This document shows positions 1 to 64,000 of a DNA stretch of 64,000 nt, piece after piece. Position numbers and translations under genes: made by a program. Below the pieces are notes generated by a model. That model was not told the origin of the DNA, did not search any database, and was given only the letters and a program-made list of their open reading frames with translations. Numbering within the stretch: position 1 is the first letter of the stretch; every line of letters starts with the position of its first letter. The stretch is from NCBI RefSeq assembly GCF_019968905.1, contig NZ_CP079946.1:5601356-5665355 (forward strand), read 5' to 3'. Source of the stretch: Corallococcus sp. EGB (GTDB taxonomy: Bacteria > Myxococcota > Myxococcia > Myxococcales > Myxococcaceae).

Positions 1-1247
1 CGCTGGAGCGTGGTTTCAGGGTCGAGCGACGCCACCAGCTCGCGGCCCGCCTCGGCCAGGAAACGCTGTGACACCTCCCTCCGCTTGCGTTCGGTGATGT
101 CGGTGGCGATTCCACAGAGCGCGTAGGCCGCGCCGGTGGCGTCGAGGAGCGGGAACTTCTGCGTGAGGTGGACGTGGATGCCGTCATCGTGCGGAAGCCG
201 CTCCTCCCGCTCCACGGGGACACGGCGCTGGAAGATGTCCTCGTTGGCGTGGTGCAGGGTGGCTGCGATGTCCGAGGGAAAGACATCGAAGACGGTCCTC
301 CCGGCCACCTGTTGCCGGGTGCGGTGGAAGAGCCGCTCCCACTCGCGGTTCACGAACAGGAAGCGCTCCTGTGGATCCAAGAGGAAGAACACGGTCGGCG
401 CGTTGTCCAGGATGGCGCGCAGCCGCATCTCGCTCTCCTGCAGCGCCGCCTCCGCCCGCCTCCGTTCGGTCACGTCGATGAGCACCGCGAGCGAACGAAC
501 CATCCTGCCCGCGGCGTCCCGCTCCACGATGGCGGACAGGAGGACGTCGAGGACCTGTCCGTCCTTCTTCACCACCTGGTACGGCACGTCCCGGCACGTC
601 CCGACCTTGAAGTACTCGGGCAGGACGACCTCCCGGGCATAGCGCTGGGACTCCGGCGTCAGGAACTCCACCGAGTCGTGCCCGAGCACCTCCGCGCGTT
701 CGTAGCCCAGCGTGTCCAGCCAGAAATCGCTGACACTGATGAGCCGTCCCTGCGGATCAATGGAGTGCATCATCACGGGCGTGTTGTTGTAGAGCAGCCG
801 GTACTTGTCGGCGCCCTCGCGCGCCGCGTCCTGGGCACTCTTGAGGTCGGTGACGTCGCTGAAGACGGAGACGCCGCCGCGGATCACGCCCGCCGCATCG
901 CGGACCGGACTGGAGCTGACGTGCAGCCAGGTCCCCGCCGGCCTCTCGGCATTGCGAAGGAAGACCTCCGTGCGGCTGACGGTCTCGCCGCGCAGCGCCC
1001 GGCTCATGGGCAGGCGCTCGGGCGGATAGCGGGTGAGCTGGTCTGGCAGGTAGAAGCCGTAATGCGCTGGCCACCGGCTGACGGGTTCGTCGGTGGCCCC
1101 CATGCCCAGGATGCGCTCCCCCTTCGGGTTGATGAACACCAGATGCGCGGACGCATCCGCCACCAGGAGCCCTTCGCCCATGCTGGCGAGGACGGCATCG
1201 AGGAGGCGGCCGTGTCCCGGCGGAGGAGCTCGCGAAGGCGGATGCAT
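1..1247 (-). CDS. PAS-domain sensor histidine kinase, N-terminal part; gene continues past the left edge
   Basis: Reverse-strand frame aligned to the open antisense ORF 168..2177 translates to MHPPSRAPPPGHGRLLDAVLASMGEGLL...FINPKGERILGMGATDEP...DITERKRREVSQRFLAEAGRELVASLDPETTLQR, i.e. PAS-like core motifs followed by the start of a HisKA-type helix. ATG at 1247..1245. Still open at position 1. Confidence 0.6.
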   Translation of the reverse strand, partial: MHPPSRAPPPGHGRLLDAVLASMGEGLLVADASAHLVFINPKGERILGMGATDEPVSRWPAHYGFYLPDQLTRYPPERLPMSRALRGETVSRTEVFLRNAERPAGTWLHVSSSPVRDAAGVIRGGVSVFSDVTDLKSAQDAAREGADKYRLLYNNTPVMMHSIDPQGRLISVSDFWLDTLGYERAEVLGHDSVEFLTPESQRYAREVVLPEYFKVGTCRDVPYQVVKKDGQVLDVLLSAIVERDAAGRMVRSLAVLIDVTERRRAEAALQESEMRLRAILDNAPTVFFLLDPQERFLFVNREWERLFHRTRQQVAGRTVFDVFPSDIAATLHHANEDIFQRRVPVEREERLPHDDGIHVHLTQKFPLLDATGAAYALCGIATDITERKRREVSQRFLAEAGRELVASLDPETTLQ

Positions 1248-1598
1248 GGGCTGTCGAACAGGCGGGCCATGGGACGCGTGGAAGGAACAAGCTCCCACTC
1301 CCTTCAACGATGGGGGCTCGCCAGCCCATGTGCCAGCCGTCGCCTCACCCTCCACAAGAGCAGCGGCCGAGCAATTCCACGACGATGGCTGCGTGCGGTT
1401 TCCCGAGCCGGCGACAGCCAACTCCAACGCATGGCCAGGCGTCGCGGCACACCCCCGGGGGCCGTCCCTCCATTCGCCTGGAGCCTCCTCCAGCCGGTGT
1501 TCTCCCCTTCGCGCCCGAGATGCCGGACTCGCCCTCAATCCCAACCGGAAGAACCGCAGCGGGCTTCGCCTGCAAGGCATTGCTGCTATTCTCGCCGG

Positions 1599-2177
1599 AT
1601 GACTCCCCGCGCCCTGGCCCCCACCGTGCTCTGCGCCTTGATCCTATGGCCGCTGTCGGTGCTTGCCTTCGTCAACTCGACGGACCTCATCGCCAGGGAC
1701 GTCACCATGTCCCCCTGGGCCGACCTGATCCCCTGGACCGCAGGCGCGGTGTTCCTGAACTACGTCGTCCTCGTCAACGTCCTGGGACCGACCGCGATGG
1801 AGCAGCCCAAGCCGTCCTGGAGCCGACAGGCTTTCTTCCTTCTCGTTGGGGCCGCGGTCCTCCTGGTGGTGACGACGATCTCGGCGGGCGGGCCGCTCTC
1901 CGACCTCAACTCGGAGGATTACGACAGGTGCACGGGGAGCCCGCTCTTGATGGTGGCGCTGGTGGCGAGCCCCCCGGTGCTCCTCATCCTGCAGGCCATG
2001 TTCTTCCGAAGCGTGGGCAGCCGGCTGCTCGGCGACAGGAGACGGATCGCCCTCGCGAGCCTGATGGTCTCCTCCCTCCTGCTGGTGCTGGGGCTGAGGA
2101 CGGCCCGTGATTCGTTCATCATCCCGAATCTCTGCCCGGTCGCCACGCTCGGACGCCACCCAGGACCCTACGATTGA
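1599..2177 (+). CDS. small polytopic membrane protein (hypothetical)
   Basis: C-terminal segment of ORF 168..2177 from MTPRALAPTVLCALILWPLSVLAF... shows 4-5 hydrophobic helices and sense-like codon usage. The upstream part of that ORF is the antisense shadow of the PAS kinase. Confidence 0.5.
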   Translation: MTPRALAPTVLCALILWPLSVLAFVNSTDLIARDVTMSPWADLIPWTAGAVFLNYVVLVNVLGPTAMEQPKPSWSRQAFFLLVGAAVLLVVTTISAGGPLSDLNSEDYDRCTGSPLLMVALVASPPVLLILQAMFFRSVGSRLLGDRRRIALASLMVSSLLLVLGLRTARDSFIIPNLCPVATLGRHPGPYD

Positions 2178-2348
2178 TTCAGGACGCGTGAAGGTCCTGC
2201 AACAGGTTGATTGCGCGTAGGACAGCGCGAGGTTTGTGCTTGTTCTCGCGGGACTGCCTGGCTCTGGTTTTCAACCCACGCTCCGCCCCGGAGAGCGGAG
2301 CGACCGCGTTCGGGCACACGAGAAGCCAAGGCTCGCCCGATGAAACAC

Positions 2349-2377
2349 GGCTCGACCCCGAGAAATCGGGTCGAGCC
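2349..2377. terminator. GC-rich hairpin between convergent genes, probable bidirectional terminator
   Basis: ggctcgaccc-cgagaaatc-gggtcgagcc: perfect 10-bp inverted repeat with a 9-nt loop, placed between the 3' ends of the + gene ending at 2177 and the - gene ending at 2398. A second 8-bp hairpin (cgctccgc/gcggagcg) lies at about 2279..2302. Confidence 0.4.
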
Positions 2378-2397
2378 GGATCACCCATCGGCTCGGC

Positions 2398-3606
2398 TCA
2401 CTGGAGCTGTTCGAGCAGGGCCGCTTGGAGCGCCTTCCGATTCTCCGGGAAGCGCTGGTTGGGATAGGGCCGCCCTCCGCGCAGGATGACTTCGTACTGC
2501 TTGTACATGGGGTCTGAGCGCGCGGGCTCCTGCTGATAGAAGGCGCGGTTGGCCTGGAGCAGATAGCGAGGCCGCGTGCCCGCCGGGGCGTCCTTGCTGA
2601 AGGCGATGAGGCTGCGCGTCTCCGGAGACTGCATGAACGACGTGAAGGCCCGTGCATCCTCCGCGCATATCCCGGTGCAGTTCGCGTTGAGCACCAGCGC
2701 ATCCACGAAGACCGCCGGCGCCGAGCCCGTGCCCAGCGGGACCGAGATGACCTCCGGGAGCGGCATGCTGGGCTGGGCCTGGAGGATGTAGAAGAGGCGC
2801 TCGGTGTAGCCCATGAAGCCGTTGGCCTGCTCCCTGGCGAAGGCCTCTTCCGCCACCGTGTTATCCGCGTAGCTGCCATCCAGGCACGGATTGACGCCCG
2901 CTTCGAGCGAGCAGCTGTCAACGACCTCCGCGAACGCATTCATCGTCTGCGAGTCGAGTGGCAGCGAGACAGCCTTCGCGAGCGCATCCCCCGGATGCGT
3001 GTCCGCCCAGGCGTCGATGTACGAGGACGGCAGGTTCCAGCTTCCATCGAAGTTCGTCGCGAGCGGGCGCTTGCCGGGAGCCGCCTCGCGGAGGACGCGC
3101 ACGAGCGACGCGCTGTCCGACGCGGACCGGAGGTTCGTGCTCCGCGAATAGACGACGTTCGTGCACAGGTAGGTGGGCACGCCGTAGGTCTCACCGCCGA
3201 TGCGGACGGCCTCCTCCGCCGCCGGATGCACGACGCCCGCTTCCAGCGCGACGGGCTGGATCCATCGCTTCTCCGCGAGCGAGCCGAGCAGCAGCGTGTC
3301 CACCTCCACCAGTTGGGCGGCCCCCGTCCCGGTGCCCAGGAGTTGATTCAACGTTCCGCCTTCATCCAGGTCATAGACATCCAGGGAGGCGTCGAACACG
3401 ACGTCCAGGTCGATGTCTGGATGGCTCTGCTCGAAGTCGGCCTCCAGCCGCTGCTCCAGGCTGGCGAAGCCGTCCCCGGCGGAGTCGGGGATGTATGGGA
3501 ACAGGACCGCCTTCAGCGGTCGCCGGGGCGTGGGGTCGGGGTCGGAAGGATCCGAGCAGGCGCTCAGGACCAGGACGGCGGGGCAGATCAGGGCTCTCCA
3601 ATTCAT
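2398..3606 (-). CDS. lipoprotein, periplasmic solute-binding (PBP2) fold, thiaminase-I-like
   Basis: ORF 2398..3672 with an internal start MNWRALICPAVLVLSACSD (lipobox LSAC) preceded by aagagg. 401 aa, two-lobed binding-protein-like composition. The thiaminase-I/solute-binding call is by recollection only. Confidence 0.55.
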   Translation of the reverse strand: MNWRALICPAVLVLSACSDPSDPDPTPRRPLKAVLFPYIPDSAGDGFASLEQRLEADFEQSHPDIDLDVVFDASLDVYDLDEGGTLNQLLGTGTGAAQLVEVDTLLLGSLAEKRWIQPVALEAGVVHPAAEEAVRIGGETYGVPTYLCTNVVYSRSTNLRSASDSASLVRVLREAAPGKRPLATNFDGSWNLPSSYIDAWADTHPGDALAKAVSLPLDSQTMNAFAEVVDSCSLEAGVNPCLDGSYADNTVAEEAFAREQANGFMGYTERLFYILQAQPSMPLPEVISVPLGTGSAPAVFVDALVLNANCTGICAEDARAFTSFMQSPETRSLIAFSKDAPAGTRPRYLLQANRAFYQQEPARSDPMYKQYEVILRGGRPYPNQRFPENRKALQAALLEQLQ

Positions 3607-3959
3607 GACGGTGGCCTCTTTTGAAAGGACTGCGGGCGGCCCCCATAGCAGGTCGCGGCCAGGCCCAGCCACCAGCCCCTCTCAGCAGGGACGGCATGCG
3701 ATGCAATTCTTTGCTCCCACGGTTCGCGAGGTGGCGGAGCGGTACCGGTACTATCGCGTGAGGAACGAACGCATCTCGGAGAGAACCTCCGCCTGACACG
3801 AAAGCCAGACGTTATTTCAACGGCAGGCTTCGCAGGTCATGGAAACGCGTCTTTGCTGTCCCGTCTCCCCGGGAGTTTGATGCCGTCGATTGAGACCGTG
3901 GACCGATTCAAGGAGGCCGATACCCGGCCAATCTCGACGCGTGTGATCGCGCCGTTGAA

Positions 3960-4229
3960 ATGGCCTTCAAATCAGCCGAGGCCAGCACCCCGAGCGGGAA
4001 TCCCAGGTTCGTCCTCACCATCGAAATCGATGGTCAGGTGAGGCTGTTGGCCTGGAACTACACGGGCCAGAAGCTGGCCGGCTTCAACGTTGGCAACGTG
4101 CCGCCCCGGTGGCTCCTCCGACAGGTCGCCGGAAAGAAGACGCTCACCGTGCTGCCTTCCGGAAGCAACTGCGCATTCGACCTCTGCCCTCAAGAGCCCC
4201 TCGCCAATGGCCCCTGCTCCGGCGAGTAG
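3960..4229 (+). CDS. hypothetical small protein (89 aa) in a lower-GC segment
   Basis: ORF MAFKSAEASTPSGNPRFVLTIEIDGQVRLLAWNYTGQKLAGFNVGNVPPRWLL... with high GC3 despite the roughly 60% GC surroundings. No recognizable domain. Confidence 0.3.
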   Translation: MAFKSAEASTPSGNPRFVLTIEIDGQVRLLAWNYTGQKLAGFNVGNVPPRWLLRQVAGKKTLTVLPSGSNCAFDLCPQEPLANGPCSGE

Positions 4230-4364
4230 GCAGTAACCGCGCGTTCTGACCACGCACGACCCCCACGGCGCGGTGCGTGATCCACGCATTGGGGCTCCCT
4301 CTCCGTCGCCATCCATGGGGGCCTCGGAGTAGCGTGCGGTCCTCTCCACGGAAGAGGGGGGCCC

Positions 4365-6599
4365 ATGCGCGTCGTACCGTCCGTCCTGGAATCCGTCACC
4401 GTTCACGCCGAGGGCGCGCTCTGCACGCGCGCGTTCGTGCTCTCACCCGAGAACGGCCACCTGCCCGGCCAGGTCCGCATCGACGGCCTGCCCCTGGCGC
4501 TGCGCACGGGCTCGCTCCGCGCGCGCGTGGTGGAGGGGCCCTCCGGCCTCCTCGTCCGCGACCTCAAGCCCACCTTCGACGTGCGCCTGCCGCCGGAGTC
4601 GGAGCTGCCCGCCGAACAGCACGCGTTGGAAGCGGCGGAGGCCACGCTGGCGTCCGTGCACGGCCGGCTGGAGCGGGTGCGCGCGGAGATCGCGGCGCTC
4701 CGCGGCCTGACGCCCACCTGGCCCGCTCAGCGCAAAGGCCATCCTCCTCGCGAGGCGCCGGTGCCGGCGATGCTGTCGCTATTGGGCTTCGTGGACTCGG
4801 AGCTGGCGGAGCTGCAGGCCCAGGAGCTGGACCTGGCGCGACAGCACCGCGATGCCACGAATGAACTGGAGCTGCGCCGCCGCCGCGTACAGGAGCTGTC
4901 CTCCGCGAAGAGCGTGGACCGCGCCCGGCTGTTCCGCGCCGCGCTGCTGACGCTGTCCGGCCCCATCGCCGCGAACGCGGACGCGCGGCTGGTGCTGGAG
5001 TACGCGGTGGCCGGCGCGCGCTGGGTGCCCACCTATGATTTGCGCCTTCCGCGCACGCTGGAGGAAGGCACGCTGCGCATGCGCGCCGCCGTCGTCCAGC
5101 GGACCGGCGAGGACTGGAACGGCGTGCGTCTGGCCGTCTCCACCGCGAGCCTGGAGCGGCGCGTGGAGGTGCCGGAGCTGAAGTCGCTGCGCATCGGCCG
5201 CAGCCAGCCTCCGCCCGCGCGCTCCGGATGGCGTGAGCCCGCGCCGGGCCTGGAGGAGTTGTTCGCGGGCTACGACGCCCTGCACCTGGCCCGCCCGGAG
5301 CCCACCCTTCGCAAGCCCCTCCCCCCTCCCATGCCGGAGCCCATGCCGGAAGCGGCGGTCGAGTCTTTCTCGGAGCAGGAGTCTTTCAAGGAGAAGGCCA
5401 CGTTCGGAAGCGCCCCCGGAGCCGCGCCCAGCGTGGCCGCCCCTCCCCCCCCGGCGCCCATGGTGGCACCGGCCTCCGCGTCCTCGGGAGCCTTCCTGGG
5501 CGGATCCCGTCCTTCGATGCCTCGCCGCAGCGGCACCGGCGCCGTCGCGGTGCCCAGCATGTCGGCCGCACCGGGCGGTGGCGGCATGGAGCGCATGCGC
5601 AGCAAGAAGCGCGCGGCCGTGGAAGACGAGCTCGATGACGCGCCGATGGCCGACCTCGTGGATGACGAAGGTGGCGCCGGCGATGAGCCTCGGCGCGCCG
5701 CGGGCCTGGAGCCGGCGGATGGCCTGTTCGATTACGACTCGCTGACGCTGGCCTCCGCGGCCTCACCGGGGCAGCGCGGCCGGCTGCGTCCCCGCTCCTC
5801 GCTCATCTCGCAGGCGATGCTGTCCGTCACCGCCGTGAAACTTCAGGTGGAGGTCGTGCGCCTGGAGGCCCAGGCCTTCACCTTCGCCGAGTCCGTGAAC
5901 AGCGTGGAGCCGCCCAACGGGTCCGTGCCGCCGCGCGATTCCGCGCGCCACTTCGACGCGCGCTTCGACGCGGAGGCGCTCGCGGACGTGCCGTCCGATG
6001 GCGCATGGCACACCGTGTCCATGCTGACGGTGCCCTTGAACCTGCGGGCCGAGTACGTGTGCGTCCCCTCGCTGGAGCCGCGCGTCTTCCGCACGGTGCG
6101 CCTGGACAACGCCTCGCCGCATCCGCTGCTCGCGGGGCCGGTGGACGTGACGCTCGGCGACGAGTTCCTGATGACGTCTCCCCTGCCCACGCTGGGGCCT
6201 GGCGAGACGCAGCGGCTGGGATTGGGCGTGGAGGAGGCGCTCCAGGTGGCGCGCAACACCCGCTTCGAGGAGGCCACGGGCGGTATGTTCGGCAACAGCG
6301 CCGTGCTCACGCACCATGTCTCCGTGGAGGTGGCCAACCACCTCGCCCGCCCCGTGAACATCGCCATCTCCGAGCGCGTCAGCGTGGTCCCCGAGTCCCA
6401 GAAGGACCTCAAGGTGGAGGAGGTGGAGGTGGTGCCTCCGTGGCAGAAGTCCACGCCACTGCCGGGTGAGGACGCGGTGGAGGGCGAGCGGATGTGGCGC
6501 GTGAGCGTCCCCGCCGGAGAGAAGCGTTCGATGAAGGCGACGTGGGTCGTGAAGCTGCCCGCCAGCAAGATGCTGAGCGGCGGGAACCGGAGGACGTGA
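4365..6599 (+). CDS. DUF4140/DUF4139 family protein (mucoidy-inhibitor MuiA-like) with a long disordered Pro/Ala-rich insert
   Basis: 744-aa ORF; ggaagagggggg SD before the ATG. The N-terminus resembles its downstream paralog. Central low-complexity region (PPPARSG...PPPPAPMVAPASASS...). C-terminal beta-rich region like the paralog. Confidence 0.65.
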   Translation: MRVVPSVLESVTVHAEGALCTRAFVLSPENGHLPGQVRIDGLPLALRTGSLRARVVEGPSGLLVRDLKPTFDVRLPPESELPAEQHALEAAEATLASVHGRLERVRAEIAALRGLTPTWPAQRKGHPPREAPVPAMLSLLGFVDSELAELQAQELDLARQHRDATNELELRRRRVQELSSAKSVDRARLFRAALLTLSGPIAANADARLVLEYAVAGARWVPTYDLRLPRTLEEGTLRMRAAVVQRTGEDWNGVRLAVSTASLERRVEVPELKSLRIGRSQPPPARSGWREPAPGLEELFAGYDALHLARPEPTLRKPLPPPMPEPMPEAAVESFSEQESFKEKATFGSAPGAAPSVAAPPPPAPMVAPASASSGAFLGGSRPSMPRRSGTGAVAVPSMSAAPGGGGMERMRSKKRAAVEDELDDAPMADLVDDEGGAGDEPRRAAGLEPADGLFDYDSLTLASAASPGQRGRLRPRSSLISQAMLSVTAVKLQVEVVRLEAQAFTFAESVNSVEPPNGSVPPRDSARHFDARFDAEALADVPSDGAWHTVSMLTVPLNLRAEYVCVPSLEPRVFRTVRLDNASPHPLLAGPVDVTLGDEFLMTSPLPTLGPGETQRLGLGVEEALQVARNTRFEEATGGMFGNSAVLTHHVSVEVANHLARPVNIAISERVSVVPESQKDLKVEEVEVVPPWQKSTPLPGEDAVEGERMWRVSVPAGEKRSMKATWVVKLPASKMLSGGNRRT

Positions 6600-8158
6600 T
6601 GCGCACTTCCATTCTGTTGCCCTTGATCAAGGTGACGGTCCTGGAGGACCGGGCGCTCGTCGAGCGCAGCGGCACGGTGACGCTGCCCCCGGGCCCCTGC
6701 CGGCTCGTGGTGGACGGGCTGCCGGCGGTGGCGGTGGATCGCTCGCTCCAGGCGAAGCTCACCGGCGGCATGGTGACCCAGGCCCGCCTGCGCCGCTCCA
6801 TGCGCGCGGTGCTGCCGGAAGCCCTGCGCGAGCACCACTCGGAGCTGGCCCGCCGCGCCTTCGAGCGCCAGCAGGTACTGGCACGCGCGCAGGCGGTGAT
6901 ACGGCGCCTGGAGGCAAGGCACGGCCTGCTGGAGACCGCGCGCCAGGACATCCTCCGCGCCATCTCCGAGCGCACCGGCGCAGGCGAAGCGGATCCGGCG
7001 CGATGGAAGGAGCAGCTCGCCACCATCCGCCAGGAGCAGACCACGGCGGACGAACAGCTGCGGCAGGCCCGCCGCGACCTGGGTCGTCTGGAGCGGCAGC
7101 ACATCCAGGAGGCCCGCGACGTGCTGTCGCGCACGGAGGCGGCGGAGCCCACGCTGGACGTGCGCGCGGAGCTGGATGTGAGCCACGCGACGGGCGGAGA
7201 GGCGACGCTGACGCTCACCTACCTGGTGCCGTGTGCCGCCTGGCGGCCGGCCTACCGCGCGGTGCTGGGCCTCGCGGAGACAACGTCCTCGGTGACGTTG
7301 GAGTGCGAGGCCGTGGTCTGGCAGAACACCGGCGAGCCCTGGAAGGACGTGACGCTGGCCTTCTCCACGGCGCGCCCCACGCTGGGGGCCACTCCGCCCA
7401 GACTCAGCGACGACTGGCTCCACATGCGGGACAAGACGCAGCGCGAGAAGCAGGTGGTGGACGTTGCCATCCGCGAGGAGTCGCTTCAGGAGACGGGCGA
7501 GTTGGGGACGACGAAAGCATCGGACGCGCTGCCGGGCATGGACGACGGCGGCGAGGCGGTGACGCTGTCCGCGCCGCACAAGGCCACGGTGCCGTCGGAT
7601 GGCGAGGGCCACCGCGTGGCGCTGTTCTCCTTCACCTCGCCCGCCACGTCGGAGCTGGTGGCGTGCCCGGAACAGTCACCGCTGGTGCACCGCGTGGCGC
7701 GCTTCGACAACACAGGGCCGGCAGTGCTGCTCGAGGGGCCGGTGGACCTGGTGCGCAACAACGGCTACGTGGGCCGCGGACGGCTCAAGTTCGCGGGCCG
7801 CGGCGAGCGCGTGAAGCTGGGCTTCGGCAGCGAGGACTCGCTGCGCGTGTCGCGGCAGGTGGACGTGGGCGAGGAAACGGCCCGCATCACCGGCCGGCGC
7901 ACGCGCACGCAGAAGGTGAAGCTGTTCGTCTCCAACATGGGCGCGAAGCCCATGGCGCTCGCGGTGGAGGAGCGCATGCCGGTGTCGGAGGTGGAGGCCG
8001 TGGAGGTGGCGCTGCTCAAGGACGCCACGAAGCCCGCGCCCGCGAAGGTGAGCGACGAGGGCATCGTGCGCTTCGAGCTCAACGTGCCGCCGCGCGCGCG
8101 TGAGACGGTCACGTTCGGATTCACGGTGGCTCGCTCCGCGAAGGTCGCGGGCCTGTAG
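6599..8158 (+). CDS. DUF4140/DUF4139 family protein (MuiA-like), paralog of the upstream gene
   Basis: Start MRTSILLPLIKVTVLEDRALVERSGTVTLPPG at 6599, overlapping the upstream stop (gTGATGc) and preceded by ggagga. Colinear similarity to the upstream protein: coiled-coil middle, then WRPAYRAVLGL...VARFDNTG...LLEGPVDL. Confidence 0.65.
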   Translation: MRTSILLPLIKVTVLEDRALVERSGTVTLPPGPCRLVVDGLPAVAVDRSLQAKLTGGMVTQARLRRSMRAVLPEALREHHSELARRAFERQQVLARAQAVIRRLEARHGLLETARQDILRAISERTGAGEADPARWKEQLATIRQEQTTADEQLRQARRDLGRLERQHIQEARDVLSRTEAAEPTLDVRAELDVSHATGGEATLTLTYLVPCAAWRPAYRAVLGLAETTSSVTLECEAVVWQNTGEPWKDVTLAFSTARPTLGATPPRLSDDWLHMRDKTQREKQVVDVAIREESLQETGELGTTKASDALPGMDDGGEAVTLSAPHKATVPSDGEGHRVALFSFTSPATSELVACPEQSPLVHRVARFDNTGPAVLLEGPVDLVRNNGYVGRGRLKFAGRGERVKLGFGSEDSLRVSRQVDVGEETARITGRRTRTQKVKLFVSNMGAKPMALAVEERMPVSEVEAVEVALLKDATKPAPAKVSDEGIVRFELNVPPRARETVTFGFTVARSAKVAGL

Positions 8159-8169
8159 GGAGCCACGCC

Positions 8170-8934
8170 ATGCCATTCGCGACGAAGTCCGGCCGCCGCA
8201 TCCACTACGAGGTCCAGGGCCACGGGCCGCCGCTGTTGCTCCTGCACGGCCTGCTCCAACTGGGCACGCACTGGGAGCTCAAGGGGTACCGGCCCGCGCT
8301 GACGGACAAGTACACGGTGGTGACGTTCGACGCGCTGGGGCACGGCTGGAGCGACACGCCGCACGACCTGGAGGCCTACCGGCTGCGGCACCGCGTGGAG
8401 GACGTGCTGTCGGTGCTCGACACGCTCTCCATCGAGCGGGCGCACATGTGGGGCTACTCGATGGGAGGCTGGACGGTGTGTGGCCTCGCGTCCTTCGCGC
8501 CGGAGCGGCTGGCGTCCTACGTGGTGGGCGGCTGGGATCCAGTGGTGGGCCTGCCTGTCGCGTACGCGGCGCTGGAGAAGCAGCTCAAGCCGGGCACGAA
8601 CGTGGACTGGTTCCAGGTACTCCTCATGGGAGCACGGCGCGCGCCAGAATTGGCCGAGGCCATTGACGCGGGAGACCTGGACGCGCTCCGGCTGTGCATG
8701 AAGGCTTGTGAGACATCGGCGGGCCTGGATGAGGCGCTGGTGCAATCCGGCAGGCCGGGGCTGCTCTATTGCGGCGCGATGGACCCGTACCACGACTCCA
8801 TGAAGGCCGTGGCACAACGGGCTGGTGCGGCGTTCGCGACCATCGAGCATGCCGACCACGGCGGAGCCTGGGCAAAGGCGCCCAAGGTGCTGCCGCACGT
8901 GCTGCCGTTCCTCGAATCAGTCGCCCGGTCCTGA
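8170..8934 (+). CDS. alpha/beta-fold hydrolase
   Basis: HGLLQLGTHWE with a GYSMGG nucleophile elbow (GxSxG) and a C-terminal His. Only 12 bp after the DUF4139 gene; agggag SD. Confidence 0.75.
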   Translation: MPFATKSGRRIHYEVQGHGPPLLLLHGLLQLGTHWELKGYRPALTDKYTVVTFDALGHGWSDTPHDLEAYRLRHRVEDVLSVLDTLSIERAHMWGYSMGGWTVCGLASFAPERLASYVVGGWDPVVGLPVAYAALEKQLKPGTNVDWFQVLLMGARRAPELAEAIDAGDLDALRLCMKACETSAGLDEALVQSGRPGLLYCGAMDPYHDSMKAVAQRAGAAFATIEHADHGGAWAKAPKVLPHVLPFLESVARS

Positions 8935-9000
8935 GGGTTCCATGACGCCTTTTTCCGCGAACCCTGGGTTGGGAGAAATCAGTTCTGGTAGCCGTCCGCT

Positions 9001-9528
9001 TCACCGCGTGGGCTGGATGGCAATCACCCGGACGTCGAAGTCCTTGCACTCGGCGTCTTTGCAGACGCCGTTGAGCCACGCTTCACCCTGGCCGAACATC
9101 ACGCCGTCCTCATTGACGAAGAGGTCCGCGTAGCGCTGCCGGGTGATGACCTTGGCGATGTCCGGCGTGACGATGACGTCGTAGTGCCTCCTGAACGCCG
9201 CGGCGTCGTGCAGCTTCACCTTCCTGCCGCCCACGTTCGCGGTGAAGGGATACGCCACCATCGCGGCGACGGCCTTCGTGTCATGCGCGGCCACCGCCTG
9301 CTGAAACGCCACGAAGGCCTGTTCATACTTCGAGGGATCACCAAGGACACGCTGGATGCGCGCATTGACCGCACCGGTGTCTTCAGTCGTCCCAGCATCG
9401 GGAGGTACGACCGCGAGGGAGGGCGGCGACGCGGGAGGGCGTTCGGTGTCTCCCCGCGACTCGGTGCGCTGACACGCAGCCGAGGACACGAGGACGAGGG
9501 CGGCCAACCGCTTGGAATTCTTTTGCAT
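9001..9528 (-). CDS. hypothetical lipoprotein
   Basis: MQKNSKRLAALVLVSSAACQ lipoprotein signal (lipobox SAAC); 175 aa. Confidence 0.55.
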   Translation of the reverse strand: MQKNSKRLAALVLVSSAACQRTESRGDTERPPASPPSLAVVPPDAGTTEDTGAVNARIQRVLGDPSKYEQAFVAFQQAVAAHDTKAVAAMVAYPFTANVGGRKVKLHDAAAFRRHYDVIVTPDIAKVITRQRYADLFVNEDGVMFGQGEAWLNGVCKDAECKDFDVRVIAIQPTR

Positions 9529-9591
9529 GAGTTCCCCCCGCCAGGGGCCGACAGCGCTCTCCTGGCAGAGGCGAACTCTACTGAGCCTGAC

Positions 9592-10752
9592 TCAACGCAG
9601 GCCTTGCACCAGCGTCTGAAGCTGCCGTCGCGCGGTCGACGCCGGAACGCGTCGGAATAGCGCATCGCGGACAAATCGCGCAGGGCCACTTTCCCACTGG
9701 GCCACCCGTCCCACCTGACGTGAACGCACCACCAACATGTTGGCGCGCTTCACCCGCCGGGCCTCGTAGGCCCGCAGTGCGTCCTCAACGCCCACCTGCG
9801 CCGCGAGACACTCCCCCAACACGACACCATCCTCGATGGCCTGACATCCCCCCTGCCCCAGGTTCGGCGTCATCGGGTGCGCGGCGTCGCCCAGCAGCGT
9901 CACACGCCCCCGGCTCCAATGCCGCACTGGCGGCCGGTCGTGGATGTCCGTGCGCAGGACGCGCTCGGGCGATGTCGCCGCGAGCAGCCGCGCGATAGGC
10001 GCATGCCATCCCGCGAAGCGCTCCTGGAGGACGGCGAGCTTCTGTCCCGGCGCATCCTCCGCGCCCGCGGGCGCATTCAACGTGGCGTACCAGTACACCT
10101 CGCCATGGCCGATGGGCACGGTGCCGAAGCGGGCACCGGGGCCCCACGTCTCGGTGAAGTGGCCCGCTTGCACCAGCTCCGCGCCCGCGCAGACACCGCG
10201 CCAGCTGGTGTAGCCGGAGTAACGCGTGGGCCGTGCCCCCAACAGGCCGGTCCGCACCGCGGAGCGCAGCCCATCCGCGCCCACCAGGACATCGCCGGTG
10301 GCCGTGCCGCCATCCGACAGCGTCACCGTGACGCGCTCGCCGTCATCGTGGAAGCCCGTCACGGCGACCCCCAGCCGCACGGCCTCCTCCGGGCCCGCGT
10401 GGGCGCGAAGGACGGCCTGGAGGCGGGCGCGGTGGATGGCCACCATCGGAGCCTGCAACTCCTCCTGGAGCGCACGCACGTCCACGCCGGTGATGACGGC
10501 CCCGGTTGGATCAAGGATGACGGTCCGCTCGGCGCGCTCGCCCTCCGCGACCACCGCGTCACACAGGCCGATGCGGCGCAGGGCGACCGAGGCGTTCATC
10601 TGCACGATGAGGCCCGCGCCCACGGGCCGCAGGGCGTCGGCACGCTCGAACACGGTGGCGCGCAAGCCCGCGCGCTGGAGTGCGCAGGCCAGCGTCAGGC
10701 CTCCAATGCCGGCACCGGCGATGAGGACGTGACGAGGAGCTGAAGACGGCAT
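9592..10752 (-). CDS. FAD-dependent monooxygenase (UbiH/salicylate-hydroxylase family)
   Basis: GAGIGGLTLA dinucleotide-binding motif at the N-terminus, a DG (GADGxxS) motif, a C-terminal GDAAH motif; start MPSSAPRHVLIAGAG with aggagg SD. Confidence 0.8.
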   Translation of the reverse strand: MPSSAPRHVLIAGAGIGGLTLACALQRAGLRATVFERADALRPVGAGLIVQMNASVALRRIGLCDAVVAEGERAERTVILDPTGAVITGVDVRALQEELQAPMVAIHRARLQAVLRAHAGPEEAVRLGVAVTGFHDDGERVTVTLSDGGTATGDVLVGADGLRSAVRTGLLGARPTRYSGYTSWRGVCAGAELVQAGHFTETWGPGARFGTVPIGHGEVYWYATLNAPAGAEDAPGQKLAVLQERFAGWHAPIARLLAATSPERVLRTDIHDRPPVRHWSRGRVTLLGDAAHPMTPNLGQGGCQAIEDGVVLGECLAAQVGVEDALRAYEARRVKRANMLVVRSRQVGRVAQWESGPARFVRDALFRRVPASTARRQLQTLVQGLR

Positions 10753-10782
10753 GGCGGCCTCCTGACACGCCGGCACCACGGG

Positions 10783-11631
10783 TCAACCGAACCAGCGGCC
10801 GGCGTCGGGAGCAAAGACTCGCACGCGCTCCAACAGCGACGCGGGCAGGCGGGCCTGGAGCGTCGCGTGGACCTGCGCGGGGCTGTAAGCCTGACTGAAG
10901 TGCATCAGGACCAGCGCCTCGTTCTGGAAGCGGTCCGCCATGGAGGCGATCTCCTCCAGGTGGATGTGGGCCCGCTCCTGCGCGTCACGCACGGTGCGCT
11001 CCGCGTCGATGAACGTGCACTCGAGGATGAGCACCCGGCTGTCGAACAGCGACGGCTGGCGCTCCAGCACGTTGGAGAGCGTGTCCGTGCAGTAGGCCAG
11101 CTCCAGGCGTTCGACTTCATCGAACAGCGGCTCACCGGCCTGACGGCGGCGGCCGATCTCCGCGGGCGGCAGCTCGCGGAACTCCGCCTTGAGCTTCGCG
11201 ACACGGCGGAGGAACTGGTAGCCCAGCGACGGCACCGGATGGTGCGTGCGGAAGGCGCGGACCCACAGGTCCTGCTGCACCTTCACGGTGTCACCCGGGC
11301 GCAGCGGGACGGTGCGGACCTCCGACTTCATCCGGTGCAGACGCCCCAACGCCGCGAGCGCCTCCTGCACCGGCGCTTCGATCTCCGCCGGCAGGTAGAC
11401 GAACGGCGGCCCCTTCCCCACGAGCGCGCGGATGCCCAGCAGCGAACCCAACGCGCTCGCATGGTCCGCGTGGCCATGGCTGAGGAAGATGCGCTCCGTG
11501 GTGGCGAACGAACGGATGGGGATGCCCGCGTCGAGCAGCACCCCCAGCTCCGGAACCAGGAGCGACGTGTACACGCCGCCCACGGACACGCCGCGCACGG
11601 TATAGGGGCCCGCCTGCACCTCGGTCAGCAT
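10783..11631 (-). CDS. MBL-fold metallo-hydrolase (RNase Z / beta-lactamase superfamily)
   Basis: SHGHADH (HxHxDH) metal-binding motif; 282 aa. Confidence 0.75.
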   Translation of the reverse strand: MLTEVQAGPYTVRGVSVGGVYTSLLVPELGVLLDAGIPIRSFATTERIFLSHGHADHASALGSLLGIRALVGKGPPFVYLPAEIEAPVQEALAALGRLHRMKSEVRTVPLRPGDTVKVQQDLWVRAFRTHHPVPSLGYQFLRRVAKLKAEFRELPPAEIGRRRQAGEPLFDEVERLELAYCTDTLSNVLERQPSLFDSRVLILECTFIDAERTVRDAQERAHIHLEEIASMADRFQNEALVLMHFSQAYSPAQVHATLQARLPASLLERVRVFAPDAGRWFG

Positions 11632-11650
11632 GCGCGCAAGCCTACGCCGA

Positions 11651-12718
11651 TCAATTCTTCGCGCGCTCGTACTGGTGCGGCCACTGCACGTCCGAACGCA
11701 GCTCCTTCGCGGCGCGCAGCGGCCAGTACGGATCCCTCAGCAGCTCGCGCGCCAGGAAGACGGCGTCCGCCTGCCCCGTGGCCAGGATGTGCTCGGCCTG
11801 GTACGCGGAGCGGATCATCCCCACCGCGCCCGTCAGCATGCCCGTCTCCTTGCGCACCCGCTCCGCCAGCTGCGTCTGGTAGCCCGGCCCCACCGGAATC
11901 TTCGCGGAGGGCACCACGCCGCCGGACGAGCAATCCATCAGGTCCACGCCCTCCTTCTGCACCCGCCGCGCCAGCGCCACGGAGTCCTCCGGCGTCCAGC
12001 CCCCCTCCACCCAGTCCGTGGCGGAGATGCGCATGAAGAGCGGCAGCGACTCCGGCCACTTCGCGCGCACGGCCCGCGTCACCTCCAGCGCGAAGCGCGT
12101 CCGGTTCTCGAACGTGCCGCCGTACCTGTCCGTCCGCTTGTTCGACAGCGGCGAGAGGAACTCGTGCAGCAGGTAGCCGTGCGCCGCGTGCAGCTCGATG
12201 ACCTGGAAGCCCGCCGCCTTCGCCCGCACGGCCGCGTCCGCGAACGCCTTCACGATGCGCTGGATGCCCGCCTCGTCCAGCGCCGTGGGGACCGTGTAGC
12301 CCTCCTCGAACGCCTCCGTCGTGGGCCCCAGCGTCTGCCAGCCGCCGTGCTCCGGCTCCACGCGCTTGCCCGCGTCCCAGGGCCGGGGCGTGGACGCCTT
12401 GCGGCCCGCGTGCGCCAGCTGGACGCCGGACGCGGCGCCGTTCTGGTGCATGAACCGGTTGATGCGCGCGAGCTGCTCCACGTGCGCGTCCTTCCACAGC
12501 CCCAGGTCCTGCGGCGAGATGCGGCCCTCCGGCTCCACCGCCGTGGCCTCCGTCAACACCAGCCCCGCGCCTCCCACCGCGCGACTGCCCAGGTGCACCA
12601 CGTGCCACTCGTTCGCGAAGCCGTCGTCGCTCGAGTACTGGCACATGGGCGAGACCACCACGCGGTTGCGCAGGGTGATGTCCCGCAGCTTCAGGGGGGT
12701 GAACAGCCTGCTGCTCAT
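11651..12718 (-). CDS. namA: NADH:flavin oxidoreductase / NADPH dehydrogenase (Old Yellow Enzyme family)
   Basis: PMCQY...HLGSRAVGGAG...HAAHGYLLHEFLSP: classic OYE/YqjM motifs; 355 aa. Confidence 0.85.
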   Translation of the reverse strand: MSSRLFTPLKLRDITLRNRVVVSPMCQYSSDDGFANEWHVVHLGSRAVGGAGLVLTEATAVEPEGRISPQDLGLWKDAHVEQLARINRFMHQNGAASGVQLAHAGRKASTPRPWDAGKRVEPEHGGWQTLGPTTEAFEEGYTVPTALDEAGIQRIVKAFADAAVRAKAAGFQVIELHAAHGYLLHEFLSPLSNKRTDRYGGTFENRTRFALEVTRAVRAKWPESLPLFMRISATDWVEGGWTPEDSVALARRVQKEGVDLMDCSSGGVVPSAKIPVGPGYQTQLAERVRKETGMLTGAVGMIRSAYQAEHILATGQADAVFLARELLRDPYWPLRAAKELRSDVQWPHQYERAKN

Positions 12719-13341
12719 GTCGGGTCCTTTCGGGGAAGCGACGGGGTCTGCTCCGGCAGCCCCAGCGCCGCGCGCACCTGGGCCGTGCTCCTGCCCAACC
12801 AGTGCCGGCGGTGGTTCTCCTGCGTCGTGAGGCTGCGCGTCTCCATGCGGTCCACGTAGAGCGTGCCGTCCAGGTGATCCAGCTCGTGCTGGATGATGCG
12901 CGCGTACCAGCCGCGCGCGGACACCGTCACCGGCTGCCCGTTCTCATCCAGCGCCTCCACGCGCACGCCGCGCGCACGAGCCACCAGCGCCGCGAAGCCG
13001 CTCACGCTCAGGCAGCCCTCGTGGAACTCCATGGGCGTGGGGTCCTCCACCACCAGCCTGGGATTGATGAGGACGTGGAAGGCCACCGGCGCCCGCTCCC
13101 GCAGCGCCAGGTCCGCGGGCGACACGCCGGCCTGGTACTCGGGCCGGTCTTCAATCACCACCAGCCGCAGGCCCACGCCCACCTGGGGTGCCGCGAGCCC
13201 CACGCCGGGAGCGTCCCGCATCGTGTCGCGCATCAGCTGGATGAGCCGCCGCGTGTCCTCACTGCCGATTTCTTCCGGGGTCAGCTCCCGCGCGCGCTCG
13301 CGCAGCACCGGCTCCCCCGCCTGGACGATCTTGAGCACCAT
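12715..13341 (-). CDS. def: peptide deformylase
   Basis: Internal start MVLKIV...; motifs GVGLAAPQVG, EGCLS, HELDHLDG. Its stop overlaps the namA start (ATGA). The 5' part of ORF 12715..13803 is non-coding-like. Confidence 0.85.
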   Translation of the reverse strand: MVLKIVQAGEPVLRERARELTPEEIGSEDTRRLIQLMRDTMRDAPGVGLAAPQVGVGLRLVVIEDRPEYQAGVSPADLALRERAPVAFHVLINPRLVVEDPTPMEFHEGCLSVSGFAALVARARGVRVEALDENGQPVTVSARGWYARIIQHELDHLDGTLYVDRMETRSLTTQENHRRHWLGRSTAQVRAALGLPEQTPSLPRKDPT

Positions 13342-13479
13342 GGTGGCCCCACCGTAACAACCGCTCTCCCGCCGCGCCGCATCGCCGTGGGGCCGGCATG
13401 GGCCCGGCCGCCCGGTCCCCCACGGAGAGGGCAGCCCCTGGCGTGGAGGGGTGCCACTGACGGTAGGCTGTGTCGCACC

Positions 13480-13974
13480 ATGGCTCGCCGCAAGAAGGCC
13501 GACGAAACCTCCGCGCGCGTGCGCAACCTGCTCGCCCTCGACGCCGCCGGCATCATGCGCAGGCTGGCCGCACGCCGGGAGGAGATGTTCCTCCTCTTCT
13601 CCCGGCTGCGCAGCCGCGGCCCGCTGGTGGAGACGGTGGCCTCGCGCTACGCGGACGGCGCCTTCGCCCAGCTCATCCACCTCACCGAACAGGAGCAGGC
13701 GGTGGTGGACCACTTCTACGCGCGCCTGGATGAGCTGCGCTGGTACTTCACCTACACCGAGGACATGCCCGGCACGGCGCACCAGACCTTCGGCGCGCTG
13801 CACCGCCGGCTGGAGGAGAGCTACCGCCTGTTCGTGGAGACGCTGGGCCTCCCCGTCCAGCCCGACGGCACGCGCGTGGTGAACGCGGAGGCCGTGCGCA
13901 GGGAGGACACGTCGCCCGAGGCCACGCCCGTGGCGCTCGCCCCGGTGCCCCGCCGTCGCTCGCCGCCCGCCTGA
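13480..13974 (+). CDS. hypothetical protein (164 aa)
   Basis: Sense-like 3' part of ORF 12802..13974 from MARRKKADETSARVRNLLALD...; divergent from def. Confidence 0.45.
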   Translation: MARRKKADETSARVRNLLALDAAGIMRRLAARREEMFLLFSRLRSRGPLVETVASRYADGAFAQLIHLTEQEQAVVDHFYARLDELRWYFTYTEDMPGTAHQTFGALHRRLEESYRLFVETLGLPVQPDGTRVVNAEAVRREDTSPEATPVALAPVPRRRSPPA

Positions 13975-13977
13975 CGC

Positions 13978-15129
13978 TCAGGCCGCGGAGGCCTCCGCCC
14001 GGGCATCCGCGGCGGACATCGCGGGAGCCGCGGCCTTCACCAGCCGCTTCATGGACGCCTTGCCCACGACGACGTCCACCATCTTGCGCGCGCGCGTCCA
14101 GACGCTCTCCTGCACGTAGGGGATGCCGTACCTCTCGCAGAGCGCCTTCACGTGCGGCTGCGCCTCGCGGTACTTCAGCATCGGCAGGTCCGGCCAGAGG
14201 TGATGCTCGATCTGGTAGTTCAGCCACAGGTGGGCGAAGTCGTTGACGTCACCGCCCGTGGCGTAGTTCGCGCTGCCCACCACCTGCTGCACCATGCGCT
14301 CCGCCTTGTTCGCGGGCGCCGAGTCGAAGCGGTACAGGTCCTCGCCGGTGTGGTTGGGCCCCACCACGAAGAACGTGTGGAGGTTGGTGACGACGTCCGC
14401 CAGCACGGAGTTGCAGAACACGCTGAACGCGGCCCACGGCCCCAGCACCAGGAACGCCGCCGGGTACAGCCCGAAGAAGACGGCCGCGTATGGCAGGTAG
14501 CAGCGCGTGATCAGCTCCCAGACCTCCGCGCGCGTCAGCGCCCCGCCCTCGCGCCGCCCCTTGCGCCGCAGCGAGCCCAGCGTCTCCGGCGCGTAGTAGC
14601 TCGCGCGCCACGTGAGGGCCAGGAGCCCCAGCTGCACGTAGCGCAGGGCCAGCGGCCGGCCTGTGTCGCGCAGCGTCCCCTCCGCGTTGCGCTCCAGCAG
14701 ATCCGGATCCGCCTCCTCGCCGGTGTGCGAGTGGTGCAGCACGTTGTGCTCGAAGACCCACGCCTCCGGCAGCATCCAGTCCAGCCAGTCCACGAACCGG
14801 CGGCCCCCCTTCGCGAAGCCCTTGCTCGTGCGCGACGCGGGCATGCCCGGCACGCGGTCATAGCCGCGGTGCCCCACGTGGTGCATGAGCAGCCAGCGGG
14901 TGGAGCGGCCCAGGCCCAGCGCCACCGCGGAGAGCGGGTTGGGGGCGATCCACGCCGTGGCCACGCCCAGCACCGACGCCACCTTGCCCCAGCGTTCCAT
15001 CTTCCGCAGGTGCGCCGCGTCCGCCTCGCCCAGGTTCGCGTCCAACTGCGCGCGCAGCGCCTTCAGCTCCCGGTAGAAGCCCTCCACGTCCACGGAGGAC
15101 ACATCGAAGTCGGGGGCGGCGCGCGACAT
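13978..15129 (-). CDS. membrane fatty-acid desaturase family protein
   Basis: His boxes HHVGHRGY, HNVLHHSH and QIEHHLWPD; several TM helices; start MSRAAPDFD with gaggag SD. Confidence 0.75.
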   Translation of the reverse strand: MSRAAPDFDVSSVDVEGFYRELKALRAQLDANLGEADAAHLRKMERWGKVASVLGVATAWIAPNPLSAVALGLGRSTRWLLMHHVGHRGYDRVPGMPASRTSKGFAKGGRRFVDWLDWMLPEAWVFEHNVLHHSHTGEEADPDLLERNAEGTLRDTGRPLALRYVQLGLLALTWRASYYAPETLGSLRRKGRREGGALTRAEVWELITRCYLPYAAVFFGLYPAAFLVLGPWAAFSVFCNSVLADVVTNLHTFFVVGPNHTGEDLYRFDSAPANKAERMVQQVVGSANYATGGDVNDFAHLWLNYQIEHHLWPDLPMLKYREAQPHVKALCERYGIPYVQESVWTRARKMVDVVVGKASMKRLVKAAAPAMSAADARAEASAA

Positions 15130-15224
15130 GCTGGAGGACTCCTCGGGTGCGGGACGGGAACCACGGCCGGATGCGGGGCGCACGGTAGCCTCCACCCGTC
15201 CCCGCGCAAAGCGTCCCGTCCCGC

Positions 15225-15701
15225 TCACCCGCCCGCAGGGCGGCGGGGCAGCACCAGCTTCGCGACGAGCACCTGCACCACCTCCCCCTTCTGGTTGCGC
15301 GTCTCGCTGCGCACGGTGGCGATGCCCCGGTCCGGCCGCGTGCGCGAGGGGGTGACCTCCAACACCTCGCTCTCCACATGGAGGACGTCCCCCGGGCGCG
15401 TGGGCCGGGGCCAGCGGATGTCTCCGCCCGCGCCCACGATGCCGCCCTTGAAGGGCAGTCCGCTCTGGACGTTGAGCTTCATGGTGAGGGCCGCCGTGTG
15501 CCAGCCGCTCGCCGCCAGGCCCTCGAACAGCGTGTCCTTCGCCGTGGCGTCGTCCAGGTGGAAGCCCTGCGGGTCGAACTCCCGCGCGAAGGCGATGATC
15601 TGCGCCGCGTCCAGCGTGTGCGTGCCGCTGATGAACTTCTGCCCCACCGACAGGTCGTCCAGGAAAAGCTCCCGGCGCCTACCCTCTTCCGTCGAAGCCA
15701 T
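15225..15701 (-). CDS. MaoC-like (R)-specific enoyl-CoA hydratase / hot-dog dehydratase
   Basis: Internal start MASTEEGRRRELFLDDLSVGQKF...; hot-dog fold signature; 158 aa. Confidence 0.7.
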   Translation of the reverse strand: MASTEEGRRRELFLDDLSVGQKFISGTHTLDAAQIIAFAREFDPQGFHLDDATAKDTLFEGLAASGWHTAALTMKLNVQSGLPFKGGIVGAGGDIRWPRPTRPGDVLHVESEVLEVTPSRTRPDRGIATVRSETRNQKGEVVQVLVAKLVLPRRPAGG

Positions 15702-15833
15702 GGTCACGGCCCTCCCAGATGGATGCATCTTCAGATGATGATCATAATAAATCTGGCCTGGGAGGGCCCGCCTCATCGCCGGAGCGGGCGGGGCGCGGCG
15801 CAGGCCGAACGTTGAAGACTGCGCGCCCGCGCC

Positions 15834-17285
15834 GTGCGGCACACGTTGAACCGCCAGGGCCCTCGGGCCATGCGGTATGAGCAGGGCGTGATCCTCCACC
15901 GCGTCCGCCATCACCTGTCCATCCTCGCCATGGCCCTGACCGGCCTGGGTGCCTCCCGGGCTCACGCCGACGAGGACACGCCCGATGCCTCGCTCCGCCA
16001 TCCGGTCGTGGCGGAGGTGACGGTGGAGGGCGCGAACAAGACGACGTCTGGGACGGTGCGCTCGTTCGGGCGGGTGGGCGTGGGCGACGAGGTGGACAGC
16101 GAGGAAATGGAGAAGGTGGAGCGGCGGCTGCTGGCCACGGGCCTCTTCCAGGAGGCCCACGTCAGCACGGAGCCCCTGCCCGACGGGCGCGTGCGGCTGG
16201 TGCTGCGCGTGAAGGACAAGGCGTCGTGGGTCGTGGCCCCCACGGTGGCGCTGTCCTCCGCGAACACGGGCGGCGGACTGCTCTACGCGGAGAACAACCT
16301 GGCCGGCCGGGCAAAGAAGCTCGCGGTCGCGGCGCAGGCGAGCACCGGCGAGAGCGGCCTGTACGTGGGCTATCTGGACCCCATCCTCTTCGGCCTGCCA
16401 CAGCTCAAGTTCAGCCTGGAGGGACAGCTCAAGAGCGACCGCGTGGACGAGTACCTCCCGGGCGCCAGCCAGGACAACCCGGAGATCCTCCGGCGCACCC
16501 GCCTCAACTCCGCGTCCATCAGCTCCGAGCTGGGCTTCATCCTCTTCGAGCGCGTGCGCGCGGCGGCGAAGTACCGGCTCGCCAGCATCGACGCCCAGGC
16601 CCCGGACCCGAAGAAGCCGGTGACGACACAGGCGTTCTCCACCGGCCCCGCCCTGCGCGACGCCTCGCTGCGCTTCATGGTGGGACTGGACTCACGCCAG
16701 ACGCTGCACGCGGTGACCGAAGGACTCAACCTGGAGGGCTCCTACGAGGTCTCCGTCCCGGGCGTGTGGAGCGAGTTCCGCTACCGCAAGTTCGGCCTCC
16801 TCTACCGCCACGGCATCCGCTTCTTCAGCGAGCACAACCTGGTGCTGCGCGGCGAGCTGGCCGTGGGCAAGGACCTGCCCTTCCACCAGGAGCTGGTGAT
16901 GGGCGGCAACACGCTGCGCGGCTTCCAGTACCGGCAGTTCCGCGGCGACACCCGCCTCACCTTCACCGCCGAGTACCACTTCCCCCTCTTCAAGGTGAAG
17001 TCGCTGGCCTTCCGGGGCGTGGGCTTCTCCGACTCAGGCGCCATCGCGTGGCGGGACCTGCCCTCCGACGGGCTCTTGCGCGACGGAGCGGGGCGCGTCA
17101 TCCGGGGCTATCTGCCAGAGACGACGGCGAGCCCGAACTCCGTCACCGTGGCCCAGGGCGTGGGTGCGGGCCTGCGGCTGTACCTCAACAACGTCGTGCT
17201 GCCCCTGTTGGGCGTGGACGTCGCCTACGGCGTCAACTCCGGCCAGGTGCGCTTCTACCTCGTCGCCGGAGTCACGCCGTCCTGA
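15834..17285 (+). CDS. Omp85/BamA-like outer-membrane beta-barrel (surface antigen D15 family), single POTRA
   Basis: Signal-like LSILAMALTGLGASRAHA; POTRA-like VAEVTVEGANKTTSGTVRSF; C-terminal barrel with GGNTLRGF and a terminal aromatic-rich strand. The start may be the in-frame M at 15870. Confidence 0.65.
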   Translation: MRHTLNRQGPRAMRYEQGVILHRVRHHLSILAMALTGLGASRAHADEDTPDASLRHPVVAEVTVEGANKTTSGTVRSFGRVGVGDEVDSEEMEKVERRLLATGLFQEAHVSTEPLPDGRVRLVLRVKDKASWVVAPTVALSSANTGGGLLYAENNLAGRAKKLAVAAQASTGESGLYVGYLDPILFGLPQLKFSLEGQLKSDRVDEYLPGASQDNPEILRRTRLNSASISSELGFILFERVRAAAKYRLASIDAQAPDPKKPVTTQAFSTGPALRDASLRFMVGLDSRQTLHAVTEGLNLEGSYEVSVPGVWSEFRYRKFGLLYRHGIRFFSEHNLVLRGELAVGKDLPFHQELVMGGNTLRGFQYRQFRGDTRLTFTAEYHFPLFKVKSLAFRGVGFSDSGAIAWRDLPSDGLLRDGAGRVIRGYLPETTASPNSVTVAQGVGAGLRLYLNNVVLPLLGVDVAYGVNSGQVRFYLVAGVTPS

Positions 17286-17303
17286 AGCAGCCCGCTCCCT
17301 GGC

Positions 17304-18218
17304 TCAGGTGCTCACGCCAGGCCACGCCTCCGGCGCCAGCGTCAGGCGGAACGGCGGCGCGTCACCGCGCACCGTCCGCCACAGCGCCTTGTCCGCGCAC
17401 AGCGCCTGCGCGATGCGGCCGGACGTCGCGCGGATGCGCTCCACCACGGCCTGGTGCTCCTCCGGCGTCTGCGCCTCCAGCATCGCGACGACGTTCTCCC
17501 AGACGCGCTGCCGCCAGACGATGAGCATCTCCATCACCGCCCGCTCCACCACGGGACGGCTGAAGGGCATGCGCAGCAGCAGCCGCGTGGACACGCACCG
17601 GTAGCGCTCCGCGAGCAGGTCCACGCACTCCGGGATGCACGCGCGAAGGATGGTGTTCACGTGGAAGTAGTCGTGCCGGTAGCGAGCCAGGCGGCGAGCG
17701 TCCACCGGCGGCGACTGGTGCGCGATGCTGTCGTGGACCACCATTCCCAGGTCGTGGTTGATGTGGGCGCTCACGCCCAGCAGCGCGTCCTGATAGGGCT
17801 GTGTGATGCCCTGCGCGGGGTAATGCGTCGCGAACCGCCACGCCGCGCTGGGCAGCGGCCGGTGCATCAGCGAGTCCCGCACCGCGACGAGCGCCTCCTC
17901 CGCGAAGCGGCCTGTCAGGTGGGACAGCCACTCGGGTTCGAGGAAGCCGCCCGCGTCCGGCCGGTTCAGCAGGTGGACGACCCGCCGTGTGACGATCGCG
18001 TAGATGTCCAGGAAGATGGCGCGCGAGTCGCTCCGCGCGTTCAGCCGGCTGACAATCTTCTCCAGCCCCTCCAGCGCCTCCTCCGCGTCGACAGGATGCC
18101 AGAGCACGTCATCCAGCCGGATGGCGTCCCGCGCGTCGGGGGCCGTTGAATCATGGAGGTAGCGGGACTTGGGGGACTGCTTCCGGGTGGCCTGGGAGAA
18201 GGCCGGTGAGACGTTCAT
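17304..18218 (-). CDS. conserved hypothetical protein
   Basis: Start MNVSPAFSQ chosen within ORF 17304..18320; globular helical composition; lies 57 bp downstream of the cytochrome c gene. Confidence 0.45.
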   Translation of the reverse strand: MNVSPAFSQATRKQSPKSRYLHDSTAPDARDAIRLDDVLWHPVDAEEALEGLEKIVSRLNARSDSRAIFLDIYAIVTRRVVHLLNRPDAGGFLEPEWLSHLTGRFAEEALVAVRDSLMHRPLPSAAWRFATHYPAQGITQPYQDALLGVSAHINHDLGMVVHDSIAHQSPPVDARRLARYRHDYFHVNTILRACIPECVDLLAERYRCVSTRLLLRMPFSRPVVERAVMEMLIVWRQRVWENVVAMLEAQTPEEHQAVVERIRATSGRIAQALCADKALWRTVRGDAPPFRLTLAPEAWPGVST

Positions 18219-18376
18219 GGCGAGCGCTCCGCGGGAGGGGGGAACGACTTCACCTGAAAGCCTATCGAAACCGGCCCTCCCCTCAAAGACGGCCCACCGC
18301 GATTTGACGTCTTGTTTCACCAGCCCCCCGCGCGTTGGCTCTCACGCGGGGGGGCTGTGTCACACGAACGTCAATT

Positions 18377-19633
18377 TCAGGGCGCGGTGCCTTCGCTCAC
18401 GCCACTGCCCGTCTTGCCCAGCACGTACTTCGCGAGCGACAGGGCGTTGTTCTCATCGATGAGCGACTCGTAGGTGGGCATCTGCGTGCCGGGCTTGAAG
18501 GACTCCGGGTTGCGGATCCACTTGGCCACTTCCTCCGGGGCCTTGCCCTTGGCGCCCTGGAGCTTGGCCTCGTAGGCCTTGCCGGCGGCGTGGCAGGTCG
18601 CGCAACCCAGCGCGCTGAACATCTTCTCGGGGTCGCTGTTGGAGGGCTCGACCTTGGGGCGGCCACCGGTGGGCGGCGGCACCACCTTGTCGTTGGCCTT
18701 CACGGAGCGCAGGAAGGTGTAGAGGGCCGAGAGCTCCACGTCGTCCGCGTAGCGGTACTTGGGCATGGGCGGGCGGAGGATGAAGCCGCCGGGCGTGATG
18801 CCGGTGACCATCGCGTGCTTGAACTCGTCCAGCGTCCACTTGCCAATGCCGGCTGTCTCGCTGGGGGTGATGTTGGGCGACAGCAGCTTGCCCTCGCCGC
18901 CCAGCGGCACCAGGTCGAACTCGAAGCCGCCGCTCAGCAGCGTCTCCGGGTGCTGCATCTTCACCGCGCTGCTCTCCAGGCCCGGCGAGTGGCAGAAGGT
19001 GCAGTCGTAGACGGCGGAGGCGATGTAGCGGCCGTACTCCACGGAGTCCGCCGCCTTCGCGGGCACGGGCACCGGCTCCGTGCGGCCCTTGTCGTTGATG
19101 CCCATGGCGAACGCGAACGCCATGCGGCCCGGAGGCGTCAGCTCGGAGCGCGGCGGCTGCTGCTTCTCCGGCGCGAAGTCCGGGTGCCCGGAGCGCATGA
19201 AGCCGATGACCGCCGCGATGTCCTTGTCACCCATGTTGGGGAACGGGGGCATGGGGCGGAAGTGGTTGTTCTTGTCGATGCCGTTGATCACCATGCGGGC
19301 GATCTCCTGGTCCGTCCAGGCGCCCACGCCCATCTCCATGTCGGAGGTGATGTTGGCCGAGTAGAACGTGCCCAGCTCGGCCGGGAAGTCGTGCATCCGG
19401 CCGCCCACGGGCTTGGTGTTGCCGCCGCCCGCGTGGCACTCGCCGCACACCGCGCGGAACACCTGCTCACCGCGGGCAATGCCCTCCGGCGAGCTGTCCC
19501 GCGTGATGTTGGGCAGCGCGACGTAGTCATACGTCTTGTTGATCTTGTGGGTGGCGACACCCATGGCGGTACCCGCGCCAATCAAGGCCAGCGCGACCAG
19601 GACGCCTACGGCGATCAGGATCTTTTTCATCAT
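18377..19633 (-). CDS. membrane-anchored c-type cytochrome with three CxxCH heme sites
   Basis: N-terminal TM anchor MMKKILIAVGVLVALALIGAG; heme motifs CGECH, CTFCH and CATCH spaced about 140 aa apart (three class-I-like domains). Confidence 0.8.
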   Translation of the reverse strand: MMKKILIAVGVLVALALIGAGTAMGVATHKINKTYDYVALPNITRDSSPEGIARGEQVFRAVCGECHAGGGNTKPVGGRMHDFPAELGTFYSANITSDMEMGVGAWTDQEIARMVINGIDKNNHFRPMPPFPNMGDKDIAAVIGFMRSGHPDFAPEKQQPPRSELTPPGRMAFAFAMGINDKGRTEPVPVPAKAADSVEYGRYIASAVYDCTFCHSPGLESSAVKMQHPETLLSGGFEFDLVPLGGEGKLLSPNITPSETAGIGKWTLDEFKHAMVTGITPGGFILRPPMPKYRYADDVELSALYTFLRSVKANDKVVPPPTGGRPKVEPSNSDPEKMFSALGCATCHAAGKAYEAKLQGAKGKAPEEVAKWIRNPESFKPGTQMPTYESLIDENNALSLAKYVLGKTGSGVSEGTAP

Positions 19634-19729
19634 GGGGAACGGTGCTCCGAACGAACGGGGACACGGGACTCCGCCATCCCTCGGGACGGGATGGACGGAG
19701 CGGAGGCGCTGCGACTGTGACTGCGGCTG

Positions 19730-20842
19730 CTACTGCCCGGGCAGACAGGTGGTGAGCGGGGGAATCGAGATGGTCGTCGTGGGGACGGTGCTGTTCACCT
19801 GGAGCCCGGCGAACGTGACGATGCCCGGGACCTGCGGGATTTCCAGCGGCTGGAACGCGAAGCGCGGGCCCTTGCCCGGCGCGATCTCCAGCGTGTCCTT
19901 CACCGTGTAGGTGATGTTCGCCGGAGGCCCCATCAGCGGCGGCTGCACGACGACGATGATGCCCAGCTTGCTGCTGGCCGCCGGCGGTCCCGGGGGGATG
20001 AAGAAGCCGCGCGCGGACTGCAGCGGCGCCAGGGGTGGAGGCAATGCGCCCGGAGGCGCCCAGTCGATGTGGAACACACGTCCGCTGGAGGCTTCCACCG
20101 TCGTGCTGTCCGCGGGCACGCGGAACACGGGGAAGCCCGGGGCGTAGAGCCAGAACACCGTCACGCCGCCGTACTTCGCCGGGTTGAGCAGGTCCGCCAC
20201 CGTCACGGACGTGCTGGTCTCGGCGCTGAGGGACCGGGCCACCGCGTCCAGGATGCCCTTGTCGCTCATCTGGAGCGCTTCCAGGCCCACGCACGCGCTG
20301 TGGGCCGGCACCACCGGGCGCACCGTCATGGTGGTCAGGTAGTTGCCCGCCGGCACGGGCGGCAGCGGGAAGGGCCCCTGGACGTCATTGGCCACGGTCC
20401 CCGGCCCCGGCACGGACAGGACGAAGTACGGCGCGCCCCTGCGGGTGGGCACCTTCTCCATCGTCCACAGGCCATGCGCGTCCGACGGCACGGGCGCGGC
20501 CGGCGCGGGGGGCATGTGGGTGACGGGATCCGGCACCGTGTCCTGCAGCGTGACGAGCGCGCCGCGCACCACCGAGCGCTGGAACAGCGGGCTGAACTCC
20601 GCGTACAGCGGCGGCAGCGCGCACTGCGTGCCCGGAGGGGCGCAGTGGGCCAGGTTGAAGAAATAGGCCTCCGGGTCCACCGCGAAGCCGGAGAGCCGCG
20701 AGGTGAGACCCTCCGGCTCGCGGTTCTCGTAGACGGGGCGCGGCGTGAAGTTCGACGCCGCGGGGGAGGAGGTGTTGTCCTGGCAGCCGGCGTTCAGCAG
20801 GGCCGCGCCGAGGAGCGTTCCGACGAAGAGGGCTCTGTGCAT
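19730..20842 (-). CDS. hypothetical Pro-rich lipoprotein
   Basis: Lipoprotein signal MHRALFVGTLLGAALLNAGCQD; 370 aa; lies between the two cytochrome genes with 15-bp and 97-bp gaps. Confidence 0.55.
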   Translation of the reverse strand: MHRALFVGTLLGAALLNAGCQDNTSSPAASNFTPRPVYENREPEGLTSRLSGFAVDPEAYFFNLAHCAPPGTQCALPPLYAEFSPLFQRSVVRGALVTLQDTVPDPVTHMPPAPAAPVPSDAHGLWTMEKVPTRRGAPYFVLSVPGPGTVANDVQGPFPLPPVPAGNYLTTMTVRPVVPAHSACVGLEALQMSDKGILDAVARSLSAETSTSVTVADLLNPAKYGGVTVFWLYAPGFPVFRVPADSTTVEASSGRVFHIDWAPPGALPPPLAPLQSARGFFIPPGPPAASSKLGIIVVVQPPLMGPPANITYTVKDTLEIAPGKGPRFAFQPLEIPQVPGIVTFAGLQVNSTVPTTTISIPPLTTCLPGQ

Positions 20843-20857
20843 GGCGGGTTGCGTCCC

Positions 20858-22768
20858 CTACTTCGCGGGGAGGATGTGGCGGGAGGGGAGCTGATCGCCG
20901 CCGTGGCACGTCTGCGCGCAGGTTCCGAACTTGCTGGGCGTGCCGCGCTGGCTGAAGGCGATCTGGAAGAACTCGTCACCGTGCTGCGAGATGTGGCACG
21001 AGCCGCACAGCGCCAGGCTGGGGCGCTCCGTGCTCTTGCGCGTCAGGTGGCACACGCTGCAGTCCGCGCGGTTCGCCGGGTAGCTGGGCGAATTCATGTG
21101 GATGCGGTGCACCATCTCCTGCGTGCGGCCCACGGTGTCCGTGTCGTAGTGGTGGCAGACCTTGCAGCTCTCGATGTGGTCCACCGACAGGCCGTGGCGC
21201 AGGTTGTCCAGCGACAGCACGCCGCGGTGGCACAGCTGGCAGTTGCCCACGTTGCCCGGGTACGTCGTCGGCTCGTCCTGGCCCACCTGGAAGAAGAAGG
21301 GGTTCAGCTTCGCGATGCGCTCGCCCATGGCCCCGCGGTTGAACTTCACCAGCGCCACGTAGGTGCCCGGCTTCGCGTTCGCCGGCAGCGTGAACGTCTG
21401 GCGCGTGGGCCACCTGTAGTCGATGAGGCCCGGCGTCAGGCCCGTGAGCGTGGCGTCATCGTAGACGGGGAACGGGAACGGCTTGGCGAAGAACTGCGGC
21501 GTGTCGCTCGGGTTGCCCAGCACCTTCAGGTCCTGCAGCGGCCCCGCGATGGCCACGTTGGAGATGGTGTCGTTCTCCGCCGTGATGGAGATGACGCCGG
21601 GGACGAAGGTCAGCAGGCCGTTGGACTGGCCACCGATGATGTCCCGCGCGCTGGGCAACAGGTCCGGGGAGTGCAGGTGCGCCCCGGAGCTGTCGCGCAG
21701 GTCGATGTAGACGCTCACGTCCTCGCCGGGCTTGTAGAAGCTGCCCTCCTTCGGAGGAGAGAAGACCAGCCGCGAGTCCAGGCCCGGGCTGCACTGCACC
21801 GGGTTGCCCGCGTCGTCGGTGCACGTGGACGGGCGCTCATCCGGGATGACGTACGTCACCGGGAAGTAGAACGGCTTGTCCGGCAGCTGGCTCCAGGTGG
21901 CCCGGAGCGCGCCGGGGCCCGACAGGCGCGGGATGCGCAGCACCTTGAACGGGTTGGTGCTGCCCACCCAGTCCACGCGCGCGATGGTGCGGGTGGTGGG
22001 GCTCTGATCCAGGCCGCCCGTGATGCCCGTGACGGTGCCGGGGTCCTTGTCGCCGGGGAAGCGCGGCGCCTTCAGGTTCTCCGACCGCCAGGCGAAGCGG
22101 CTGTGGCCGGCGTAGGGCGAGGAGGCCAGCAACTCCGAGCGCAGGTACGTCTGGCTCGCGCGCGGGGCGCCCGTCTCGTCCAGCACCTCCACGGTGATGG
22201 TGTCGTCCTTCACCTTCTGCCAGTTCGCGTTGCCGAACTGCACCTCACGCGTCCAGCAGTCCTCCACCGCGCCCGCGAGGCTGTAGAAGCTCCACTCGTC
22301 CGGCCCCTGGTTGACGTTGGTCCAGTCCAGGCCGGCGAACACCGTCTGGGTCTTGATCCAGTTGAGCGCCGGCGTCAGGTCGGTGGGGTTGGTGTGCTGG
22401 TTGACCACGCTCTCCGTCACGGAGAACTGGTTCAGGAAGTACTGCGTATCCGACAGGATCTGCATCGTCCCCTGGGGGGGCGACAGCGTCAGCGGGTTCT
22501 GCGCGAGCGGCGTGACGCACACGTCCGGGTACGGGACGGGCACGCCGTTCTTCGCCACCATCTGCCCGTTGGGCAGGAAGGCGCAGCCGTTGATGTACTG
22601 GAGACTCAGTCGGATCGCGCCGGAGTTGAGGCCCTGGTACGGGTCGAACCGCTTGGCGCCGCGGCCCGTCGTGGATCCCTCGTCGTCAGTGACCTTGAGG
22701 AGGTTGCAGGACAGCAGGGGCACCAGCAGGGCGCACCACGCGCTCTTCAGCAGGATTGAGCGGTTCAT
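20858..22768 (-). CDS. multiheme c-type cytochrome lipoprotein with a large N-terminal non-heme domain
   Basis: Lipoprotein signal ...LLVPLLSCNL; about 480-aa beta-rich N-terminal region; C-terminal cluster CQLCH, CKVCH, CSVCH, CGSCH plus CAQTCH (CX3CH). Confidence 0.75.
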   Translation of the reverse strand: MNRSILLKSAWCALLVPLLSCNLLKVTDDEGSTTGRGAKRFDPYQGLNSGAIRLSLQYINGCAFLPNGQMVAKNGVPVPYPDVCVTPLAQNPLTLSPPQGTMQILSDTQYFLNQFSVTESVVNQHTNPTDLTPALNWIKTQTVFAGLDWTNVNQGPDEWSFYSLAGAVEDCWTREVQFGNANWQKVKDDTITVEVLDETGAPRASQTYLRSELLASSPYAGHSRFAWRSENLKAPRFPGDKDPGTVTGITGGLDQSPTTRTIARVDWVGSTNPFKVLRIPRLSGPGALRATWSQLPDKPFYFPVTYVIPDERPSTCTDDAGNPVQCSPGLDSRLVFSPPKEGSFYKPGEDVSVYIDLRDSSGAHLHSPDLLPSARDIIGGQSNGLLTFVPGVISITAENDTISNVAIAGPLQDLKVLGNPSDTPQFFAKPFPFPVYDDATLTGLTPGLIDYRWPTRQTFTLPANAKPGTYVALVKFNRGAMGERIAKLNPFFFQVGQDEPTTYPGNVGNCQLCHRGVLSLDNLRHGLSVDHIESCKVCHHYDTDTVGRTQEMVHRIHMNSPSYPANRADCSVCHLTRKSTERPSLALCGSCHISQHGDEFFQIAFSQRGTPSKFGTCAQTCHGGDQLPSRHILPAK

Positions 22769-23017
22769 GGAAGACGAGGCCGGAGGCAGTCAGGGGAAGG
22801 AAGGGGAGCAGGTGTCCACACGCGCGGGCCCACACGACCCACCGTTCCCGACGCCGCCACCCTTCCGCCACGCGGAGAGGGTGAGGTCCGGGAAGGGTTG
22901 GGAGGAGAACACCTCATCGGTTCGAACTGACCACATTATGAGAGTCCGCGCAATTCGTGGACAGCAGATCACACCGGGGAAATCGCGCGGAGTGGTCGCG
23001 TGACTCAGGGCGTCGGA

Positions 23018-23944
23018 CTAGAGGCTGAGGCCGGCGGACAGGAGCAGCGCGAAGACGAGCCCCAGCGCCGCGGTCTTCCCCAGGTGGGGGTTGAGCGCGC
23101 CGCCATCCTCGCGCCAGATGGCGCGGATCTGCCTCACCGCGAGTGGCAGGGCCGCCAGCGTGAGGAGCCAGGCCTTGGGGTGCTCCGGCGTCACCGCCCA
23201 GACGAGCACCGGGAGCGCGAACGCGCCCGCCACGGCCACCGTGTACTCCCACTGGCCGAAGCGCTGGCCGAAGCGGACCACGAGCGTGCGCTTGCCGGCG
23301 ACGACGTCCGTCTTGCGGTCGCGCAGGTTGTTCACCGCGAGGATGCCGGCGGAGAACAGCCCCATGGACAGCCCCGCCAGCAGCACCGCCGGCGTGACGT
23401 GATGGGTGAGCACCCCGTAGCTGCCGCTCACCCCCAACAGGCCGAAGATGATCAACACCAGCACGTCCCCCAGGCCCAGGTAGCCCAGGGGGACGGGGCC
23501 CGCGGAGTAGAAGACCGCGCCGCCCAGGCAGAAGGCGCCGCCCAGGAACACCGGCCACCCATCCACCTGGGTCAGGAGCAGCAGCGCGAGCGAGGAGCCG
23601 GTGAACGCCAGCGCCGCGGCCGTGGCCACCTCGCGCGCGGTGAGCCAGCCCTTCTGCGTGACGCGCGCGGGGCCCAGGCGCGCCTCCGTGTCCGCGCCCC
23701 GTTCGAAGTCCGCGTAGTCATTCACCAGGTTGCTGACGATCTGCATGAGCACGAAGCCCACCAGGAACGTGAGCGCCGGCACCGGCTGCCAGTGCCCTTC
23801 CGCGTGGGCGAAGGCCCAACCCAGCAGCGTGGGGGCGATGGAGGCGGTCAGCGTCTTGGGCCTGAGGGCGAGCCACCAGACGCGGGCCAGAGGGGGTTTC
23901 ACTTCAACCGCGACACTCGACGACGGGGAAATCGGGGCGGCCAT
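23018..23944 (-). CDS. menA: 1,4-dihydroxy-2-naphthoate polyprenyltransferase (UbiA superfamily)
   Basis: NDYADFERGAD motif and a second Asp-rich region; 8-9 TM helices; start MAAPISPSS within ORF 23018..24049. Confidence 0.8.
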   Translation of the reverse strand: MAAPISPSSSVAVEVKPPLARVWWLALRPKTLTASIAPTLLGWAFAHAEGHWQPVPALTFLVGFVLMQIVSNLVNDYADFERGADTEARLGPARVTQKGWLTAREVATAAALAFTGSSLALLLLTQVDGWPVFLGGAFCLGGAVFYSAGPVPLGYLGLGDVLVLIIFGLLGVSGSYGVLTHHVTPAVLLAGLSMGLFSAGILAVNNLRDRKTDVVAGKRTLVVRFGQRFGQWEYTVAVAGAFALPVLVWAVTPEHPKAWLLTLAALPLAVRQIRAIWREDGGALNPHLGKTAALGLVFALLLSAGLSL

Positions 23945-24030
23945 GGGTCTCCGGGGGAGGGAGCAGGCGCACGGTAAAGCTACAGGCCCAGGGGCCGCAA
24001 GAGGACCCAATGAATCACATTGGTTGCCCT

Positions 24031-24050
24031 CATGTATCACCTGATACATG
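24031..24050. promoter_or_regulatory. perfect palindrome (9-bp arms, 2-bp spacer), candidate operator in the menA/slt divergent region
   Basis: catgtatca-cc-tgatacatg, AT-rich in a 70% GC genome; a second inverted repeat ccaatg-aatca-cattgg lies at 24007..24023. It sits 87-106 bp upstream of the menA start and 470 bp upstream of slt. Confidence 0.35.
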
Positions 24051-24519
24051 CAGCCTCCGCCCCGTGGCTGGAGCGGATTGTCAACATCGCGTCACGGCGC
24101 CATGCGCCCCAAAGGCAGACGCGAGCCGCACCTGCCGTGAATTCATTGATACGCTGAAGCAGCATCAGTCCGGCGCGTTCGCGTCCGCATCGACTTCAAG
24201 CGGGAGGAGGAGCTGTCCTTCGGGCTGGGAGCCCGCGCGGTACGAGCCGACGTACGAGGTAGCGCCCCGCATGCCGAGCGACCTCGGGGGTGCGGCTCGC
24301 CACGCCCTGACAGCAGGCGAACACCCCTGGGTATGTAGCACCCCAGACGCCACCCGCGCGGCCACCGTGCCGTTGGCTTTCTTGCAGGGCTCCTGGTGTG
24401 TGCCGGGGGCCGGATGCACAGAAGGCAACGCAGGCCTGACAAGGGGACAGGCGGGCAGGTTCCAAGCGGAGTGGCAGTGCCAATCCATCGGGGTCGCTGG
24501 CGGACGAACGAGGGGTGGC

Positions 24520-26970
24520 ATGGACGGACTTCGAGGAACGGCGGCGGTCTTGCTCGCGTGCGCGGGCCTGTGGGCACCGGGCGCCGCGTGGGCCCAGGTG
24601 CCCGACGAGGACGACTCCGGCGATGTGATGTCGGAGGAGAAGCTGGAGTCCCTGCTCGACACGCCCACGGCGCAGCCCTCGGAGGACGAGGTGACGGCGG
24701 AGGCCTTCGGGCCGGAGCGGCTGACGCCCTACTTCGCGGAAGGACTGCTGGCGAAGGCGAAGGCGGAGTTCGACCGGGGCCGGTACAAGTCCGCGCGGGC
24801 GCTGCTCGCGACGGAGTCTCCCCCCTCCCTCCCCGGCCGCTTCCTCCAGGCGCAGAGCGCGTTCCTGGCGCGCGACTTCACCACCGCCGCCGAGGAGTTC
24901 ACCGCGCTCGCGGAGGACTACGTCCCCTTGCGTGACCACTGCCTGATGAAGGCCGCGCAGGCGCATGAGCGGCTGCACAAGCCGCTGCGCGCGGCGGAGC
25001 AGTATGGCCAGGTGAGCCCCAGCTCACCGCTCTATCCGGAGGCGCGCTTCACCATGGCGCAGGTGCTCAAGCGCCAGCTGAAGATCCCCGAGGCGCTGAC
25101 CGCGCTCCAGGAGTTCATCGACCACCGGCAGGCGCGCGGCCCGGACCCGCTGCGGATGAAGGCGCTGCTCGCGTACTGCGACCTGGCGCGCGCCGCGGGG
25201 CAATACAACGCGGAGCACCGCGCACTGCTGGAGGTCTGGGCCACCGCGCCCCTGTCCCGCGAGGCGGAGCGCGCGCGCACCCTGCTGCGCGACCTGCCCC
25301 TTCCCATGAAGTGGCGCGTGCGTCGCGCGGAGGCGCTGGTGGAGCTGCACCAGAACGTCGCGGCCATGAACATGCTGGCCCGCTCCGGCCCCCGCACGGA
25401 GCTTCCGGATGAGCTGGCCTGCCGCGCCCAGCTCACCCTGGGCCGAGCCCTGCGCAAGGAGCGCCAGCACCGCCGCGCCATCCAGGTGCTGGAGCCGGTG
25501 GCGCGCGAGTGCCAGTCGCCCGAGCAGCGGCCGCAGGCGCTGTACCTGCTCGCCTATTCGCAGTCGGTGGTGCAGCCCGAGGAGGCGGTGGAGACCTACG
25601 CCACGCTGGCGCGCGACTACCCGGACCACGGCTACGCGGACGACGCGCTCTTCTTCGAGGCCTGGACGCAGCAGCGCCTGGGCCGCGCGGACGAGGCGCT
25701 CCAGAACTACGAGGCGCTGGCGAAGCGCTACCCCGCCGGCAACTTCGCCGCCGAGGCCCTCTTCCGCGCCTTCTGGCTGCACCTGCGCAAGGCCGAGACG
25801 CAGCCGGGCCTGGCGTCGCTGATGGCGGTGGAGCAGCTTCCGGAGGCCGCGCGCACCGACGACGCCCTCTGGCGCGCGCGCTACTGGCAGGCGCGCGTGC
25901 AGGAGAACGGCGGCGCGTTGGACGCGGCGCTCGCGCGCTACGAGCTCATCGCCACCGAGCGCCCCACGGCCTGGTACGGGCTGCTGTCCCGGACGCGCCT
26001 GGCGCAGCACGCACCGGAGCGGCTGGCGCGGCTGACGGAGACCGCCGCGCGGCCCGCCGCCGCGAAGACGTTGAACGCCGCCGCGCCGGCCAACGACGAG
26101 GTCTGGCCCCTGCCGCCCGGGCCGCTCCAGAAGGATCCGCGCTTCGCGGCGGGCGTGGAGCTGTTGCGCCTGGGGCAGCCCGGCGTGGTGGAGGAGCTGC
26201 TCGCGGTGGACACGCGCGGCCTGGCGGAGGCGCCCGCGCGGCTGCTCTACCAGACCATGCGCCGCACCGGCCGGGGCCGGGCCACGCGGCAGGTGGCCCG
26301 CGTGACGCTGCGCCAGGAGGCCGCGGGGCCGCTCAGCGCCGCGTCCCGCCCGGTGTGGGAGGCGACGTGGCCCCTCGCGTTCCGGCCGCTCATCCAGAGC
26401 TACTCGCGCGCCGCGCGCGTGGACCCCGACCTCTTGCAGGGCCTCATCCGCGAGGAGAGCCGCTTCAACCCGAGCGCGCGCTCCTCCACCGGCGCGCTGG
26501 GGCTCGCGCAGCTCATGCCCCAGACGGCGCGGCAGGTGGCGGACTCGCTCAAGATGGCGTCGTTCGAGGTGTCGTCGCTCCTGCAGCCCGCGCAGAACAT
26601 CCGGCTGGGCGCGGCGTACCTGGGCTCGCTGCTCAAGCACTTCGACGGCAACCCCGCCTACGCGGTGGCCGCCTACAACGCGGGCCCGGCGGCGGTGGAG
26701 CGCTGGCGCAAGGCCCTGCCGGACGCGGAGCTGGACGAGTGGGTGGAGCACATCGCCTTCGACGAGACGCGCGACTACGTGAAGCGCGTGCTCAGCAGCT
26801 ACAGCGCCTACAAGCTGCTCTACGCGAACGAGGTCCCCGCCTCCTTCGCGCCGGCCCGCAGGGCGCCGCTGGAGGCCTCGCGCACGCCCACGCTGAGCCC
26901 CGCCGCGGGCGTGGGTGGCAGCGGCCGCAACGTGGCGACGCCCACGTCCTCCGTCTCCGGACGACGCTAG
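24520..26970 (+). CDS. slt: soluble lytic murein transglycosylase (Slt70-like: superhelical N-domain plus SLT domain)
   Basis: Signal MDGLRGTAAVLLACAGLWAPGAAWAQ; C-terminal SLT motifs GLIREESRFNPSARSSTGALGLAQLMPQTA...AYNAGPAAVERW. The upstream 510 nt of ORF 24010..26970 is non-coding-like. Confidence 0.8.
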   Translation: MDGLRGTAAVLLACAGLWAPGAAWAQVPDEDDSGDVMSEEKLESLLDTPTAQPSEDEVTAEAFGPERLTPYFAEGLLAKAKAEFDRGRYKSARALLATESPPSLPGRFLQAQSAFLARDFTTAAEEFTALAEDYVPLRDHCLMKAAQAHERLHKPLRAAEQYGQVSPSSPLYPEARFTMAQVLKRQLKIPEALTALQEFIDHRQARGPDPLRMKALLAYCDLARAAGQYNAEHRALLEVWATAPLSREAERARTLLRDLPLPMKWRVRRAEALVELHQNVAAMNMLARSGPRTELPDELACRAQLTLGRALRKERQHRRAIQVLEPVARECQSPEQRPQALYLLAYSQSVVQPEEAVETYATLARDYPDHGYADDALFFEAWTQQRLGRADEALQNYEALAKRYPAGNFAAEALFRAFWLHLRKAETQPGLASLMAVEQLPEAARTDDALWRARYWQARVQENGGALDAALARYELIATERPTAWYGLLSRTRLAQHAPERLARLTETAARPAAAKTLNAAAPANDEVWPLPPGPLQKDPRFAAGVELLRLGQPGVVEELLAVDTRGLAEAPARLLYQTMRRTGRGRATRQVARVTLRQEAAGPLSAASRPVWEATWPLAFRPLIQSYSRAARVDPDLLQGLIREESRFNPSARSSTGALGLAQLMPQTARQVADSLKMASFEVSSLLQPAQNIRLGAAYLGSLLKHFDGNPAYAVAAYNAGPAAVERWRKALPDAELDEWVEHIAFDETRDYVKRVLSSYSAYKLLYANEVPASFAPARRAPLEASRTPTLSPAAGVGGSGRNVATPTSSVSGRR

Positions 26971-27026
26971 CGGCAACGCCGGACGGGAGCGCGGCTCCCG
27001 TCCGGCGCGTGAAACAACCTTGCCCG

Positions 27027-27842
27027 CTACTTGCCCGCGGTCGTGGGCTCGGTGATGGACTCCGAGCGGATGGTGTACTGGCTGGCAACGGCGTTCGTGT
27101 CGATGCCGGTGAAGTGGCGGTACGGGTACGCGCCATCCGCGATGGTCTCGACGAACTCCACCGTGTCCCCCGTGACGGTCTTGCCGTCGATGTCCACGGT
27201 GAAGGTGTTCTTCTCCGCGTTCACGCGCCACACGCACGCGCCCACGTTCGTCGCCGTGGAGCCGGTGGTCAGCGAGAGGATGTCGAAGTCGCTCAGGAAG
27301 AAGTGGTGCATCTCCGCCCAGCGGAGGAAGTCCCGCCAGCTGCCGAAGGTGATCACGAACCCTGCGGGCTGCTGGGTGGAGCCCTGGAGCACGCCGCCCC
27401 GGTAGACGTTCATCCGGAACGCAGAGCCGCCCGGCGAGCCCGTGAACGTGGGCGCCATGGTGACCGTGTTCGCCTCACGCCCCGGCCTCACCTGCAACGT
27501 GCTGACGACCTGATCGCCGTCGCGCGCGGACAGCTGGTAGCCGCCCTTGTCGCCCAGGCTCATCGCCACGCGCTGTTCCCACTTCACGGCCTGCTTGAAG
27601 TTGCTGGAGACGCCGTCTTTCGGGGTCAGGAGCTTGGACACCGCCAGACCGTCCGCCACGGCATCGAGCCGCGCCTGGCCCAGCGCGCAGCTGGAGATGC
27701 CGTCGAACTTCGTCACGCACTGGGACGCCGCGGACTCCTGCGCGCCCAGCGAACCCGTGGCCTGGCTGTCGTCACCGCCAGCGCAGCCCGTGATGCTCAG
27801 CAGCATGGAAGCCAGCAGGAGACCCGTCCTCTTCAGATGCAT
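27027..27842 (-). CDS. hypothetical lipoprotein
   Basis: MHLKRTGLLLASMLLSITGCAGG lipobox; 271 aa. Confidence 0.55.
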   Translation of the reverse strand: MHLKRTGLLLASMLLSITGCAGGDDSQATGSLGAQESAASQCVTKFDGISSCALGQARLDAVADGLAVSKLLTPKDGVSSNFKQAVKWEQRVAMSLGDKGGYQLSARDGDQVVSTLQVRPGREANTVTMAPTFTGSPGGSAFRMNVYRGGVLQGSTQQPAGFVITFGSWRDFLRWAEMHHFFLSDFDILSLTTGSTATNVGACVWRVNAEKNTFTVDIDGKTVTGDTVEFVETIADGAYPYRHFTGIDTNAVASQYTIRSESITEPTTAGK

Positions 27843-28117
27843 GCACTACCTCATGGTGGGAGTGGACTGCGCGCCACTCCTCTGCACCCCGCGAGCCAAG
27901 ACCCGGAGCCCGTCTGCTTTCACTCTGGCCCTGCATTGTTTGAGAAAACGAAGTAGCGCCGGATGTCACATGAAACATGTGATTTGTAGCAGGGTTGGTC
28001 TCACCCGGAGCGTCAGGGCCCCGCACTCGCGGGAGGAACTTCGCCGCGGCGCACAACTCCCGGCCGGGTCGGGTGGATAATGAGGGGAGCGCGGTTTCTC
28101 CCCCCGGATTGCCCACC

Positions 28118-29539
28118 ATGGCCTCGAAGATCAACGACAGCACGCGTCCCCTGACCTCCCTCTCGCGGCTGTCCTCGCAGGACGCCCGGGCGCCGGAGGC
28201 GAAGACCCGGAACCGCCCCCTCGCGTTCAAGGACGGCTTCGAGTCCTCCAGCACGCGTCCCGCCCCGGGTCAGCTGCCCCAGCTGCCCGCCCCGCCGCCA
28301 GTGCTGTCGCTGCCCGCGCCCTCCACGCCGACGCCCGCGCCGACGACGCCGGTGCCCCCGGAGACGCCCACCGAGCCGCCCGTGTCGGCGGACGCGGATC
28401 CGATGACGCACATCGAGTACCTGTCCTCGGACGCGATGCAGGGGCGTGACAGCCCCTCCGCGGGCCTGGACGCCGCTTCCGCCTACGTGCAGGCCCACGT
28501 CGAGAAGTACGGGCTCGTGGGGCCCAACTCCACCAACCCGGAGAACCCCTTCCAGCAGAAATTCAAGGTCTACTCCTGGCTGGGCGCGGAGAAGGCGGGC
28601 GAGGCGGCGGGCGCGGCCCATGGCCACGCCGGGCACAAGCAGTTCGGCCACAAGACGTTCCAGGAGGGCTTCTACCTGGACGAGAAGATGCCCAAGGACA
28701 CGCTGAAGCTGCTCAACCAGCAGTACGAGCAGACGATGAAGGCTGCGGGCCAGTCCGCGGCGCCGGCGCGCGCGGGCAAGCAGCGCAGCGTGGAGGAGCT
28801 GAAGCAGGTGGCCACCGCCACGGGCCAGGCGGTGAACACGATGGCGCTGCTGCCAGGCACGGGCCCGCACAAGGACGAGGTCATCGTGGTGATGGCCCAC
28901 CTGGACCACGTGGGCGTGGACCGCAAGGGCAACGCGTACAACGGCGCGGACGACAACGCGTCCGGCAGCGCGGTGCTGATGGCGGCGGTGCCGGAGCTGG
29001 CGGAGGCCGCGAAGAACGGCAAGCTGGACCGCTCCGTGCTCTTCCTCTGGACGGGCGCCGAGGAGAAGGGCCTGGTGGGCTCGCAGTACTTCGTGGACCA
29101 CCCCATCCCCGGGCTGGAGCTGAAGAACATCGCGGGCGTCATCAACACGGACATGGTGGGCCGCTGGGATGATCAGCGCCTGTCCGTGGTGGACACCAAC
29201 ACCAAGGGCCAGCCCAACTACTTCCGCGACGTGGTGGACCAGGCGAACCAGCAGCTGGCGGATCCGTTCGACCGCATCAACCGCGACATCAACGTCTACC
29301 GCGACCGGCAGGACGGTGCGTCCTTCGGGAGGAAGGGCGAGGACGTGCTCTTCCTCTTCGAGGGCCTGTCCAACCCCGAGGGCGGCGGCGACCTCATCCC
29401 CGAGTACCACCGGCAGGATGACGACATCGAGAAGATCATCGAGGACAACGGCGGCAACAAGCCGCGCCGCGTGAAGGACCTGCTCGTCAACGTCATCGGC
29501 ATCGCGGCGAACCGGACGGCGGAGACGCAGACCCGGTAG
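28118..29539 (+). CDS. M28-family zinc aminopeptidase with a Pro-rich N-terminal extension
   Basis: Zn-ligand motifs HLDHVG, GADDNASG and EEKGLVGS; start MASKINDSTRPL; about 100 aa of Pro/Thr-rich low-complexity sequence and no classical signal peptide. Confidence 0.7.
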   Translation: MASKINDSTRPLTSLSRLSSQDARAPEAKTRNRPLAFKDGFESSSTRPAPGQLPQLPAPPPVLSLPAPSTPTPAPTTPVPPETPTEPPVSADADPMTHIEYLSSDAMQGRDSPSAGLDAASAYVQAHVEKYGLVGPNSTNPENPFQQKFKVYSWLGAEKAGEAAGAAHGHAGHKQFGHKTFQEGFYLDEKMPKDTLKLLNQQYEQTMKAAGQSAAPARAGKQRSVEELKQVATATGQAVNTMALLPGTGPHKDEVIVVMAHLDHVGVDRKGNAYNGADDNASGSAVLMAAVPELAEAAKNGKLDRSVLFLWTGAEEKGLVGSQYFVDHPIPGLELKNIAGVINTDMVGRWDDQRLSVVDTNTKGQPNYFRDVVDQANQQLADPFDRINRDINVYRDRQDGASFGRKGEDVLFLFEGLSNPEGGGDLIPEYHRQDDDIEKIIEDNGGNKPRRVKDLLVNVIGIAANRTAETQTR

Positions 29540-29599
29540 CGCGGTGCCGCCCGCCGGATGCTGCACTTCCGGCGGGAGCTTCCTGGAGAGGTTGGACGC

Positions 29600-30484
29600 T
29601 CAGGCGGCCAGCTTCTCTCCGCCGCCGTCCACGGGCCCACCGGAGAGCGCGGCGACCTCGTGCTCGCTCAGCACGAGCTTCTCCTCGGAACCGCGCCAGA
29701 CGAACGGGATGCCGGGCTGCCGGTAGAGGTTCGCGGGGATGTCGCGCGCGAGCTGCGCGTGCAGCTCCGGCAGCTTGGACCAGTGCAGCCCGTGCCGCGT
29801 GTGATGCGCGGTGTGGTAGCCCAGGTTGCCCGTCATCAGGTTGTAGCCCTTGTGGAGGATGTTGTACGAGGCCTCCGAGTGGTTGGCCGTCTCCAGGCCC
29901 ACGTGGTGGAAGTACGTCGCCCAGGTCGTCACGTAGAGCGACGCCATCATGGGCAGGAGGAACACGAACAGCGCGTTGTAGGGGTTCACCCAGAACAGGC
30001 CCGCCAGCAGCACCAGCTGGAGCGCGGCCATCCCCACGAACGTGCGCAGCGCCTTGGGGTGGTGCTTCCTCCCCACCTGGAACGCGCGCGGATACGCCGT
30101 CAGCGCCGTGCCCAGCGAGTACTCCACCTCCCCCATCGTCGAGCCGTCATCCCGCTTCCAGCGCGACTCGTCCTGCGTCTGGTCCAGGTAGTTCTTGTGG
30201 TGGCCCAGCACGTGGTGGAGGAACCACGCCTGCGACGTCACGCCCGTCTGGAAACCGAAGACGATCTCCAACAGGCGGTTGGGCAGCGTGTGCTTGAAGA
30301 AGGACAGGTGCTGGTGGTGGTGGTTCCACGAGCAGATCCATCCCTTGGGGATGATGCCCAGCCCGAACCACAGCACCGGCACCCACCAGCTCCGGGCCAT
30401 GAGGAACACCGTCACATCGAGCGCGAACACGCCAAGGAACATCAGGACCGGGATGCGATCTTCAGGGTGCCGGAACAGGGTCAT
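29600..30484 (-). CDS. membrane fatty-acid desaturase/hydroxylase family protein
   Basis: His boxes NHHHQH, HHVLGHH and HTAHHTRH; 4 TM helices; start MTLFRHPEDRIPVLMF within ORF 29600..30592. Confidence 0.7.
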   Translation of the reverse strand: MTLFRHPEDRIPVLMFLGVFALDVTVFLMARSWWVPVLWFGLGIIPKGWICSWNHHHQHLSFFKHTLPNRLLEIVFGFQTGVTSQAWFLHHVLGHHKNYLDQTQDESRWKRDDGSTMGEVEYSLGTALTAYPRAFQVGRKHHPKALRTFVGMAALQLVLLAGLFWVNPYNALFVFLLPMMASLYVTTWATYFHHVGLETANHSEASYNILHKGYNLMTGNLGYHTAHHTRHGLHWSKLPELHAQLARDIPANLYRQPGIPFVWRGSEEKLVLSEHEVAALSGGPVDGGGEKLAA

Positions 30485-30705
30485 GCGCCTTCCGAGACAA
30501 GGGGAGCCAGGGCCAAAATGCCGCTTTTCCAACTGTAGGCCGCCTCCCCCCACCCCGAACAGCCCGCCCTCGCCCGCCTGCACGTTCCACACTGGCGGTA
30601 AACAACGTAGTCACGTTGAACTTGTATTTCCACAATTCCAAGAATGCCAGTCCTGCATTGTGATAAACGCCGACCCAGCCCTTTTGGACCCACCTGGAGG
30701 CAGCG

Positions 30706-31368
30706 ATGCGGAACCAGACCATCGAGGCGGCACTGGCGAAGAATCCCCACCGTGAGCAGCTGATCAAGCACCGGTTCTTCGAGGTCGTGGATGAGAAGGC
30801 CTTCAGCCGCGAACAGGCGGAGATGGTGCTGGGGCAGTGGTGGCACCCCCTGCACTACTTCCCCAACTTCCTGAGCAAGCTCATCGCCGTCTGCCCGCAG
30901 ATGGAGATGAAGACGGCGGTGACGCACATCCTCAACCAGGAGGTGGGCGAGGGAGACCCGGCGCGCGCGCACGAGCGCTTCTTCATCCAGACGATGACGG
31001 ACGCGGGCTTCACGAAGGCGGGCGTGTCGGAGGCGGACATGACGCCCGCGACGCGCCGGCTCATTGACGGCTATCAGCGCGCCACGGACAACCACCTCAC
31101 CGGCCTGGGCTTCCTCTACGGCACCGAGGTCGCGGACCTCACCATGGTGGCCAAGCTGGGCAAGCTGGTGCGCCGCACCACGGGCCTCAAGGCCCTGCCC
31201 TGGGTGGACATCCACGTGAAGCAGGAGCCGGACCACGTGGAGACCGCCGGCCACACGGTGGGCCTGCGGTACTCGGACGAGGAGCTGGCCACCATCACCC
31301 GCGGCGCCGAGGAGATGTGGCAGCTGTGGGTGGGCTTCTTCGAGGAGCTGCGCAACCGCGTCGTCTGA
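30706..31368 (+). CDS. heme-oxygenase-like fold protein (TenA/PqqC/CADD-like, putative di-iron redox enzyme)
   Basis: 220 aa, all-helical; ExxH-like carboxylate/His pairs (NQEVGEGD, AHERFF, HVKQEPDHVE); divergent from the desaturase at 29600..30484. Confidence 0.5.
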   Translation: MRNQTIEAALAKNPHREQLIKHRFFEVVDEKAFSREQAEMVLGQWWHPLHYFPNFLSKLIAVCPQMEMKTAVTHILNQEVGEGDPARAHERFFIQTMTDAGFTKAGVSEADMTPATRRLIDGYQRATDNHLTGLGFLYGTEVADLTMVAKLGKLVRRTTGLKALPWVDIHVKQEPDHVETAGHTVGLRYSDEELATITRGAEEMWQLWVGFFEELRNRVV

Positions 31369-31402
31369 GCGGCCGCCTGCGTCAAACGCAACTCCCCGGA
31401 AT

Positions 31403-31420
31403 CCGTACGTTTTCGTACGG
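31403..31420. terminator. hairpin ccgtacg-tttt-cgtacgg downstream of the HO-like gene
   Basis: Perfect 7-bp stem with a TTTT loop, 35 nt after the stop at 31368; no U-tract follows. Confidence 0.3.
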
Positions 31421-31449
31421 AACACTGGCGAATCTCTCCAGGTAGGGTA

Positions 31450-31476
31450 GTCACTCCCGCGTCACGGGAGTGTCAC
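31450..31476. promoter_or_regulatory. three GTCAC direct repeats at 11-bp periodicity (candidate Pho box), overlapping an 8-bp hairpin
   Basis: aGTCACtcccgcGTCACgggagtGTCACaccc: repeats start at 31450, 31461 and 31472, 65-90 bp upstream of the DUF47-pit operon. cactcccg/cgggagtg also form a stem at 31452..31472. Confidence 0.3.
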
Positions 31477-31540
31477 ACCCTGGCCCAATGGCCTCCCGCG
31501 GCGCACCGCGCCTGTCCCTCCAGGCGCCGAGGGAGATTCC

Positions 31541-32167
31541 ATGCTCGAAAAGCTGATGCCGAAGTCGGACGAGTTCTTCGACGACTTCGACGCGCAGTGC
31601 TCCAAGACCGTCGAGGGAGCCAAGCTCCTGCACGAGCTCCTGAGCGACTTCCGCGACGTGCCCGCGCGCGTCCAGGCCCTCAAGGACGTGGAGCACCGGG
31701 GCGACGAAGTCACCCACACGGCCTTCAACCGGCTCCACCAGCAGTTCATCACCCCGTTCGACCGGACGCAGATCCACACGCTCTTGTCGCGCATCGACGA
31801 CGTGCTGGACCTGACCAACGCGGCGGCGGCGCGCCTGCTGTATTACGAAATCGACTCCAGCCGGGCGGACGCGACGGAGCTGGCGCGGCTCCTGGTGCTG
31901 TCCACGCAGAAGGTGCAGGAGGTCGTGGCGGCGCTGCGGCTGATCAAGAAGCCGGAGCAGATCCTCGCGGGCTGCAAGGAGATCAAGCACCTGGAGACCC
32001 AGGCGGATGAGGTCCTGCGCGCGGGCATGGGCCGGCTGTTCAAGAGCGGCGTGGATACCCTGACCATCATCAAGTGGAAGGAGATCTACGATCTCATCGA
32101 GACGGCCACGGACAAGTGCCAGGGCGTGGCCAACGTCATCGAAGGCGTCGTGCTGGAGCACTCCTGA
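31541..32167 (+). CDS. DUF47 (PhoU-like, orfA/YkaA) family protein
   Basis: 208 aa, helical with PhoU-like repeats; stop TGA immediately followed by the pit ATG. Confidence 0.8.
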   Translation: MLEKLMPKSDEFFDDFDAQCSKTVEGAKLLHELLSDFRDVPARVQALKDVEHRGDEVTHTAFNRLHQQFITPFDRTQIHTLLSRIDDVLDLTNAAAARLLYYEIDSSRADATELARLLVLSTQKVQEVVAALRLIKKPEQILAGCKEIKHLETQADEVLRAGMGRLFKSGVDTLTIIKWKEIYDLIETATDKCQGVANVIEGVVLEHS

Positions 32168-33193
32168 ATGCTGCTCGCAGCGGTCGTCCTCATTGTCGTC
32201 GTCGCGCTCGTCTTCGATTTCATCAACGGCTTCCACGACGCGGCGAACTCCATCGCGACGGTGGTGTCCACGCGCGTGCTGTCGCCGAACCTGGCGGTGG
32301 CGTGGGCCGCGTTCTTCAACTTCGTGGCGGCCTTCGCGGGCGGCGTGCACGTGGCCAACACCATGGGCAAGGGCATCATCAACTTCGACATGCTCCGCGC
32401 GGCCGGCCCCACCGCGGTGCTGATGGTCGTCTTCTCGTCGCTGATGGGCGCCATCGCCTGGAACCTGCTCACCTGGTGGTGGGGGCTGCCCTCGTCGTCG
32501 TCGCACGCGCTGGCGGGCGGGATGATTGGCGCCACCCTGCCCGTCCTGGGCTTCCAGGGGCTGGTGGGGAGCGGCATCGCGCGCATCGCGGCCTTCATCG
32601 TGCTGTCGCCGCTCATCGGCATGACGCTGGGCATCGGGATGATGCTGGCCACCACCTGGGCGGTGCGCAAACAGACGCCGCTGCGCGTGGACACCTGGTT
32701 CCGCCGGCTGCAGCTGGTGTCGTCCGCCATCTTCTCCTTCAGCCACGGCACCAACGACGCGCAGAAGGTCATGGGCATCATCGCGGTGGTGCTCTTCGGC
32801 ACCATCTGGCGCGACCGGCCGTTCCACATCGACTGGTGGATGATCATCTCCTGCCACGCCGCGATTGGACTGGGCACCTTCTTCGGCGGCTGGCGTATCA
32901 TCCGCACCATGGGCCACAGCCTCACGAAGCTGGCGCCCATTGGCGGCTTCTGCGCGGAGACGGGCGGCGGCGTCACCATCATCGCGCTGGCGGAGCTGGG
33001 CATCCCCGTCTCCACCACGCACACCATCACCGGCGCCATCGTCGGCGTGGGCTCCACGCGCGGCTGGCGCGCCGTGAAGTGGGGCACCGCCGGCCGCATC
33101 ATCTGGGCGTGGGTGTTCACCATCCCCGCCGCCGCGCTGGTGTCCGTCATCGTCTACGGACTCACGCTGGCCGTGGTGCGGCTGGTGGGCTGA
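32168..33193 (+). CDS. pit: inorganic phosphate transporter, PiT family
   Basis: GFHDAANSIAT and GTNDAQKVMG signature motifs of the PHO4/PiT family; 10 TM helices. Confidence 0.85.
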   Translation: MLLAAVVLIVVVALVFDFINGFHDAANSIATVVSTRVLSPNLAVAWAAFFNFVAAFAGGVHVANTMGKGIINFDMLRAAGPTAVLMVVFSSLMGAIAWNLLTWWWGLPSSSSHALAGGMIGATLPVLGFQGLVGSGIARIAAFIVLSPLIGMTLGIGMMLATTWAVRKQTPLRVDTWFRRLQLVSSAIFSFSHGTNDAQKVMGIIAVVLFGTIWRDRPFHIDWWMIISCHAAIGLGTFFGGWRIIRTMGHSLTKLAPIGGFCAETGGGVTIIALAELGIPVSTTHTITGAIVGVGSTRGWRAVKWGTAGRIIWAWVFTIPAAALVSVIVYGLTLAVVRLVG

Positions 33194-33250
33194 AGAAGCC
33201 CTGGGGGTCCTGGCGCGGGGGACAGGCCCCCCGCGCCACCTGCTCCCCGA

Positions 33251-35038
33251 CTACTGCACGGCCCGGACGTTGAGCGCCGTGGACGGCCCGCCCACCGCCG
33301 GCGGCACCCAGGGCACCACCTTCTTGTTCTGCCACTGGACCAGCTTCAGCGACGGGTCCTCCAGCGGCACGTCGAAGGTGTAGGAGATGCGCGTGGGGCC
33401 CTGCGCGTCCGCCTCTTCAATCTTCACCACCATGCCCTGCATGTCGAAGGTATCGCCCTGGTGCACCGGGTGGCGCGCGGCGCGGTGGATGCGCTCCTCC
33501 ACGGAGTCCAGGAAGTGGCCGCCCTTGGTGAGCGCCAGCTCCAGCGAGTTGGGGCCGGTGCGCGTCACCTTCTGCTCGTGGAGCGAATAGGACAGCACCC
33601 ACCAGGCCTTCGGCAGCGTCAGGCCCGAGGACCACCACCGCACCGAGCCGTAGATGCCGATGATGCCGTTGGGGGCGTTGAGCACCACCACGCGCTGGTT
33701 GGGCAGCTTCTCCTGGTCAAAGGCCTCCTTGTAGCGCGCCTCCACGCGCCCCATGAGCGCGTCCGCCTGGGAGTACTGGTCCATGGTCTGCCACCAGATG
33801 TAGGGCGAGCCCACGACGTGGATGACCGCCATCACCGCCGCGCCGGCCAGCACCGCGCCCGCGCGGGGCTTGAGCGCCCGGCCCGTCCACGCGTGGCGCA
33901 GCACCACGGCCAGGGCCGCCGCCATGCCCAGGCTGGGCACGATGAGCGTGCGCGAGCCCGCGAAGGCGGAGTTGGACAGCCACGTGGACACGAACGCGCC
34001 CGTCAGCATCCACCCCACCGTGCGCCGCTCCGAGGCCTCCAGCCGGGGCCACACGCCCCACACGAGCAGCGCGAACAGCGTCAGGCCCACCGCGCCCAGG
34101 AGGGTGAACAGGGGCACCAGGGACTGGTCGAAGATGAAGTCCGGAGGCGCGTTCAGCGTCAGGCCCGCGATGGCGGCCGGGACGCGCCCGAGCATCGCCT
34201 GGAACCACGCCACGGGCGTCCCCAGGGCGTCCAGGTACATGTCCGAGCCGCCCGCGCCGTAGCCCATGGCCCGGTAGGCCACGAAGTAGATGGCCATCAG
34301 CACGCCAAAGGGGAGGAGCCCCCTGAGCTTGTCCTTCGCCGCCCCCGGCCCGGAGAAGAACTCGTAGGCCAGCACGTACGGGCTGAGGATGACCATGGTC
34401 TCGCCGCACAGGAGCGCGAGCGCGAAGGACACGAGCGCCCCCACCAGCGCGTTCCTGCGCCCCTGCTCCCGCCACTGGATGTGGAAGAAGAGGCCGAGGA
34501 CGCCGAACATCAACGACATCACCACGCTGCGGTAGGACAGCCAGCCCAGCACCGCCGCGTGCGAGCCCCAGATGGCGAAGAGGAACATCGCCACGCCCGC
34601 CACCGCCGTGGGCAGCACGCGCTTGAGCAGCACGCCCGCCAGCGCCACCAGCCCCACGTACCAGAGCACCGAGTGGAGCTGATAGGCCACCGCGACGCGG
34701 TTGTAGAGCAGGTGATCCAGTCCGTAGAGCAGGCTGCCCAGGGGCCGGAAGAACGAGACGCGGACCGTGGGCTCCACCCACCACGGGAAGACGCCCACGT
34801 GCGCCAGCTTCAGCGTGTGCTCCGGGATGCCGGTGGCGGTGCGGTAGACGTCCAGCGGCGTGTTGCCCAGCGGCGCGGGCGGCGGAATGTGGTCCCAGAC
34901 ACCCAGCCAGATGAAGTCATCCGGCATGAAACCCGAGCGCAACGCCAACGCGCCCAGCGCCACCGCGAACACGATGGAAATCCAGAAGTAACGTTTAAAC
35001 GGCCAACCCGGGGTGGCTGGCGGAGGAGAGGTATCCAT
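33251..35038 (-). CDS. large polytopic membrane protein, possible GT-C-type glycosyl/lipid transferase
   Basis: 595 aa; about 12 TM helices followed by a roughly 150-aa soluble C-terminal domain; N-terminal DD motif region (MPDDFIWLGVWDH). Confidence 0.55.
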   Translation of the reverse strand: MDTSPPPATPGWPFKRYFWISIVFAVALGALALRSGFMPDDFIWLGVWDHIPPPAPLGNTPLDVYRTATGIPEHTLKLAHVGVFPWWVEPTVRVSFFRPLGSLLYGLDHLLYNRVAVAYQLHSVLWYVGLVALAGVLLKRVLPTAVAGVAMFLFAIWGSHAAVLGWLSYRSVVMSLMFGVLGLFFHIQWREQGRRNALVGALVSFALALLCGETMVILSPYVLAYEFFSGPGAAKDKLRGLLPFGVLMAIYFVAYRAMGYGAGGSDMYLDALGTPVAWFQAMLGRVPAAIAGLTLNAPPDFIFDQSLVPLFTLLGAVGLTLFALLVWGVWPRLEASERRTVGWMLTGAFVSTWLSNSAFAGSRTLIVPSLGMAAALAVVLRHAWTGRALKPRAGAVLAGAAVMAVIHVVGSPYIWWQTMDQYSQADALMGRVEARYKEAFDQEKLPNQRVVVLNAPNGIIGIYGSVRWWSSGLTLPKAWWVLSYSLHEQKVTRTGPNSLELALTKGGHFLDSVEERIHRAARHPVHQGDTFDMQGMVVKIEEADAQGPTRISYTFDVPLEDPSLKLVQWQNKKVVPWVPPAVGGPSTALNVRAVQ

Positions 35039-35259
35039 GTTTCAAAGATCTATCAGCAGGCCCCCCACACGAGATAGGTCCCCCCAGGTCGTCCGCTGAC
35101 ACCGGAAGCACGCGGGGTGCGGCGCGCGCGACGGAGATCCTTTGCCACCGCCCGGACTCCGGGTGATCCTCGGCGGACGAAGGGGGACGCGGCCCGGCAG
35201 GTGAAAACAAGAATGCGCGCGCATGGCCTTTCATCCGCGCCGTTTCCGGGCCCGCACGC

Positions 35260-36675
35260 ATGCGCATCGCCATCATCGCCACGTACACCCATCCGACCCG
35301 CCTGCGGATCAAGGAACCCTCCATCATGCAGTCCTCCGTGCCGGAGCTCATCGCGGGCCTGTGTCCGGAGCACGCGGAGGTGGAGATCTTCAACGAGAAG
35401 GAGGCGGACCTCCCGCTGGACCGGCACTGGGACCTGGTCTTCTTCTCGTACCTGCACTCGTATTACGAGCACACCAAGGTGCTCTCCACCCTCTTCCGTC
35501 AGCGCGGCATGACGACGGTGGCGGGCGGCCGGCACGCGAGCCACTTCCCCGATGACGCGGCGAAGTACTTCGACGCGGTCATCACCGGGGAGCCGGAGTC
35601 CAACGTGCCCGCGCTCATCGCGGACTTCGAGAAGGGGGAGCTCAAGCCCCGCTACAGCCTTCCCTCGCAGGGCGCCGCGGCCATCAAGCCGTACCGCTAC
35701 GAGCTCATCGACTTCACGCACAACAAGGTGCGCCTGCCGGGCATCGAGGCGTCGCGCGGCTGCCCCTTCACGTGCAACTTCTGCGTGCTCACCGGCCACG
35801 AGCGCTACCGCTTCCGGCCCATCCCGGAGGTCATCGATGAAATCCAGACGCGCATGCGCTGGAACCCGAACTTCCTGGGGCTGATGGGAGACGCGTTCGT
35901 CTTCCTGGACAACAACCTGGGCGGTTCTCCCAAGTACCTGCGCGCGCTGTGCGAAGCGTTGATCCCCCTGAAGAAGACCTGGGGCTGCGCCCTCACCTTC
36001 AACGTGCTGAAGGACGAGTCGCTGGTGAAGCTGATGGCGAAGGCGGGCTGCCGCTACGTCTACACCGGCCTGGAGTCGCTCAACCCGGACTCGCTCAAGG
36101 CGATGAACAAGGGGCAGAACAAGCTGTCGGAGGTGGACGCCGTCATCCGCCGCGTCTTCTCCGCCGGCATCCTCCTGTCCTTCGGGCTCATCGTCGGCTC
36201 GGACGGCGACACCAACGAATACCTGCACCGGCTGCCGGACTACCTGGCGGACCTGAAGTACTTCTCCGTCACGTTCCTGGGCATCGTGTGCCCCTACCCG
36301 GAGACGCCCTTCTTCCGCGAGCTGAAGGCGGAGGACCGGCTGCTGCCCGGCACCACCAGCCGCGACTACGACGGCTACACGCTGTGCCACCGGCCCAAGA
36401 ACCTGCACGCATCCGAGGTGGTGGAGCACTTCCAGCGGCTGTGCCGCACGCTGGGGAGCCTGCCCAACATCGCCCGGCACTACGCGTCCAAGCTGATGAT
36501 GAGCGACCTGCCCCGCTACAAGACGACCATCCTCTTCTCCGGGCCCGAAATCGTCAGCATCCGCAACCCGGTGAAGAACCCGGCGCGCCGCTACATCGCC
36601 GGGTTGGATGCCCTTGAAGCCTGGGACGCGGAGCGGATGCCCGCGCTGGGGCTCACGCCGCAGGTCCTGACCTGA
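35260..36675 (+). CDS. B12-binding domain radical SAM protein (class B)
   Basis: N-terminal Rossmann-like B12-binding domain, then SRGCPFTCNFC (CxxxCxxC) radical SAM cluster motif; 471 aa; 3' end overlaps the convergent desaturase by 23 bp. Confidence 0.8.
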   Translation: MRIAIIATYTHPTRLRIKEPSIMQSSVPELIAGLCPEHAEVEIFNEKEADLPLDRHWDLVFFSYLHSYYEHTKVLSTLFRQRGMTTVAGGRHASHFPDDAAKYFDAVITGEPESNVPALIADFEKGELKPRYSLPSQGAAAIKPYRYELIDFTHNKVRLPGIEASRGCPFTCNFCVLTGHERYRFRPIPEVIDEIQTRMRWNPNFLGLMGDAFVFLDNNLGGSPKYLRALCEALIPLKKTWGCALTFNVLKDESLVKLMAKAGCRYVYTGLESLNPDSLKAMNKGQNKLSEVDAVIRRVFSAGILLSFGLIVGSDGDTNEYLHRLPDYLADLKYFSVTFLGIVCPYPETPFFRELKAEDRLLPGTTSRDYDGYTLCHRPKNLHASEVVEHFQRLCRTLGSLPNIARHYASKLMMSDLPRYKTTILFSGPEIVSIRNPVKNPARRYIAGLDALEAWDAERMPALGLTPQVLT

Positions 36676-37483
36676 GCCGGGATGGCAGGCGCACGTCCCA
36701 CGCCAGCCCCAGGACCTGGAGCGCGCGGATGAAGAGCCAGCCCGGGTCCCACTGCCACCACACCCACCCGTGCCGCGCGGACGCGGGGAAGGCGTGGTGG
36801 TTGTTGTGCCAGCCCTCGCCCAATGCGAGCACGCTCACCCACCACACGTTGCGGCTGTGGTCGCGCGTGTCGTGGGCGCGCTGACCGAACGCCGCGTGGC
36901 ACACGGAGTTCACCGCGTAGGTGCTCTGCATCCAGCACACCACCGGGAGGAAGAAGTACGCGGGCACCGCGCGCCAGCCGAACGTCAGCCCCACGAAGAG
37001 CACCGCCAGCACCTGCGGCGCGATGCGGTAGCGCAGGAGCCAGTGGTAGTAGCGATCATGGGCCATGTCGCGGCACCAGGTGCGCCAGCCGTCCTCCTCC
37101 GTGGAGGCCTCGTTGAGGATCCACCCCATGTGCGCGTACCAGAAGCCGTGCACCGGCGAGTGCACGTCCCCTTCCGCGTCCGCATTCGCGTGGTGCAGCC
37201 GGTGGTTGGCGGCCCACAGCAGCGGGCTGCCCTGGGCGGTGAGCATGGCCACCGTGACCAGCGCGTACTCCACCCAGCGGGGGCACGCGAAGGCGCGGTG
37301 GCACAGCAGCCGGTGCAGCCCCACCGTCGTGCCCAGGCCAATGGACACGTACACGGCCAGCGCCACCGGCAGCGCGTACGGCGGCCAGGGCAGGAAGAAC
37401 GCGAGCGCGGCCAGCCCGTGGACCACGACCATGTAACCGACGATGACGGGACTGAGCTGGAAGCGGAGCGGCGCGGTGTTCAT
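36653..37483 (-). CDS. acyl-CoA/acyl-lipid delta-9-type desaturase (stearoyl-CoA desaturase family)
   Basis: His boxes HRLLCH, HRLHH and HNNHH with 4 TM helices; start MNTAPLRF within ORF 36653..37543. Confidence 0.8.
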   Translation of the reverse strand: MNTAPLRFQLSPVIVGYMVVVHGLAALAFFLPWPPYALPVALAVYVSIGLGTTVGLHRLLCHRAFACPRWVEYALVTVAMLTAQGSPLLWAANHRLHHANADAEGDVHSPVHGFWYAHMGWILNEASTEEDGWRTWCRDMAHDRYYHWLLRYRIAPQVLAVLFVGLTFGWRAVPAYFFLPVVCWMQSTYAVNSVCHAAFGQRAHDTRDHSRNVWWVSVLALGEGWHNNHHAFPASARHGWVWWQWDPGWLFIRALQVLGLAWDVRLPSRLRSGPAA

Positions 37484-37567
37484 GTGCTCGATGCTGCGTC
37501 GAGGATGAGGCCCGCAGTCTAGGGGGCCCGCCTGACGGGACAAGGAATGCGCCCGGCGCGCCCCGCG

Positions 37568-40500
37568 TCACATCACGCGCGCGTCACGGGCCGGGGGCGG
37601 CGCGAACGCCGGGCTGGGTGGGGCCCGCAGGGTGGACTCGAAGCGGTCCATGCGCCGCAGCTCCGCGCGGGCCTCCACCTCCGTGAAGATGGCGCGCGCA
37701 CGGGCGAGGAAGGCCTCGCGCCGGTGCGGCAGGGCCACCGCCGCGTCGAAGTAGGCCACGCCCGTCTCCCAGCGGTTGGGGCTCCTCTCCAGGACGGCGA
37801 TGGCCTCCAGGAACACCGGCTCCGCGGCCTTCGGCCCCTTGCGCAGCGCCAGCGAGCGCGCCGTCACGCGCAGCGCCGGGCCCTTCAGGTACGGGTAGAG
37901 CCGGGCGATGAGGCGCGCCTTGATGCAGGACAGCCGGACGATCCTCGACAGCTTCCTGCGCGGCACCACCGTGGCGCCCTCCTCCAGCGCGAAGAGGGCC
38001 GCCTCCGCCGCGTCCACCAGCCCCACCTGGAGGAAGGGCACCATCACCTGGTAGCTCCAGATGCTCTTGAAGCAGCGCACCGCGACGAGCGCCGCCTCCT
38101 CCACCTGGTGCTCGCGCACCGTGACGTTGGCCAGGTGGTTGAGGCTGGCGCACTGGTTGGCCAGGTCCGCCACCTCCACGCTGATGCGCAGGCCCTGCTC
38201 CAGCTCCGCGCACAGTTCGCCCACGTCCCCTTCGCCCAGCAGGTAGCGGCACATGGGCGCCCACGAGTGCGCCCAGCCCTGGTGCATCAGCGCGTTGAGC
38301 TCCTCGCCAATGGCGCCCATCTGCTCGTAGAGCGCGACGGCGGCGCGGAAGCGCGAGTGGAGGAACTCGCCCGTGGCCTGCATCATCAGGGACGTCTGGC
38401 GCTCCCAGCGCTCGCCCACCTGGCGCAGCGTGGAGACGGCCTCCTCCTGGAACTCCCGCGCGCGCTGCAGCTCGTTGGCGAAGAAGGCCTGGATGCCCAG
38501 GCGGCTGAGCGCGAGCCCCTCCGCCACCGGGTCCTTGGAGCGCCGCGCGTACTCCAGCGCCTTCTCACAGTGGTAGCGCGCGCGCTTGAGCAGGCCCGCG
38601 CCGAACAGCAGCGTGCCGTAGTAGCCGCGCGCCAGGCTGATGGCGTAGTCGTTGCGCGAGCGCTCCGCCATGTTGGTGGACACCAGCGTCGCCCAGGTGA
38701 GCTTGGTGATGTCCGCGAAGTAGTAGATGCGGATGAGCGAGTTGAGCGTGGACAGCTGCTGCAGGTAGTTGCCCAGCCGCGCCGCCGGCAGCGGCCGCAG
38801 GATGAACGGCAGCAGCGACGCGAGCCCCCGCAGCAGCAGGTTCGCCAGCGTGCGCAGCCCCAGCGCGGGCAGGCTCCCCGGAAGGCTGCGCCCCCGCAGC
38901 ACCAGCGACTTCTCCAGGTGCTGCGTGGCGAGCGCGGACTCGCCCTTCTCCTGGTGCGCGCGGCCCAGCCCCAGGTGCAGCTCCGCCTGGCGCTGGACCT
39001 CCTCCTCGTCCACCAGGCACTGCTCGAACATCAGGATGGCGTTGGCGTAGTGGCCCGCCTGCAGCAGCGTCTCCGCCAGCTCCTGCATCACCCGGCGCGT
39101 CTGCAGCAGCGTCACCTCCGGGTCCACCGGGACGACGGTGCCCAGGAGCTCCAGGCCGCGGTTGTAGTGGTAGAGCGCGTCATCGTTCGCGTACTGCGCC
39201 CGCGCGCTGCGGGCCGCCATCAGCGTGTACTCCAGGCCCTTGTCCTCCACGTTGCCCGCGAGGAAGTGGAACGCGAGCAGCCCCGCGGAGCCCGCGAGGT
39301 TGTCGCTGGCGCGGACCTCCAGGTAGCGCGCGAGCCGGCGGTGCAGGTCCTCGCGCGCCGACACCAGCAGCGTGTTGTAGGCCACGTCGCGGATGACGAT
39401 GTGCTTGAAGAGGCAGGTGTACGGCTCCTCCGTCTCCAGGAGGATGAGGCCCAGGCGCTGGAGCGTGTCCATGGCCTCGCGCAGGACGCGGTGGCCCAGG
39501 GTGGGCACCAGCGCCGCCACGCCATCCAGCGTGAAGATGCGCCCGATGACGGACGCCACCTTCACCACCAGCTTCTCCGTCTCGCTGAGCAGGTCGATGC
39601 GCGACAGCACCACGTCCTGGATGGAGTCCGGGAGGAGGAGGTCCTGCAGGCCCCGCTTCAGCTCCATCCGCGAGGCGCCGGGCTCCACCGGCCCCAGGTA
39701 GCCCTGCTCCGCCAGCCCCTCCACGATGGATTCGATGAAGAACGGGTTGCCCTGCACCTTCGCGAGCAGCCGGTCCTCCAGCGCCACGTCCGGCGGCGAC
39801 AGGCGCAGGTGCACGCGCAAGAGCGCCCGCGTGTCCGCGTCGTCCAGGCTCACCAGGTCCACCGGACGGAACTCCGGCAGCTCGCGCAGGCCCTTGAGCT
39901 GCTCTCCCGGGCGCATCGTCGCCAGCACCATGATGCGGTGCGAGCCCACGCGCCCCGCCACGTACTGCAGCAGGTCCAGGGAGATGTAGTCCGCCCAGTG
40001 CAGGTCCTCGAAGAAGAGCAGCACCGGCTGCGAGCGGCTGAGCTTCTCCAGCAGCTGGAAGACGATCTGGAACACCTTCTGCTGCCTGCGCCGCGCGTCC
40101 ATCCGCGCCGTGGTGGACGTCTCCTCCAGGGACATGCCGAGGATGCCCGCGACCACGGGGATCCACTCCGGCCCCACGTCCTCCAGCCCGTCCAGCCCCT
40201 GGCGCAGGCGCGTCAGCTGCGCCTCGGTGTCATCCGAGTCGAGCAGCCCGAACGCCTGGAGGAGCACCTCCTTCCAGGGGAAGAACGGGGTGAAGGCCTC
40301 GTAGGAGTAGCAGACGCCGTACAGCGCCCGCGCGCCGCCCTCCTCCGCGTCCTCCAGCACGCGCGCGCCCAGGCGCGACTTGCCGATGCCCGCCTCTCCG
40401 GACACCATGCACACGCGGCCCTGGCCCGCGAAGGCCGCGTCGAGCGACTCGCGCAGCATGTCGAGCTCGCGGCCACGGCCGATGATGTCACCCCGGCCCT

Positions 40501-41860
40501 TGATGAAGAGGCTGCGGCGCGTCTCGCCCGAGAGCCGGTACACCGGCACCGAGCGCGAGACGCCCTTCAGCTTCGCGTCCTCCACGAACTCGGTGGCGAA
40601 GCCGCCCTGCTGTGATCTCGCCTGGGTGTGGGAGCACAGGTGCACGCCGCCCTGGCGTCCGCCGTGCGTCATCAGGCGCGCGGCGATGTTCACCACCTCG
40701 CCCAGCGCCGAGTACCCCTTGCGCGTGGGCGAGCCCATGTCCCCGCAGTAGGCGTGGCCGGTGGCGATGCCGATCTGCAGCTCATCCAGGAAGGGGAACT
40801 GCTCGCGGGCCTTGAGCAGCTTGCAGGCCAGCCGGCACGCCAGCACCTCCTTGTTCTGCTGGGCGGTGGGCGCGCCGAAGAGGACGTAGAGCACGTTGCC
40901 CTTGTCCGTGAAGTCCGTCATCAGCAGCACGCCGCCGTGGTGGGCGCTCTCGCGCTGGACGTATTCGTAATAGGCGTTGAGGTCGCGGGTGAAGGCGTCC
41001 GGATCCGCGTCCGCCCGCGCGTGCGTGAAGCGCACGAAGAAGCAGGTGACGTCGCGGAAGTCGCCCGCGAACTCCTGGTGCGCGGTGGTGATCTTCGTGA
41101 AGAGCACCGGGTGCAGGAGCAGCGCGCACCGGCCCACCAACTCCGCTCCGCCCGTGGGCGCGGGCAGCGGGCGCCTCACCGACTCCAGCCGCGCGTCCGC
41201 CGCCAGCCGGTGGTTGCCGCCCTCGCGGGGCTCGCCCCTGCGCACGGCCTCCGGCAGGGCCGCCCAGGCGCGGGGGCTCAGCACGACCTCCGACACGGCG
41301 GCCTGCTTCTCCGCGGCCACCGCCTGCGCCAGCGGCTCGCCCACGAGCGCCGGGTGCATCCACAGGCCGGTGGCGCCCATCACGATGCGCGTGGCCTCAC
41401 CGAACCCGATGCCGATGCGCGACGACACGCCGAAGCGCTGCCCCAACAGCTCCAGCCGGGCGAAGCGCGCGAGCCTGCGCTGCACGTGCAGCGCGCACAC
41501 CGCCGCGCGCTGCACCACGTCCGCGTCCGCCTCCTCGGGCTCGGCCTCGAAGCACGCGAGGATGGAGTCGCCGGCGAACTGGTAGATGTCCCCGCCGTGG
41601 TCTCGGACCACGTCGATCATCTCCGTGTAGTAGTTCGTCAGCAGGCGCTGGAGCGCGTCGATGCCGCGTGGCCCCGCGCCGCTCAGCCCCACCACGATGG
41701 GCGTGAAGCCCGCGATGTCCAGGAGCAGGATGGCGCCCCGCACGCCTTCGGTCCGAGGCAGCGCGTCCGCCTCGTGGCGCTGGAGCCGCGCGAGGATGGC
41801 CGCCGGCATGTAGGGCGCCAGCATCGCGACGGCGGGATCGATGGGCTGCGGGGAGGACAT
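37568..41860 (-). CDS. adenylate/guanylate cyclase domain protein with a central AAA/NB-ARC-like ATPase and C-terminal TPR array
   Basis: Two class-III cyclase-like domains (ILLLDIAGFT...; FFVRFTHARA...GDMGSPTR), Walker A GEAGIGKS, a long TPR/helical C-terminus; about 1430 aa. Confidence 0.8.
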   Translation of the reverse strand: MSSPQPIDPAVAMLAPYMPAAILARLQRHEADALPRTEGVRGAILLLDIAGFTPIVVGLSGAGPRGIDALQRLLTNYYTEMIDVVRDHGGDIYQFAGDSILACFEAEPEEADADVVQRAAVCALHVQRRLARFARLELLGQRFGVSSRIGIGFGEATRIVMGATGLWMHPALVGEPLAQAVAAEKQAAVSEVVLSPRAWAALPEAVRRGEPREGGNHRLAADARLESVRRPLPAPTGGAELVGRCALLLHPVLFTKITTAHQEFAGDFRDVTCFFVRFTHARADADPDAFTRDLNAYYEYVQRESAHHGGVLLMTDFTDKGNVLYVLFGAPTAQQNKEVLACRLACKLLKAREQFPFLDELQIGIATGHAYCGDMGSPTRKGYSALGEVVNIAARLMTHGGRQGGVHLCSHTQARSQQGGFATEFVEDAKLKGVSRSVPVYRLSGETRRSLFIKGRGDIIGRGRELDMLRESLDAAFAGQGRVCMVSGEAGIGKSRLGARVLEDAEEGGARALYGVCYSYEAFTPFFPWKEVLLQAFGLLDSDDTEAQLTRLRQGLDGLEDVGPEWIPVVAGILGMSLEETSTTARMDARRRQQKVFQIVFQLLEKLSRSQPVLLFFEDLHWADYISLDLLQYVAGRVGSHRIMVLATMRPGEQLKGLRELPEFRPVDLVSLDDADTRALLRVHLRLSPPDVALEDRLLAKVQGNPFFIESIVEGLAEQGYLGPVEPGASRMELKRGLQDLLLPDSIQDVVLSRIDLLSETEKLVVKVASVIGRIFTLDGVAALVPTLGHRVLREAMDTLQRLGLILLETEEPYTCLFKHIVIRDVAYNTLLVSAREDLHRRLARYLEVRASDNLAGSAGLLAFHFLAGNVEDKGLEYTLMAARSARAQYANDDALYHYNRGLELLGTVVPVDPEVTLLQTRRVMQELAETLLQAGHYANAILMFEQCLVDEEEVQRQAELHLGLGRAHQEKGESALATQHLEKSLVLRGRSLPGSLPALGLRTLANLLLRGLASLLPFILRPLPAARLGNYLQQLSTLNSLIRIYYFADITKLTWATLVSTNMAERSRNDYAISLARGYYGTLLFGAGLLKRARYHCEKALEYARRSKDPVAEGLALSRLGIQAFFANELQRAREFQEEAVSTLRQVGERWERQTSLMMQATGEFLHSRFRAAVALYEQMGAIGEELNALMHQGWAHSWAPMCRYLLGEGDVGELCAELEQGLRISVEVADLANQCASLNHLANVTVREHQVEEAALVAVRCFKSIWSYQVMVPFLQVGLVDAAEAALFALEEGATVVPRRKLSRIVRLSCIKARLIARLYPYLKGPALRVTARSLALRKGPKAAEPVFLEAIAVLERSPNRWETGVAYFDAAVALPHRREAFLARARAIFTEVEARAELRRMDRFESTLRAPPSPAFAPPPARDARVM

Positions 41861-41877
41861 CCTCGGGGGCTTTCCGC

Positions 41878-42279
41878 TCAGGCCAGGTTGGCGTAGCGCA
41901 GGTAGAGGGCGCCCAGGCACATGACGCCGTAGAGGGGGATCTCCGCCGTCTCCAGCCAGGGCTGCTGCTTCATCACCGCGCCCCAGATGTGCACCGCCGT
42001 CATGATGCCGCCAATGAGGCCGATGAGCTCGAAGATGACCAGGTGGCTCTTGGGGTCCGGGATGAACTGCACCACCGCGATGATGACGGACAGCGCCAGG
42101 CCGCCCAGGCAGCGCGCGAAGTAGACCGTCAGGTCATTGTTGCCCGTGGGCAGCTCCCACCCGAACCACCGCGCCCAGCGCAGCGGCATGAACATCAGCG
42201 GCAGCGCGTAGACGACCAGGAAGACCGAGGTGGAGACCGCGAGGAACCAGCTGGCCAGCGGATAGTCGGGGTTGATCAT
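41878..42279 (-). CDS. small membrane protein (about 133 aa, 4 TM)
   Basis: Sense-like C-terminal part of ORF 41878..42534 from MINPDYPLASWFLAVSTSVFLVVYALPLMF...; 17 bp upstream of the cyclase gene start. Confidence 0.45.
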   Translation of the reverse strand: MINPDYPLASWFLAVSTSVFLVVYALPLMFMPLRWARWFGWELPTGNNDLTVYFARCLGGLALSVIIAVVQFIPDPKSHLVIFELIGLIGGIMTAVHIWGAVMKQQPWLETAEIPLYGVMCLGALYLRYANLA

Positions 42280-42415
42280 GATGGCGGACGTGGCTGGGGC
42301 CGGGTGTGCTCCCCGCCGGGCGCGGCCCAACCCCACGCCGTCCATCCTAGAATCTTTTCCGACCCCGTGGGGTGCCTTCCCCCCTCCCCACCCGCGCCTC
42401 CAGCCCGCCCGCCGC

Positions 42416-42946
42416 CTAGCGCGTGGCGGCGAGGAGGAACTCGGCCACCCGCTCCAGGGAGGTGGTGCGCTCGGCCTCGGCCGGGAAGCGCCGGAACACC
42501 TCCGGTGGCCCGTGCAGGATGAGCGGCTTGCCATAGCGCAGCGCCAGGACGGCCTCCGCGACGGTGCCGGCCCCTCCGGGCAGCGCCACCAGCGCGTGCG
42601 GCGTCAGCACGTTGATGTGGTTGCGGCTCATGGGGTCCGTGCCCTGCTCCCCGCTGAGCGGCAGGTGCGTGTAGATGGGGATCTCGATGTCCGTGTTCGG
42701 GTAGCCGGGCCGGGGCTGGTAGCGGCCGTCCGCCCCCACGGTGCCGGGGATGATGCCGATGGCCGCCCCCCGCCGTCCCTCCACCTGCACGAAGGCCCCC
42801 GCCGCGGCGCTCATGACGCCGCCGCCCGCGCCGGTGAGCAGGTCGAAGCCGGCCTCGGCGATCCACCGCGCCAGGGGAACGACCCACTCCTCGTGTGTCG
42901 CCCTGCCGGAGCCGAACACTCCGATGATGCGGCGGTGTCTGCGCAT
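42416..42946 (-). CDS. LOG/TIGR00725 family Rossmann-fold protein (lysine-decarboxylase-like)
   Basis: GVFGSGR...GGGVM...PGGAGT motifs typical of TIGR00725/LOG proteins; 176 aa. Confidence 0.65.
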   Translation of the reverse strand: MRRHRRIIGVFGSGRATHEEWVVPLARWIAEAGFDLLTGAGGGVMSAAAGAFVQVEGRRGAAIGIIPGTVGADGRYQPRPGYPNTDIEIPIYTHLPLSGEQGTDPMSRNHINVLTPHALVALPGGAGTVAEAVLALRYGKPLILHGPPEVFRRFPAEAERTTSLERVAEFLLAATR

Positions 42947-43189
42947 GACTGCGTCCTCCACGAAAGACCGGAACTACGTGTGCCCCTGTTCCATGCGAAT
43001 GCCCGGCCAACGCGGCAAGGGATCACGAACCTCCGGGCGTCCCCGCTCCCGTCCACCCGTGGAAGGTGCGTGACGCGAGCGTCACCTGACCGTCGCTTCC
43101 CTCCGCCCGGGGCGCCAGACGCGGGCTGCACGACCCGTGATGTCGGACCCCTCCTCTACCTTCGGCACAACCAAGCGAGGAGGCCGCCC

Positions 43190-43414
43190 ATGTTGGACGC
43201 CTGTGGAGGTTGTGAGCGCCGTGGCACCGCCAGAGAGGTGTTCGACGGGGGCGAGCTGCGGGAGCTGCCGGACCCGCCCCCTCCCGAGCGCGACGCCCTG
43301 CCGGAGGACTTCGGGGGCCGCTGCTGCACGCATGCCCGCGCGGAGCCGTGCTCGTGCGCCTTCCACTGGGTCTGTGCCCGCCACGGCGACCTGCACGTCG
43401 GCACCCATGACTGA
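43190..43414 (+). CDS. small Cys-rich protein (74 aa), possible zinc-ribbon
   Basis: MLDACGGCERRG...GRCCTHARAEPCSCAFHWVCARHGD with 7 Cys; strong gaggagg SD 7 nt upstream. Confidence 0.4.
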   Translation: MLDACGGCERRGTAREVFDGGELRELPDPPPPERDALPEDFGGRCCTHARAEPCSCAFHWVCARHGDLHVGTHD

Positions 43415-43510
43415 AACGCGAGTGCGGCCGTTGACACATGGGCAGTCGGTCCACGACGTTTCCCACGACTCCGGGCACGGCTGCCCGCGAAGGAATCGGA
43501 GCACGACACC

Positions 43511-43903
43511 ATGGGGCTCGCCGAACGTCAGGAACTGGCCGCGTTCAAACAGGACACCCTCCCAGCGAAGCTGGCGGAGCTGAAGGAGGCCGCGCGCGGG
43601 GCGGACCTCCAGGTCACGCTCGACGAGGAGAGCTTCACCACGGTGGCCGCCATCCAATGGCTGTCCCATGGCATCTTCGACCGGCTCATCGACGACATGA
43701 GGCGCGTCTGCGGCGATGCCATTGGAAAGCAGGCCGTGCGGGAGGGGCTCCAGCGGGTCCACCTCGTTCACCAGGAGGCGCCGGGCTACACGCTGGAGCT
43801 GAAGGACGGCACCCTCACCGTCCGGGCGAAGCTGGACGGCTCCATTGGCGACGACCTGCCCGGCTACGGCACCTACAAGGACTTCTTGTACAAGAAGCTG
43901 TAG
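43511..43903 (+). CDS. hypothetical protein (130 aa)
   Basis: MGLAERQELAAFKQDTLPAKLAELKEAARG...; globular composition; SD ggag upstream. Confidence 0.45.
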   Translation: MGLAERQELAAFKQDTLPAKLAELKEAARGADLQVTLDEESFTTVAAIQWLSHGIFDRLIDDMRRVCGDAIGKQAVREGLQRVHLVHQEAPGYTLELKDGTLTVRAKLDGSIGDDLPGYGTYKDFLYKKL

Positions 43904-43974
43904 GCCGCATGCCTTCCGGGCAGGAGAGCCGCCCTGTCCCAGGGCGGCTCCCAACCCGTGTCATTCCGTCCGGC

Positions 43975-46900
43975 TCAGGGCACGTCCAGCGCGACGCCCT
44001 GGCCGGGCACGGCCATCACCCAGCGGACGACGTCCGGCTTGCCGCCGCAGGTGACGCGCACCTCGAACTCGCGCCCCGCGGGCATCTGGCTGGACAGCGG
44101 CGTCTGGCCCTCCAGCACCTGCGAGCCCAGTGACACGCGGCACCCCTGGGCGCCGGTGACGCTGAGCGTGCCCCGGGCATCCGCCTGGGGCGCGGCGTCC
44201 GCGAGCGTGCGCAGGTCGATGTGCTCTGACTTGGGCACCTTGCCGAAGCGGTGCAGCTTGCCGTCCACCGCGGTGGAGACGAGCCAGCCCGAGGGGTCCT
44301 CCGGCAGACCGGAGTTCGGATCCAGCAGGACGCCGGACAGGTAGACGCGCTCGCCCTCCTGGGCGTTGCGCACCTCCACACCGCCCTTGGGCAGGAGGAA
44401 CACCAGCGCGAGCCCCGCGAGCACCAGGCCCACACCGCCCACGATGAGCCCCTTGCGCTGACCGGGCGTGAGCCCCTTCCCGCCCGCCGTGGCGGCGGGG
44501 GCCTGGGCCGTGGACGCCACCGCGTGGACGGGGGCCGGCGGCGCGGCCACGGGCGCCACCGGAGGGCGCACGGGCGTCGCGATGGGGGTCACCGGCGGGA
44601 GCGGCGGAGCGGCCACGGGCTGCGGCGGAGCGGCCCCCGGCGGAGGATAGGCCGCGTGGGTGCCCGTCGGCGGCGGCGAAGGGGTCCCCGGCTGAGGCGC
44701 GGGAGGCGCCGCGTATTGCGCGTGGGTGCCGCCAGGCTGCACGGACATGGCCGCGGGGGGCGGCGGCGGAGGGGCCGAGGTCAGGGGCGCGACGGAGGGC
44801 ACCGACACCGACGGACGCTGCGGCGGAGGCCCCACGCGCGTGGGCACGTTGGCGGAGGCGGCCGGCCGCACGGCGGTGGGCGGCGGCAGCGACGACCCGG
44901 GCGCGGGCGCGGCCGGGCGCGAGGGACGCTGCGCGGGCGCGGCCACGGGCGGCGCGGCCGGGGGACGCGTGGGGTCGGCGACGGAGACGACCTCCGTGCC
45001 ACGGTCGGCGGGCTCCGGCGGAGCGGCCACCGGGGGCGGCTCCATCCGGGGCATGCTGCCGGAACCGCCACGCGCGGGCGGCCGGGACAGGTCCGACGGG
45101 GCCCGCATGTCGCTGCCCGAGCCCGAGCCCGTCCCCAGGTTGCGCGAGTGCGAGCCCGTCCCCGGCATCAGCGCACGGGGGTTGGAGCCCGTCCCCGAGC
45201 CGGAGATGGACGACGGCGCGTACTCGGTGAGCCGGTCGCCCAGCGCCTCCTTGAAGAACTGCGCCACCGACGCGGGCGACGAGGACAGCCGGTGGTGCGC
45301 GATGACGGCTTCAATCTCCTCGCGCATCGCCGCGGCGGAGGGCGTGCGCCGCGCCGGGTCCTTCACCAGCGCGCGCAGGATGAGGTCCGACACGTCCTGC
45401 GGAATGTGGGGCCGCAGCTGCGAGGGCACCGGCGCGGGCTCGCGCACGATGGCCGCGAGCGTCGCCGCGTCGTGGTCCCGGCGGAAGGGCAGCTGGCCGG
45501 TGAGCAGCTCGAAGAGCACCACGCCCAGCGCGAACACGTCGTTGCGCCAGTCCAGCGGGCGGCCGCTGGCGGCCTCCGGGGAGAGGTACGAAATCTTTCC
45601 CTTGATGACGCCCGCCTGCGTGTGCTCCTCGCCCTGCACCTTGGCGATGCCGAAGTCCGACAGCTTGATGGCGCCGTCCAGCGACACCAGCACGTTGTGG
45701 GGACTGACGTCGCGGTGCACCACCGGGTGCGCCGTGCCGGACGGGTCCACGTAGCTGTGCGCGTAATGCAGGCCCGCGGCCACCTCCGCCACGATGCGCA
45801 GCGCGTGCTCCAGCGGCAGCGCCATGCCCTTGCGGCGCAGCTCCGTGATGAGGCGCTTGAGGTCCGGGCCGCGCACGTACTCCATCAGGATGTACGCCAC
45901 GCCGTCCGTCACGCCCACGTCGAAGGTCTGGACGACGTTGGGGTGCGTGAGGCGCGCGTTGGCGCGGGCCTCCGCGAAGAGCATGTCGACGAACTCAGGA
46001 TTCTCCGCGAACTGCGCGAGAATCTTCTTCATCACCACGAACTTCTCGAAGCCCTTCACGCCCTGCTGCTTGGCGAGGAAGACCTCCGCCATGCCGCCCT
46101 GCCCCAGCCGGCGGATGATCTGCAGCCGCGCGCCGCCGCTGTGCGTGTCCGTGGGCGACGTGCCCCGGGCGCCGGGGTCCTGGTTGGTGGAGCCGAAGAG
46201 GTACTGGCTGAGCGCGCGCTGCTCCAGCGCCTCGATGTCGTCCAGCGGCTTGTCGGTGAGGGGCGTGCGCGCGAGCAGCCCCTGGAACTGCGCGAGCGCC
46301 GGGGCCCGGGCGGTGCCGCCGCAGACGGGGCACACGCGCTCCATGGTGCCCTTGGCGCGAAGGACCTCCAGGTACTCGGAGGTCTGGATGCGCTGGTGGG
46401 TGACCTGGCCGCAGTTGCGGCAGTCGCACGGCAGCCACAGCGTGGCCAGCTTCGCCGGGAGCGCCTTGGTGGACTTCGCCAGGACGCTCAGGAGCGGCGG
46501 CGGCACGCGGCAGAGGACCACCTGGGCGCCCTGGGACGCGACCTCCAGCACCTGTTCGATGCGCGGCAGCGCCTCCGGCTCCACCACGCTCACGTGGCAG
46601 CAGTCGAAGGCGACGCGCCCCTCCAGGCCGGACGCCAGCCGGCGCACGTTGAGGTCGCCCTTGAGCGTGCTGGCCAGGGTGATGAAGGTGATGTCGTCCT
46701 GGATGATCTTCAGGTGCGACGCGAGCTCGGACGGCTCTGACGGGATGCCCGAGCGCAGGTAGCGCAGCACCGCCGGGTCCACCGCGGAGAACTGCTGGCG
46801 GCGCGCGAAGTCGAAGAACTCCGTGGGCTCGTCCGCGAACTCCAGCGGCTGGGCGCACACCGGGCACTGGTGCGGCGGGGCTCCGCCCTGCTCCAGCACC

Positions 46901-47283
46901 TTCGCCTCCTCCACCAGGCGCACCAGCCGCAGCCGGTCCTCCTTGCAGAAGCGGCACGTGTACGGCGCCAGCATGGAGAGCACGCGCGCGACGCCCGCGA
47001 AGCCCTCCACCATGTTGAGCTGATCCACCACCACCGGCGGCGCGTTGACGACGTACAGCCCCGACACGCCCTGCGGCGGGTGGCCGGCGAACTCGATCCA
47101 CCGGCGCACGCCGAAGGAGCTGATGCGCTCCACCAGGCCCAGGTCCACCACCACCAGGCCCTGGAGGCCCTTGGAGGTGGACGTGAGGGGGAAGGTTTCG
47201 TCGATCACCCCGGCCACGCGCACGTGGGTCAGACTGCCCACGCGCAGGGAGGTGATGCTGGCATTGGAAGTTTGGCTCTCCAC
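43975..47283 (-). CDS. Ser/Thr protein kinase fused to two N-terminal STAS (anti-sigma-antagonist-like) domains and zinc ribbons; Pro-rich linker, one TM helix, C-terminal extracytoplasmic domain
   Basis: STAS-like SLRVGSLTHVRVAGVIDETF and a second copy; CxxC pairs (CRFCKED...CPVCAQ; CDCRNCGQ...CPVCGG); kinase motifs GQGGMAEVFLAK, HRDVSPHNVLV, DFGIAK; about 230 aa Pro/Ala-rich region; TM LIVGGVGLVLAGLALVFLL. Start taken as GTG (VESQTSNASITSL) after gagggtagg; the ORF's ATG at 47364 is also possible. Confidence 0.75.
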   Translation of the reverse strand: MESQTSNASITSLRVGSLTHVRVAGVIDETFPLTSTSKGLQGLVVVDLGLVERISSFGVRRWIEFAGHPPQGVSGLYVVNAPPVVVDQLNMVEGFAGVARVLSMLAPYTCRFCKEDRLRLVRLVEEAKVLEQGGAPPHQCPVCAQPLEFADEPTEFFDFARRQQFSAVDPAVLRYLRSGIPSEPSELASHLKIIQDDITFITLASTLKGDLNVRRLASGLEGRVAFDCCHVSVVEPEALPRIEQVLEVASQGAQVVLCRVPPPLLSVLAKSTKALPAKLATLWLPCDCRNCGQVTHQRIQTSEYLEVLRAKGTMERVCPVCGGTARAPALAQFQGLLARTPLTDKPLDDIEALEQRALSQYLFGSTNQDPGARGTSPTDTHSGGARLQIIRRLGQGGMAEVFLAKQQGVKGFEKFVVMKKILAQFAENPEFVDMLFAEARANARLTHPNVVQTFDVGVTDGVAYILMEYVRGPDLKRLITELRRKGMALPLEHALRIVAEVAAGLHYAHSYVDPSGTAHPVVHRDVSPHNVLVSLDGAIKLSDFGIAKVQGEEHTQAGVIKGKISYLSPEAASGRPLDWRNDVFALGVVLFELLTGQLPFRRDHDAATLAAIVREPAPVPSQLRPHIPQDVSDLILRALVKDPARRTPSAAAMREEIEAVIAHHRLSSSPASVAQFFKEALGDRLTEYAPSSISGSGTGSNPRALMPGTGSHSRNLGTGSGSGSDMRAPSDLSRPPARGGSGSMPRMEPPPVAAPPEPADRGTEVVSVADPTRPPAAPPVAAPAQRPSRPAAPAPGSSLPPPTAVRPAASANVPTRVGPPPQRPSVSVPSVAPLTSAPPPPPPAAMSVQPGGTHAQYAAPPAPQPGTPSPPPTGTHAAYPPPGAAPPQPVAAPPLPPVTPIATPVRPPVAPVAAPPAPVHAVASTAQAPAATAGGKGLTPGQRKGLIVGGVGLVLAGLALVFLLPKGGVEVRNAQEGERVYLSGVLLDPNSGLPEDPSGWLVSTAVDGKLHRFGKVPKSEHIDLRTLADAAPQADARGTLSVTGAQGCRVSLGSQVLEGQTPLSSQMPAGREFEVRVTCGGKPDVVRWVMAVPGQGVALDVP

Positions 47284-47287
47284 CCGC

Positions 47288-48130
47288 CTACCCTCGTTCC
47301 AGACAGAACAGCAGCGACTTGGGCTGCGCGGCCCGGCGGCGCGCATCCCCCAGGTCCACCCCACAGGTGAACTGGGTCCGCTTCCCCGGGGTCACCCGCA
47401 CGGCGACCGCGTCGCTGTGCTCCAGGATGCGCCGCAGCCCCAGGCCCGCGCCACCCCCCGAGGCATCCACCTGCGCCTTCTCACCCCACGCCCTCACCAC
47501 CCGCACCAGCGGTGACACCGGCATGCGGCCGAAGCGATCCGTTGCCTCCAGCCACGCGCGGCCCTCCACCACCGCCCAGGACAAAAGGCAGCGGTCCTCC
47601 TCCTCCACCGCCTGCACCTGCCCCCGCCGGTGGGCGTACTTCGGCTCGCCGCTTCCGTCCACCGGAGCGTCGAGCAGGGCGTTCACGCCAATCTCATGGA
47701 CGACATCCGCCACCCGGCCGGCCGCGCCCTTGGAGCCGCCGGCCTGGAGGACGGCCTCCGCCACGCGCTCGCCCACGGCCGTCACCTCCGCCACGCTGCC
47801 CAGCCACGTGACGGACGTGGCGGCCTCCTGCGGAATCATGGGCTCGCCGCGCAAGAGCGCGCTCAAGAGGCGCGCCTCCCAGGCGGACGGCTGGCCCCCC
47901 TCGCGGGTGGCCAGGAGCAGCGCTGGGGGCCTGCGCTCCAGGAGCGCGGCGTGGGCGGGGGTGAACCGCCCGTCGAACAGCACCAGGTGCGGTGCCGCGT
48001 CGTCTCCCTTCCCCAACTGCAGGCCATCACGGGCCAGCACCCCGGAGGCCTTCTCCAGCGCCTCCGGCGTGAGCGTCGTGTCCGGCGTCAACTTCAGGGG
48101 AGCATCCTTCACGGCGGCAGCGGTTTCCAA
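47288..48130 (-). CDS. GHKL-type ATPase (RsbW/anti-sigma-kinase-like) with a degenerate receiver-like N-terminal domain
   Basis: C-terminal HEIGVNALLDA...DASGGGAGLGLRRIL (N-box, G2-box-like); ends 4 nt before the kinase gene start. Confidence 0.55.
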   Translation of the reverse strand: METAAAVKDAPLKLTPDTTLTPEALEKASGVLARDGLQLGKGDDAAPHLVLFDGRFTPAHAALLERRPPALLLATREGGQPSAWEARLLSALLRGEPMIPQEAATSVTWLGSVAEVTAVGERVAEAVLQAGGSKGAAGRVADVVHEIGVNALLDAPVDGSGEPKYAHRRGQVQAVEEEDRCLLSWAVVEGRAWLEATDRFGRMPVSPLVRVVRAWGEKAQVDASGGGAGLGLRRILEHSDAVAVRVTPGKRTQFTCGVDLGDARRRAAQPKSLLFCLERG

Positions 48131-48138
48131 ACAAGGCC

Positions 48139-50745
48139 CTAGTAGTGGAGCCGGACTTCGGTGAAGACGCCCAGCGGCGGGGCGGGGAAGCCGTGGGACT
48201 CCTCGTACTTCGCGTTGAAGAGGTTGGTACCCAACAGGGACACCGCCACGCGCTCGTGGACGTTGAAGCCCACGCGCGCGGTCGCGGTGATGTAGCTGGG
48301 CAGCTTCACGCGGGTGGTGGTGCCGGCGTTCTCATCCACCACGAAGCCCGGATCATACCGTGCGCCCACGAACAGGCCGTAGAGCTCCACGAAGGCGAAC
48401 TTGCCGATGTTGGTGCGGCCGCGCAGGTACACGCGGTGGCTGGGCGCGTAGTCCAGCGGGTAGCTGGCCCCGCCGCCCACCGGCAACGCCTGGGCGTCCA
48501 GGAACTGGTAGGCCACGTCGAAGGACGAGTTGAGGGACGGCACCTGCGCCGCGGCCTCCGCCTCGAAGCCCGCCACGCGCGCGTCGCCCAGGTTCTGGAA
48601 CTGCGAGGTGGAGCCGAAGAGGAGCTCCTGGTTGATGAAGTTCCGGGCGCGGTTGTAGAAGCCCGTGCCCGTCAGGCGCACCTTGCGGTCGAAGGGCCAG
48701 AAGTCCACGGCCGCCTCCACCGTGTCCAGCGTCTCCGCGCGCAGCGCCGGGTTGCCCAGCAGCGTCGCGGCGTACATCTGCTGGTTGATGGCCAGCTCCG
48801 CCAGCGTGGGCGCGCGGAAGGCGCGGCCGTAGTTGGTGCGCAGCGTGAGCAGCTCCGGGATGGCGTGGAACACGACGCTGGCGCGAGGGGAGATCTGATC
48901 CGTGCGCTCCGACCAGACCTTGGAGGGGATCTGGTAGTTGTCGTACCGGGCGCCGCCGCCCACCACCAGCCGGTCCGTGATGCGGTACTCCGCGTCCACG
49001 AAGCCGCCCAGGATGGTCTGCTTCGTGTCGTCCAGGGTCAGGCCGGGGAGGACGTTCTGGTTGTTGACCTGGTCGGCCTTGATGTCGCCGCCCACGGTGA
49101 CGGACAGCTTGTCCAGGGAGAACAGCGCGCGCGCCTCGCCGCCCAGGCGGCTGCGCTTGCCGAGCGTGTCCTCCAGCGCGCCGGTGATCTCGTTCTCCAG
49201 CGTCACGTTGCGGCGCTTGAAGAACGCGTAGCCCTGGGCGAACACGCGCACGTTGTCCGTCACCTGCTGATCCAGCTGCAGGGCGGCGTTGAGGTTCTGG
49301 ACGTGCTCGTTGTCCTGCGCGGTGTAGTGGCAGCGGCCGCAGTTGCCCACGGTGGAGATGTTCTGACCGCCGGGCCGGCCGATGTTGCCGTCGGTGAAGT
49401 CCGCGTCCAGCGCAAGGGGGCCCACGCGGACCTTGCCGTTCACCTGGTGGACCAGCGAGTCCTCGTTGGTGTCCGTCTGGTTGAGCTGCGGGTTGTTGAA
49501 GAGCTGCGGGCCGTCCGAGCCGAACCCGTAGTAGCCGAGCAGCGCCTCCACCGGGCCGCCGCGGCCGGCGACGTTGGTCTGCAGGCGCCAGGTCTTGTCC
49601 TGGCCCGCGAGGATGCGCGCGTCCGCGCCCACGTTCTGGCCCTTGGCGATGAGATCGCCGGGCTGGCGCTCGATGATGTTGATGACGCCGCTGAAGGCGT
49701 TGGAGCCGTAGAGCGACGAACCCGGGCCGCGAATCACCTCCACCTGCTTCAGGTTGGTGAGCGGCGTCGTCTCATCCGCGTAGAACTGGCCCGTCCAGGG
49801 GTCCGTCAGGGGACGGCCGTCCTTGAGGAGCAGGAGCCGGTTGGACAGGTAGTTGGAGCCCAGGCCGCGCGCGCTCACCGCCGCCTTGCGCATGGAGCCC
49901 CGGCGGCACTCCATGCCCGGGAAGTACTGGATGGCCTCGCAGAGCGAGAACTGGCCGGTGCCCTCCAGCTCCTCCGCCGGAATCCAGGACACCGTGAGGG
50001 GCACGTCGGAGATGCGCTGGCTGCGCTTGGAGGCCGTGGTGACGACGGCCTCGCTCAGCGCCATGTTGATGTTCTTCTCCAGGTCGTCGCCTCCGCCCAG
50101 GTCCGGGCCGTCCAGGCCGGAGAGGCTGGAGGGCGGCGGCAGCGCGCGGTCCGGGGTGGGCTCCGTGAAGGGCGCGCGGTCCGGGACGTTGGTCGCCGCG
50201 CGCGGCTGCGACGACGGCAGCACCGCGCCGGAGCCCAGCGCGGGCGGCGGGTTGGAAGGAACGTCGGTGGTCAGCGGCCCGTCATAGGGCGACGTGGGCG
50301 AGGCCACGGGCAGCGGATCCGACACGGACGGGCCGGGGCCGGCCAGCGGGGGCGGAGGCGGCGTGTGCGCCGGCTCGTTGGCGAGCGCGGGCTCCTGCGG
50401 CTGGGTGGGCGCCTCGTCCGGAATGAACTCCGGCTCCACCGGCGGAGGCGGCGTCTTCGCGCCCCGGCGCGTCTTCGCGGCGCGCGGCGGCTTCGCCCCC
50501 GGAGTCGCCGTCTTCGCGCCCGGGGAGGTGGCCGCCTTCGCGCCCGGGGGGGTGGCCGCGCGTTTGCGGGCCGTCTTGGTCCGCGTCTTGGAGGCGGGCT
50601 CCTGGGCCTCCTGGGCCCGGGCCGTCTCCAGCGTGAACAGGGACAGCGCGCAGACCACCAGGGTAAGGCATGCGCGCGCGCTCAGCCGCCCGGCAAACCC
50701 CTTCACCGCGTTGGTGCGCGGCCCACCGTACTCAGTCGAGTCCAT
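48139..50745 (-). CDS. TonB-dependent outer-membrane receptor with a long Pro/Ala/Lys-rich N-terminal extension
   Basis: Signal peptide, then about 200 aa of low-complexity sequence (AKAATSPGAKTATPGAKPP...), plug (EVIRGPGSSLYGSNAFSGVINII), beta-barrel and a C-terminal aromatic strand VRLHY. Contains a CGRCH motif. Confidence 0.8.
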   Translation of the reverse strand: MDSTEYGGPRTNAVKGFAGRLSARACLTLVVCALSLFTLETARAQEAQEPASKTRTKTARKRAATPPGAKAATSPGAKTATPGAKPPRAAKTRRGAKTPPPPVEPEFIPDEAPTQPQEPALANEPAHTPPPPPLAGPGPSVSDPLPVASPTSPYDGPLTTDVPSNPPPALGSGAVLPSSQPRAATNVPDRAPFTEPTPDRALPPPSSLSGLDGPDLGGGDDLEKNINMALSEAVVTTASKRSQRISDVPLTVSWIPAEELEGTGQFSLCEAIQYFPGMECRRGSMRKAAVSARGLGSNYLSNRLLLLKDGRPLTDPWTGQFYADETTPLTNLKQVEVIRGPGSSLYGSNAFSGVINIIERQPGDLIAKGQNVGADARILAGQDKTWRLQTNVAGRGGPVEALLGYYGFGSDGPQLFNNPQLNQTDTNEDSLVHQVNGKVRVGPLALDADFTDGNIGRPGGQNISTVGNCGRCHYTAQDNEHVQNLNAALQLDQQVTDNVRVFAQGYAFFKRRNVTLENEITGALEDTLGKRSRLGGEARALFSLDKLSVTVGGDIKADQVNNQNVLPGLTLDDTKQTILGGFVDAEYRITDRLVVGGGARYDNYQIPSKVWSERTDQISPRASVVFHAIPELLTLRTNYGRAFRAPTLAELAINQQMYAATLLGNPALRAETLDTVEAAVDFWPFDRKVRLTGTGFYNRARNFINQELLFGSTSQFQNLGDARVAGFEAEAAAQVPSLNSSFDVAYQFLDAQALPVGGGASYPLDYAPSHRVYLRGRTNIGKFAFVELYGLFVGARYDPGFVVDENAGTTTRVKLPSYITATARVGFNVHERVAVSLLGTNLFNAKYEESHGFPAPPLGVFTEVRLHY

Positions 50746-50981
50746 CGTTCTCAATTCCACGAGGGGGAAGCAGGGATGTCCGCGGTCCTTGCGCCAGGAG
50801 CCAGAGCCGGTGCGACTGGCAATCGCTCAGGGGGTCGAGTTTCCACCCCTGAACGATGGCGTTCCGCTCGACTTCTCAAATTACCGCAATAACTCGCCTT
50901 AGGCCAAGTCATGGCTGTCGATCGCGGCAAAACACGCGCACGGCGACGGGAGCGCCGTGCGCTGATCAGCCCACGGCGCAA

Positions 50982-51908
50982 TCAGTCATCCGGCTGTTCA
51001 GCGGAGACGGACAGGTCGTCCGCGAACGGAGGCAGCGCGGGACCCAGCGAGTCGGACCGCACCAGGACGGGCGTCTCCACCCGCAGGTCGGGCGCGTCCG
51101 CGAGGACGGGCTGACGGCGCGGGGGCCCCTGGGTGACGAGCTTGCGGAAGTCCTCGAACTCGTGGCCCTGGATGCGGGCGAAGGCGTCGAACGGAGCGAC
51201 CGCACCGACGGAGGACAGGGACTGGGACAACGCGTCCGCCCCGCCCTTCACCTCCACCAGCACGGCGCCGGGCACCCGGGCGCTCTTGAAGAGGACGCGC
51301 AGGTCCTTGGGCACGTGCGAGACGGGCACGAGCGCGGCCTCCGCGCCCTTGGCCTCCAGCATCTTCACGGCCGACTCCACGTTGGGCACCGGCACCAGCT
51401 TGAAGTGCTTCTGGGCATCCAGGTCGCCGCCCAGCACGACGTGGGTGACGAACTTGGGATCCGCGGGACCCGCGCCCTTGACCACCGCCAGCCGCTTGCC
51501 GGCGAGGTCCTTCACGCTGCCCTTCTGGCTGGAGATGATGGCCCAGCGCTGCTGCGTCTCACCGGCGCGCGGCGCGTACGCCACGGGCTGCGCCTTGGCG
51601 CCCAGTTGCACCGCGGCCCAGCCGTCCACCACGGCGAAGTCGATCTGCCCCTCCCCCACCGCCTTGGCGAAGTCCTCGTAGCGGCCGAAGCTCTTGCCGG
51701 TGACGGGGCGGCCCAGGCTGGCCTCCAGCTTCTGGGCGAGCGCTTCCGCGTACTGGAAGCGCTCCTGGCCGTCCGACAGCGTGGTGGCGAGGAACACCCC
51801 CAGCGTGGCCTTCTTCGGCGCGGCGGACGCGGGGCGGGCAACGACGACGGCGAACAACACGGCGGCGAGCAGGACGCTCCACCGCGCGACAAGGGATGGC
51901 GTCTTCAC
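50982..51908 (-). CDS. periplasmic substrate-binding protein, PhnD/SsuA-like (phosphonate/phosphite ABC-type)
   Basis: Signal peptide MKTPSLVARWSVLLAAVLFAVVVARPASA; PBP type-2 fold features; the start overlaps the TPR gene stop (ATGA). Confidence 0.6.
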   Translation of the reverse strand: MKTPSLVARWSVLLAAVLFAVVVARPASAAPKKATLGVFLATTLSDGQERFQYAEALAQKLEASLGRPVTGKSFGRYEDFAKAVGEGQIDFAVVDGWAAVQLGAKAQPVAYAPRAGETQQRWAIISSQKGSVKDLAGKRLAVVKGAGPADPKFVTHVVLGGDLDAQKHFKLVPVPNVESAVKMLEAKGAEAALVPVSHVPKDLRVLFKSARVPGAVLVEVKGGADALSQSLSSVGAVAPFDAFARIQGHEFEDFRKLVTQGPPRRQPVLADAPDLRVETPVLVRSDSLGPALPPFADDLSVSAEQPDD

Positions 51909-54418
51909 GGCGTCTCCTCCGCGACCCCGGTGGCCGGCGTGGCGCCCTGCGCGTCACCCAGTCCATAGAGGCCCTGCAGGCGGTCCTTCCATTCACGCAC
52001 CTGGGCGGCGCGGGCTCCCGAGGCGGACACCAGGTAGCGCCGCCATGCGTCCACGGCCTCGGCGGGCTCGTGCCGGCGCTCCTGCGCGTCGATGCCCAGG
52101 TTGAGCGAGGCGATGGGCACGGACGTCTCCAGGCGCTTCCACGTGGCCAGCGCCGACGCGGTGTCACCCTGGCGCCAGTCCACGCACGCCAGGTTGTGCT
52201 GCACCACCGCGTCGTCGGGCGTCGCGGCGAGCGCGGCCTTCAGCGCCTTCTCCGACGCCTTCATGTTGCCGGAGGCGTAGGCGAGGGCGGCCTCGCGCCG
52301 CAGCAGCGCGCCGGTGAAGTGACCCATCCACTTCGGCTGTCCGGGCATGGGCTTCTTCTGGGCGGTGGCGAGCAGCTTGCGCGCGGGCGCCACCTTGCCC
52401 TGGCGGTAGAGGACATACGCGTCCGCGAGCGTGCGCGTGTTGGGCCACGCCCACTCCGGCGCCGGGGTGAGGGCGCGCTTGAGCCCCGCGGTGGCCTCCG
52501 CGAACCGCCCCTCCTCCGCGCGCGTGAGCGCCCGCGCGAAGGTGGCCAGCTTCGCCAGGTCCGAGCCCTTGCCGGTGCCCAGGCGGTCCACGGCGTCCAG
52601 GTCCCGGTTCGCCGCGGCGGCGTCGCCCACCTCCAGCTTCGCCAGGGCGCGGCGCACGAGCACGCGGGGCAGGTTCGCCTCCGCCACCTTCGCGGCCGTC
52701 TTGGAGGGGCCCGCGTCCGTCAGCCGCTGCACGGCGGCGTCCACCTGGCCCAGCTCCACCTCCGCGAGCGCGGCGCCCGCGGACGCCTCCGCGCGCTGAT
52801 CCGGCTCCTGCGTGGCCTCACCGGACTGGGTGAAGGCGGCGAGCGCGGCCTGCGCGTCGCCGCTGCCCAGCCGCGCGTAGCCCAGGAGCAGGTGCTCGCG
52901 CCAGGTCGCGCCCGGCAGCGTCACCGCGCCCTCCATCACCTTGCGGGCCTCCGCGTACTGGTGGCTGTCCAGCAGCGCCGCGCCCAGCCGCCGGGCCATG
53001 GGCACGGAGCGGTCCAGGTCATACGCGCGGCGCAGGTCGCGCACGGCGTCATCCAGGCGCTGCGTGCCGGCGCGCTCCCTCGCGCGGTGGGCCAGCGCCT
53101 GCGCCAGCCACTGCTTCGCGCCGGGGTGGCCCGGTTCGACCTGGAGCGCGCTGCCATAGTCCTCGATGGACTGATCCCACTGGCCGGTGGCGAAGTGATC
53201 CGCGCCCAGCAGCATCCAGCCCAGCGCCTGGCGCGGGGCCATCTCCACCACGCGCCGGTGCACCTCCACCGCGCGCTGGAAGCGGCCGGCGCGGCGGTTG
53301 ACGGAGCCCAGCGTCGCCCACAGCTCCAGGCTGCCGCCGCCCGACTTCACCGCGGACTCCAGGAACTGGATGGCCTCCTCGTGGCGGGACTGCGCCTGGA
53401 GCGCCTTGCCCACGGCGATCTGCCCCATCAGCAGGCCCGGCTGCAGCTCCAGCACCTTGCGGAACTCGGCCTCCGCCTGCGCGGGCTGCTTCTGCGCGAG
53501 CCGCACGTCGCCGAGCAGCAGGTGCGCGGCGGGCGTGGCGCCCAGCTTCATCAGGGCCGTGGCCTGGATGTCCGCGCGCGGCACGTCGCCCGCGGCGAGG
53601 TACAGGCGCGCGAGGCGCTCCTTCGGCTCCGCCACCTGCGGGAACTTCGTCACCAGCCGCTCGAGGAGCGCGCGGGCCTCCGCCACCTGCCCCTCCAGCT
53701 CCAGCACGGCCGCGAGGCCGATCTGCGCGGTCGCGGACTCCGCCCGGCCGGCCTGCGCCTTCTCGAACGAGGCGCGCGCGGCGCCAGCATCCCGGCGCAG
53801 GAGGTGCGCCTTGCCCAGCAGCTCGTGGATCTGGAAGTCGTTGGCCGCGAGCTTCTCCGGGCGCAGCGCCAGGTAGCGCTGCAGCCGCGTCACGGCCCGG
53901 TTCCCGTCCTGGGCGTACAGGTAGTAGCTGGCCAGGTAGTAGTGGACGATGAGGTGGTCCGGCTGATCCGCCGCGGCCACCTGCTCCAGCACCGGGACGG
54001 CCTCCTGGAAGCGGCGCAGCTTGAAGTACGCGGTGCCCAGCGGGTACGCGAGCGCCAGGTCCTGCGGGTTCTGCGCGAACACGGGCTGAAGGCGCGCGGC
54101 CGTGCGCTGGAAGTCCTGGAGCGCGTTGGCGGCGCTGCCCAGGCCCGCGGCGGCGGAGACGGACTGCGGCTCCTGGGTGAGCGCCTGCTCGAAGAGGTTG
54201 AGCGCCTTCTTGAACTTCTCCTCCGCCTCCTTCTTGTCGCCCTTGGCGGCGGCGGCGTTGGCGGACACGAGCGCCTGTTCACCCTGCTCCGTCATGCGCT
54301 GCGCCTCGGTGGCGGGCGGCGGGCGGAACTGGGCGAGCGCCGTCGGCGGGCCGGCCAGGGTGGCCAGCAGGACGAGCGCGGTGGAGACGCGGCGCGGGGA
54401 ACGGATGAATGGGCGCAT
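51905..54418 (-). CDS. secreted TPR-repeat protein
   Basis: Signal peptide STALVLLATLAGPPTALAQ; about 800 aa of TPR-like helical repeats rich in A/L/E/R. Confidence 0.7.
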   Translation of the reverse strand: MRPFIRSPRRVSTALVLLATLAGPPTALAQFRPPPATEAQRMTEQGEQALVSANAAAAKGDKKEAEEKFKKALNLFEQALTQEPQSVSAAAGLGSAANALQDFQRTAARLQPVFAQNPQDLALAYPLGTAYFKLRRFQEAVPVLEQVAAADQPDHLIVHYYLASYYLYAQDGNRAVTRLQRYLALRPEKLAANDFQIHELLGKAHLLRRDAGAARASFEKAQAGRAESATAQIGLAAVLELEGQVAEARALLERLVTKFPQVAEPKERLARLYLAAGDVPRADIQATALMKLGATPAAHLLLGDVRLAQKQPAQAEAEFRKVLELQPGLLMGQIAVGKALQAQSRHEEAIQFLESAVKSGGGSLELWATLGSVNRRAGRFQRAVEVHRRVVEMAPRQALGWMLLGADHFATGQWDQSIEDYGSALQVEPGHPGAKQWLAQALAHRARERAGTQRLDDAVRDLRRAYDLDRSVPMARRLGAALLDSHQYAEARKVMEGAVTLPGATWREHLLLGYARLGSGDAQAALAAFTQSGEATQEPDQRAEASAGAALAEVELGQVDAAVQRLTDAGPSKTAAKVAEANLPRVLVRRALAKLEVGDAAAANRDLDAVDRLGTGKGSDLAKLATFARALTRAEEGRFAEATAGLKRALTPAPEWAWPNTRTLADAYVLYRQGKVAPARKLLATAQKKPMPGQPKWMGHFTGALLRREAALAYASGNMKASEKALKAALAATPDDAVVQHNLACVDWRQGDTASALATWKRLETSVPIASLNLGIDAQERRHEPAEAVDAWRRYLVSASGARAAQVREWKDRLQGLYGLGDAQGATPATGVAEETP

Positions 54419-54426
54419 GCGGTTCG

Positions 54427-56226
54427 TCACGGCGTGGGGGCGGAGCTGAATTCGGCGACGATGACGGTGATGTCGTCGCGCTGGGGCTGGCCGGCGCTGT
54501 ACGCGCGCACGTCCGCGAGGAGTGCGTCGCGCAAGGCGTCGGCGGGGAGGTGGGCGTGGGCCTGGATGGCGGCGGCCAGCCGCTGCGTGCCGTAGAGGCG
54601 GTTGGCGCCGTCGCGCGCCTCGGTGAGGCCGTCCGTGTACCAGACGATGATGTCGCCGGGGCTCAGCTGCGTCTGGCGCGACGTGAACTGCGAGGCCACG
54701 TTCGCGCCCAGCAGCGGACCGCGCGCGGGCAGCGACGCCATCTGCCGCGTGTTCCGGTTGTAGACGGCCGCCGCCGGGTGCGCGCCCGCCGCGTAGTCAA
54801 TCTGGCCGCTGTACACGTCGATGACCGCGAGCGCGCTGGACATCTGGTGCTCGCCGCGGCCCACGTTGGCCAGCGTCACGTTGAGCGCGGTGATCAGCAT
54901 CTGCGCGTGCACCTGCGACGGCTCGCGCAGCGTCATGGCGGAGGCGAAGCCGCTGGTGGCGCTGGTGGCGACCAGCGACGTGGACAGACCGTGGCCCGTC
55001 ACGTCCCCGATGCCGATGACCACCCGCCGGTCGTCCAGCGCGGCGCGGAACCACCAGTCACCGCCGCACGCGTCCGCGGGCACCACGAGCCCGGCCAGCC
55101 GCAGCGGCCCCACCGTCACGGCCTCGCGGCCCGGCAAGAGCGTCTCCTGCACCGTGCGCGCGAGCGACACCTCGCGCTCCAGCTGCGCCTTGGCGCGCAC
55201 GTCCTCCAGCAGGACCTTGATGCGCTCGGCCATGTGGTTGAACACCACGCCCAGCGTCGTCACCTCGCGGCCCGCGCCCGGAGCGGTGCCCGCGCGAGCG
55301 CCCAGGTCACCGGCGGCCAGCTGCATCACGCGGTGGGTGAGCACGCCCAGCGGCTTGGTGATGCGGCGGCTCTGGAAGGCGGCCAGCACGCCGGCCAGCA
55401 CCACGAAGCCCACGCCCAATCCGACGATGCGCAGCGTGTTGGCGCGCACGGCGGCGCGGTTGGTCTCCTCCAGTTCGTGCAGCTGCTTCTGCAGGTCCTC
55501 CAGCGAGTAGCTGATCACGACCACGCCCTTGCCGCCCTGCGAGCCGTAGTCGAGCGGCTCCTGGAACTCGAAGACCGGCTGGCCCTGGAAGAAGGCGCTG
55601 GCCCAGCGGCGCTCCGCGGTGCGGCCTCCGGAGGACTCGCCCAGCCTGGCGTTGGGGTCGCTGTCCGCCACCAGCTGCCCGTCCGCGTCGTACATCTGCA
55701 CGCGCAGGATGTTGCGGTTGTCCGCGATGATGGAGCGCGCCACTTCCGTGAGGAACGCGTAGTTGTTGTCGCGAAGGCTGGTGGCGGAGGTGAGCGCCAG
55801 CGTGTGGCTCACCGTCTGGCCCAGTTCGCGCGCCTGGGACTGGAGCCGCTGGGTGAAGCGGTCCGACGTCGCGGTGAGCTGCGCCTCCGTCGTCTTCGCG
55901 GACAGCGCGGCCAGCAGGCCCACGATGATGATGACCAGCGCGCCCGTGGTGAGCAGCAGCAGCTGATCCAACCGCATCCCGCGGATGGCCGCCACGTTGG
56001 GCAGCTCTCCCGCCTCCATGGGCGCGATGACCGTGCTCGTGGGCTCCGTGGGCGGCAGCCCCAGCGCTCCGGTCAGCCGGGTCGCCGTGCTCTCCCCACG
56101 CAGCGCGGTGAGCTCCCGCGAATGCGTCCCGGTGTACTCCGGTGGAGGAGGCGGGGTGCCGGGCGCCGCGTCGGGCGCATCAGGAGATTCGGGTACGGGG
56201 TCGAGGCGCGGATTCGTACGGGACAA
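54427..56226 (-). CDS. membrane-bound PP2C-family (SpoIIE/RsbU-like) Ser phosphatase with periplasmic sensor and HAMP domains
   Basis: TM1 LLLLTTGALVIIIVGLLAAL, periplasmic region, TM2 IVGLGVGFVVLAGVLAAF, HAMP-like segment; PP2C motifs GGDWWF, IGDVTGHG, DGLTEA. Confidence 0.8.
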   Translation of the reverse strand: MSRTNPRLDPVPESPDAPDAAPGTPPPPPEYTGTHSRELTALRGESTATRLTGALGLPPTEPTSTVIAPMEAGELPNVAAIRGMRLDQLLLLTTGALVIIIVGLLAALSAKTTEAQLTATSDRFTQRLQSQARELGQTVSHTLALTSATSLRDNNYAFLTEVARSIIADNRNILRVQMYDADGQLVADSDPNARLGESSGGRTAERRWASAFFQGQPVFEFQEPLDYGSQGGKGVVVISYSLEDLQKQLHELEETNRAAVRANTLRIVGLGVGFVVLAGVLAAFQSRRITKPLGVLTHRVMQLAAGDLGARAGTAPGAGREVTTLGVVFNHMAERIKVLLEDVRAKAQLEREVSLARTVQETLLPGREAVTVGPLRLAGLVVPADACGGDWWFRAALDDRRVVIGIGDVTGHGLSTSLVATSATSGFASAMTLREPSQVHAQMLITALNVTLANVGRGEHQMSSALAVIDVYSGQIDYAAGAHPAAAVYNRNTRQMASLPARGPLLGANVASQFTSRQTQLSPGDIIVWYTDGLTEARDGANRLYGTQRLAAAIQAHAHLPADALRDALLADVRAYSAGQPQRDDITVIVAEFSSAPTP

Positions 56227-56571
56227 AGGCAGACCTGGGGGAGCCCGCGTGGCAACGCGGTCGGGGCGAAGCGGACTCTATCGCACTTCCTGTTTGACGC
56301 GAGGAGACCACCTGTCGGGCTATTCCCAGCGGGCGCCCCCTCCCCCGCCCTCCCAACGGCCGTGCGCTCCCCCGGGCCGGGAGGGGCCCTCCCCAGGCCC
56401 GGGAAGCAGCGTGTCGCGCGCCATGAATGAGTTGCGCTCATTGCCGCGTCGCGCCACCCGGGGCCCAAATGGCGGTGGCAAACGCCCGTGACATCAGGGT
56501 TCTTGAGCCGGGAGGCTCCGTTCGGAGTATAGGGGCCGTCCCTTTCCTTTCCCCTTCGAGGTCCTCCGCCC

Positions 56572-57579
56572 GTGTCACGGCCCCGGTTGATCAAAGAGAA
56601 CTCCGCGCCGCTCTCCCTGCCCCGAGAGCAGCTCATCCGCATCCATGACCTGATGGTGAAGGCGCGCGTCCTGGAGGAGCGCCTGATCCAGATGTACAAA
56701 CAGGGTCACGGCTACTTCTGGATCGGCGGTCCCGGTGAGGAGGCGTTCAACGTCCCTCTCGGCCTGCTGATGAAGGTCGGCGAGGGCCCGGCCTACGACT
56801 ACCTGCACGCGCACTACCGCCAGTCCGCCACGCTGCTGGCCATGGGCGAGGAGCCCATCGGGGCGCTGCGGCAGATGAAGAACACGGCGACGGACCCCTA
56901 CTCCGGCGGCCGCAACTTCGCGGGCCACTTCAGCCGGCGCTCGAAGAACATCGCGCCCATCACCTCCCCCATCGAGGTGCAGTACGCCATCGCGCCGGGC
57001 TCGGCCATGGCCCAGAAGCGCCACGGCGGCGACGGCATCACCATCGTCACCGGCGGCGACGCGGGCACGGCCGAGGGCGATTTCGCCAGCTGCCTCGTCT
57101 GGAGCAGCCGCCCCGCCAACCCGCTGCCCATCCTGATCATCGTCACCAACAACAAGTGGGGCATCAGCACCACGGCGGACGGCCAGCACGGCGAGACGAA
57201 CATCAGCGACCGCGCGCGCGCCTTCAACATCCCGGCGAAGACCATCAACGGCAATGATCCGGTGGAGTCCTACCAGGAGCTCCAGGCCGCGATGGACTAC
57301 GTGCGCAAGGAGCGCAAGCCGTTCTTCATCGAGGCTCGGGTGTCGCGCCTGTACGGGCACTCGTCCGCGTCCGGCGCCAACTTCGTGAACGAGGAGCAGG
57401 ACTGCCTGCGCCTGTTCGAGGCGCGGCTGGAGCAGGAAGGCATCCTCGACCGCAAGCAGATGGACGAGGCGCGCAACCGCTACACGGAGGAGCTGGCCGC
57501 CGCGGCGCGCACCGTGCGCGACGAGCCGCAGCCCTCCGGCGACTCCATCTGGGACCACATCTACGCGGAGAAGAAATAA
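56572..57579 (+). CDS. 2-oxoacid dehydrogenase E1 component alpha subunit (TPP-dependent)
   Basis: TPP-binding GDGxxxEG-like segment (TGGDAGTAEGDF) and IVTNNKWGIST; 335 aa. Confidence 0.85.
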   Translation: MSRPRLIKENSAPLSLPREQLIRIHDLMVKARVLEERLIQMYKQGHGYFWIGGPGEEAFNVPLGLLMKVGEGPAYDYLHAHYRQSATLLAMGEEPIGALRQMKNTATDPYSGGRNFAGHFSRRSKNIAPITSPIEVQYAIAPGSAMAQKRHGGDGITIVTGGDAGTAEGDFASCLVWSSRPANPLPILIIVTNNKWGISTTADGQHGETNISDRARAFNIPAKTINGNDPVESYQELQAAMDYVRKERKPFFIEARVSRLYGHSSASGANFVNEEQDCLRLFEARLEQEGILDRKQMDEARNRYTEELAAAARTVRDEPQPSGDSIWDHIYAEKK

Positions 57580-57581
57580 CC

Positions 57582-58637
57582 ATGGCGAACATGGCACAGG
57601 CCATCCGCATGGCCCTGCACTACGCGGAAGAGCATCTGGGCGTCACCGACATCTTCGGCGAGGACGTGGGCGCCCCCCTGGGCGGCGTCTTCACCTGCAC
57701 CCAGGGCCTGAAGACGGCGTGGAACAGCCCCCTGGACGAGCGCGGCATCATCGGCGCGGCCATGGGCCTGGCGATGGCGGGCAACCGCCCCGTCGCGGAG
57801 ATCCAGTTCTGCGACTACATCTACAACACCATCGACCTGCTCAAGCTGGCGGGCAACACGCACTGGTCCACCAACGGTGACTGGGCGCTGCCCATGGTGG
57901 TGCGCACGCCCGTGGGCAGCGGCATCCGCGGGTCGCTGTACCACTCGCATTCCTTCGACGCGACGATGACGCACATCCCCGGCTGGAAGGTGGTGATGCC
58001 CTCCACGCCGCTGGACGCGTACGGCCTGCTCATCTCCGCGTGCCAGGACCCCAACCCGGTCATGTTCCTGGAGCCCAAGGCGCTGCTGCGCGTGAAGGGC
58101 GACGAGCGCATCCCGGGCGAGCCCGAGGACGACCGCGCGCTGTCGAAGATGATCGACGCGCCCCTGGGGGACCGCTCACAGTGGAAGCCCCAGTGGCCCG
58201 CGCTGGAGGCGTTCGCCATCCCCATTGGCAAGGGCAAGCTCGTGCGCGAGGGCACCCAGGCCACGGTGGTGAGCTACGGCCGCACCATGCCCCTGTGCAT
58301 CAAGGCCGCCTCGCAGCTGGCGGAAGAAGGCCTGAGCGTGGAGGTCATCGACATGCGCTCGCTCTGGCCGTACGACTGGGAGATGATCAAGGCCTCCGTC
58401 CAGAAGACGGGCCGCGTGCTCTTCGTCAACGAGGACACCGAGGTGACGAACTTCGGCGAGCACCTGGTCCGGCGCACCGTGGAGGAGCTGTTCTACTCGC
58501 TGCTCGCGCCGCCGCGGCTGGTGGCCGGCAAGTTCGTCCCGGGCATCGGCCTGGCGGACGCGCTGGAGATGGCGTCCGTGCCGCAGCAGAACGACATCAC
58601 CACCGCCCTGCGCACGCTGTGCCGCGAGCAGCCGTAA
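57582..58637 (+). CDS. 2-oxoacid dehydrogenase E1 component beta subunit
   Basis: Transketolase-like pyrimidine-binding and C-terminal domains (FGEDVG, VVRTPVGSG); starts 3 nt after the alpha subunit. Confidence 0.85.
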   Translation: MANMAQAIRMALHYAEEHLGVTDIFGEDVGAPLGGVFTCTQGLKTAWNSPLDERGIIGAAMGLAMAGNRPVAEIQFCDYIYNTIDLLKLAGNTHWSTNGDWALPMVVRTPVGSGIRGSLYHSHSFDATMTHIPGWKVVMPSTPLDAYGLLISACQDPNPVMFLEPKALLRVKGDERIPGEPEDDRALSKMIDAPLGDRSQWKPQWPALEAFAIPIGKGKLVREGTQATVVSYGRTMPLCIKAASQLAEEGLSVEVIDMRSLWPYDWEMIKASVQKTGRVLFVNEDTEVTNFGEHLVRRTVEELFYSLLAPPRLVAGKFVPGIGLADALEMASVPQQNDITTALRTLCREQP

Positions 58638-58752
58638 CGCGCGGCGTTCCACCCACACCGTAGAAAGCCACGGGGGCCGCCGTTCCTCTTTGGAGGCCGG
58701 CGGCCCAGTCGTTAGAATCGCAACTTCCGTGTCCCAGCCCATCGTACGCACC

Positions 58753-59220
58753 ATGACCCCCGCCCCAGACGCCAACGCCTTCCGGATCCGCCGCGCGCGT
58801 CGCGGCGACGCCGAGGTCATGGCCCAGCTGCTGCGAGAGCTGGGCTACCCCCAGGGCACCGATCAGCAGACGGTGCACTGGGTCATCAGCCATCCAGAGA
58901 TTGAAATCTTCGTCGCGGGAGATCCGCAGGACCGCGCGGTGGGGATGGTGTCCTTCTCCCACCGGCCGCAGCTGCGGCTGCGCGGGCGCGTGGCCACGGT
59001 GGACGAGCTCGTCGTGTCCGAGGGCTGGCGCCGCCGGGGCGTGGGCCGCGCGCTGCTCGCGCAGGTGGCGCAGCGGGGCAAGGTGCTGAGCGTGAAGCAG
59101 CTGCAGCTCATCGCCCCCATCAACGTCACCGAGGAGACGCGCGCCTTCTACCGGGCGTGCGGCTACGTGGAAGGTGACTCCGGGGTGTTCCGCCACGCGG
59201 AGTACGAGCCCCAGCGGTAG
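58753..59220 (+). CDS. GNAT-family N-acetyltransferase
   Basis: Acetyl-CoA-binding motif VSEGWRRRGVGRALL; start MTPAPDANAFRIRRA within ORF 58690..59220. Confidence 0.65.
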   Translation: MTPAPDANAFRIRRARRGDAEVMAQLLRELGYPQGTDQQTVHWVISHPEIEIFVAGDPQDRAVGMVSFSHRPQLRLRGRVATVDELVVSEGWRRRGVGRALLAQVAQRGKVLSVKQLQLIAPINVTEETRAFYRACGYVEGDSGVFRHAEYEPQR

Positions 59221-59290
59221 CGGAAGGGTCCGCCGCGAGGGCCCGGCATCCCGGCCGGGCGCCTCCGCGGAAGAAGGTGCTTCGGAAGAC

Positions 59291-59647
59291 TCAGCGCTTG
59301 AAGCTCGCGACGACGCGGCGCAGGCGCTCGTGGTCCTCTTCGCTCACGTCGGTGAAGCGCACGCCGATGGCCTCCGCCTCGTCGCGCACCCAGGCGACGA
59401 TGCCCGTGAGGTGGAACTCCTCCCCGTCGATGACCATGGCCAGACGCACCTGCGCGCCCACGTCGTAGGACTTGCGCGTGCGCAGACACAGGCCCCCCGC
59501 GGACAGATTCAGCGAGTAGGCCCGCAGCGCTCTCGCCGCGTCCTCCGCCTGACCGAAGCGCACCTCGAACCGCGCCGCCACGCGCTCGTCGGCGCGACGG
59601 TTCATGTACGGGTCTGGCTCCACCGGCCCATCCAACTTCGTATTCAT
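59291..59647 (-). CDS. PilZ-domain protein (c-di-GMP-binding candidate)
   Basis: Internal start MNTKLDG; PilZ motifs RRADERV ... DLSAGGLCL; 118 aa. Confidence 0.6.
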   Translation of the reverse strand: MNTKLDGPVEPDPYMNRRADERVAARFEVRFGQAEDAARALRAYSLNLSAGGLCLRTRKSYDVGAQVRLAMVIDGEEFHLTGIVAWVRDEAEAIGVRFTDVSEEDHERLRRVVASFKR

Positions 59648-59774
59648 GCGCACCCTGACCCCCTCGGTTCTCGGACCCGAAGTGTCGGCTGGTTTCCAGG
59701 CCCGGTTCAAGAGCCCCCGGACAACGGAAACGCTCGTGTAAGTCCAAGGCCAATTTGATGCCAGGAGTTTCCGG

Positions 59775-60662
59775 ATGAGTGCACGTCTCGTGTTGTTGGG
59801 TGGGGCCCTGATGCTGGGGCTGTGGGTGGCGGGCTGCGATGACGGAAAGACCGTCCAACCGCCAACGGATGGGGGAACGACCCTGGATTCGGGCGCGGAT
59901 GCCGGAGATTCCGGGACTGTCGACGCTGGCGATGGCGGCGGCGGAAAATCCGACTTCGCGTGCAACGTCCCGAGGCAGGAGGGCTGCGCGGCGGGACAGG
60001 ACTGCCTGTACACGGACCTGGCGGATGGAGGCACGGGCAGCCAGTGCTTCGCGGGCGCTTGCGACGTGGTCCGCCAGGACTGCCCGTCCGGGCAGCGCTG
60101 CACCTACGTGGGGTTGGACGGCGGAAGCACCGAGCGCCAGTGCGTCGCGGCGGGCACCGCCACGGAAGGAGCGCCGTGCCTCCTGGCCAACTCGCCTCCG
60201 GGCCAGACCTATGACACGTGCGCGGCCGGCCTCTACTGCAAGGACGAGTCGCAGGCCGACGGCGGCGCGGCCTTCTTCTGCCGCAAGCTGTGCCACGCGA
60301 CGAGCGACTGCGGCTCCGGCGAGTGCAACACCGTGCTGCGGCTGCCCGGCACGCGCGAGCTGCCGCTGGTGTGCGGCCCCGCGTCCGCGCGCTGTGATCC
60401 GTTCGCGCAGGACTGCGAGAGCCCGCTGGGCTGCTACCCGGCCTCCAACGGCCCGGTGTGCGCGGGCCAGGGGACGCTGGCGGAGGGCGCCGCGTGCGAG
60501 TTCAGCAACCAGTGTTCACCGGGCAGCACCTGCGTGATGACCAACGGCCACGGCACGTGCCGCACGCTGTGCCGGACGGCCGGGGGCTCGCCGGGCTGCG
60601 CGAACGGCGCCACCTGCCGGGCCATCAACAACAACAGCGGCGTGGGCGCCTGCGCCCCGTAG
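59775..60662 (+). CDS. Cys-rich secreted lipoprotein (repetitive CxxxC modules)
   Basis: Lipobox LGLWVAGCDD; more than 30 Cys in recurring ...GxxC...C...DC... modules, a pattern common in myxobacterial secreted proteins. Confidence 0.6.
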   Translation: MSARLVLLGGALMLGLWVAGCDDGKTVQPPTDGGTTLDSGADAGDSGTVDAGDGGGGKSDFACNVPRQEGCAAGQDCLYTDLADGGTGSQCFAGACDVVRQDCPSGQRCTYVGLDGGSTERQCVAAGTATEGAPCLLANSPPGQTYDTCAAGLYCKDESQADGGAAFFCRKLCHATSDCGSGECNTVLRLPGTRELPLVCGPASARCDPFAQDCESPLGCYPASNGPVCAGQGTLAEGAACEFSNQCSPGSTCVMTNGHGTCRTLCRTAGGSPGCANGATCRAINNNSGVGACAP

Positions 60663-60869
60663 AGCAACGGATTTCCCATCCAGGGGAAGCGTCCCTCCCG
60701 GGGTGGCGCGCGCGCGGGTCCTCCTGGGGCCCGGACCGCCACCGCGTGGGGAGCGCCGTGGGTCATTCGTGCCTGCCCCCCTGTTCTCGGCGATTGGCGC
60801 GCGCCGTGAATCCCCGGGTCGCCACGCGTGGACATCGTGCACATTGTCTTGCGCCGGGAGGTCGTGGGT

Positions 60870-62138
60870 ATGGGGCTGAGGAAGGCGCTGCGCTGGGGCT
60901 GCTTTGGAGCCCTGGGCCTGCTGGCGGGCTGTGGGAGCATGGACGACGGCGCGACGGACGAGCCGGCGCGGCCTGGCCACACGGACGCGGAAGTGACGGC
61001 GCCGGCCCCCACGGACTCCGTGGAGGCCGCTCCCACGCTGACGCTGCATGACGGGCATCAGGTCCAGGCCACGCCGCCCGCGACACCTCCCCCTGCCCGC
61101 TTCCAGCCCGGCTTCCACCAGGCGCTGCGGCTCTCCAACAACGTGGGGACCGTCACCACCTACCGGCTGAAGGTGCCGGTGGGACGCGCGGGCGGCCGCG
61201 TGCGCGTCACCTTCCGTTCGGGGGACGGCACGCTGACGCTGCAGAAGGCCACCGTGGCCAAGGCCGGCGCCAACGGCGCGCTGGCGTCCGCGCCGGTGAC
61301 GCTCACGTTCAACGGCCAGGCCGGCTTCACCGCGAACGCGCGCACCCTGGTGACGTCGGATCCGGTCGCGTTCCCGGTGGCGTTCCGCGACGAGCTGGCC
61401 CTCACCTTCGAGGTGAAGGGCGCCGTGGCCCAGAGCATGATCGACGCGTTCCCGGACAGCTGGATGAAGGCCGGCTCCTACGCGACCACGCAGGGCGCGC
61501 TGGGCGGCACGTCGTGGCAGAAGTCCCTGGGCGTGGCCACGGTGGACGTGGAGGGCCCGCCGGGGCGGGCGTTCGTGGCCATCGGCGACAGCATCACCGA
61601 GGGCTACATGGACACCTTCAACGACACGCGCAACGCGTGGCCGGCCCTGGTGGAGAAGCAGCTGGGCGTGCCGGTGGTGAACTCGGGCGTGTCCGGGCAG
61701 GGCTTCTGGGACGCGAACATCCAACTGCCGCAGGAGGTGCTGGCGCTCCAGGGCGTGACGGACTGCATCGTGCTCCTGGGCACCAATGACCTGGGCGCCT
61801 CCGACATGACGGTGGAGAGGCTGGAGCAGCGGATGACCCAGATCCTGGATCAGCTCCAGCCCAGGTGCCGGCTGTGGGTGAGCACGCTGCTGCCCAAGGA
61901 GAAGACGAACGAAGGCAGCTACGACCTGGTGAAGTCCCAGCGCCGCGCGTTCAACGAATGGGTCCGCGGCCTGACGCGCGCGGATGTCATCGACCTGGAG
62001 GCGGTGATGCGCCAGCCGGGCAACGCGGACCTCTTCAAGGACGGCCTGGAGGTGGACGGCATCCACCCTTCCGCGGAGGGACACCGCGTCATGGCGAACG
62101 AGGTGGTCCGGGTCCTCAAGGAGAAGGGGGGCCTGTAG
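60870..62138 (+). CDS. SGNH/GDSL-family hydrolase lipoprotein
   Basis: Lipobox LGLLAGCGS; catalytic block IGDSITEG; C-terminal DGIHPSAEGH (the DxxH of the SGNH triad). Confidence 0.7.
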   Translation: MGLRKALRWGCFGALGLLAGCGSMDDGATDEPARPGHTDAEVTAPAPTDSVEAAPTLTLHDGHQVQATPPATPPPARFQPGFHQALRLSNNVGTVTTYRLKVPVGRAGGRVRVTFRSGDGTLTLQKATVAKAGANGALASAPVTLTFNGQAGFTANARTLVTSDPVAFPVAFRDELALTFEVKGAVAQSMIDAFPDSWMKAGSYATTQGALGGTSWQKSLGVATVDVEGPPGRAFVAIGDSITEGYMDTFNDTRNAWPALVEKQLGVPVVNSGVSGQGFWDANIQLPQEVLALQGVTDCIVLLGTNDLGASDMTVERLEQRMTQILDQLQPRCRLWVSTLLPKEKTNEGSYDLVKSQRRAFNEWVRGLTRADVIDLEAVMRQPGNADLFKDGLEVDGIHPSAEGHRVMANEVVRVLKEKGGL

Positions 62139-62237
62139 CGCCGGGCCGTCCGGAAAACGCTCGCAGGGTTTGAATAGCTTCGGGGCCGCTGCGTCCAGGC
62201 GGTATTCCCGACCTTCCCCACTCCCCGGAGCCCTCCC

Positions 62238-62594
62238 ATGCGCGCCCTTCCCGCCGCCCTCGTCGTCGCGTGCCTCGCCCTGCCCACGCTCGCCCACGCG
62301 TCTGCGCTGCGCTGTGACAACAAGCTGGTGTCCGAGGGCGCCTCGCAGGCGGACGCGCTGGCCAAGTGCGGCGAGCCCGTGACGAGGCAGAGCAAGACCG
62401 AGTACGTGACCAACAAGAGCAAGGTGAGCACGGGCCGCGGCCACTCGGAGCGCGAGGAGGCCTCCACGGAGGTCACGACGTCCACGACGGTGGAGGAGTG
62501 GACCTACAACTTCGGTCCCCACCGGCTGATGCAGGTGGCCATCTTCCGCGACGGCCGCCTCGTGGACGTGCGCAGCGGCAGCTACGGCTACTGA
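62238..62594 (+). CDS. small secreted protein (DUF2845-like)
   Basis: Signal peptide ALVVACLALPTLAHA; conserved-looking Cys pair (LRCDNK ... KCGEP); 118 aa. Confidence 0.5.
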   Translation: MRALPAALVVACLALPTLAHASALRCDNKLVSEGASQADALAKCGEPVTRQSKTEYVTNKSKVSTGRGHSEREEASTEVTTSTTVEEWTYNFGPHRLMQVAIFRDGRLVDVRSGSYGY

Positions 62595-64000
62595 AGGACG
62601 CCCTCCTCGGGGTCGCGCGGAGACAGCGGCCCCAGGTACTTCTCCAGCAGCTGGCGCATGGACGCCGGCCGCAGACGCAGCCTCTCCCGGAAGTCATGCA
62701 GGTGCCCGCGCCAGGCCTCCATCGAGGCCGGCTGGCTCCAGCGGGCGACCTGGCCGGGCATCTCCGGCTCCAGCCCCTCCACCGCCGCGTCCAGGGCCGG
62801 GAGCACCCGCTCGGCCGCGAAGGTGTGCTCGATGTGCCAGAGGAAGCGCTCGATGAAGCGGGCCTTGAACTCCGGCGACTGGAGCAGCGCCCGCAGAAGC
62901 TGGGTGGACCAGGCCGGCACCTCCGGCGGGTCGTTCAGCACGCGCCCCAGGCTGTCGAAGTCCGGGCCCTGGCTCAGGGCGGCGTCCAGGTCATACACGA
63001 GCCAGCGCCAACGGCCGTCCTGGCCGTAGGGCGCGTCCTGCACGGTCTTCTTCGTGCGCAGCCGCCAGAACTTCACGTTGTTGTCCGGCCAGTCCGCGTT
63101 GCCCAGGTAGAGCTGCGCGACCTGGTAGTCGATGAAGTCCTCCACGTCCATCCGCTCGCGCACCCAGGCGTAGTGCTCCGGCACCGACAGGTCGTGCGCC
63201 GCCACGTAGGCGAGGAGGTCCTGGTAGGGCTGCGCGTCCTCGGTCTCTCCCACGCTCACGAGCCCAAAGCGCTCCAGGATGACGGCCTTCTTGCGGTCCA
63301 CGCCGTAGTGGGAGGCCAGGTAGTACTCGTCCAGGCGCTCACGCATTTCGTGCAGGCCCCAGTACTCGCCGTTGATGAACACCAGCGTGGGGCGGCAGGC
63401 CTGGATCGCCAGCCGGGTCTCGGCCAGGAGGCCCTGCAGCATGCAGTCGCGCAGCTTGGTGGCGCCCTGATCCTGCCCGGACGTGCGCACCAGCAGCCGC
63501 GTGAACTCCGTCACCGGGGAGCCGGGGAACACCGCCCCCGCGAACGTCTTGGGGCCGTAGTCCTCCTTCGCGTACAGCCGCAGGCTCTTCTGCGGCAGCG
63601 CCGCGCTGCCGGAGCCGTGGATGCGCACGCCCGCGTCCTGGTCGAACACGCGGTCGCCGGAGGCCTCGAACCACTCCACGTGGACGGGGCGCTCCCAGTC
63701 CTTGCCGTCCTGCAGGTAGTTGGCCGCCTCCCAGTCGTCGGGCGCGGCCTCGGACAGGAGGCCCGGCACGTAGATGCCCTTCTCCGGGCCGAAGAAGTTC
63801 TCCGCGTCCGTGACGAGCGACAGCACCGGCAGCGTGGACGGCGCCCGCCCGATGATGAACGTGCGCGTGCGAACCGGGCCCACCGGCTCCGTGCCCGCGT
63901 ACTGCCGGTAGCGAATCACCGCGGCCTGCGGCGGTTGCTCCCGTGGCTCCACCCACCGCGTGCCCTCCGCCGCGGAGGGCGCCGTCGTGGGGATGAAGGA
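62588..64000 (-). CDS. CotH kinase-family protein, C-terminal part; gene continues past the right edge
   Basis: CotH-like motifs (LRLYAKEDYGPK, TKLRDCMLQ, DWPDNNVKFWR); the reading frame stays open upstream of the annotated start (…SFIPTTAPSAAEGTRW VEPREQ…) to position 64000. Confidence 0.65.
   Translation of the reverse strand, partial: SFIPTTAPSAAEGTRWVEPREQPPQAAVIRYRQYAGTEPVGPVRTRTFIIGRAPSTLPVLSLVTDAENFFGPEKGIYVPGLLSEAAPDDWEAANYLQDGKDWERPVHVEWFEASGDRVFDQDAGVRIHGSGSAALPQKSLRLYAKEDYGPKTFAGAVFPGSPVTEFTRLLVRTSGQDQGATKLRDCMLQGLLAETRLAIQACRPTLVFINGEYWGLHEMRERLDEYYLASHYGVDRKKAVILERFGLVSVGETEDAQPYQDLLAYVAAHDLSVPEHYAWVRERMDVEDFIDYQVAQLYLGNADWPDNNVKFWRLRTKKTVQDAPYGQDGRWRWLVYDLDAALSQGPDFDSLGRVLNDPPEVPAWSTQLLRALLQSPEFKARFIERFLWHIEHTFAAERVLPALDAAVEGLEPEMPGQVARWSQPASMEAWRGHLHDFRERLRLRPASMRQLLEKYLGPLSPRDPEEGVLQ

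Follow-up and report, generated by a model that had tools for sequence, protein, structure and literature searches.

Mammalian soluble adenylyl cyclase (sAC, ADCY10) carries two cyclase domains in one chain, which form a pseudo-heterodimer with a single active site. The human enzyme also has a P-loop at residues 516-523 and TPR-like motifs at residues 870-1098 (PMC3475452), and an autoinhibitory segment lowers the activity of the full-length form to about one tenth of that of the truncated catalytic form (PMC11006738). A haem-binding segment has been reported for sAC as well. In bacteria, Lehmann et al. (2013, PMC3789758) named an ortholog group comprising LA_4008 (LIC13201), MXAN_4545, COCOR_04748 and STAUR_4866, in which a tandem pair of class III cyclase domains is joined to an AAA ATPase and TPRs, and highlighted the orthologs in predatory Myxococcales. 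They found that L. interrogans supernatant raised cAMP in THP-1 cells, an effect abolished by anti-LA_4008 immunodepletion, and proposed a secreted toxin; the complementarity of the two cyclase domains, the relation to sAC and the bicarbonate site lay outside that paper's analysis.

Other described systems share parts of this layout. Rv0386-type proteins combine an N-terminal class III cyclase effector with an AAA_16-type STAND NTPase and helical repeats, and Rv0386 itself has a single cyclase domain, is an obligate homodimer and ends in a LuxR-type HTH. PH0952, MalT, Apaf-1 and CED-4 each combine a NOD with a winged helix or arm and a sensor made of repeats, which in PH0952 and MalT are of the TPR or SUPR type; none of them has a cyclase effector. 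In STAND proteins, the effector is located N-terminal to the NTPase. Kobayashi, Buck and Levin are said to have described, in 2004, sAC-like cyclases of Chloroflexus aurantiacus that combine two cyclase domains with a long C-terminal extension resembling that of sAC. One Chloroflexus enzyme has been reported to be stimulated by bicarbonate (PMC11006738).

Gene layout and family assignment

The gene analysed here lies at 37568..41860 on the reverse strand of the window, by which we mean the whole 64,000-nucleotide stretch of Corallococcus sp. EGB DNA under study, and encodes a protein of 1430 residues (GC3 of 0.97). The long open reading frame spans 37568..41920 (-). Its ATG at 41860 fits the lengths of the orthologs (1413-1443 residues) and alignments that begin at residues 1-11; the alternative GTG start (1450 residues) was rejected because of a 43-nt overlap with the preceding gene and because the orthologs favour ATG. 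That preceding gene (41878..42279, -) encodes a 133-residue protein with four TM helices, called TM4 below, and its stop lies 17 nt from the cyclase ATG. Further upstream, a SLOG cluster 4 protein of 176 residues is encoded at 42416..42946 (-), with 136 nt between its stop and the TM4 ATG. The protein length and both spacings agree to the nucleotide with those in the preliminary description. Directly downstream of the cyclase gene is a fatty-acid desaturase gene (36653..37543, -; likely ATG at 37483; Pfam FA_desaturase, E 8e-17), and a B12-binding radical SAM protein of 471 residues (35260..36675, +; Pfam Radical_SAM) is encoded convergently with the cyclase. A search of 33 genes of the window for one encoding a cNMP-binding, CRP-like or phosphodiesterase protein found none. 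Rfam gave no match in 36000-44200 with E values of up to 0.1 allowed, and a consensus scan of 36400-44100 gave no sigma-70-type promoter and terminator-like matches only at background level.

Both sequence comparison and structure prediction assign the large protein to the sAC-like enzymes, built on a STAND scaffold, and sAC is its best PDB match by sequence as well as by fold. It is 93% identical to a Corallococcus protein annotated as "AAA family ATPase". Full-length orthologs occur in Myxococcaceae and Leptospira, the myxobacterial ones at 58-93% identity and the Leptospira ones at 33% across 98% of the length; Chloroflexi homologs among the matches are 27-30% identical. The gene is thus the Corallococcus copy of a family whose architecture was already published in 2013. 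A literature search for MXAN_4544 to MXAN_4547 yielded only that study and an antiSMASH region boundary in PMC4902038. A match to the TOMM kinase/cyclase fusion family (TIGR03903) was rejected: its 213 bits fall well short of the 705.75 cut-off, the alignment is confined to the cyclase-NTPase part, and the protein has no kinase domain.

Tandem cyclase domains and the STAND-TPR region

The two cyclase domains occupy the N-terminal third of the chain. The second, C2 (about residues 262-446; 40523..41077, -), is recognized by Pfam as Guanylate_cyc (residues 270-441, E 3e-13), and residues 262-450 align with human ADCY10 C2 residues 283-467 (phmmer against the PDB, E 1e-11). The first, C1 (about residues 37-205; 41246..41752, -), goes undetected by Pfam, being too divergent for its model. 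We nevertheless regard C1 as a genuine cyclase domain on sequence and model evidence, because residues 14-201 align with ADCY10 C1 residues 16-196 (phmmer, E 1e-12), PADLOC PycC models match residues 44-203 (E 4.5e-12), and the AF2 model of residues 1-460 (pLDDT 92.8, pTM 0.91) contains two cyclase folds. Searched against the PDB with Foldseek, this model has as its top 24 matches the human sAC catalytic core, aligned at full length (E 2e-34, TM 0.83), and membrane AC9 C1-C2 ranks after sAC (TM 0.74). In sequence, the catalytic cores of sAC and the Corallococcus protein are only about 20% identical.

C1 carries the metal-binding aspartates D48 and D98 and has alanines (A178 and A182) at the Asn/Arg positions, while C2 carries K320, S384, N391 and R395 and has F274 and N322 at the metal-Asp positions. 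Each corresponds to a residue of sAC: D48 to D47, D98 to D99, K320 to K334, S384 to T405, N391 to N412 and R395 to R416. The preliminary description had named the catalytic residues as a point to check; each domain alone turns out to be half-deficient, and because the two halves are complementary they leave one competent site. The residue pattern therefore predicts exactly one catalytic site from C1 and C2, with a degenerate symmetry-related pocket. Since both domains are in the same chain, oligomerisation would not be needed to form the active site. Among 86 dual-domain homologs, with identity down to about 25%, D48, D98 and R395 are each present in all 86, N391 in 84 and K320 in 82; three Chloroflexi homologs in the alignment have Glu at the K320 position. 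Position 384 is more variable, being Ser here, Trp in 22 of the 86 homologs, and S, T, W or G across the family, which may mean that members of the clade handle substrate differently.

The pseudo-site differs from that of sAC. The human bicarbonate pair, Lys95 and Arg176, is replaced by Q94 and V181; every one of the 56 sequences in the Myxococcaceae/Leptospira clade has Gln94, and position 181 is always hydrophobic (Val or Ile), never Arg. Without this Lys/Arg pair, the protein is not expected to respond to bicarbonate as sAC does, in contrast to the Chloroflexus enzyme reported to be stimulated by it.

The C-terminal 970 residues are predicted, from sequence motifs and the structural model, to form an intact STAND NTPase with winged-helix and arm elements that lead into a long TPR-like solenoid. 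The nucleotide-binding domain spans residues 460-645 (39926..40483, -; Pfam AAA_16, E 1.2e-24), with a Walker A motif GEAGIGKS at 488-495 and a Walker B motif LLFFED at 614-619; a GxP motif, GNPFF, follows at 704-708. G491, G493, K494, E618, D619, N705 and P706 are invariant in the alignment. An all-helical TPR-like sensor array follows at about residues 856-1412 (37625..39295, -), identified by Pfam TPR matches at 925-1146 and by the AF2 model of residues 451-1430 (pLDDT 93.0), which shows about 28 consecutive helices. The features that define STAND proteins, namely Walker A, Walker B and GxP motifs in the NOD, then a winged helix or arm, and lastly a sensor of repeats, are thus all present, and the arrangement is colinear with sAC, in which the P-loop (516-523) and TPRs (870-1098) correspond to the Walker A motif and the TPRs at 925-1146.

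Among PDB folds, residues 451-1430 best match that of the STAND-TPR protein PH0952 (6mfv, E 5e-14); Apaf-1, CED-4 and MalT come next. A different arrangement of the domains in the model keeps the overall TM scores against these STAND structures low (0.3-0.4), and a phmmer search of the C-terminal 980 residues against the PDB gave only generic TPR (LGN) matches. Unlike PH0952, MalT, Apaf-1 and CED-4, the Corallococcus protein has a cyclase as its effector. At the C-terminus, Pfam finds no HTH and the model stays an all-helical repeat to the end. Given the N-terminal position of STAND effectors, the cyclase pair is the output domain; the view that the protein has no output domain is mistaken, and nothing is missing at the C-terminus. 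The parse in the preliminary description, with its pair of class III cyclase domains, STAND ATPase and TPR array, is borne out by Pfam, phmmer and AF2, whereas its comparison with the Mycobacterium AC-ATPase-LuxR proteins is not. With two complementary cyclase domains and no HTH, the protein departs from Rv0386, and its closest analogue is instead ADCY10 together with bacterial relatives such as LA_4008.

Neighbouring genes and their conservation

We compared the neighbourhood across close orthologs, defined as at least 55% identical and found in Myxococcaceae and Archangiaceae-like genomes, and 23 distant orthologs from Leptospira, other spirochaetes and other Myxococcota. Of 30 close orthologs, 27 keep the order SLOG-TM4-cyclase, followed by the convergent B12 radical-SAM gene; none of the 23 distant ones does. 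The three-gene arrangement for which a conservation check had been proposed therefore holds among close relatives and fails beyond them, so that, with the half-deficient cyclase domains, the refuting condition set in the preliminary description receives a mixed answer. Taken singly, SLOG is present in 29/30 close loci (0/23 distant), TM4 in 34/36, and the radical-SAM gene is present in 32/36, at 79-98% identity. The desaturase gene occurs in 14 of the 36 close loci and takes the cyclase-downstream position only in Corallococcus and Citreicoccus. Unlike the Corallococcus gene, the Leptospira genes lack SLOG, TM4 and radical-SAM neighbours and have a GMC oxidoreductase gene upstream. The radical-SAM protein belongs to no named family (its best NCBIfam match, rSAM_ladder_B12, scores 68 bits where the cut-off is 360). 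In two distant Myxococcota loci (L039 and L074), the cyclase lies near B12 radical-SAM or desaturase genes, which is suggestive; orthology of these radical-SAM proteins is unproven, as they are only 23-30% identical to the Myxococcaceae protein.

The TM4 family is small (43 clusters), with invariant residues that include W35, W41, R56, C57, H97, E110 and E113. TM4 has no soluble or nucleotide-binding domain, and searches of Pfam (up to E 10), NCBIfam and PADLOC gave nothing credible; a "DUF4345" UniRef label on one homolog was not reproduced. The 17-nt gap to the cyclase gene (relatives' median 21 nt, range 13-172 nt) makes co-transcription of the two plausible. Locus L027 retains TM4 though its SLOG and radical-SAM genes are gone. 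Conversely, two Myxococcus species and every one of the 23 distant orthologs lack TM4, which therefore is not an obligatory partner, and TM4 homologs at 37-46% identity occur in unrelated contexts with no adjoining cyclase. Within the SLOG-TM4 spacer, a -10-like hexamer, TAGGAT, lies in the motif TCTAGGATG at 42344..42349 (-), 64 nt upstream of the TM4 ATG. When the spacers of eight genera are aligned, C76, T77, A81, T82 and G83 are invariant and the rest is unalignable. This conserved motif suggests that TM4 and the cyclase have a candidate promoter of their own.

The 176-residue neighbour falls in PF18306, SLOG cluster 4 (score 86 bits, cut-off 26.3, E 2.5e-24), as do all SLOG homologs among the matches listed. 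It had initially been labelled a LOG/TIGR00725 protein, which is correct only in part. It has the LOG-like motifs TGAGGGVM and PGGAGTVAE, the latter at residues 123-131 and fitting PGGxGTxxE, but its scores are far below the cut-offs of TIGR00725 (40.9/106.9), TIGR00730 (25.6/96.35) and PF03641 (19.1/27). Its nearest solved relative is the Chlamydomonas molybdenum-cofactor carrier protein (MCP) 2iz5 (E 1e-8) rather than a LOG enzyme; these two proteins and the LOG phosphoribohydrolases share a Rossmann-like SLOG fold family. MCP has GMGPGT where the LOG motif reads PGGxGT, in contrast to the PGGAGTVAE of the Corallococcus protein.

Two readings give these neighbours a function. In one, the SLOG-TM4-cyclase-radical-SAM block would act as a module in which TM4 docks on the TPR solenoid and, as a membrane receptor, gates the STAND switch in a cyclase that is sAC-like but insensitive to bicarbonate. 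The invariant Cys57, His97, Glu110 and Glu113 of TM4 are invoked for it, and a lipid or other small compound that neighbours produce or sense might act as the signal; we regard this reading as unlikely. The radical-SAM, desaturase and SLOG genes are the neighbours named in it as signal makers or sensors.

The other, the idea of which goes back to the preliminary description, is a private circuit in which the cyclase would make a cyclic nucleotide, SLOG would sense or degrade it and TM4 would be the membrane effector, in the manner of Pycsar, CBASS or SLOG-conflict systems. The three genes are adjacent on the same strand, their block outlasts changes in the outer flanks (as between the Stigmatella locus L083 and Corallococcus), and the SLOG protein retains the LOG-type nucleotide-binding motifs PGGAGTVAE and GGGVM. 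Burroughs et al. are said to have proposed SLOG domains as nucleotide sensors in 2015, which would favour the same idea. Yet the Archangium SLOG ortholog (72% identical) adjoins P450 and protease genes with no cyclase nearby, SLOG homologs with 51-60% identity have other surroundings and no adjoining cyclase, and neither SLOG nor TM4 accompanies any of the 23 distant orthologs. Moreover, TM4 and SLOG can each be lost from close loci, the -10-like motif separates SLOG from TM4, and TM4 offers no domain to bind a nucleotide. PADLOC returned only the generic PycC similarity of C1, and nothing for TM4 or SLOG, which argues against Pycsar or CBASS membership. Finally, the convergent radical-SAM gene is as conserved as SLOG and TM4, so the pattern fits plain block synteny. 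SLOG is a conserved neighbour whose link to the cyclase has no support beyond local synteny, and we consider such a circuit improbable.

Predicted mode of action

The gene structure, residue pattern, predicted folds and synteny lead us to favour, as the likely reading, a sAC-like STAND enzyme that uses a composite C1-C2 site to convert ATP into cAMP, is gated by its STAND-TPR region and has TM4 as a partner. The enzyme would be cytosolic, with C1 and C2 packing head-to-tail as an intrachain pseudo-heterodimer, as in sAC and membrane adenylyl cyclases. C1 would provide the metal-binding D48 and D98, and C2 the adenine-selecting K320 and S384 and the transition-state residues N391 and R395; judged by these residues, the single site most likely turns ATP into cAMP. 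By analogy with PH0952, MalT and full-length sAC, the STAND-TPR part may keep the cyclase in a closed, ADP-bound state of low activity, and the shared STAND layout suggests autoinhibition that is relieved by an inducer. Binding of a ligand or partner to the TPR sensor would then lead to nucleotide exchange and oligomerisation and release the catalytic core. If the cyclase has a membrane anchor or partner, TM4, probably on the same mRNA, is the strongest candidate; this is the least certain step.

A different role, a cAMP-raising toxin exported to act on prey or host cells, has been proposed for LA_4008. The immunodepletion result and the orthologs in predatory Myxococcales (PMC3789758) speak for it, although the Leptospira support is indirect, as recombinant LA_4008 was not assayed (PMC3789758), and myxobacterial prey are mostly bacteria. 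In the Corallococcus protein, the N-terminal helices belong to the sAC-like fold, aligning from sAC residue 16, and so are not a signal peptide. Secretion-system genes are absent beside the cyclase gene, and the size of the protein (157 kDa) and its intact STAND switch and sensor are those of an apparent intracellular regulator, which makes a toxin very unlikely here. Equally hard to credit is a catalytically silent pseudo-cyclase whose C1-C2 pair only binds ATP or a ligand as a scaffold or ATP sensor: inactive class III cyclase-like ATP-binding proteins do exist (6yii is among the fold matches), C1 is divergent and residue 384 varies, but all six catalytic residues are present, and retention of five of them in 95-100% of the 86 homologs is hard to explain without catalysis.

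As the result of a genome scan, the finding is largely ordinary, since the family and architecture are published and the LOG-like link fails. Its interest, on the favoured reading of a STAND-gated sAC-like enzyme, lies in regulation. To our knowledge, the function of the C-terminal region of sAC, roughly 1100 residues, is still unclear, and we know of no input signal for any bacterial sAC-like STAND cyclase. With its conserved catalytic core, intact NTPase switch, pseudo-site free of the bicarbonate residues and candidate co-transcribed membrane partner, this clade could serve as a model for STAND-TPR control of a C1-C2 cyclase in tractable hosts such as M. xanthus (MXAN_4545). If TM4 did prove to be the receptor of such a module, it would provide the first defined input for a C-terminal region of the sAC type.

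A class III cyclase pair resembling the soluble adenylyl cyclase core

The locus contains three genes on the minus strand: a SLOG cluster 4 gene (SLOG, 42416–42946, 176 aa), a gene for a protein with four transmembrane helices (TM4, 41878–42279, 133 aa), separated from it by a 136-nt spacer, and, after a further 17 nt, the gene of the large cyclase protein (37568–41860, 1430 aa). On re-examination, these genes and spacings matched those in the preliminary description exactly; its observation was confirmed as a whole, and its interpretation is supported in part. All three genes are judged to be coding from their GC3 of 0.90–0.97; the G+C content across the window is about 70%. A longer, GTG-initiated reading frame of 1450 aa for the cyclase was rejected, as it would overlap the TM4 gene and ortholog lengths of 1413–1443 aa speak against it. 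The closest protein match of the large protein, from an unclassified Corallococcus, is 93% identical, and loci in C. coralloides, C. exercitus and other genomes match it at 92–95%, which places the window in a Corallococcus-like myxobacterium.

Pfam assigned a Guanylate_cyc domain (aa 270–441), AAA_16 (aa 460–645) and TPRs (aa 925–1146), with no match in the N-terminal 240 residues. Phmmer searches against the PDB revealed two class III cyclase domains, C1 and C2: aa 14–201 align to C1 of human soluble adenylyl cyclase (sAC, ADCY10; residues 16–196, E 1e-12), and aa 262–450 to its C2 (residues 283–467, E ~1e-11). An AlphaFold2 model of aa 1–460, built from 86 homologs (pLDDT 92.8, pTM 0.91), agrees with this assignment. 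Every one of its 24 top Foldseek matches in the PDB is the catalytic core of human sAC, in alignments that span the full length (E 2e-34, TM 0.83, ~20% identity). The next match is the C1–C2 unit of membrane AC9 (TM 0.74), and single-domain bacterial cyclases span just half of the model.

The catalytic residues are divided between the two domains. C1 carries the metal-binding aspartates D48 and D98 (human D47 and D99), and its Asn and Arg positions are alanines (A178 and A182). C2 supplies K320, S384, N391 and R395 (human K334, T405, N412 and R416), and its metal-Asp positions are occupied by F274 and N322. Thus the refuting condition set in the preliminary description, that both domains lack catalytic residues, holds for half of the set in each, but the two halves sum to a complete site. 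Among 86 dual-domain homologs, some only ~25% identical, D48, D98 and R395 occur without exception, N391 in 84 and K320 in 82. From these residues, C1 and C2 are predicted to form a single, complete adenylyl cyclase site of the class IIIb type, and their pairing within a single chain would create one site converting ATP to cAMP.

Some positions vary among the homologs. Position 384, which corresponds to sAC Thr405, is occupied by Trp in 22 of the 86, all from a group, Hyalangium and Stigmatella among them, that is 58–64% identical to the large protein; several distant homologs have Gly there. In three Chloroflexi homologs (P0084, P0092 and P0106), Glu replaces the adenine-selecting Lys at position 320, a hint of a different substrate.

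The bicarbonate-binding pocket of sAC (Lys95 and Arg176) is not kept in the large protein. Position 94 is Gln, within the motif YQFAGDS, in 56/56 members of the Myxococcaceae/Leptospira clade, and Lys is retained there in some more distant homologs. The Arg176 equivalent is V181, seven residues past the invariant G174, and is Val or Ile throughout. Judging by these residues, bicarbonate activation of the sAC type is not expected. Positions 184–185 hold a near-invariant Glu-Lys pair (AEK) on the helix of C1 bordering the degenerate pseudo-site, adjoining the invariant Gln94; the pair could mark a regulatory pocket unlike the sAC bicarbonate site.

A STAND module with the cyclase pair as effector

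The remainder of the protein has the features of a STAND NTPase followed by a TPR solenoid. The Walker A (GEAGIGKS, aa 488–495), Walker B (LLFFED, aa 614–619) and STAND GxP (GNPFF, aa 704–708) motifs are all invariant among orthologs. The AlphaFold2 model of aa 451–1430 (pLDDT 93.0, pTM 0.85) shows a P-loop domain with winged-helix and arm elements, then about 28 consecutive helices. Its top fold match in the PDB is the STAND-TPR protein PH0952 (6mfv, E 5e-14), followed by Apaf-1, CED-4, MalT and then numerous TPR proteins. The large protein is a STAND enzyme in which the N-terminal cyclase pair serves as effector; its description as having no output domain misread this architecture. The likeness once drawn to the Mycobacterium AC-ATPase-LuxR proteins (Rv0386 type) fails on two defining points, since they carry just one cyclase domain together with a LuxR HTH and the large protein differs in both. 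Human sAC has a P-loop at 516–523 and TPR-like motifs at 870–1098 (PMC3475452), colinear with those of the large protein.

We propose that the STAND NTPase and TPR solenoid would autoinhibit the cyclase until a ligand or partner binds, by analogy with PH0952 and MalT, which behave in this way, and with full-length sAC, whose activity is about ten-fold below that of truncated sAC (PMC11006738). Taken jointly, the identity of the large protein as an sAC-like STAND cyclase and its catalysis appear probable.

Conservation of the gene block and candidate partners

Window genes were placed by tblastn at 72 genomic loci encoding relatives and at further loci reached through homologs. Close orthologs (at least 55% identical) come from Corallococcus, Myxococcus, Pyxidicoccus, Citreicoccus, Hyalangium and related MAGs; distant ones (28–41% identical) come from Leptospira, other spirochaetes and other Myxococcota. 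The three-gene arrangement is conserved among close relatives, with SLOG and TM4 both present in the same order in 27/30 loci having enough upstream DNA, but not beyond them, as neither gene was found at any of 23 distant orthologs. The gene upstream of the Leptospira ortholog is a GMC oxidoreductase.

A fourth gene, encoding a B12-binding radical-SAM protein of no named family (35260–36675, plus strand), lies downstream and convergent with the cyclase; it is present in 32 of 36 close loci at 79–98% identity, a conservation exceeding that of the cyclase. Stigmatella hybrida, fetched separately, retains this four-gene block within wholly different outer flanks. Two Myxococcus species are missing both TM4 and the radical-SAM gene. 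In two distant Myxococcota loci, L039 (14307–15458) and L074 (13670–15076), a B12 radical-SAM gene lies just downstream of the cyclase ortholog on the same strand; at only 23–30% identity to that of the window, its orthology is unproven. L074 also has a fatty-acid desaturase upstream.

Two records carry unexpected copies. L014 (BNCN01000007.1), titled ‘Comamonas sp. KCTC 72670’, contains a Myxococcus-type SLOG-TM4-cyclase-radical-SAM locus with a 69% identical cyclase, and L033 (JBLZWL010000112.1, ‘Corallococcus terminator strain BB12-2’) has a Myxococcus-like copy at 69%, against 86% for the C. terminator type strain. Both are probably mislabelled or contaminated assemblies.

Three further window genes belong to the fatty-acid desaturase family (13978–15228, 29600–30592 and 36653–37543, all minus strand). 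The third follows the cyclase at a distance of 25–84 nt, with a 23-nt overlap onto the radical-SAM 3′ end; among close loci, a desaturase in this position occurs only in Corallococcus and Citreicoccus. Upstream of the block, a 1129-aa Ser/Thr kinase (43975–47364, minus strand), with Pkinase only at aa 415–680 and large unannotated flanks, is syntenic in Corallococcus (88–92% identity) and Hyalangium-type loci (66–69%) but not in Myxococcus or Stigmatella. A tandem pair of paralogous genes (4365–8158, plus strand; longest ORFs 744 and 554 aa) codes for DUF4140 + DUF4139 proteins; given the ~100-nt overlap of these ORFs, translation of the second probably begins farther downstream.

TM4 is a real gene of a small, unannotated family (43 clusters), with four TM helices predicted and strong conservation at W35, W41, Y53, R56, C57, H97, E110 and E113. 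Cys57, His97, Glu110 and Glu113 are invariant even in homologs from other phyla unlinked to cyclases, and may together bind a metal or cofactor. In the SLOG-TM4 spacer (42280–42415), the sole element alignable across eight genera is TCTAGGATG (with the hexamer TAGGAT at 42344–42349, minus strand; TATGAT in Hyalangium and Stigmatella), which resembles a −10 element and lies ~64 nt upstream of the TM4 ATG. Its conservation suggests that TM4 and the cyclase share a candidate promoter of their own, and the two likely form an operon. An Rfam scan of 36000–44200 gave no match. TM4 may act as a partner or anchor of the cyclase, and is the most plausible candidate because the gap between the genes is tight (13–172 nt, median 21) and because TM4 is retained in one MAG (L027) where an RsfS-like gene replaces SLOG. 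It is dispensable in some species.

SLOG is a solid PF18306 member. The LOG/TIGR00725 label was borne out as to the LOG motif PGGxGTxxE (PGGAGTVAE, aa 123–131), but the protein falls under the TIGR00725, TIGR00730 and PF03641 cut-offs. Among solved structures, the Chlamydomonas molybdenum-cofactor carrier protein (2iz5, E 1e-8) is its closest relative and accounts for the NCBI name; that protein does not retain PGGxGTxxE. The private cyclase-LOG circuit suggested by the adjacency now looks unlikely: SLOG is absent beside the distant orthologs, and a 72% identical SLOG ortholog in Archangium violaceum (L082, 7435–9549) lies between a divergently oriented cytochrome P450 gene and a protease gene, and neither TM4 nor a cyclase is found close by. 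Since no Archangium locus emerged from the genome scan for the cyclase, that genus may lack it. More distant homologs of SLOG (51–60% identity) and TM4 (37–46%) occur in unrelated contexts. No cNMP-binding or phosphodiesterase genes were found among the window genes scanned, and PADLOC returned no more than a generic PycC resemblance of C1, with no match for TM4 or SLOG.

Relation to described cyclases

In 2004, Kobayashi et al. (cited in PMC11006738) reportedly described sAC-like cyclases of Chloroflexus that combine two catalytic domains with a C-terminus like that of sAC. The large protein belongs to a family of sAC-like STAND cyclases that has been described before. Leptospira interrogans LA_4008 has exactly its architecture: two class III cyclase homology domains in tandem, then an AAA ATPase, and TPRs at the C-terminus. 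MXAN_4545, COCOR_04748 and STAUR_4866 were named as orthologs (Lehmann et al. 2013, PMC3789758). LA_4008 was proposed to be a secreted factor raising host cAMP, on the basis of culture supernatant and immunodepletion rather than recombinant enzyme (PMC3789758). Our literature search found nothing further on the myxobacterial genes. What appears to be new is modest: the complementarity of C1 and C2 made explicit for this clade, a lineage-restricted four-gene block in which TM4 and the cyclase likely form an operon, and the bicarbonate residues lost across the whole clade.

Follow-up and report, generated by a model that had tools for sequence, protein, structure and literature searches.

Three-part systems with a sigma factor as output are known from Bacillus subtilis (SpoIIAA/SpoIIAB/SpoIIE and RsbV/RsbW/RsbU). 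They pair a GHKL Ser kinase and a SpoIIE-family PP2C phosphatase with a STAS protein that has a Ser where helix 2 starts. In SiaABCD of Pseudomonas aeruginosa, the components are a HAMP-PP2C protein (SiaA), a kinase (SiaB), a STAS-like protein (SiaC) and a diguanylate cyclase (SiaD). In the stressosome, RsbR, RsbS and RsbT form a 1.8-MDa assembly. Myxobacteria encode about a hundred Hanks-type kinases. Fusion in cis of a STAS domain to an enzyme has been described for All4160/HenR/Alr3423 of Anabaena PCC 7120, where function is controlled by phosphorylation of the STAS domain by a partner kinase and by its dephosphorylation by a phosphatase (PMC13555669). STAS fusion to a eukaryotic-like kinase as such is already known from Sorangium cellulosum, in the form of a passing bioinformatic remark on STAS (COG1366) domains (Treuner-Lange 2010, PMC2887360). 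The same study found no STAS-kinase fusion in M. xanthus, reported that kinase and phosphatase genes are very seldom organised together in these myxobacterial genomes, and listed MXAN_4562 as the sole SpoIIE-like phosphatase of M. xanthus (PMC2887360).

Here, we describe a locus in a 64,000-nt window (the whole stretch of DNA analysed) from Corallococcus sp. EGB (assembly GCF_019968905.1, contig NZ_CP079946.1, positions 5,601,356-5,665,355, forward strand). One gene in this window encodes a genuine membrane Hanks-type Ser/Thr kinase with two N-terminal STAS-like modules (Table 1), inferred to be orthologous to M. xanthus MXAN_4557. Our observations concern folds, conserved motifs and conserved gene linkage. 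A literature search for MXAN_4557, MXAN_4558, or “partner-switching” with Myxococcus found no paper on this locus.

Table 1. Features of the kinase gene and its cluster (window coordinates; aa, residues of the encoded protein)
Feature	Coordinates	Strand	Details
Membrane sensor-HAMP-SpoIIE (PP2C) phosphatase	54427..56226	-	599 aa; hydrophobic segments 83-115, 262-286
TPR protein	51905..54430	-	841 aa; 4-nt overlap with each flanking gene
PhnD-like periplasmic binding protein	50982..51908	-	signal-peptide-like N-terminus
TonB-dependent receptor (Plug + beta-barrel)	48139..50760	-	8 nt from GHKL gene; orthologue of MXAN_4559
SpoIIAB/RsbW-like GHKL protein, cryptic (assigned by fold and motifs)	47288..48130	-	280 aa; alternative start GTG 48112 gives 274 aa
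STAS-ZnR-STAS-ZnR-Hanks kinase-Pro/Ala linker-TM-outer domain protein	43975..47283	-	1102 aa, GTG start (likely)
STAS module 1	46957..47262	-	aa 8-109
Ser56 codon	47116..47118	-	N-terminus of helix 56-67; preceded by Ser/Thr55
Zinc ribbon 1 (putative)	46834..46956	-	aa 110-150; C110-x2-C113 ... C140-x2-C143
STAS module 2	46420..46713	-	aa 191-288
Zinc ribbon 2 (putative)	46306..46422	-	aa 288-326; C288-x2-C291 ... C318-x2-C321
Hanks-type kinase domain	45325..46122	-	aa 388-653, Pkinase profile
Pro/Ala-rich low-complexity linker	44464..45216	-	aa about 690-940; 27% Pro and 18% Ala over aa about 681-940
Transmembrane helix, single, predicted	44389..44448	-	aa 946-965
C-terminal extracytoplasmic domain (predicted)	43978..44388	-	137 aa, 966-1102; two invariant Cys

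The open frame of the kinase gene extends over 43975..47364 on the minus strand. A previous, sequence-only reading of this DNA had left the start undecided between GTG 47283 and an ATG at 47364. The codon at 47364 is in fact GTG, and the closest ATG is at 47346. GTG 47283 is the likely start: it lies 4 nt past the TAG stop of the upstream GHKL gene, which makes the gap between the two genes 4 nt, it is preceded by a GAGGG at a distance of about 8 nt, and the N-termini of orthologues fall 0-5 codons away. The longer frame from GTG 47364 is ruled out by these N-termini and by its 77-nt overlap with the upstream gene. Open reading frames on the opposite strand (e.g. 44251..46740, plus strand, 829 aa) were treated as spurious, since such long frames are usual in DNA of 70–76% GC; the translation inspected is Arg/Gly/His-rich and of low complexity.

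The kinase domain is recognised by the Pkinase profile (PF00069) with an E-value of 1.2e-41 and 143 bits, well above the Pfam cut-off of 31.7, in agreement with the previous reading. It has a Gly-loop (GQGGMAEV, 394-401), a beta3 Lys (in VVMKK, 416-420), a catalytic loop with HRD and Asn (HRDVSPHN, 523-530), a DFG motif (543-545) and an SPE motif (568-570). The catalytic loop lacks the usual Lys, which makes kinase activity uncertain; this absence is conserved across the family. The Pro/Ala stretch and the single transmembrane helix reported previously are both present, the latter as the only hydrophobic segment, but the outer domain is 137 aa long and not about 170. No match to PEGA (PF08308) was found for this domain of the window protein, and 8 of 14 homologues do match PEGA, at best with an E-value of 1.2e-5.

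That the N-terminal modules are STAS-like had been claimed from the letters alone. Profile searches, which could have contradicted the claim, do not do so, and it is supported. With the N-terminal part as the sole query, STAS_2 (PF13466) matched with an E-value of 8.6e-5, under the Pfam cut-off (23.1 bits, or 16.6 bits for the full protein, relative to 29.2), and 16 of the 22 homologues matched PF01740 at E <= 1. The best PF01740 match among the homologues (2.2e-17) may stem from a second, canonical STAS domain in a chimeric-looking protein (P0005). In profile searches of the PDB, the whole alignment was swamped by kinases and a query that included the ribbons was swamped by C2H2 zinc fingers; a query trimmed to the STAS region gave weak STAS matches only. 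The profile of each module matched the STAS chains of prestin, MlaB, RsfB and SpoIIAA, in all cases weakly. The alpha/beta fold of a STAS domain is present in the AF2 model (pLDDT 85), and the two modules are duplicates of each other (hhalign probability 92%). The two CxxC...CxxC sets noted previously are also found at the positions given in Table 1 and are conserved in homologues: the first four Cys are invariant, and the second four are invariant or nearly so. The ribbons are putative, with short strands at the Cys pairs in the model and weak matches only to zinc-ribbon profiles.

Do both modules have a phosphorylatable Ser, which the sequence-only reading had proposed to look for? Module 1 does. 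All homologues have Ser56, and Ser/Thr55 is conserved next to it, at the N-terminus of a helix, which is the canonical phospho-site of STAS domains. In HMM alignments with the STAS domains of prestin and RsfB, Ser56 lines up with the motif Ser (D-S/G-S). Ser56 is therefore favoured over Ser/Thr55 as the probable acceptor, since these alignments place residue 55 on the Asp/Gly position of the motif. Module 2 has no Ser/Thr where helix 2 starts, and its phospho-site is degenerate, because Glu235-Pro236 replaces Ser55-Ser56. The same asymmetry is seen in the wider family, among 127 representatives with two modules: a Ser occupies the phospho-site position of module 1 in 123, whereas the equivalent position of module 2 is Ser/Thr in 13 and Pro in 59.

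An alternative explanation for the modules is that they are not phosphorylated at all, and instead mediate dimerisation or bind a ligand, such as a nucleotide, a lipid, or a redox or zinc cue sensed through the four Cys. The GHKL-like protein would then be a catalytically dead binder or chaperone, and the PP2C phosphatase would reverse the Hanks kinase's own phosphorylations. Many STAS domains, including those of SLC26 and MlaB, work without phosphorylation, and such domains are among the matches to the modules; furthermore, the four Cys of each ribbon could sense metal or redox state. Nonetheless, we consider this explanation quite improbable. That [ST]-S is kept almost without exception at the canonical site, and in module 1 alone (123/127), is hard to explain without phosphorylation, and the properties of the two neighbouring proteins described below also bear on the question.

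We assign the 280-aa product of the gene immediately upstream, the orthologue of MXAN_4558, as a SpoIIAB/RsbW-type GHKL protein on the basis of its modelled fold and motifs. Neither this protein nor its 32 homologues matched any Pfam, NCBIfam or PDB-sequence profile. The AF2 model (pLDDT 88, pTM 0.88; confidence is low in the lid, 223-226) consists of an N-terminal alpha/beta domain (aa about 12-110) followed by a C-terminal Bergerat ATP-binding fold. Its best Foldseek matches are SpoIIAB (1l0o/1til; E-value 6e-6, TM 0.65–0.73), followed by SiaB (6kko), RsbW (6m37) and UsfX (8ih8). The N, G1 and G2 boxes occur in order, and E146/N150, D198-x-F-G201 and G225-G-G-A-G-L-G231 are invariant in homologues. 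With DxFG in place of DxGxG as its G1 box, the protein could be a non-catalytic binder; this atypical box and the lack of profile matches would fit modules that are not phosphorylated. In contrast, the Glu/Asn of the N box, which are invariant, and the GGGAGLG motif of the lid argue that the GHKL protein binds nucleotide.

The GHKL protein could also be the output rather than a regulator of the kinase. In an arrangement similar to that of the stressosome and RsbT, the tandem STAS hub of the membrane kinase would sequester the GHKL protein. A signal, perhaps autophosphorylation by the Hanks domain, would cause the GHKL protein to phosphorylate Ser56 and be freed for another target, e.g. to activate the HAMP-PP2C phosphatase. 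The Hanks kinase would serve as input or as scaffold, with the GHKL protein carrying the output through its conserved N-terminal alpha/beta domain. The pairing of one phosphorylatable and one non-phosphorylatable STAS, as in RsbS/RsbR, is consistent with this arrangement, as are the conserved N-terminal domain of ~100 aa, which SpoIIAB lacks, and the association of the GHKL family with (STAS-ZnR)2 proteins devoid of a kinase domain. However, a large oligomer is without support, the cluster includes neither a second STAS-only protein nor an RsbX-like reset phosphatase, and there is no RsbT chain among the 50 Foldseek matches listed, the best of which are SpoIIAB, SiaB and RsbW. Hence, we regard this arrangement as fairly unlikely.

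The kinase and GHKL genes are the last two of a six-gene cluster on one strand, in an order identical to that of MXAN_4562 to MXAN_4557 in M. xanthus. The first gene, the orthologue of MXAN_4562, encodes a protein that matches SpoIIE (PF07228; E-value 4.6e-39, 134.8 bits) and HAMP (E-value 4e-9, 37.1 bits), with a cut-off of 25 in each case. A STAS protein, a GHKL kinase and a PP2C phosphatase are thus encoded together in one same-strand cluster in both species. In the Corallococcus/Myxococcus clade, three envelope genes lie between the PP2C and GHKL genes; in other Myxococcota loci, homologous PP2C genes are directly beside the GHKL gene (L070, L063 and L071) or divergent from it (L064). Transcription as one operon is uncertain, given these intervening genes and a 221-nt gap inside the cluster. 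STAS proteins are characteristic targets of SpoIIE-type PP2C phosphatases (PMC11418112, PMC2887360), which argues against a phosphatase that acts only on phosphorylations made by the Hanks kinase. None of the six cluster genes matched a sigma-factor family, and the fused Hanks kinase is presumably the output in place of a sigma factor.

An exhaustive homologue search gave 3812 representatives at 50% identity; a word-indexed search had returned 21 mostly partial proteins, with none of the full-length orthologues among them. Of 92 related STAS-module ORFs, 69 have a GHKL homologue whose end lies between -60 and +400 nt upstream. These include the gene pair of the distant Kofleriaceae (hhalign 98%). 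The GHKL family also adjoins a (STAS-ZnR)2-PDZ protein without a kinase domain (hhalign 99.3%) and occurs in a FIST-(STAS-ZnR)2-PDZ / Pkinase / GHKL cluster. In one contig (L005), the gene that precedes the family member (625 aa) has no relationship to the GHKL family; the homologue on this contig is split into two gene calls, in a manner resembling a frameshift. Autophosphorylation is common among Hanks kinases, and the Hanks domain could itself phosphorylate Ser55/Ser56 of its own STAS, in cis or in trans, with the GHKL and PP2C proteins functionally unrelated. Paralogous copies in Archangium, Cystobacter and Vitiosangium have no adjacent GHKL gene, which also counts against the switch proposed below, and paralogues of this kind still have the Ser. 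Nonetheless, the adjacency of GHKL and (STAS-ZnR)2 genes is kept across distant Myxococcota and three output architectures, one of them kinase-free, and self-phosphorylation as the whole explanation appears very improbable.

We propose instead, with a probability of roughly 0.6, a partner-switching-like switch in which the GHKL kinase and the PP2C phosphatase act against each other on Ser56 and thereby set the activity of the fused Hanks kinase. The suggestion from the sequence-only reading that an anti-sigma-antagonist-type input is fused to a Hanks kinase stands, and is strengthened by the GHKL gene next upstream and the HAMP-PP2C gene at the head of the cluster. Because both are in the same cluster, a full partner-switching set seems to be directed at a eukaryotic-like kinase rather than a sigma factor. 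The cytoplasmic N-terminus is a tandem duplication, each unit being a STAS domain with a putative four-Cys zinc ribbon as its cap; the ribbon takes the place of the last STAS helix and probably widens the interaction surface. We infer which protein phosphorylates which, and which way kinase activity responds, as follows. The GHKL protein would bind STAS module 1 and phosphorylate Ser56, and the PP2C phosphatase would take the phosphate off. An envelope signal, received via the periplasmic loop and HAMP, would set PP2C activity; the TonB receptor, the PhnD-like protein and the TPR protein possibly join in sensing it. Phosphorylation or occupancy of module 1 would then switch the Hanks kinase on or off, in cis or by oligomerisation. 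Module 2, without the Ser, probably has a structural or docking role.

If the proposed switch is correct, partner switching can directly drive another protein kinase, stacking two phosphorylation systems. One myxobacterial Hanks kinase gains candidate regulators in the GHKL protein and the sensor PP2C phosphatase, together with a single mutable residue, Ser56, and the orphan phosphatase MXAN_4562 gains candidate partners. More tentatively, and at less than even odds, the tandem (STAS-Cys4 ribbon)x2 with its dedicated cryptic GHKL kinase may be an undescribed, widespread cassette with Hanks kinase, PDZ and FIST outputs, for which the only SpoIIE-type phosphatase would be, in Myxococcus/Corallococcus, the master input of the Hanks kinase. 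This would be the first direct hierarchical link from partner switching to eukaryotic-like kinase signalling, perhaps with a redox or metal checkpoint contributed by the zinc ribbons. Standard profile annotation misses the cassette and its GHKL partner alike; hence, partner-switching modules are probably under-counted in the phylum.

How does the locus compare with described systems? The SpoIIAA and RsbV systems have the same three parts and are the best match to the predicted folds. Here, however, there is no sigma factor, and the STAS domain is duplicated, carries a Cys4 ribbon in each copy and is fused to a Hanks kinase, while the GHKL protein has an extra N-terminal domain and is invisible to sequence profiles. 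The Hanks kinase would occupy the slot of the sigma factor, or of the diguanylate cyclase in SiaABCD; the SiaABCD output is bound in trans, whereas the output here is fused to the STAS. Unlike in the stressosome, whose 1.8-MDa assembly has no support here, the STAS domains and the Hanks kinase are in one membrane-anchored polypeptide. The Sorangium cellulosum fusions share the general architecture and come from another myxobacterium, but no cognate GHKL kinase was tied to them (PMC2887360), and the fusion described here is too divergent for standard profiles. All4160/HenR/Alr3423 is a precedent for a cis STAS-enzyme fusion under a kinase/phosphatase pair (PMC13555669), with a single STAS, no zinc ribbons and a glycosyltransferase output. 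Since the output here is a protein kinase, two phosphorylation systems would be stacked.

Partner switching is defined by three parts, and this locus has them all, linked to one another: a STAS domain carrying the conserved Ser, a GHKL kinase and a PP2C phosphatase of the SpoIIE type. All three belong to a cluster of six genes, none of which matches a sigma-factor family. Taken in order, the first two gene pairs each overlap by 4 nt, and the next three are spaced by 221, 8 and 4 nt. Myxococcus xanthus DK1622 has the identical six genes in the identical order. Their tags fit MXAN_4562 to MXAN_4557; MXAN_4558 is so named in the source record, and a TonB-dependent receptor is the listed product of MXAN_4559. 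MXAN_4562 has been described as HAMP-bearing and as the sole SpoIIE-like phosphatase of M. xanthus (PMC2887360).

Features of the cluster and its surroundings (window positions)
Feature	Position	Strand	Remarks
Membrane sensor-HAMP-SpoIIE phosphatase	54427..56226	-	Cluster gene 1; SpoIIE E 4.6e-39
TPR protein	within 48139-54430	-	Cluster gene 2; 841 aa
PhnD-like periplasmic binding protein	within 48139-54430	-	Cluster gene 3
TonB-dependent receptor	within 48139-54430	-	Cluster gene 4; long Pro/Ala-rich N-terminal extension
GHKL protein	47288..48130	-	Cluster gene 5; 280 aa
N-terminal alpha/beta domain of GHKL protein	47800-48097	-	aa about 12-110
STAS-kinase, from GTG 47283	43975..47283	-	Cluster gene 6; 1102 residues
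STAS-kinase, longest frame	43975..47364	-
Kinase catalytic loop, HRDVSPHN	45695-45718	-	aa 523-530
Putative ORF, 130 aa	43511-43903	+	Convergent with STAS-kinase gene; weak DciA match, E 0.15
SLOG/LOG-family (LDcluster4) protein	42416-42961	-	Downstream of STAS-kinase gene
Two long putative ORFs, 1022 aa and 422 aa	37547-41896	+	No Pfam match at E <= 0.001
Putative ORF, 1450 aa	37568..41920	-	Overlaps the 1022-aa and 422-aa ORFs

The TPR, PhnD-like and TonB-dependent receptor genes also lie between the PP2C and GHKL genes in Corallococcus, Myxococcus, Archangium and Hyalangium loci, and their products may be envelope-side components of signal delivery. Three loci (L070, L063 and L071) lack the trio and have the PP2C and GHKL genes directly abutting. 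In L064, the two genes are adjacent and divergent. M. xanthus has lanthipeptide-dehydratase-like genes at the place of the SLOG/LOG gene. Since the genes downstream of the STAS-kinase gene differ, synteny ends at that gene.

Are the N-terminal modules of the STAS-kinase genuine STAS domains? The profile evidence is weak yet consistent, and the sequence-only reading holds on this point. STAS_2 matches the N-terminal part of the protein at E 8.6e-5, under the Pfam cut-off, and PF01740 matches 16 of 22 homologues at E <= 1. Profiles of the individual modules match the STAS chains of prestin, MlaB, RsfB and SpoIIAA among PDB sequences (E 0.02-0.9). The two modules are homologous to one another (hhalign 92%), and the module-1 profile also picks up module 2 in related loci. 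In the predicted model, a Cys4 ribbon caps each STAS in place of the last STAS helix. The two four-Cys sets noticed earlier are present, with all eight Cys invariant or nearly so in homologues.

Module 1 carries a motif, R-[IML]-[ST]-S-[FY]-G-V-R-x-W, that is conserved among related loci. Its Ser56 is invariant and opens a modelled helix (residues 56-67). HMM alignment places Ser56 onto the Ser of FMDS-VG in prestin and FLGS-VG in RsfB, where SpoIIAA/RsbV-type proteins carry their phospho-Ser. A phosphorylatable Ser was to be looked for in each STAS; module 1 has a candidate, and module 2 has Glu235-Pro236 at the equivalent position. The same pattern is seen in the wider family, across 127 representatives with two modules: 123 have Ser at the site in module 1, and for module 2 the site is Pro in 59 and Ser or Thr in just 13. 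Hence, only the first STAS looks phosphorylatable, judging from these alignments. A rival reading, with the STAS-ribbon modules acting as a non-phosphorylated scaffold, is one that we consider improbable.

The GHKL protein has no match in Pfam or NCBIfam searches, and a 32-member alignment of its family has none among PDB sequences or in Pfam. Nonetheless, the alignment contains invariant E146/N150, D198-x-F-G201 and G225GGAGLG231, which resemble, in both order and character, the N, G1 and G2 boxes of GHKL ATPases. A confident AF2 model (pLDDT 88, pTM 0.88) includes a floppy stretch, residues 223-226, at the expected position of the ATP lid. The best Foldseek matches of this model are SpoIIAB (E 6e-6, TM 0.65-0.73), SiaB, RsbW and UsfX, each a GHKL protein crystallised with a STAS-type partner. 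Stressosome-like sequestration of the GHKL protein is a rival reading of the locus, albeit an unlikely one. The GHKL fold is preceded by a conserved domain of ~100 aa that has no counterpart in SpoIIAB. It consists of beta-alpha repeats with the motifs LVLFDGRL and PPALLLATR and is without a conserved acceptor Asp; by eye, the modelled order of strands and helices looks receiver-like.

The remainder of the STAS-kinase is largely as first read from the sequence. The Hanks-type kinase is confirmed by a Pfam Pkinase match (residues 388-653, E 1.2e-41) and by a Gly-rich loop, beta3 Lys, HRD, Asn, DFG and SPE. Its catalytic loop is without the Lys of the usual HRDxKxxN, and this variant is kept by 73 of the 89 related loci examined, as well as by most of the representatives that bear a kinase. 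The Pro/Ala-rich stretch (residues about 681-940; 27% Pro, 18% Ala) and a single hydrophobic segment for the TM helix (residues 946-965) were also found. The outer domain, put at about 170 aa, measures 137 aa. It has two invariant Cys; 8 of 14 homologues give a weak PEGA match there, and the PEGA profile has no match to the outer domain of the window protein itself.

The window has about 70% G+C. Its GHKL protein is 100% identical to one from Corallococcus sp. EGB, which places the window in that strain or in one almost identical to it. The start of the STAS-kinase gene is probably GTG 47283. This codon lies 4 nt past the TAG stop of the GHKL gene, with GAGGG about 8 nt upstream, and homologous proteins start within 0-5 codons of Val1. 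In M. xanthus, the start of the STAS-kinase gene overlaps the end of the GHKL gene by 4 nt (locus L003, 6840 versus 6843). The alternative ATG proposed at 47364 is a GTG; the nearest ATG is at 47346.

Linkage to the GHKL gene is conserved among relatives. Scanning a single genome for each species turned up 119 relatives; 79 loci were kept. By their record labels, nearly all of these are Myxococcota, including Corallococcus, Myxococcus, Pyxidicoccus, Archangium, Cystobacter, Hyalangium, Vitiosangium, Kofleriaceae and Polyangia MAGs; the labels also include one Comamonas sp. and a few MAGs given only as "Proteobacteria" or "delta proteobacterium". Of 92 STAS-module ORFs, 69 have a same-strand GHKL homologue that ends -60 to +400 nt upstream, with a Kofleriaceae locus among them (hhalign 98%). 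The ORFs outside this pattern are second STAS-kinase copies, which have no adjacent GHKL gene, in Archangium, Cystobacter and Vitiosangium, and those of tandem arrays in Kofleriaceae (second-paralogue and tandem-array loci: L045, L049, L053, L054, L055, L066-L068; L073, L080). Arrays in Kofleriaceae and Polyangia MAGs contain two or three STAS-kinase genes, accompanied by one or two GHKL genes.

The STAS-ribbon unit also occurs outside the STAS-kinases. A word-indexed protein search with the N-terminal region returned 21 mostly truncated homologues and no full-length Corallococcus or Myxococcus orthologue, whereas 3812 representatives at E <= 1e-3, 290 of them at <= 1e-30, came out of an exhaustive profile search. 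Thus, the word-indexed search alone badly underestimates the family. Nearly all of 150 representatives listed have two matched stretches. Other architectures are (STAS-ZnR)2-unknown-PDZ, of about 700 aa; FIST-(STAS-ZnR)2-PDZ; and Pkinase-FIST-FIST-(STAS-ZnR)2-PDZ, of up to 1900 aa (proteins P0159, P0226, P0267 and others; loci L086 and L089). Pfam has no annotation of the unit in these PDZ- and FIST-type proteins. In one further homologue, P0005, from a 2.7-kb ENA metagenome contig, STAS1-ribbon1 and the beginning of STAS2 give way to unrelated sequence with canonical STAS and cNMP-binding domains; a natural domain swap and a chimeric assembly are both conceivable.

For a PDZ-type member without a kinase domain, the gene immediately upstream again encodes a GHKL homologue (hhalign 99.3%). 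Downstream of a FIST-type member come a Hanks kinase gene and a gene for a GHKL homologue. The presence of a GHKL homologue beside a kinase-less member argues, from gene order, that the partner of the GHKL family is the STAS-ribbon unit rather than the kinase domain. Autophosphorylation, in which the Hanks domain would modify its own STAS module, is a further rival reading that we regard as very improbable.

We propose that this is a new kind of partner-switching-like module, in which the STAS is duplicated and ribbon-capped, the GHKL partner is invisible to profiles and a fused Hanks kinase is the output, as predicted from the genes and their arrangement. The GHKL protein would phosphorylate Ser56, and the sensor phosphatase would remove the phosphate on an envelope cue. 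The state of STAS1 would set the activity of the fused Hanks kinase, and the sign of that effect, too, is one that we infer. Our literature search found no paper on the STAS-kinase/GHKL locus. A 2010 paper mentioned STAS domains fused to eukaryotic-like kinases in Sorangium cellulosum; it reported no STAS-kinase link for M. xanthus and a very low degree of co-organisation between kinase and phosphatase genes (PMC2887360). The closest working analogues are SiaABCD, which combines a HAMP-PP2C input with an enzyme output, and Anabaena All4160/HenR/Alr3423, in which a STAS domain is fused in cis to the regulated enzyme (PMC13555669).
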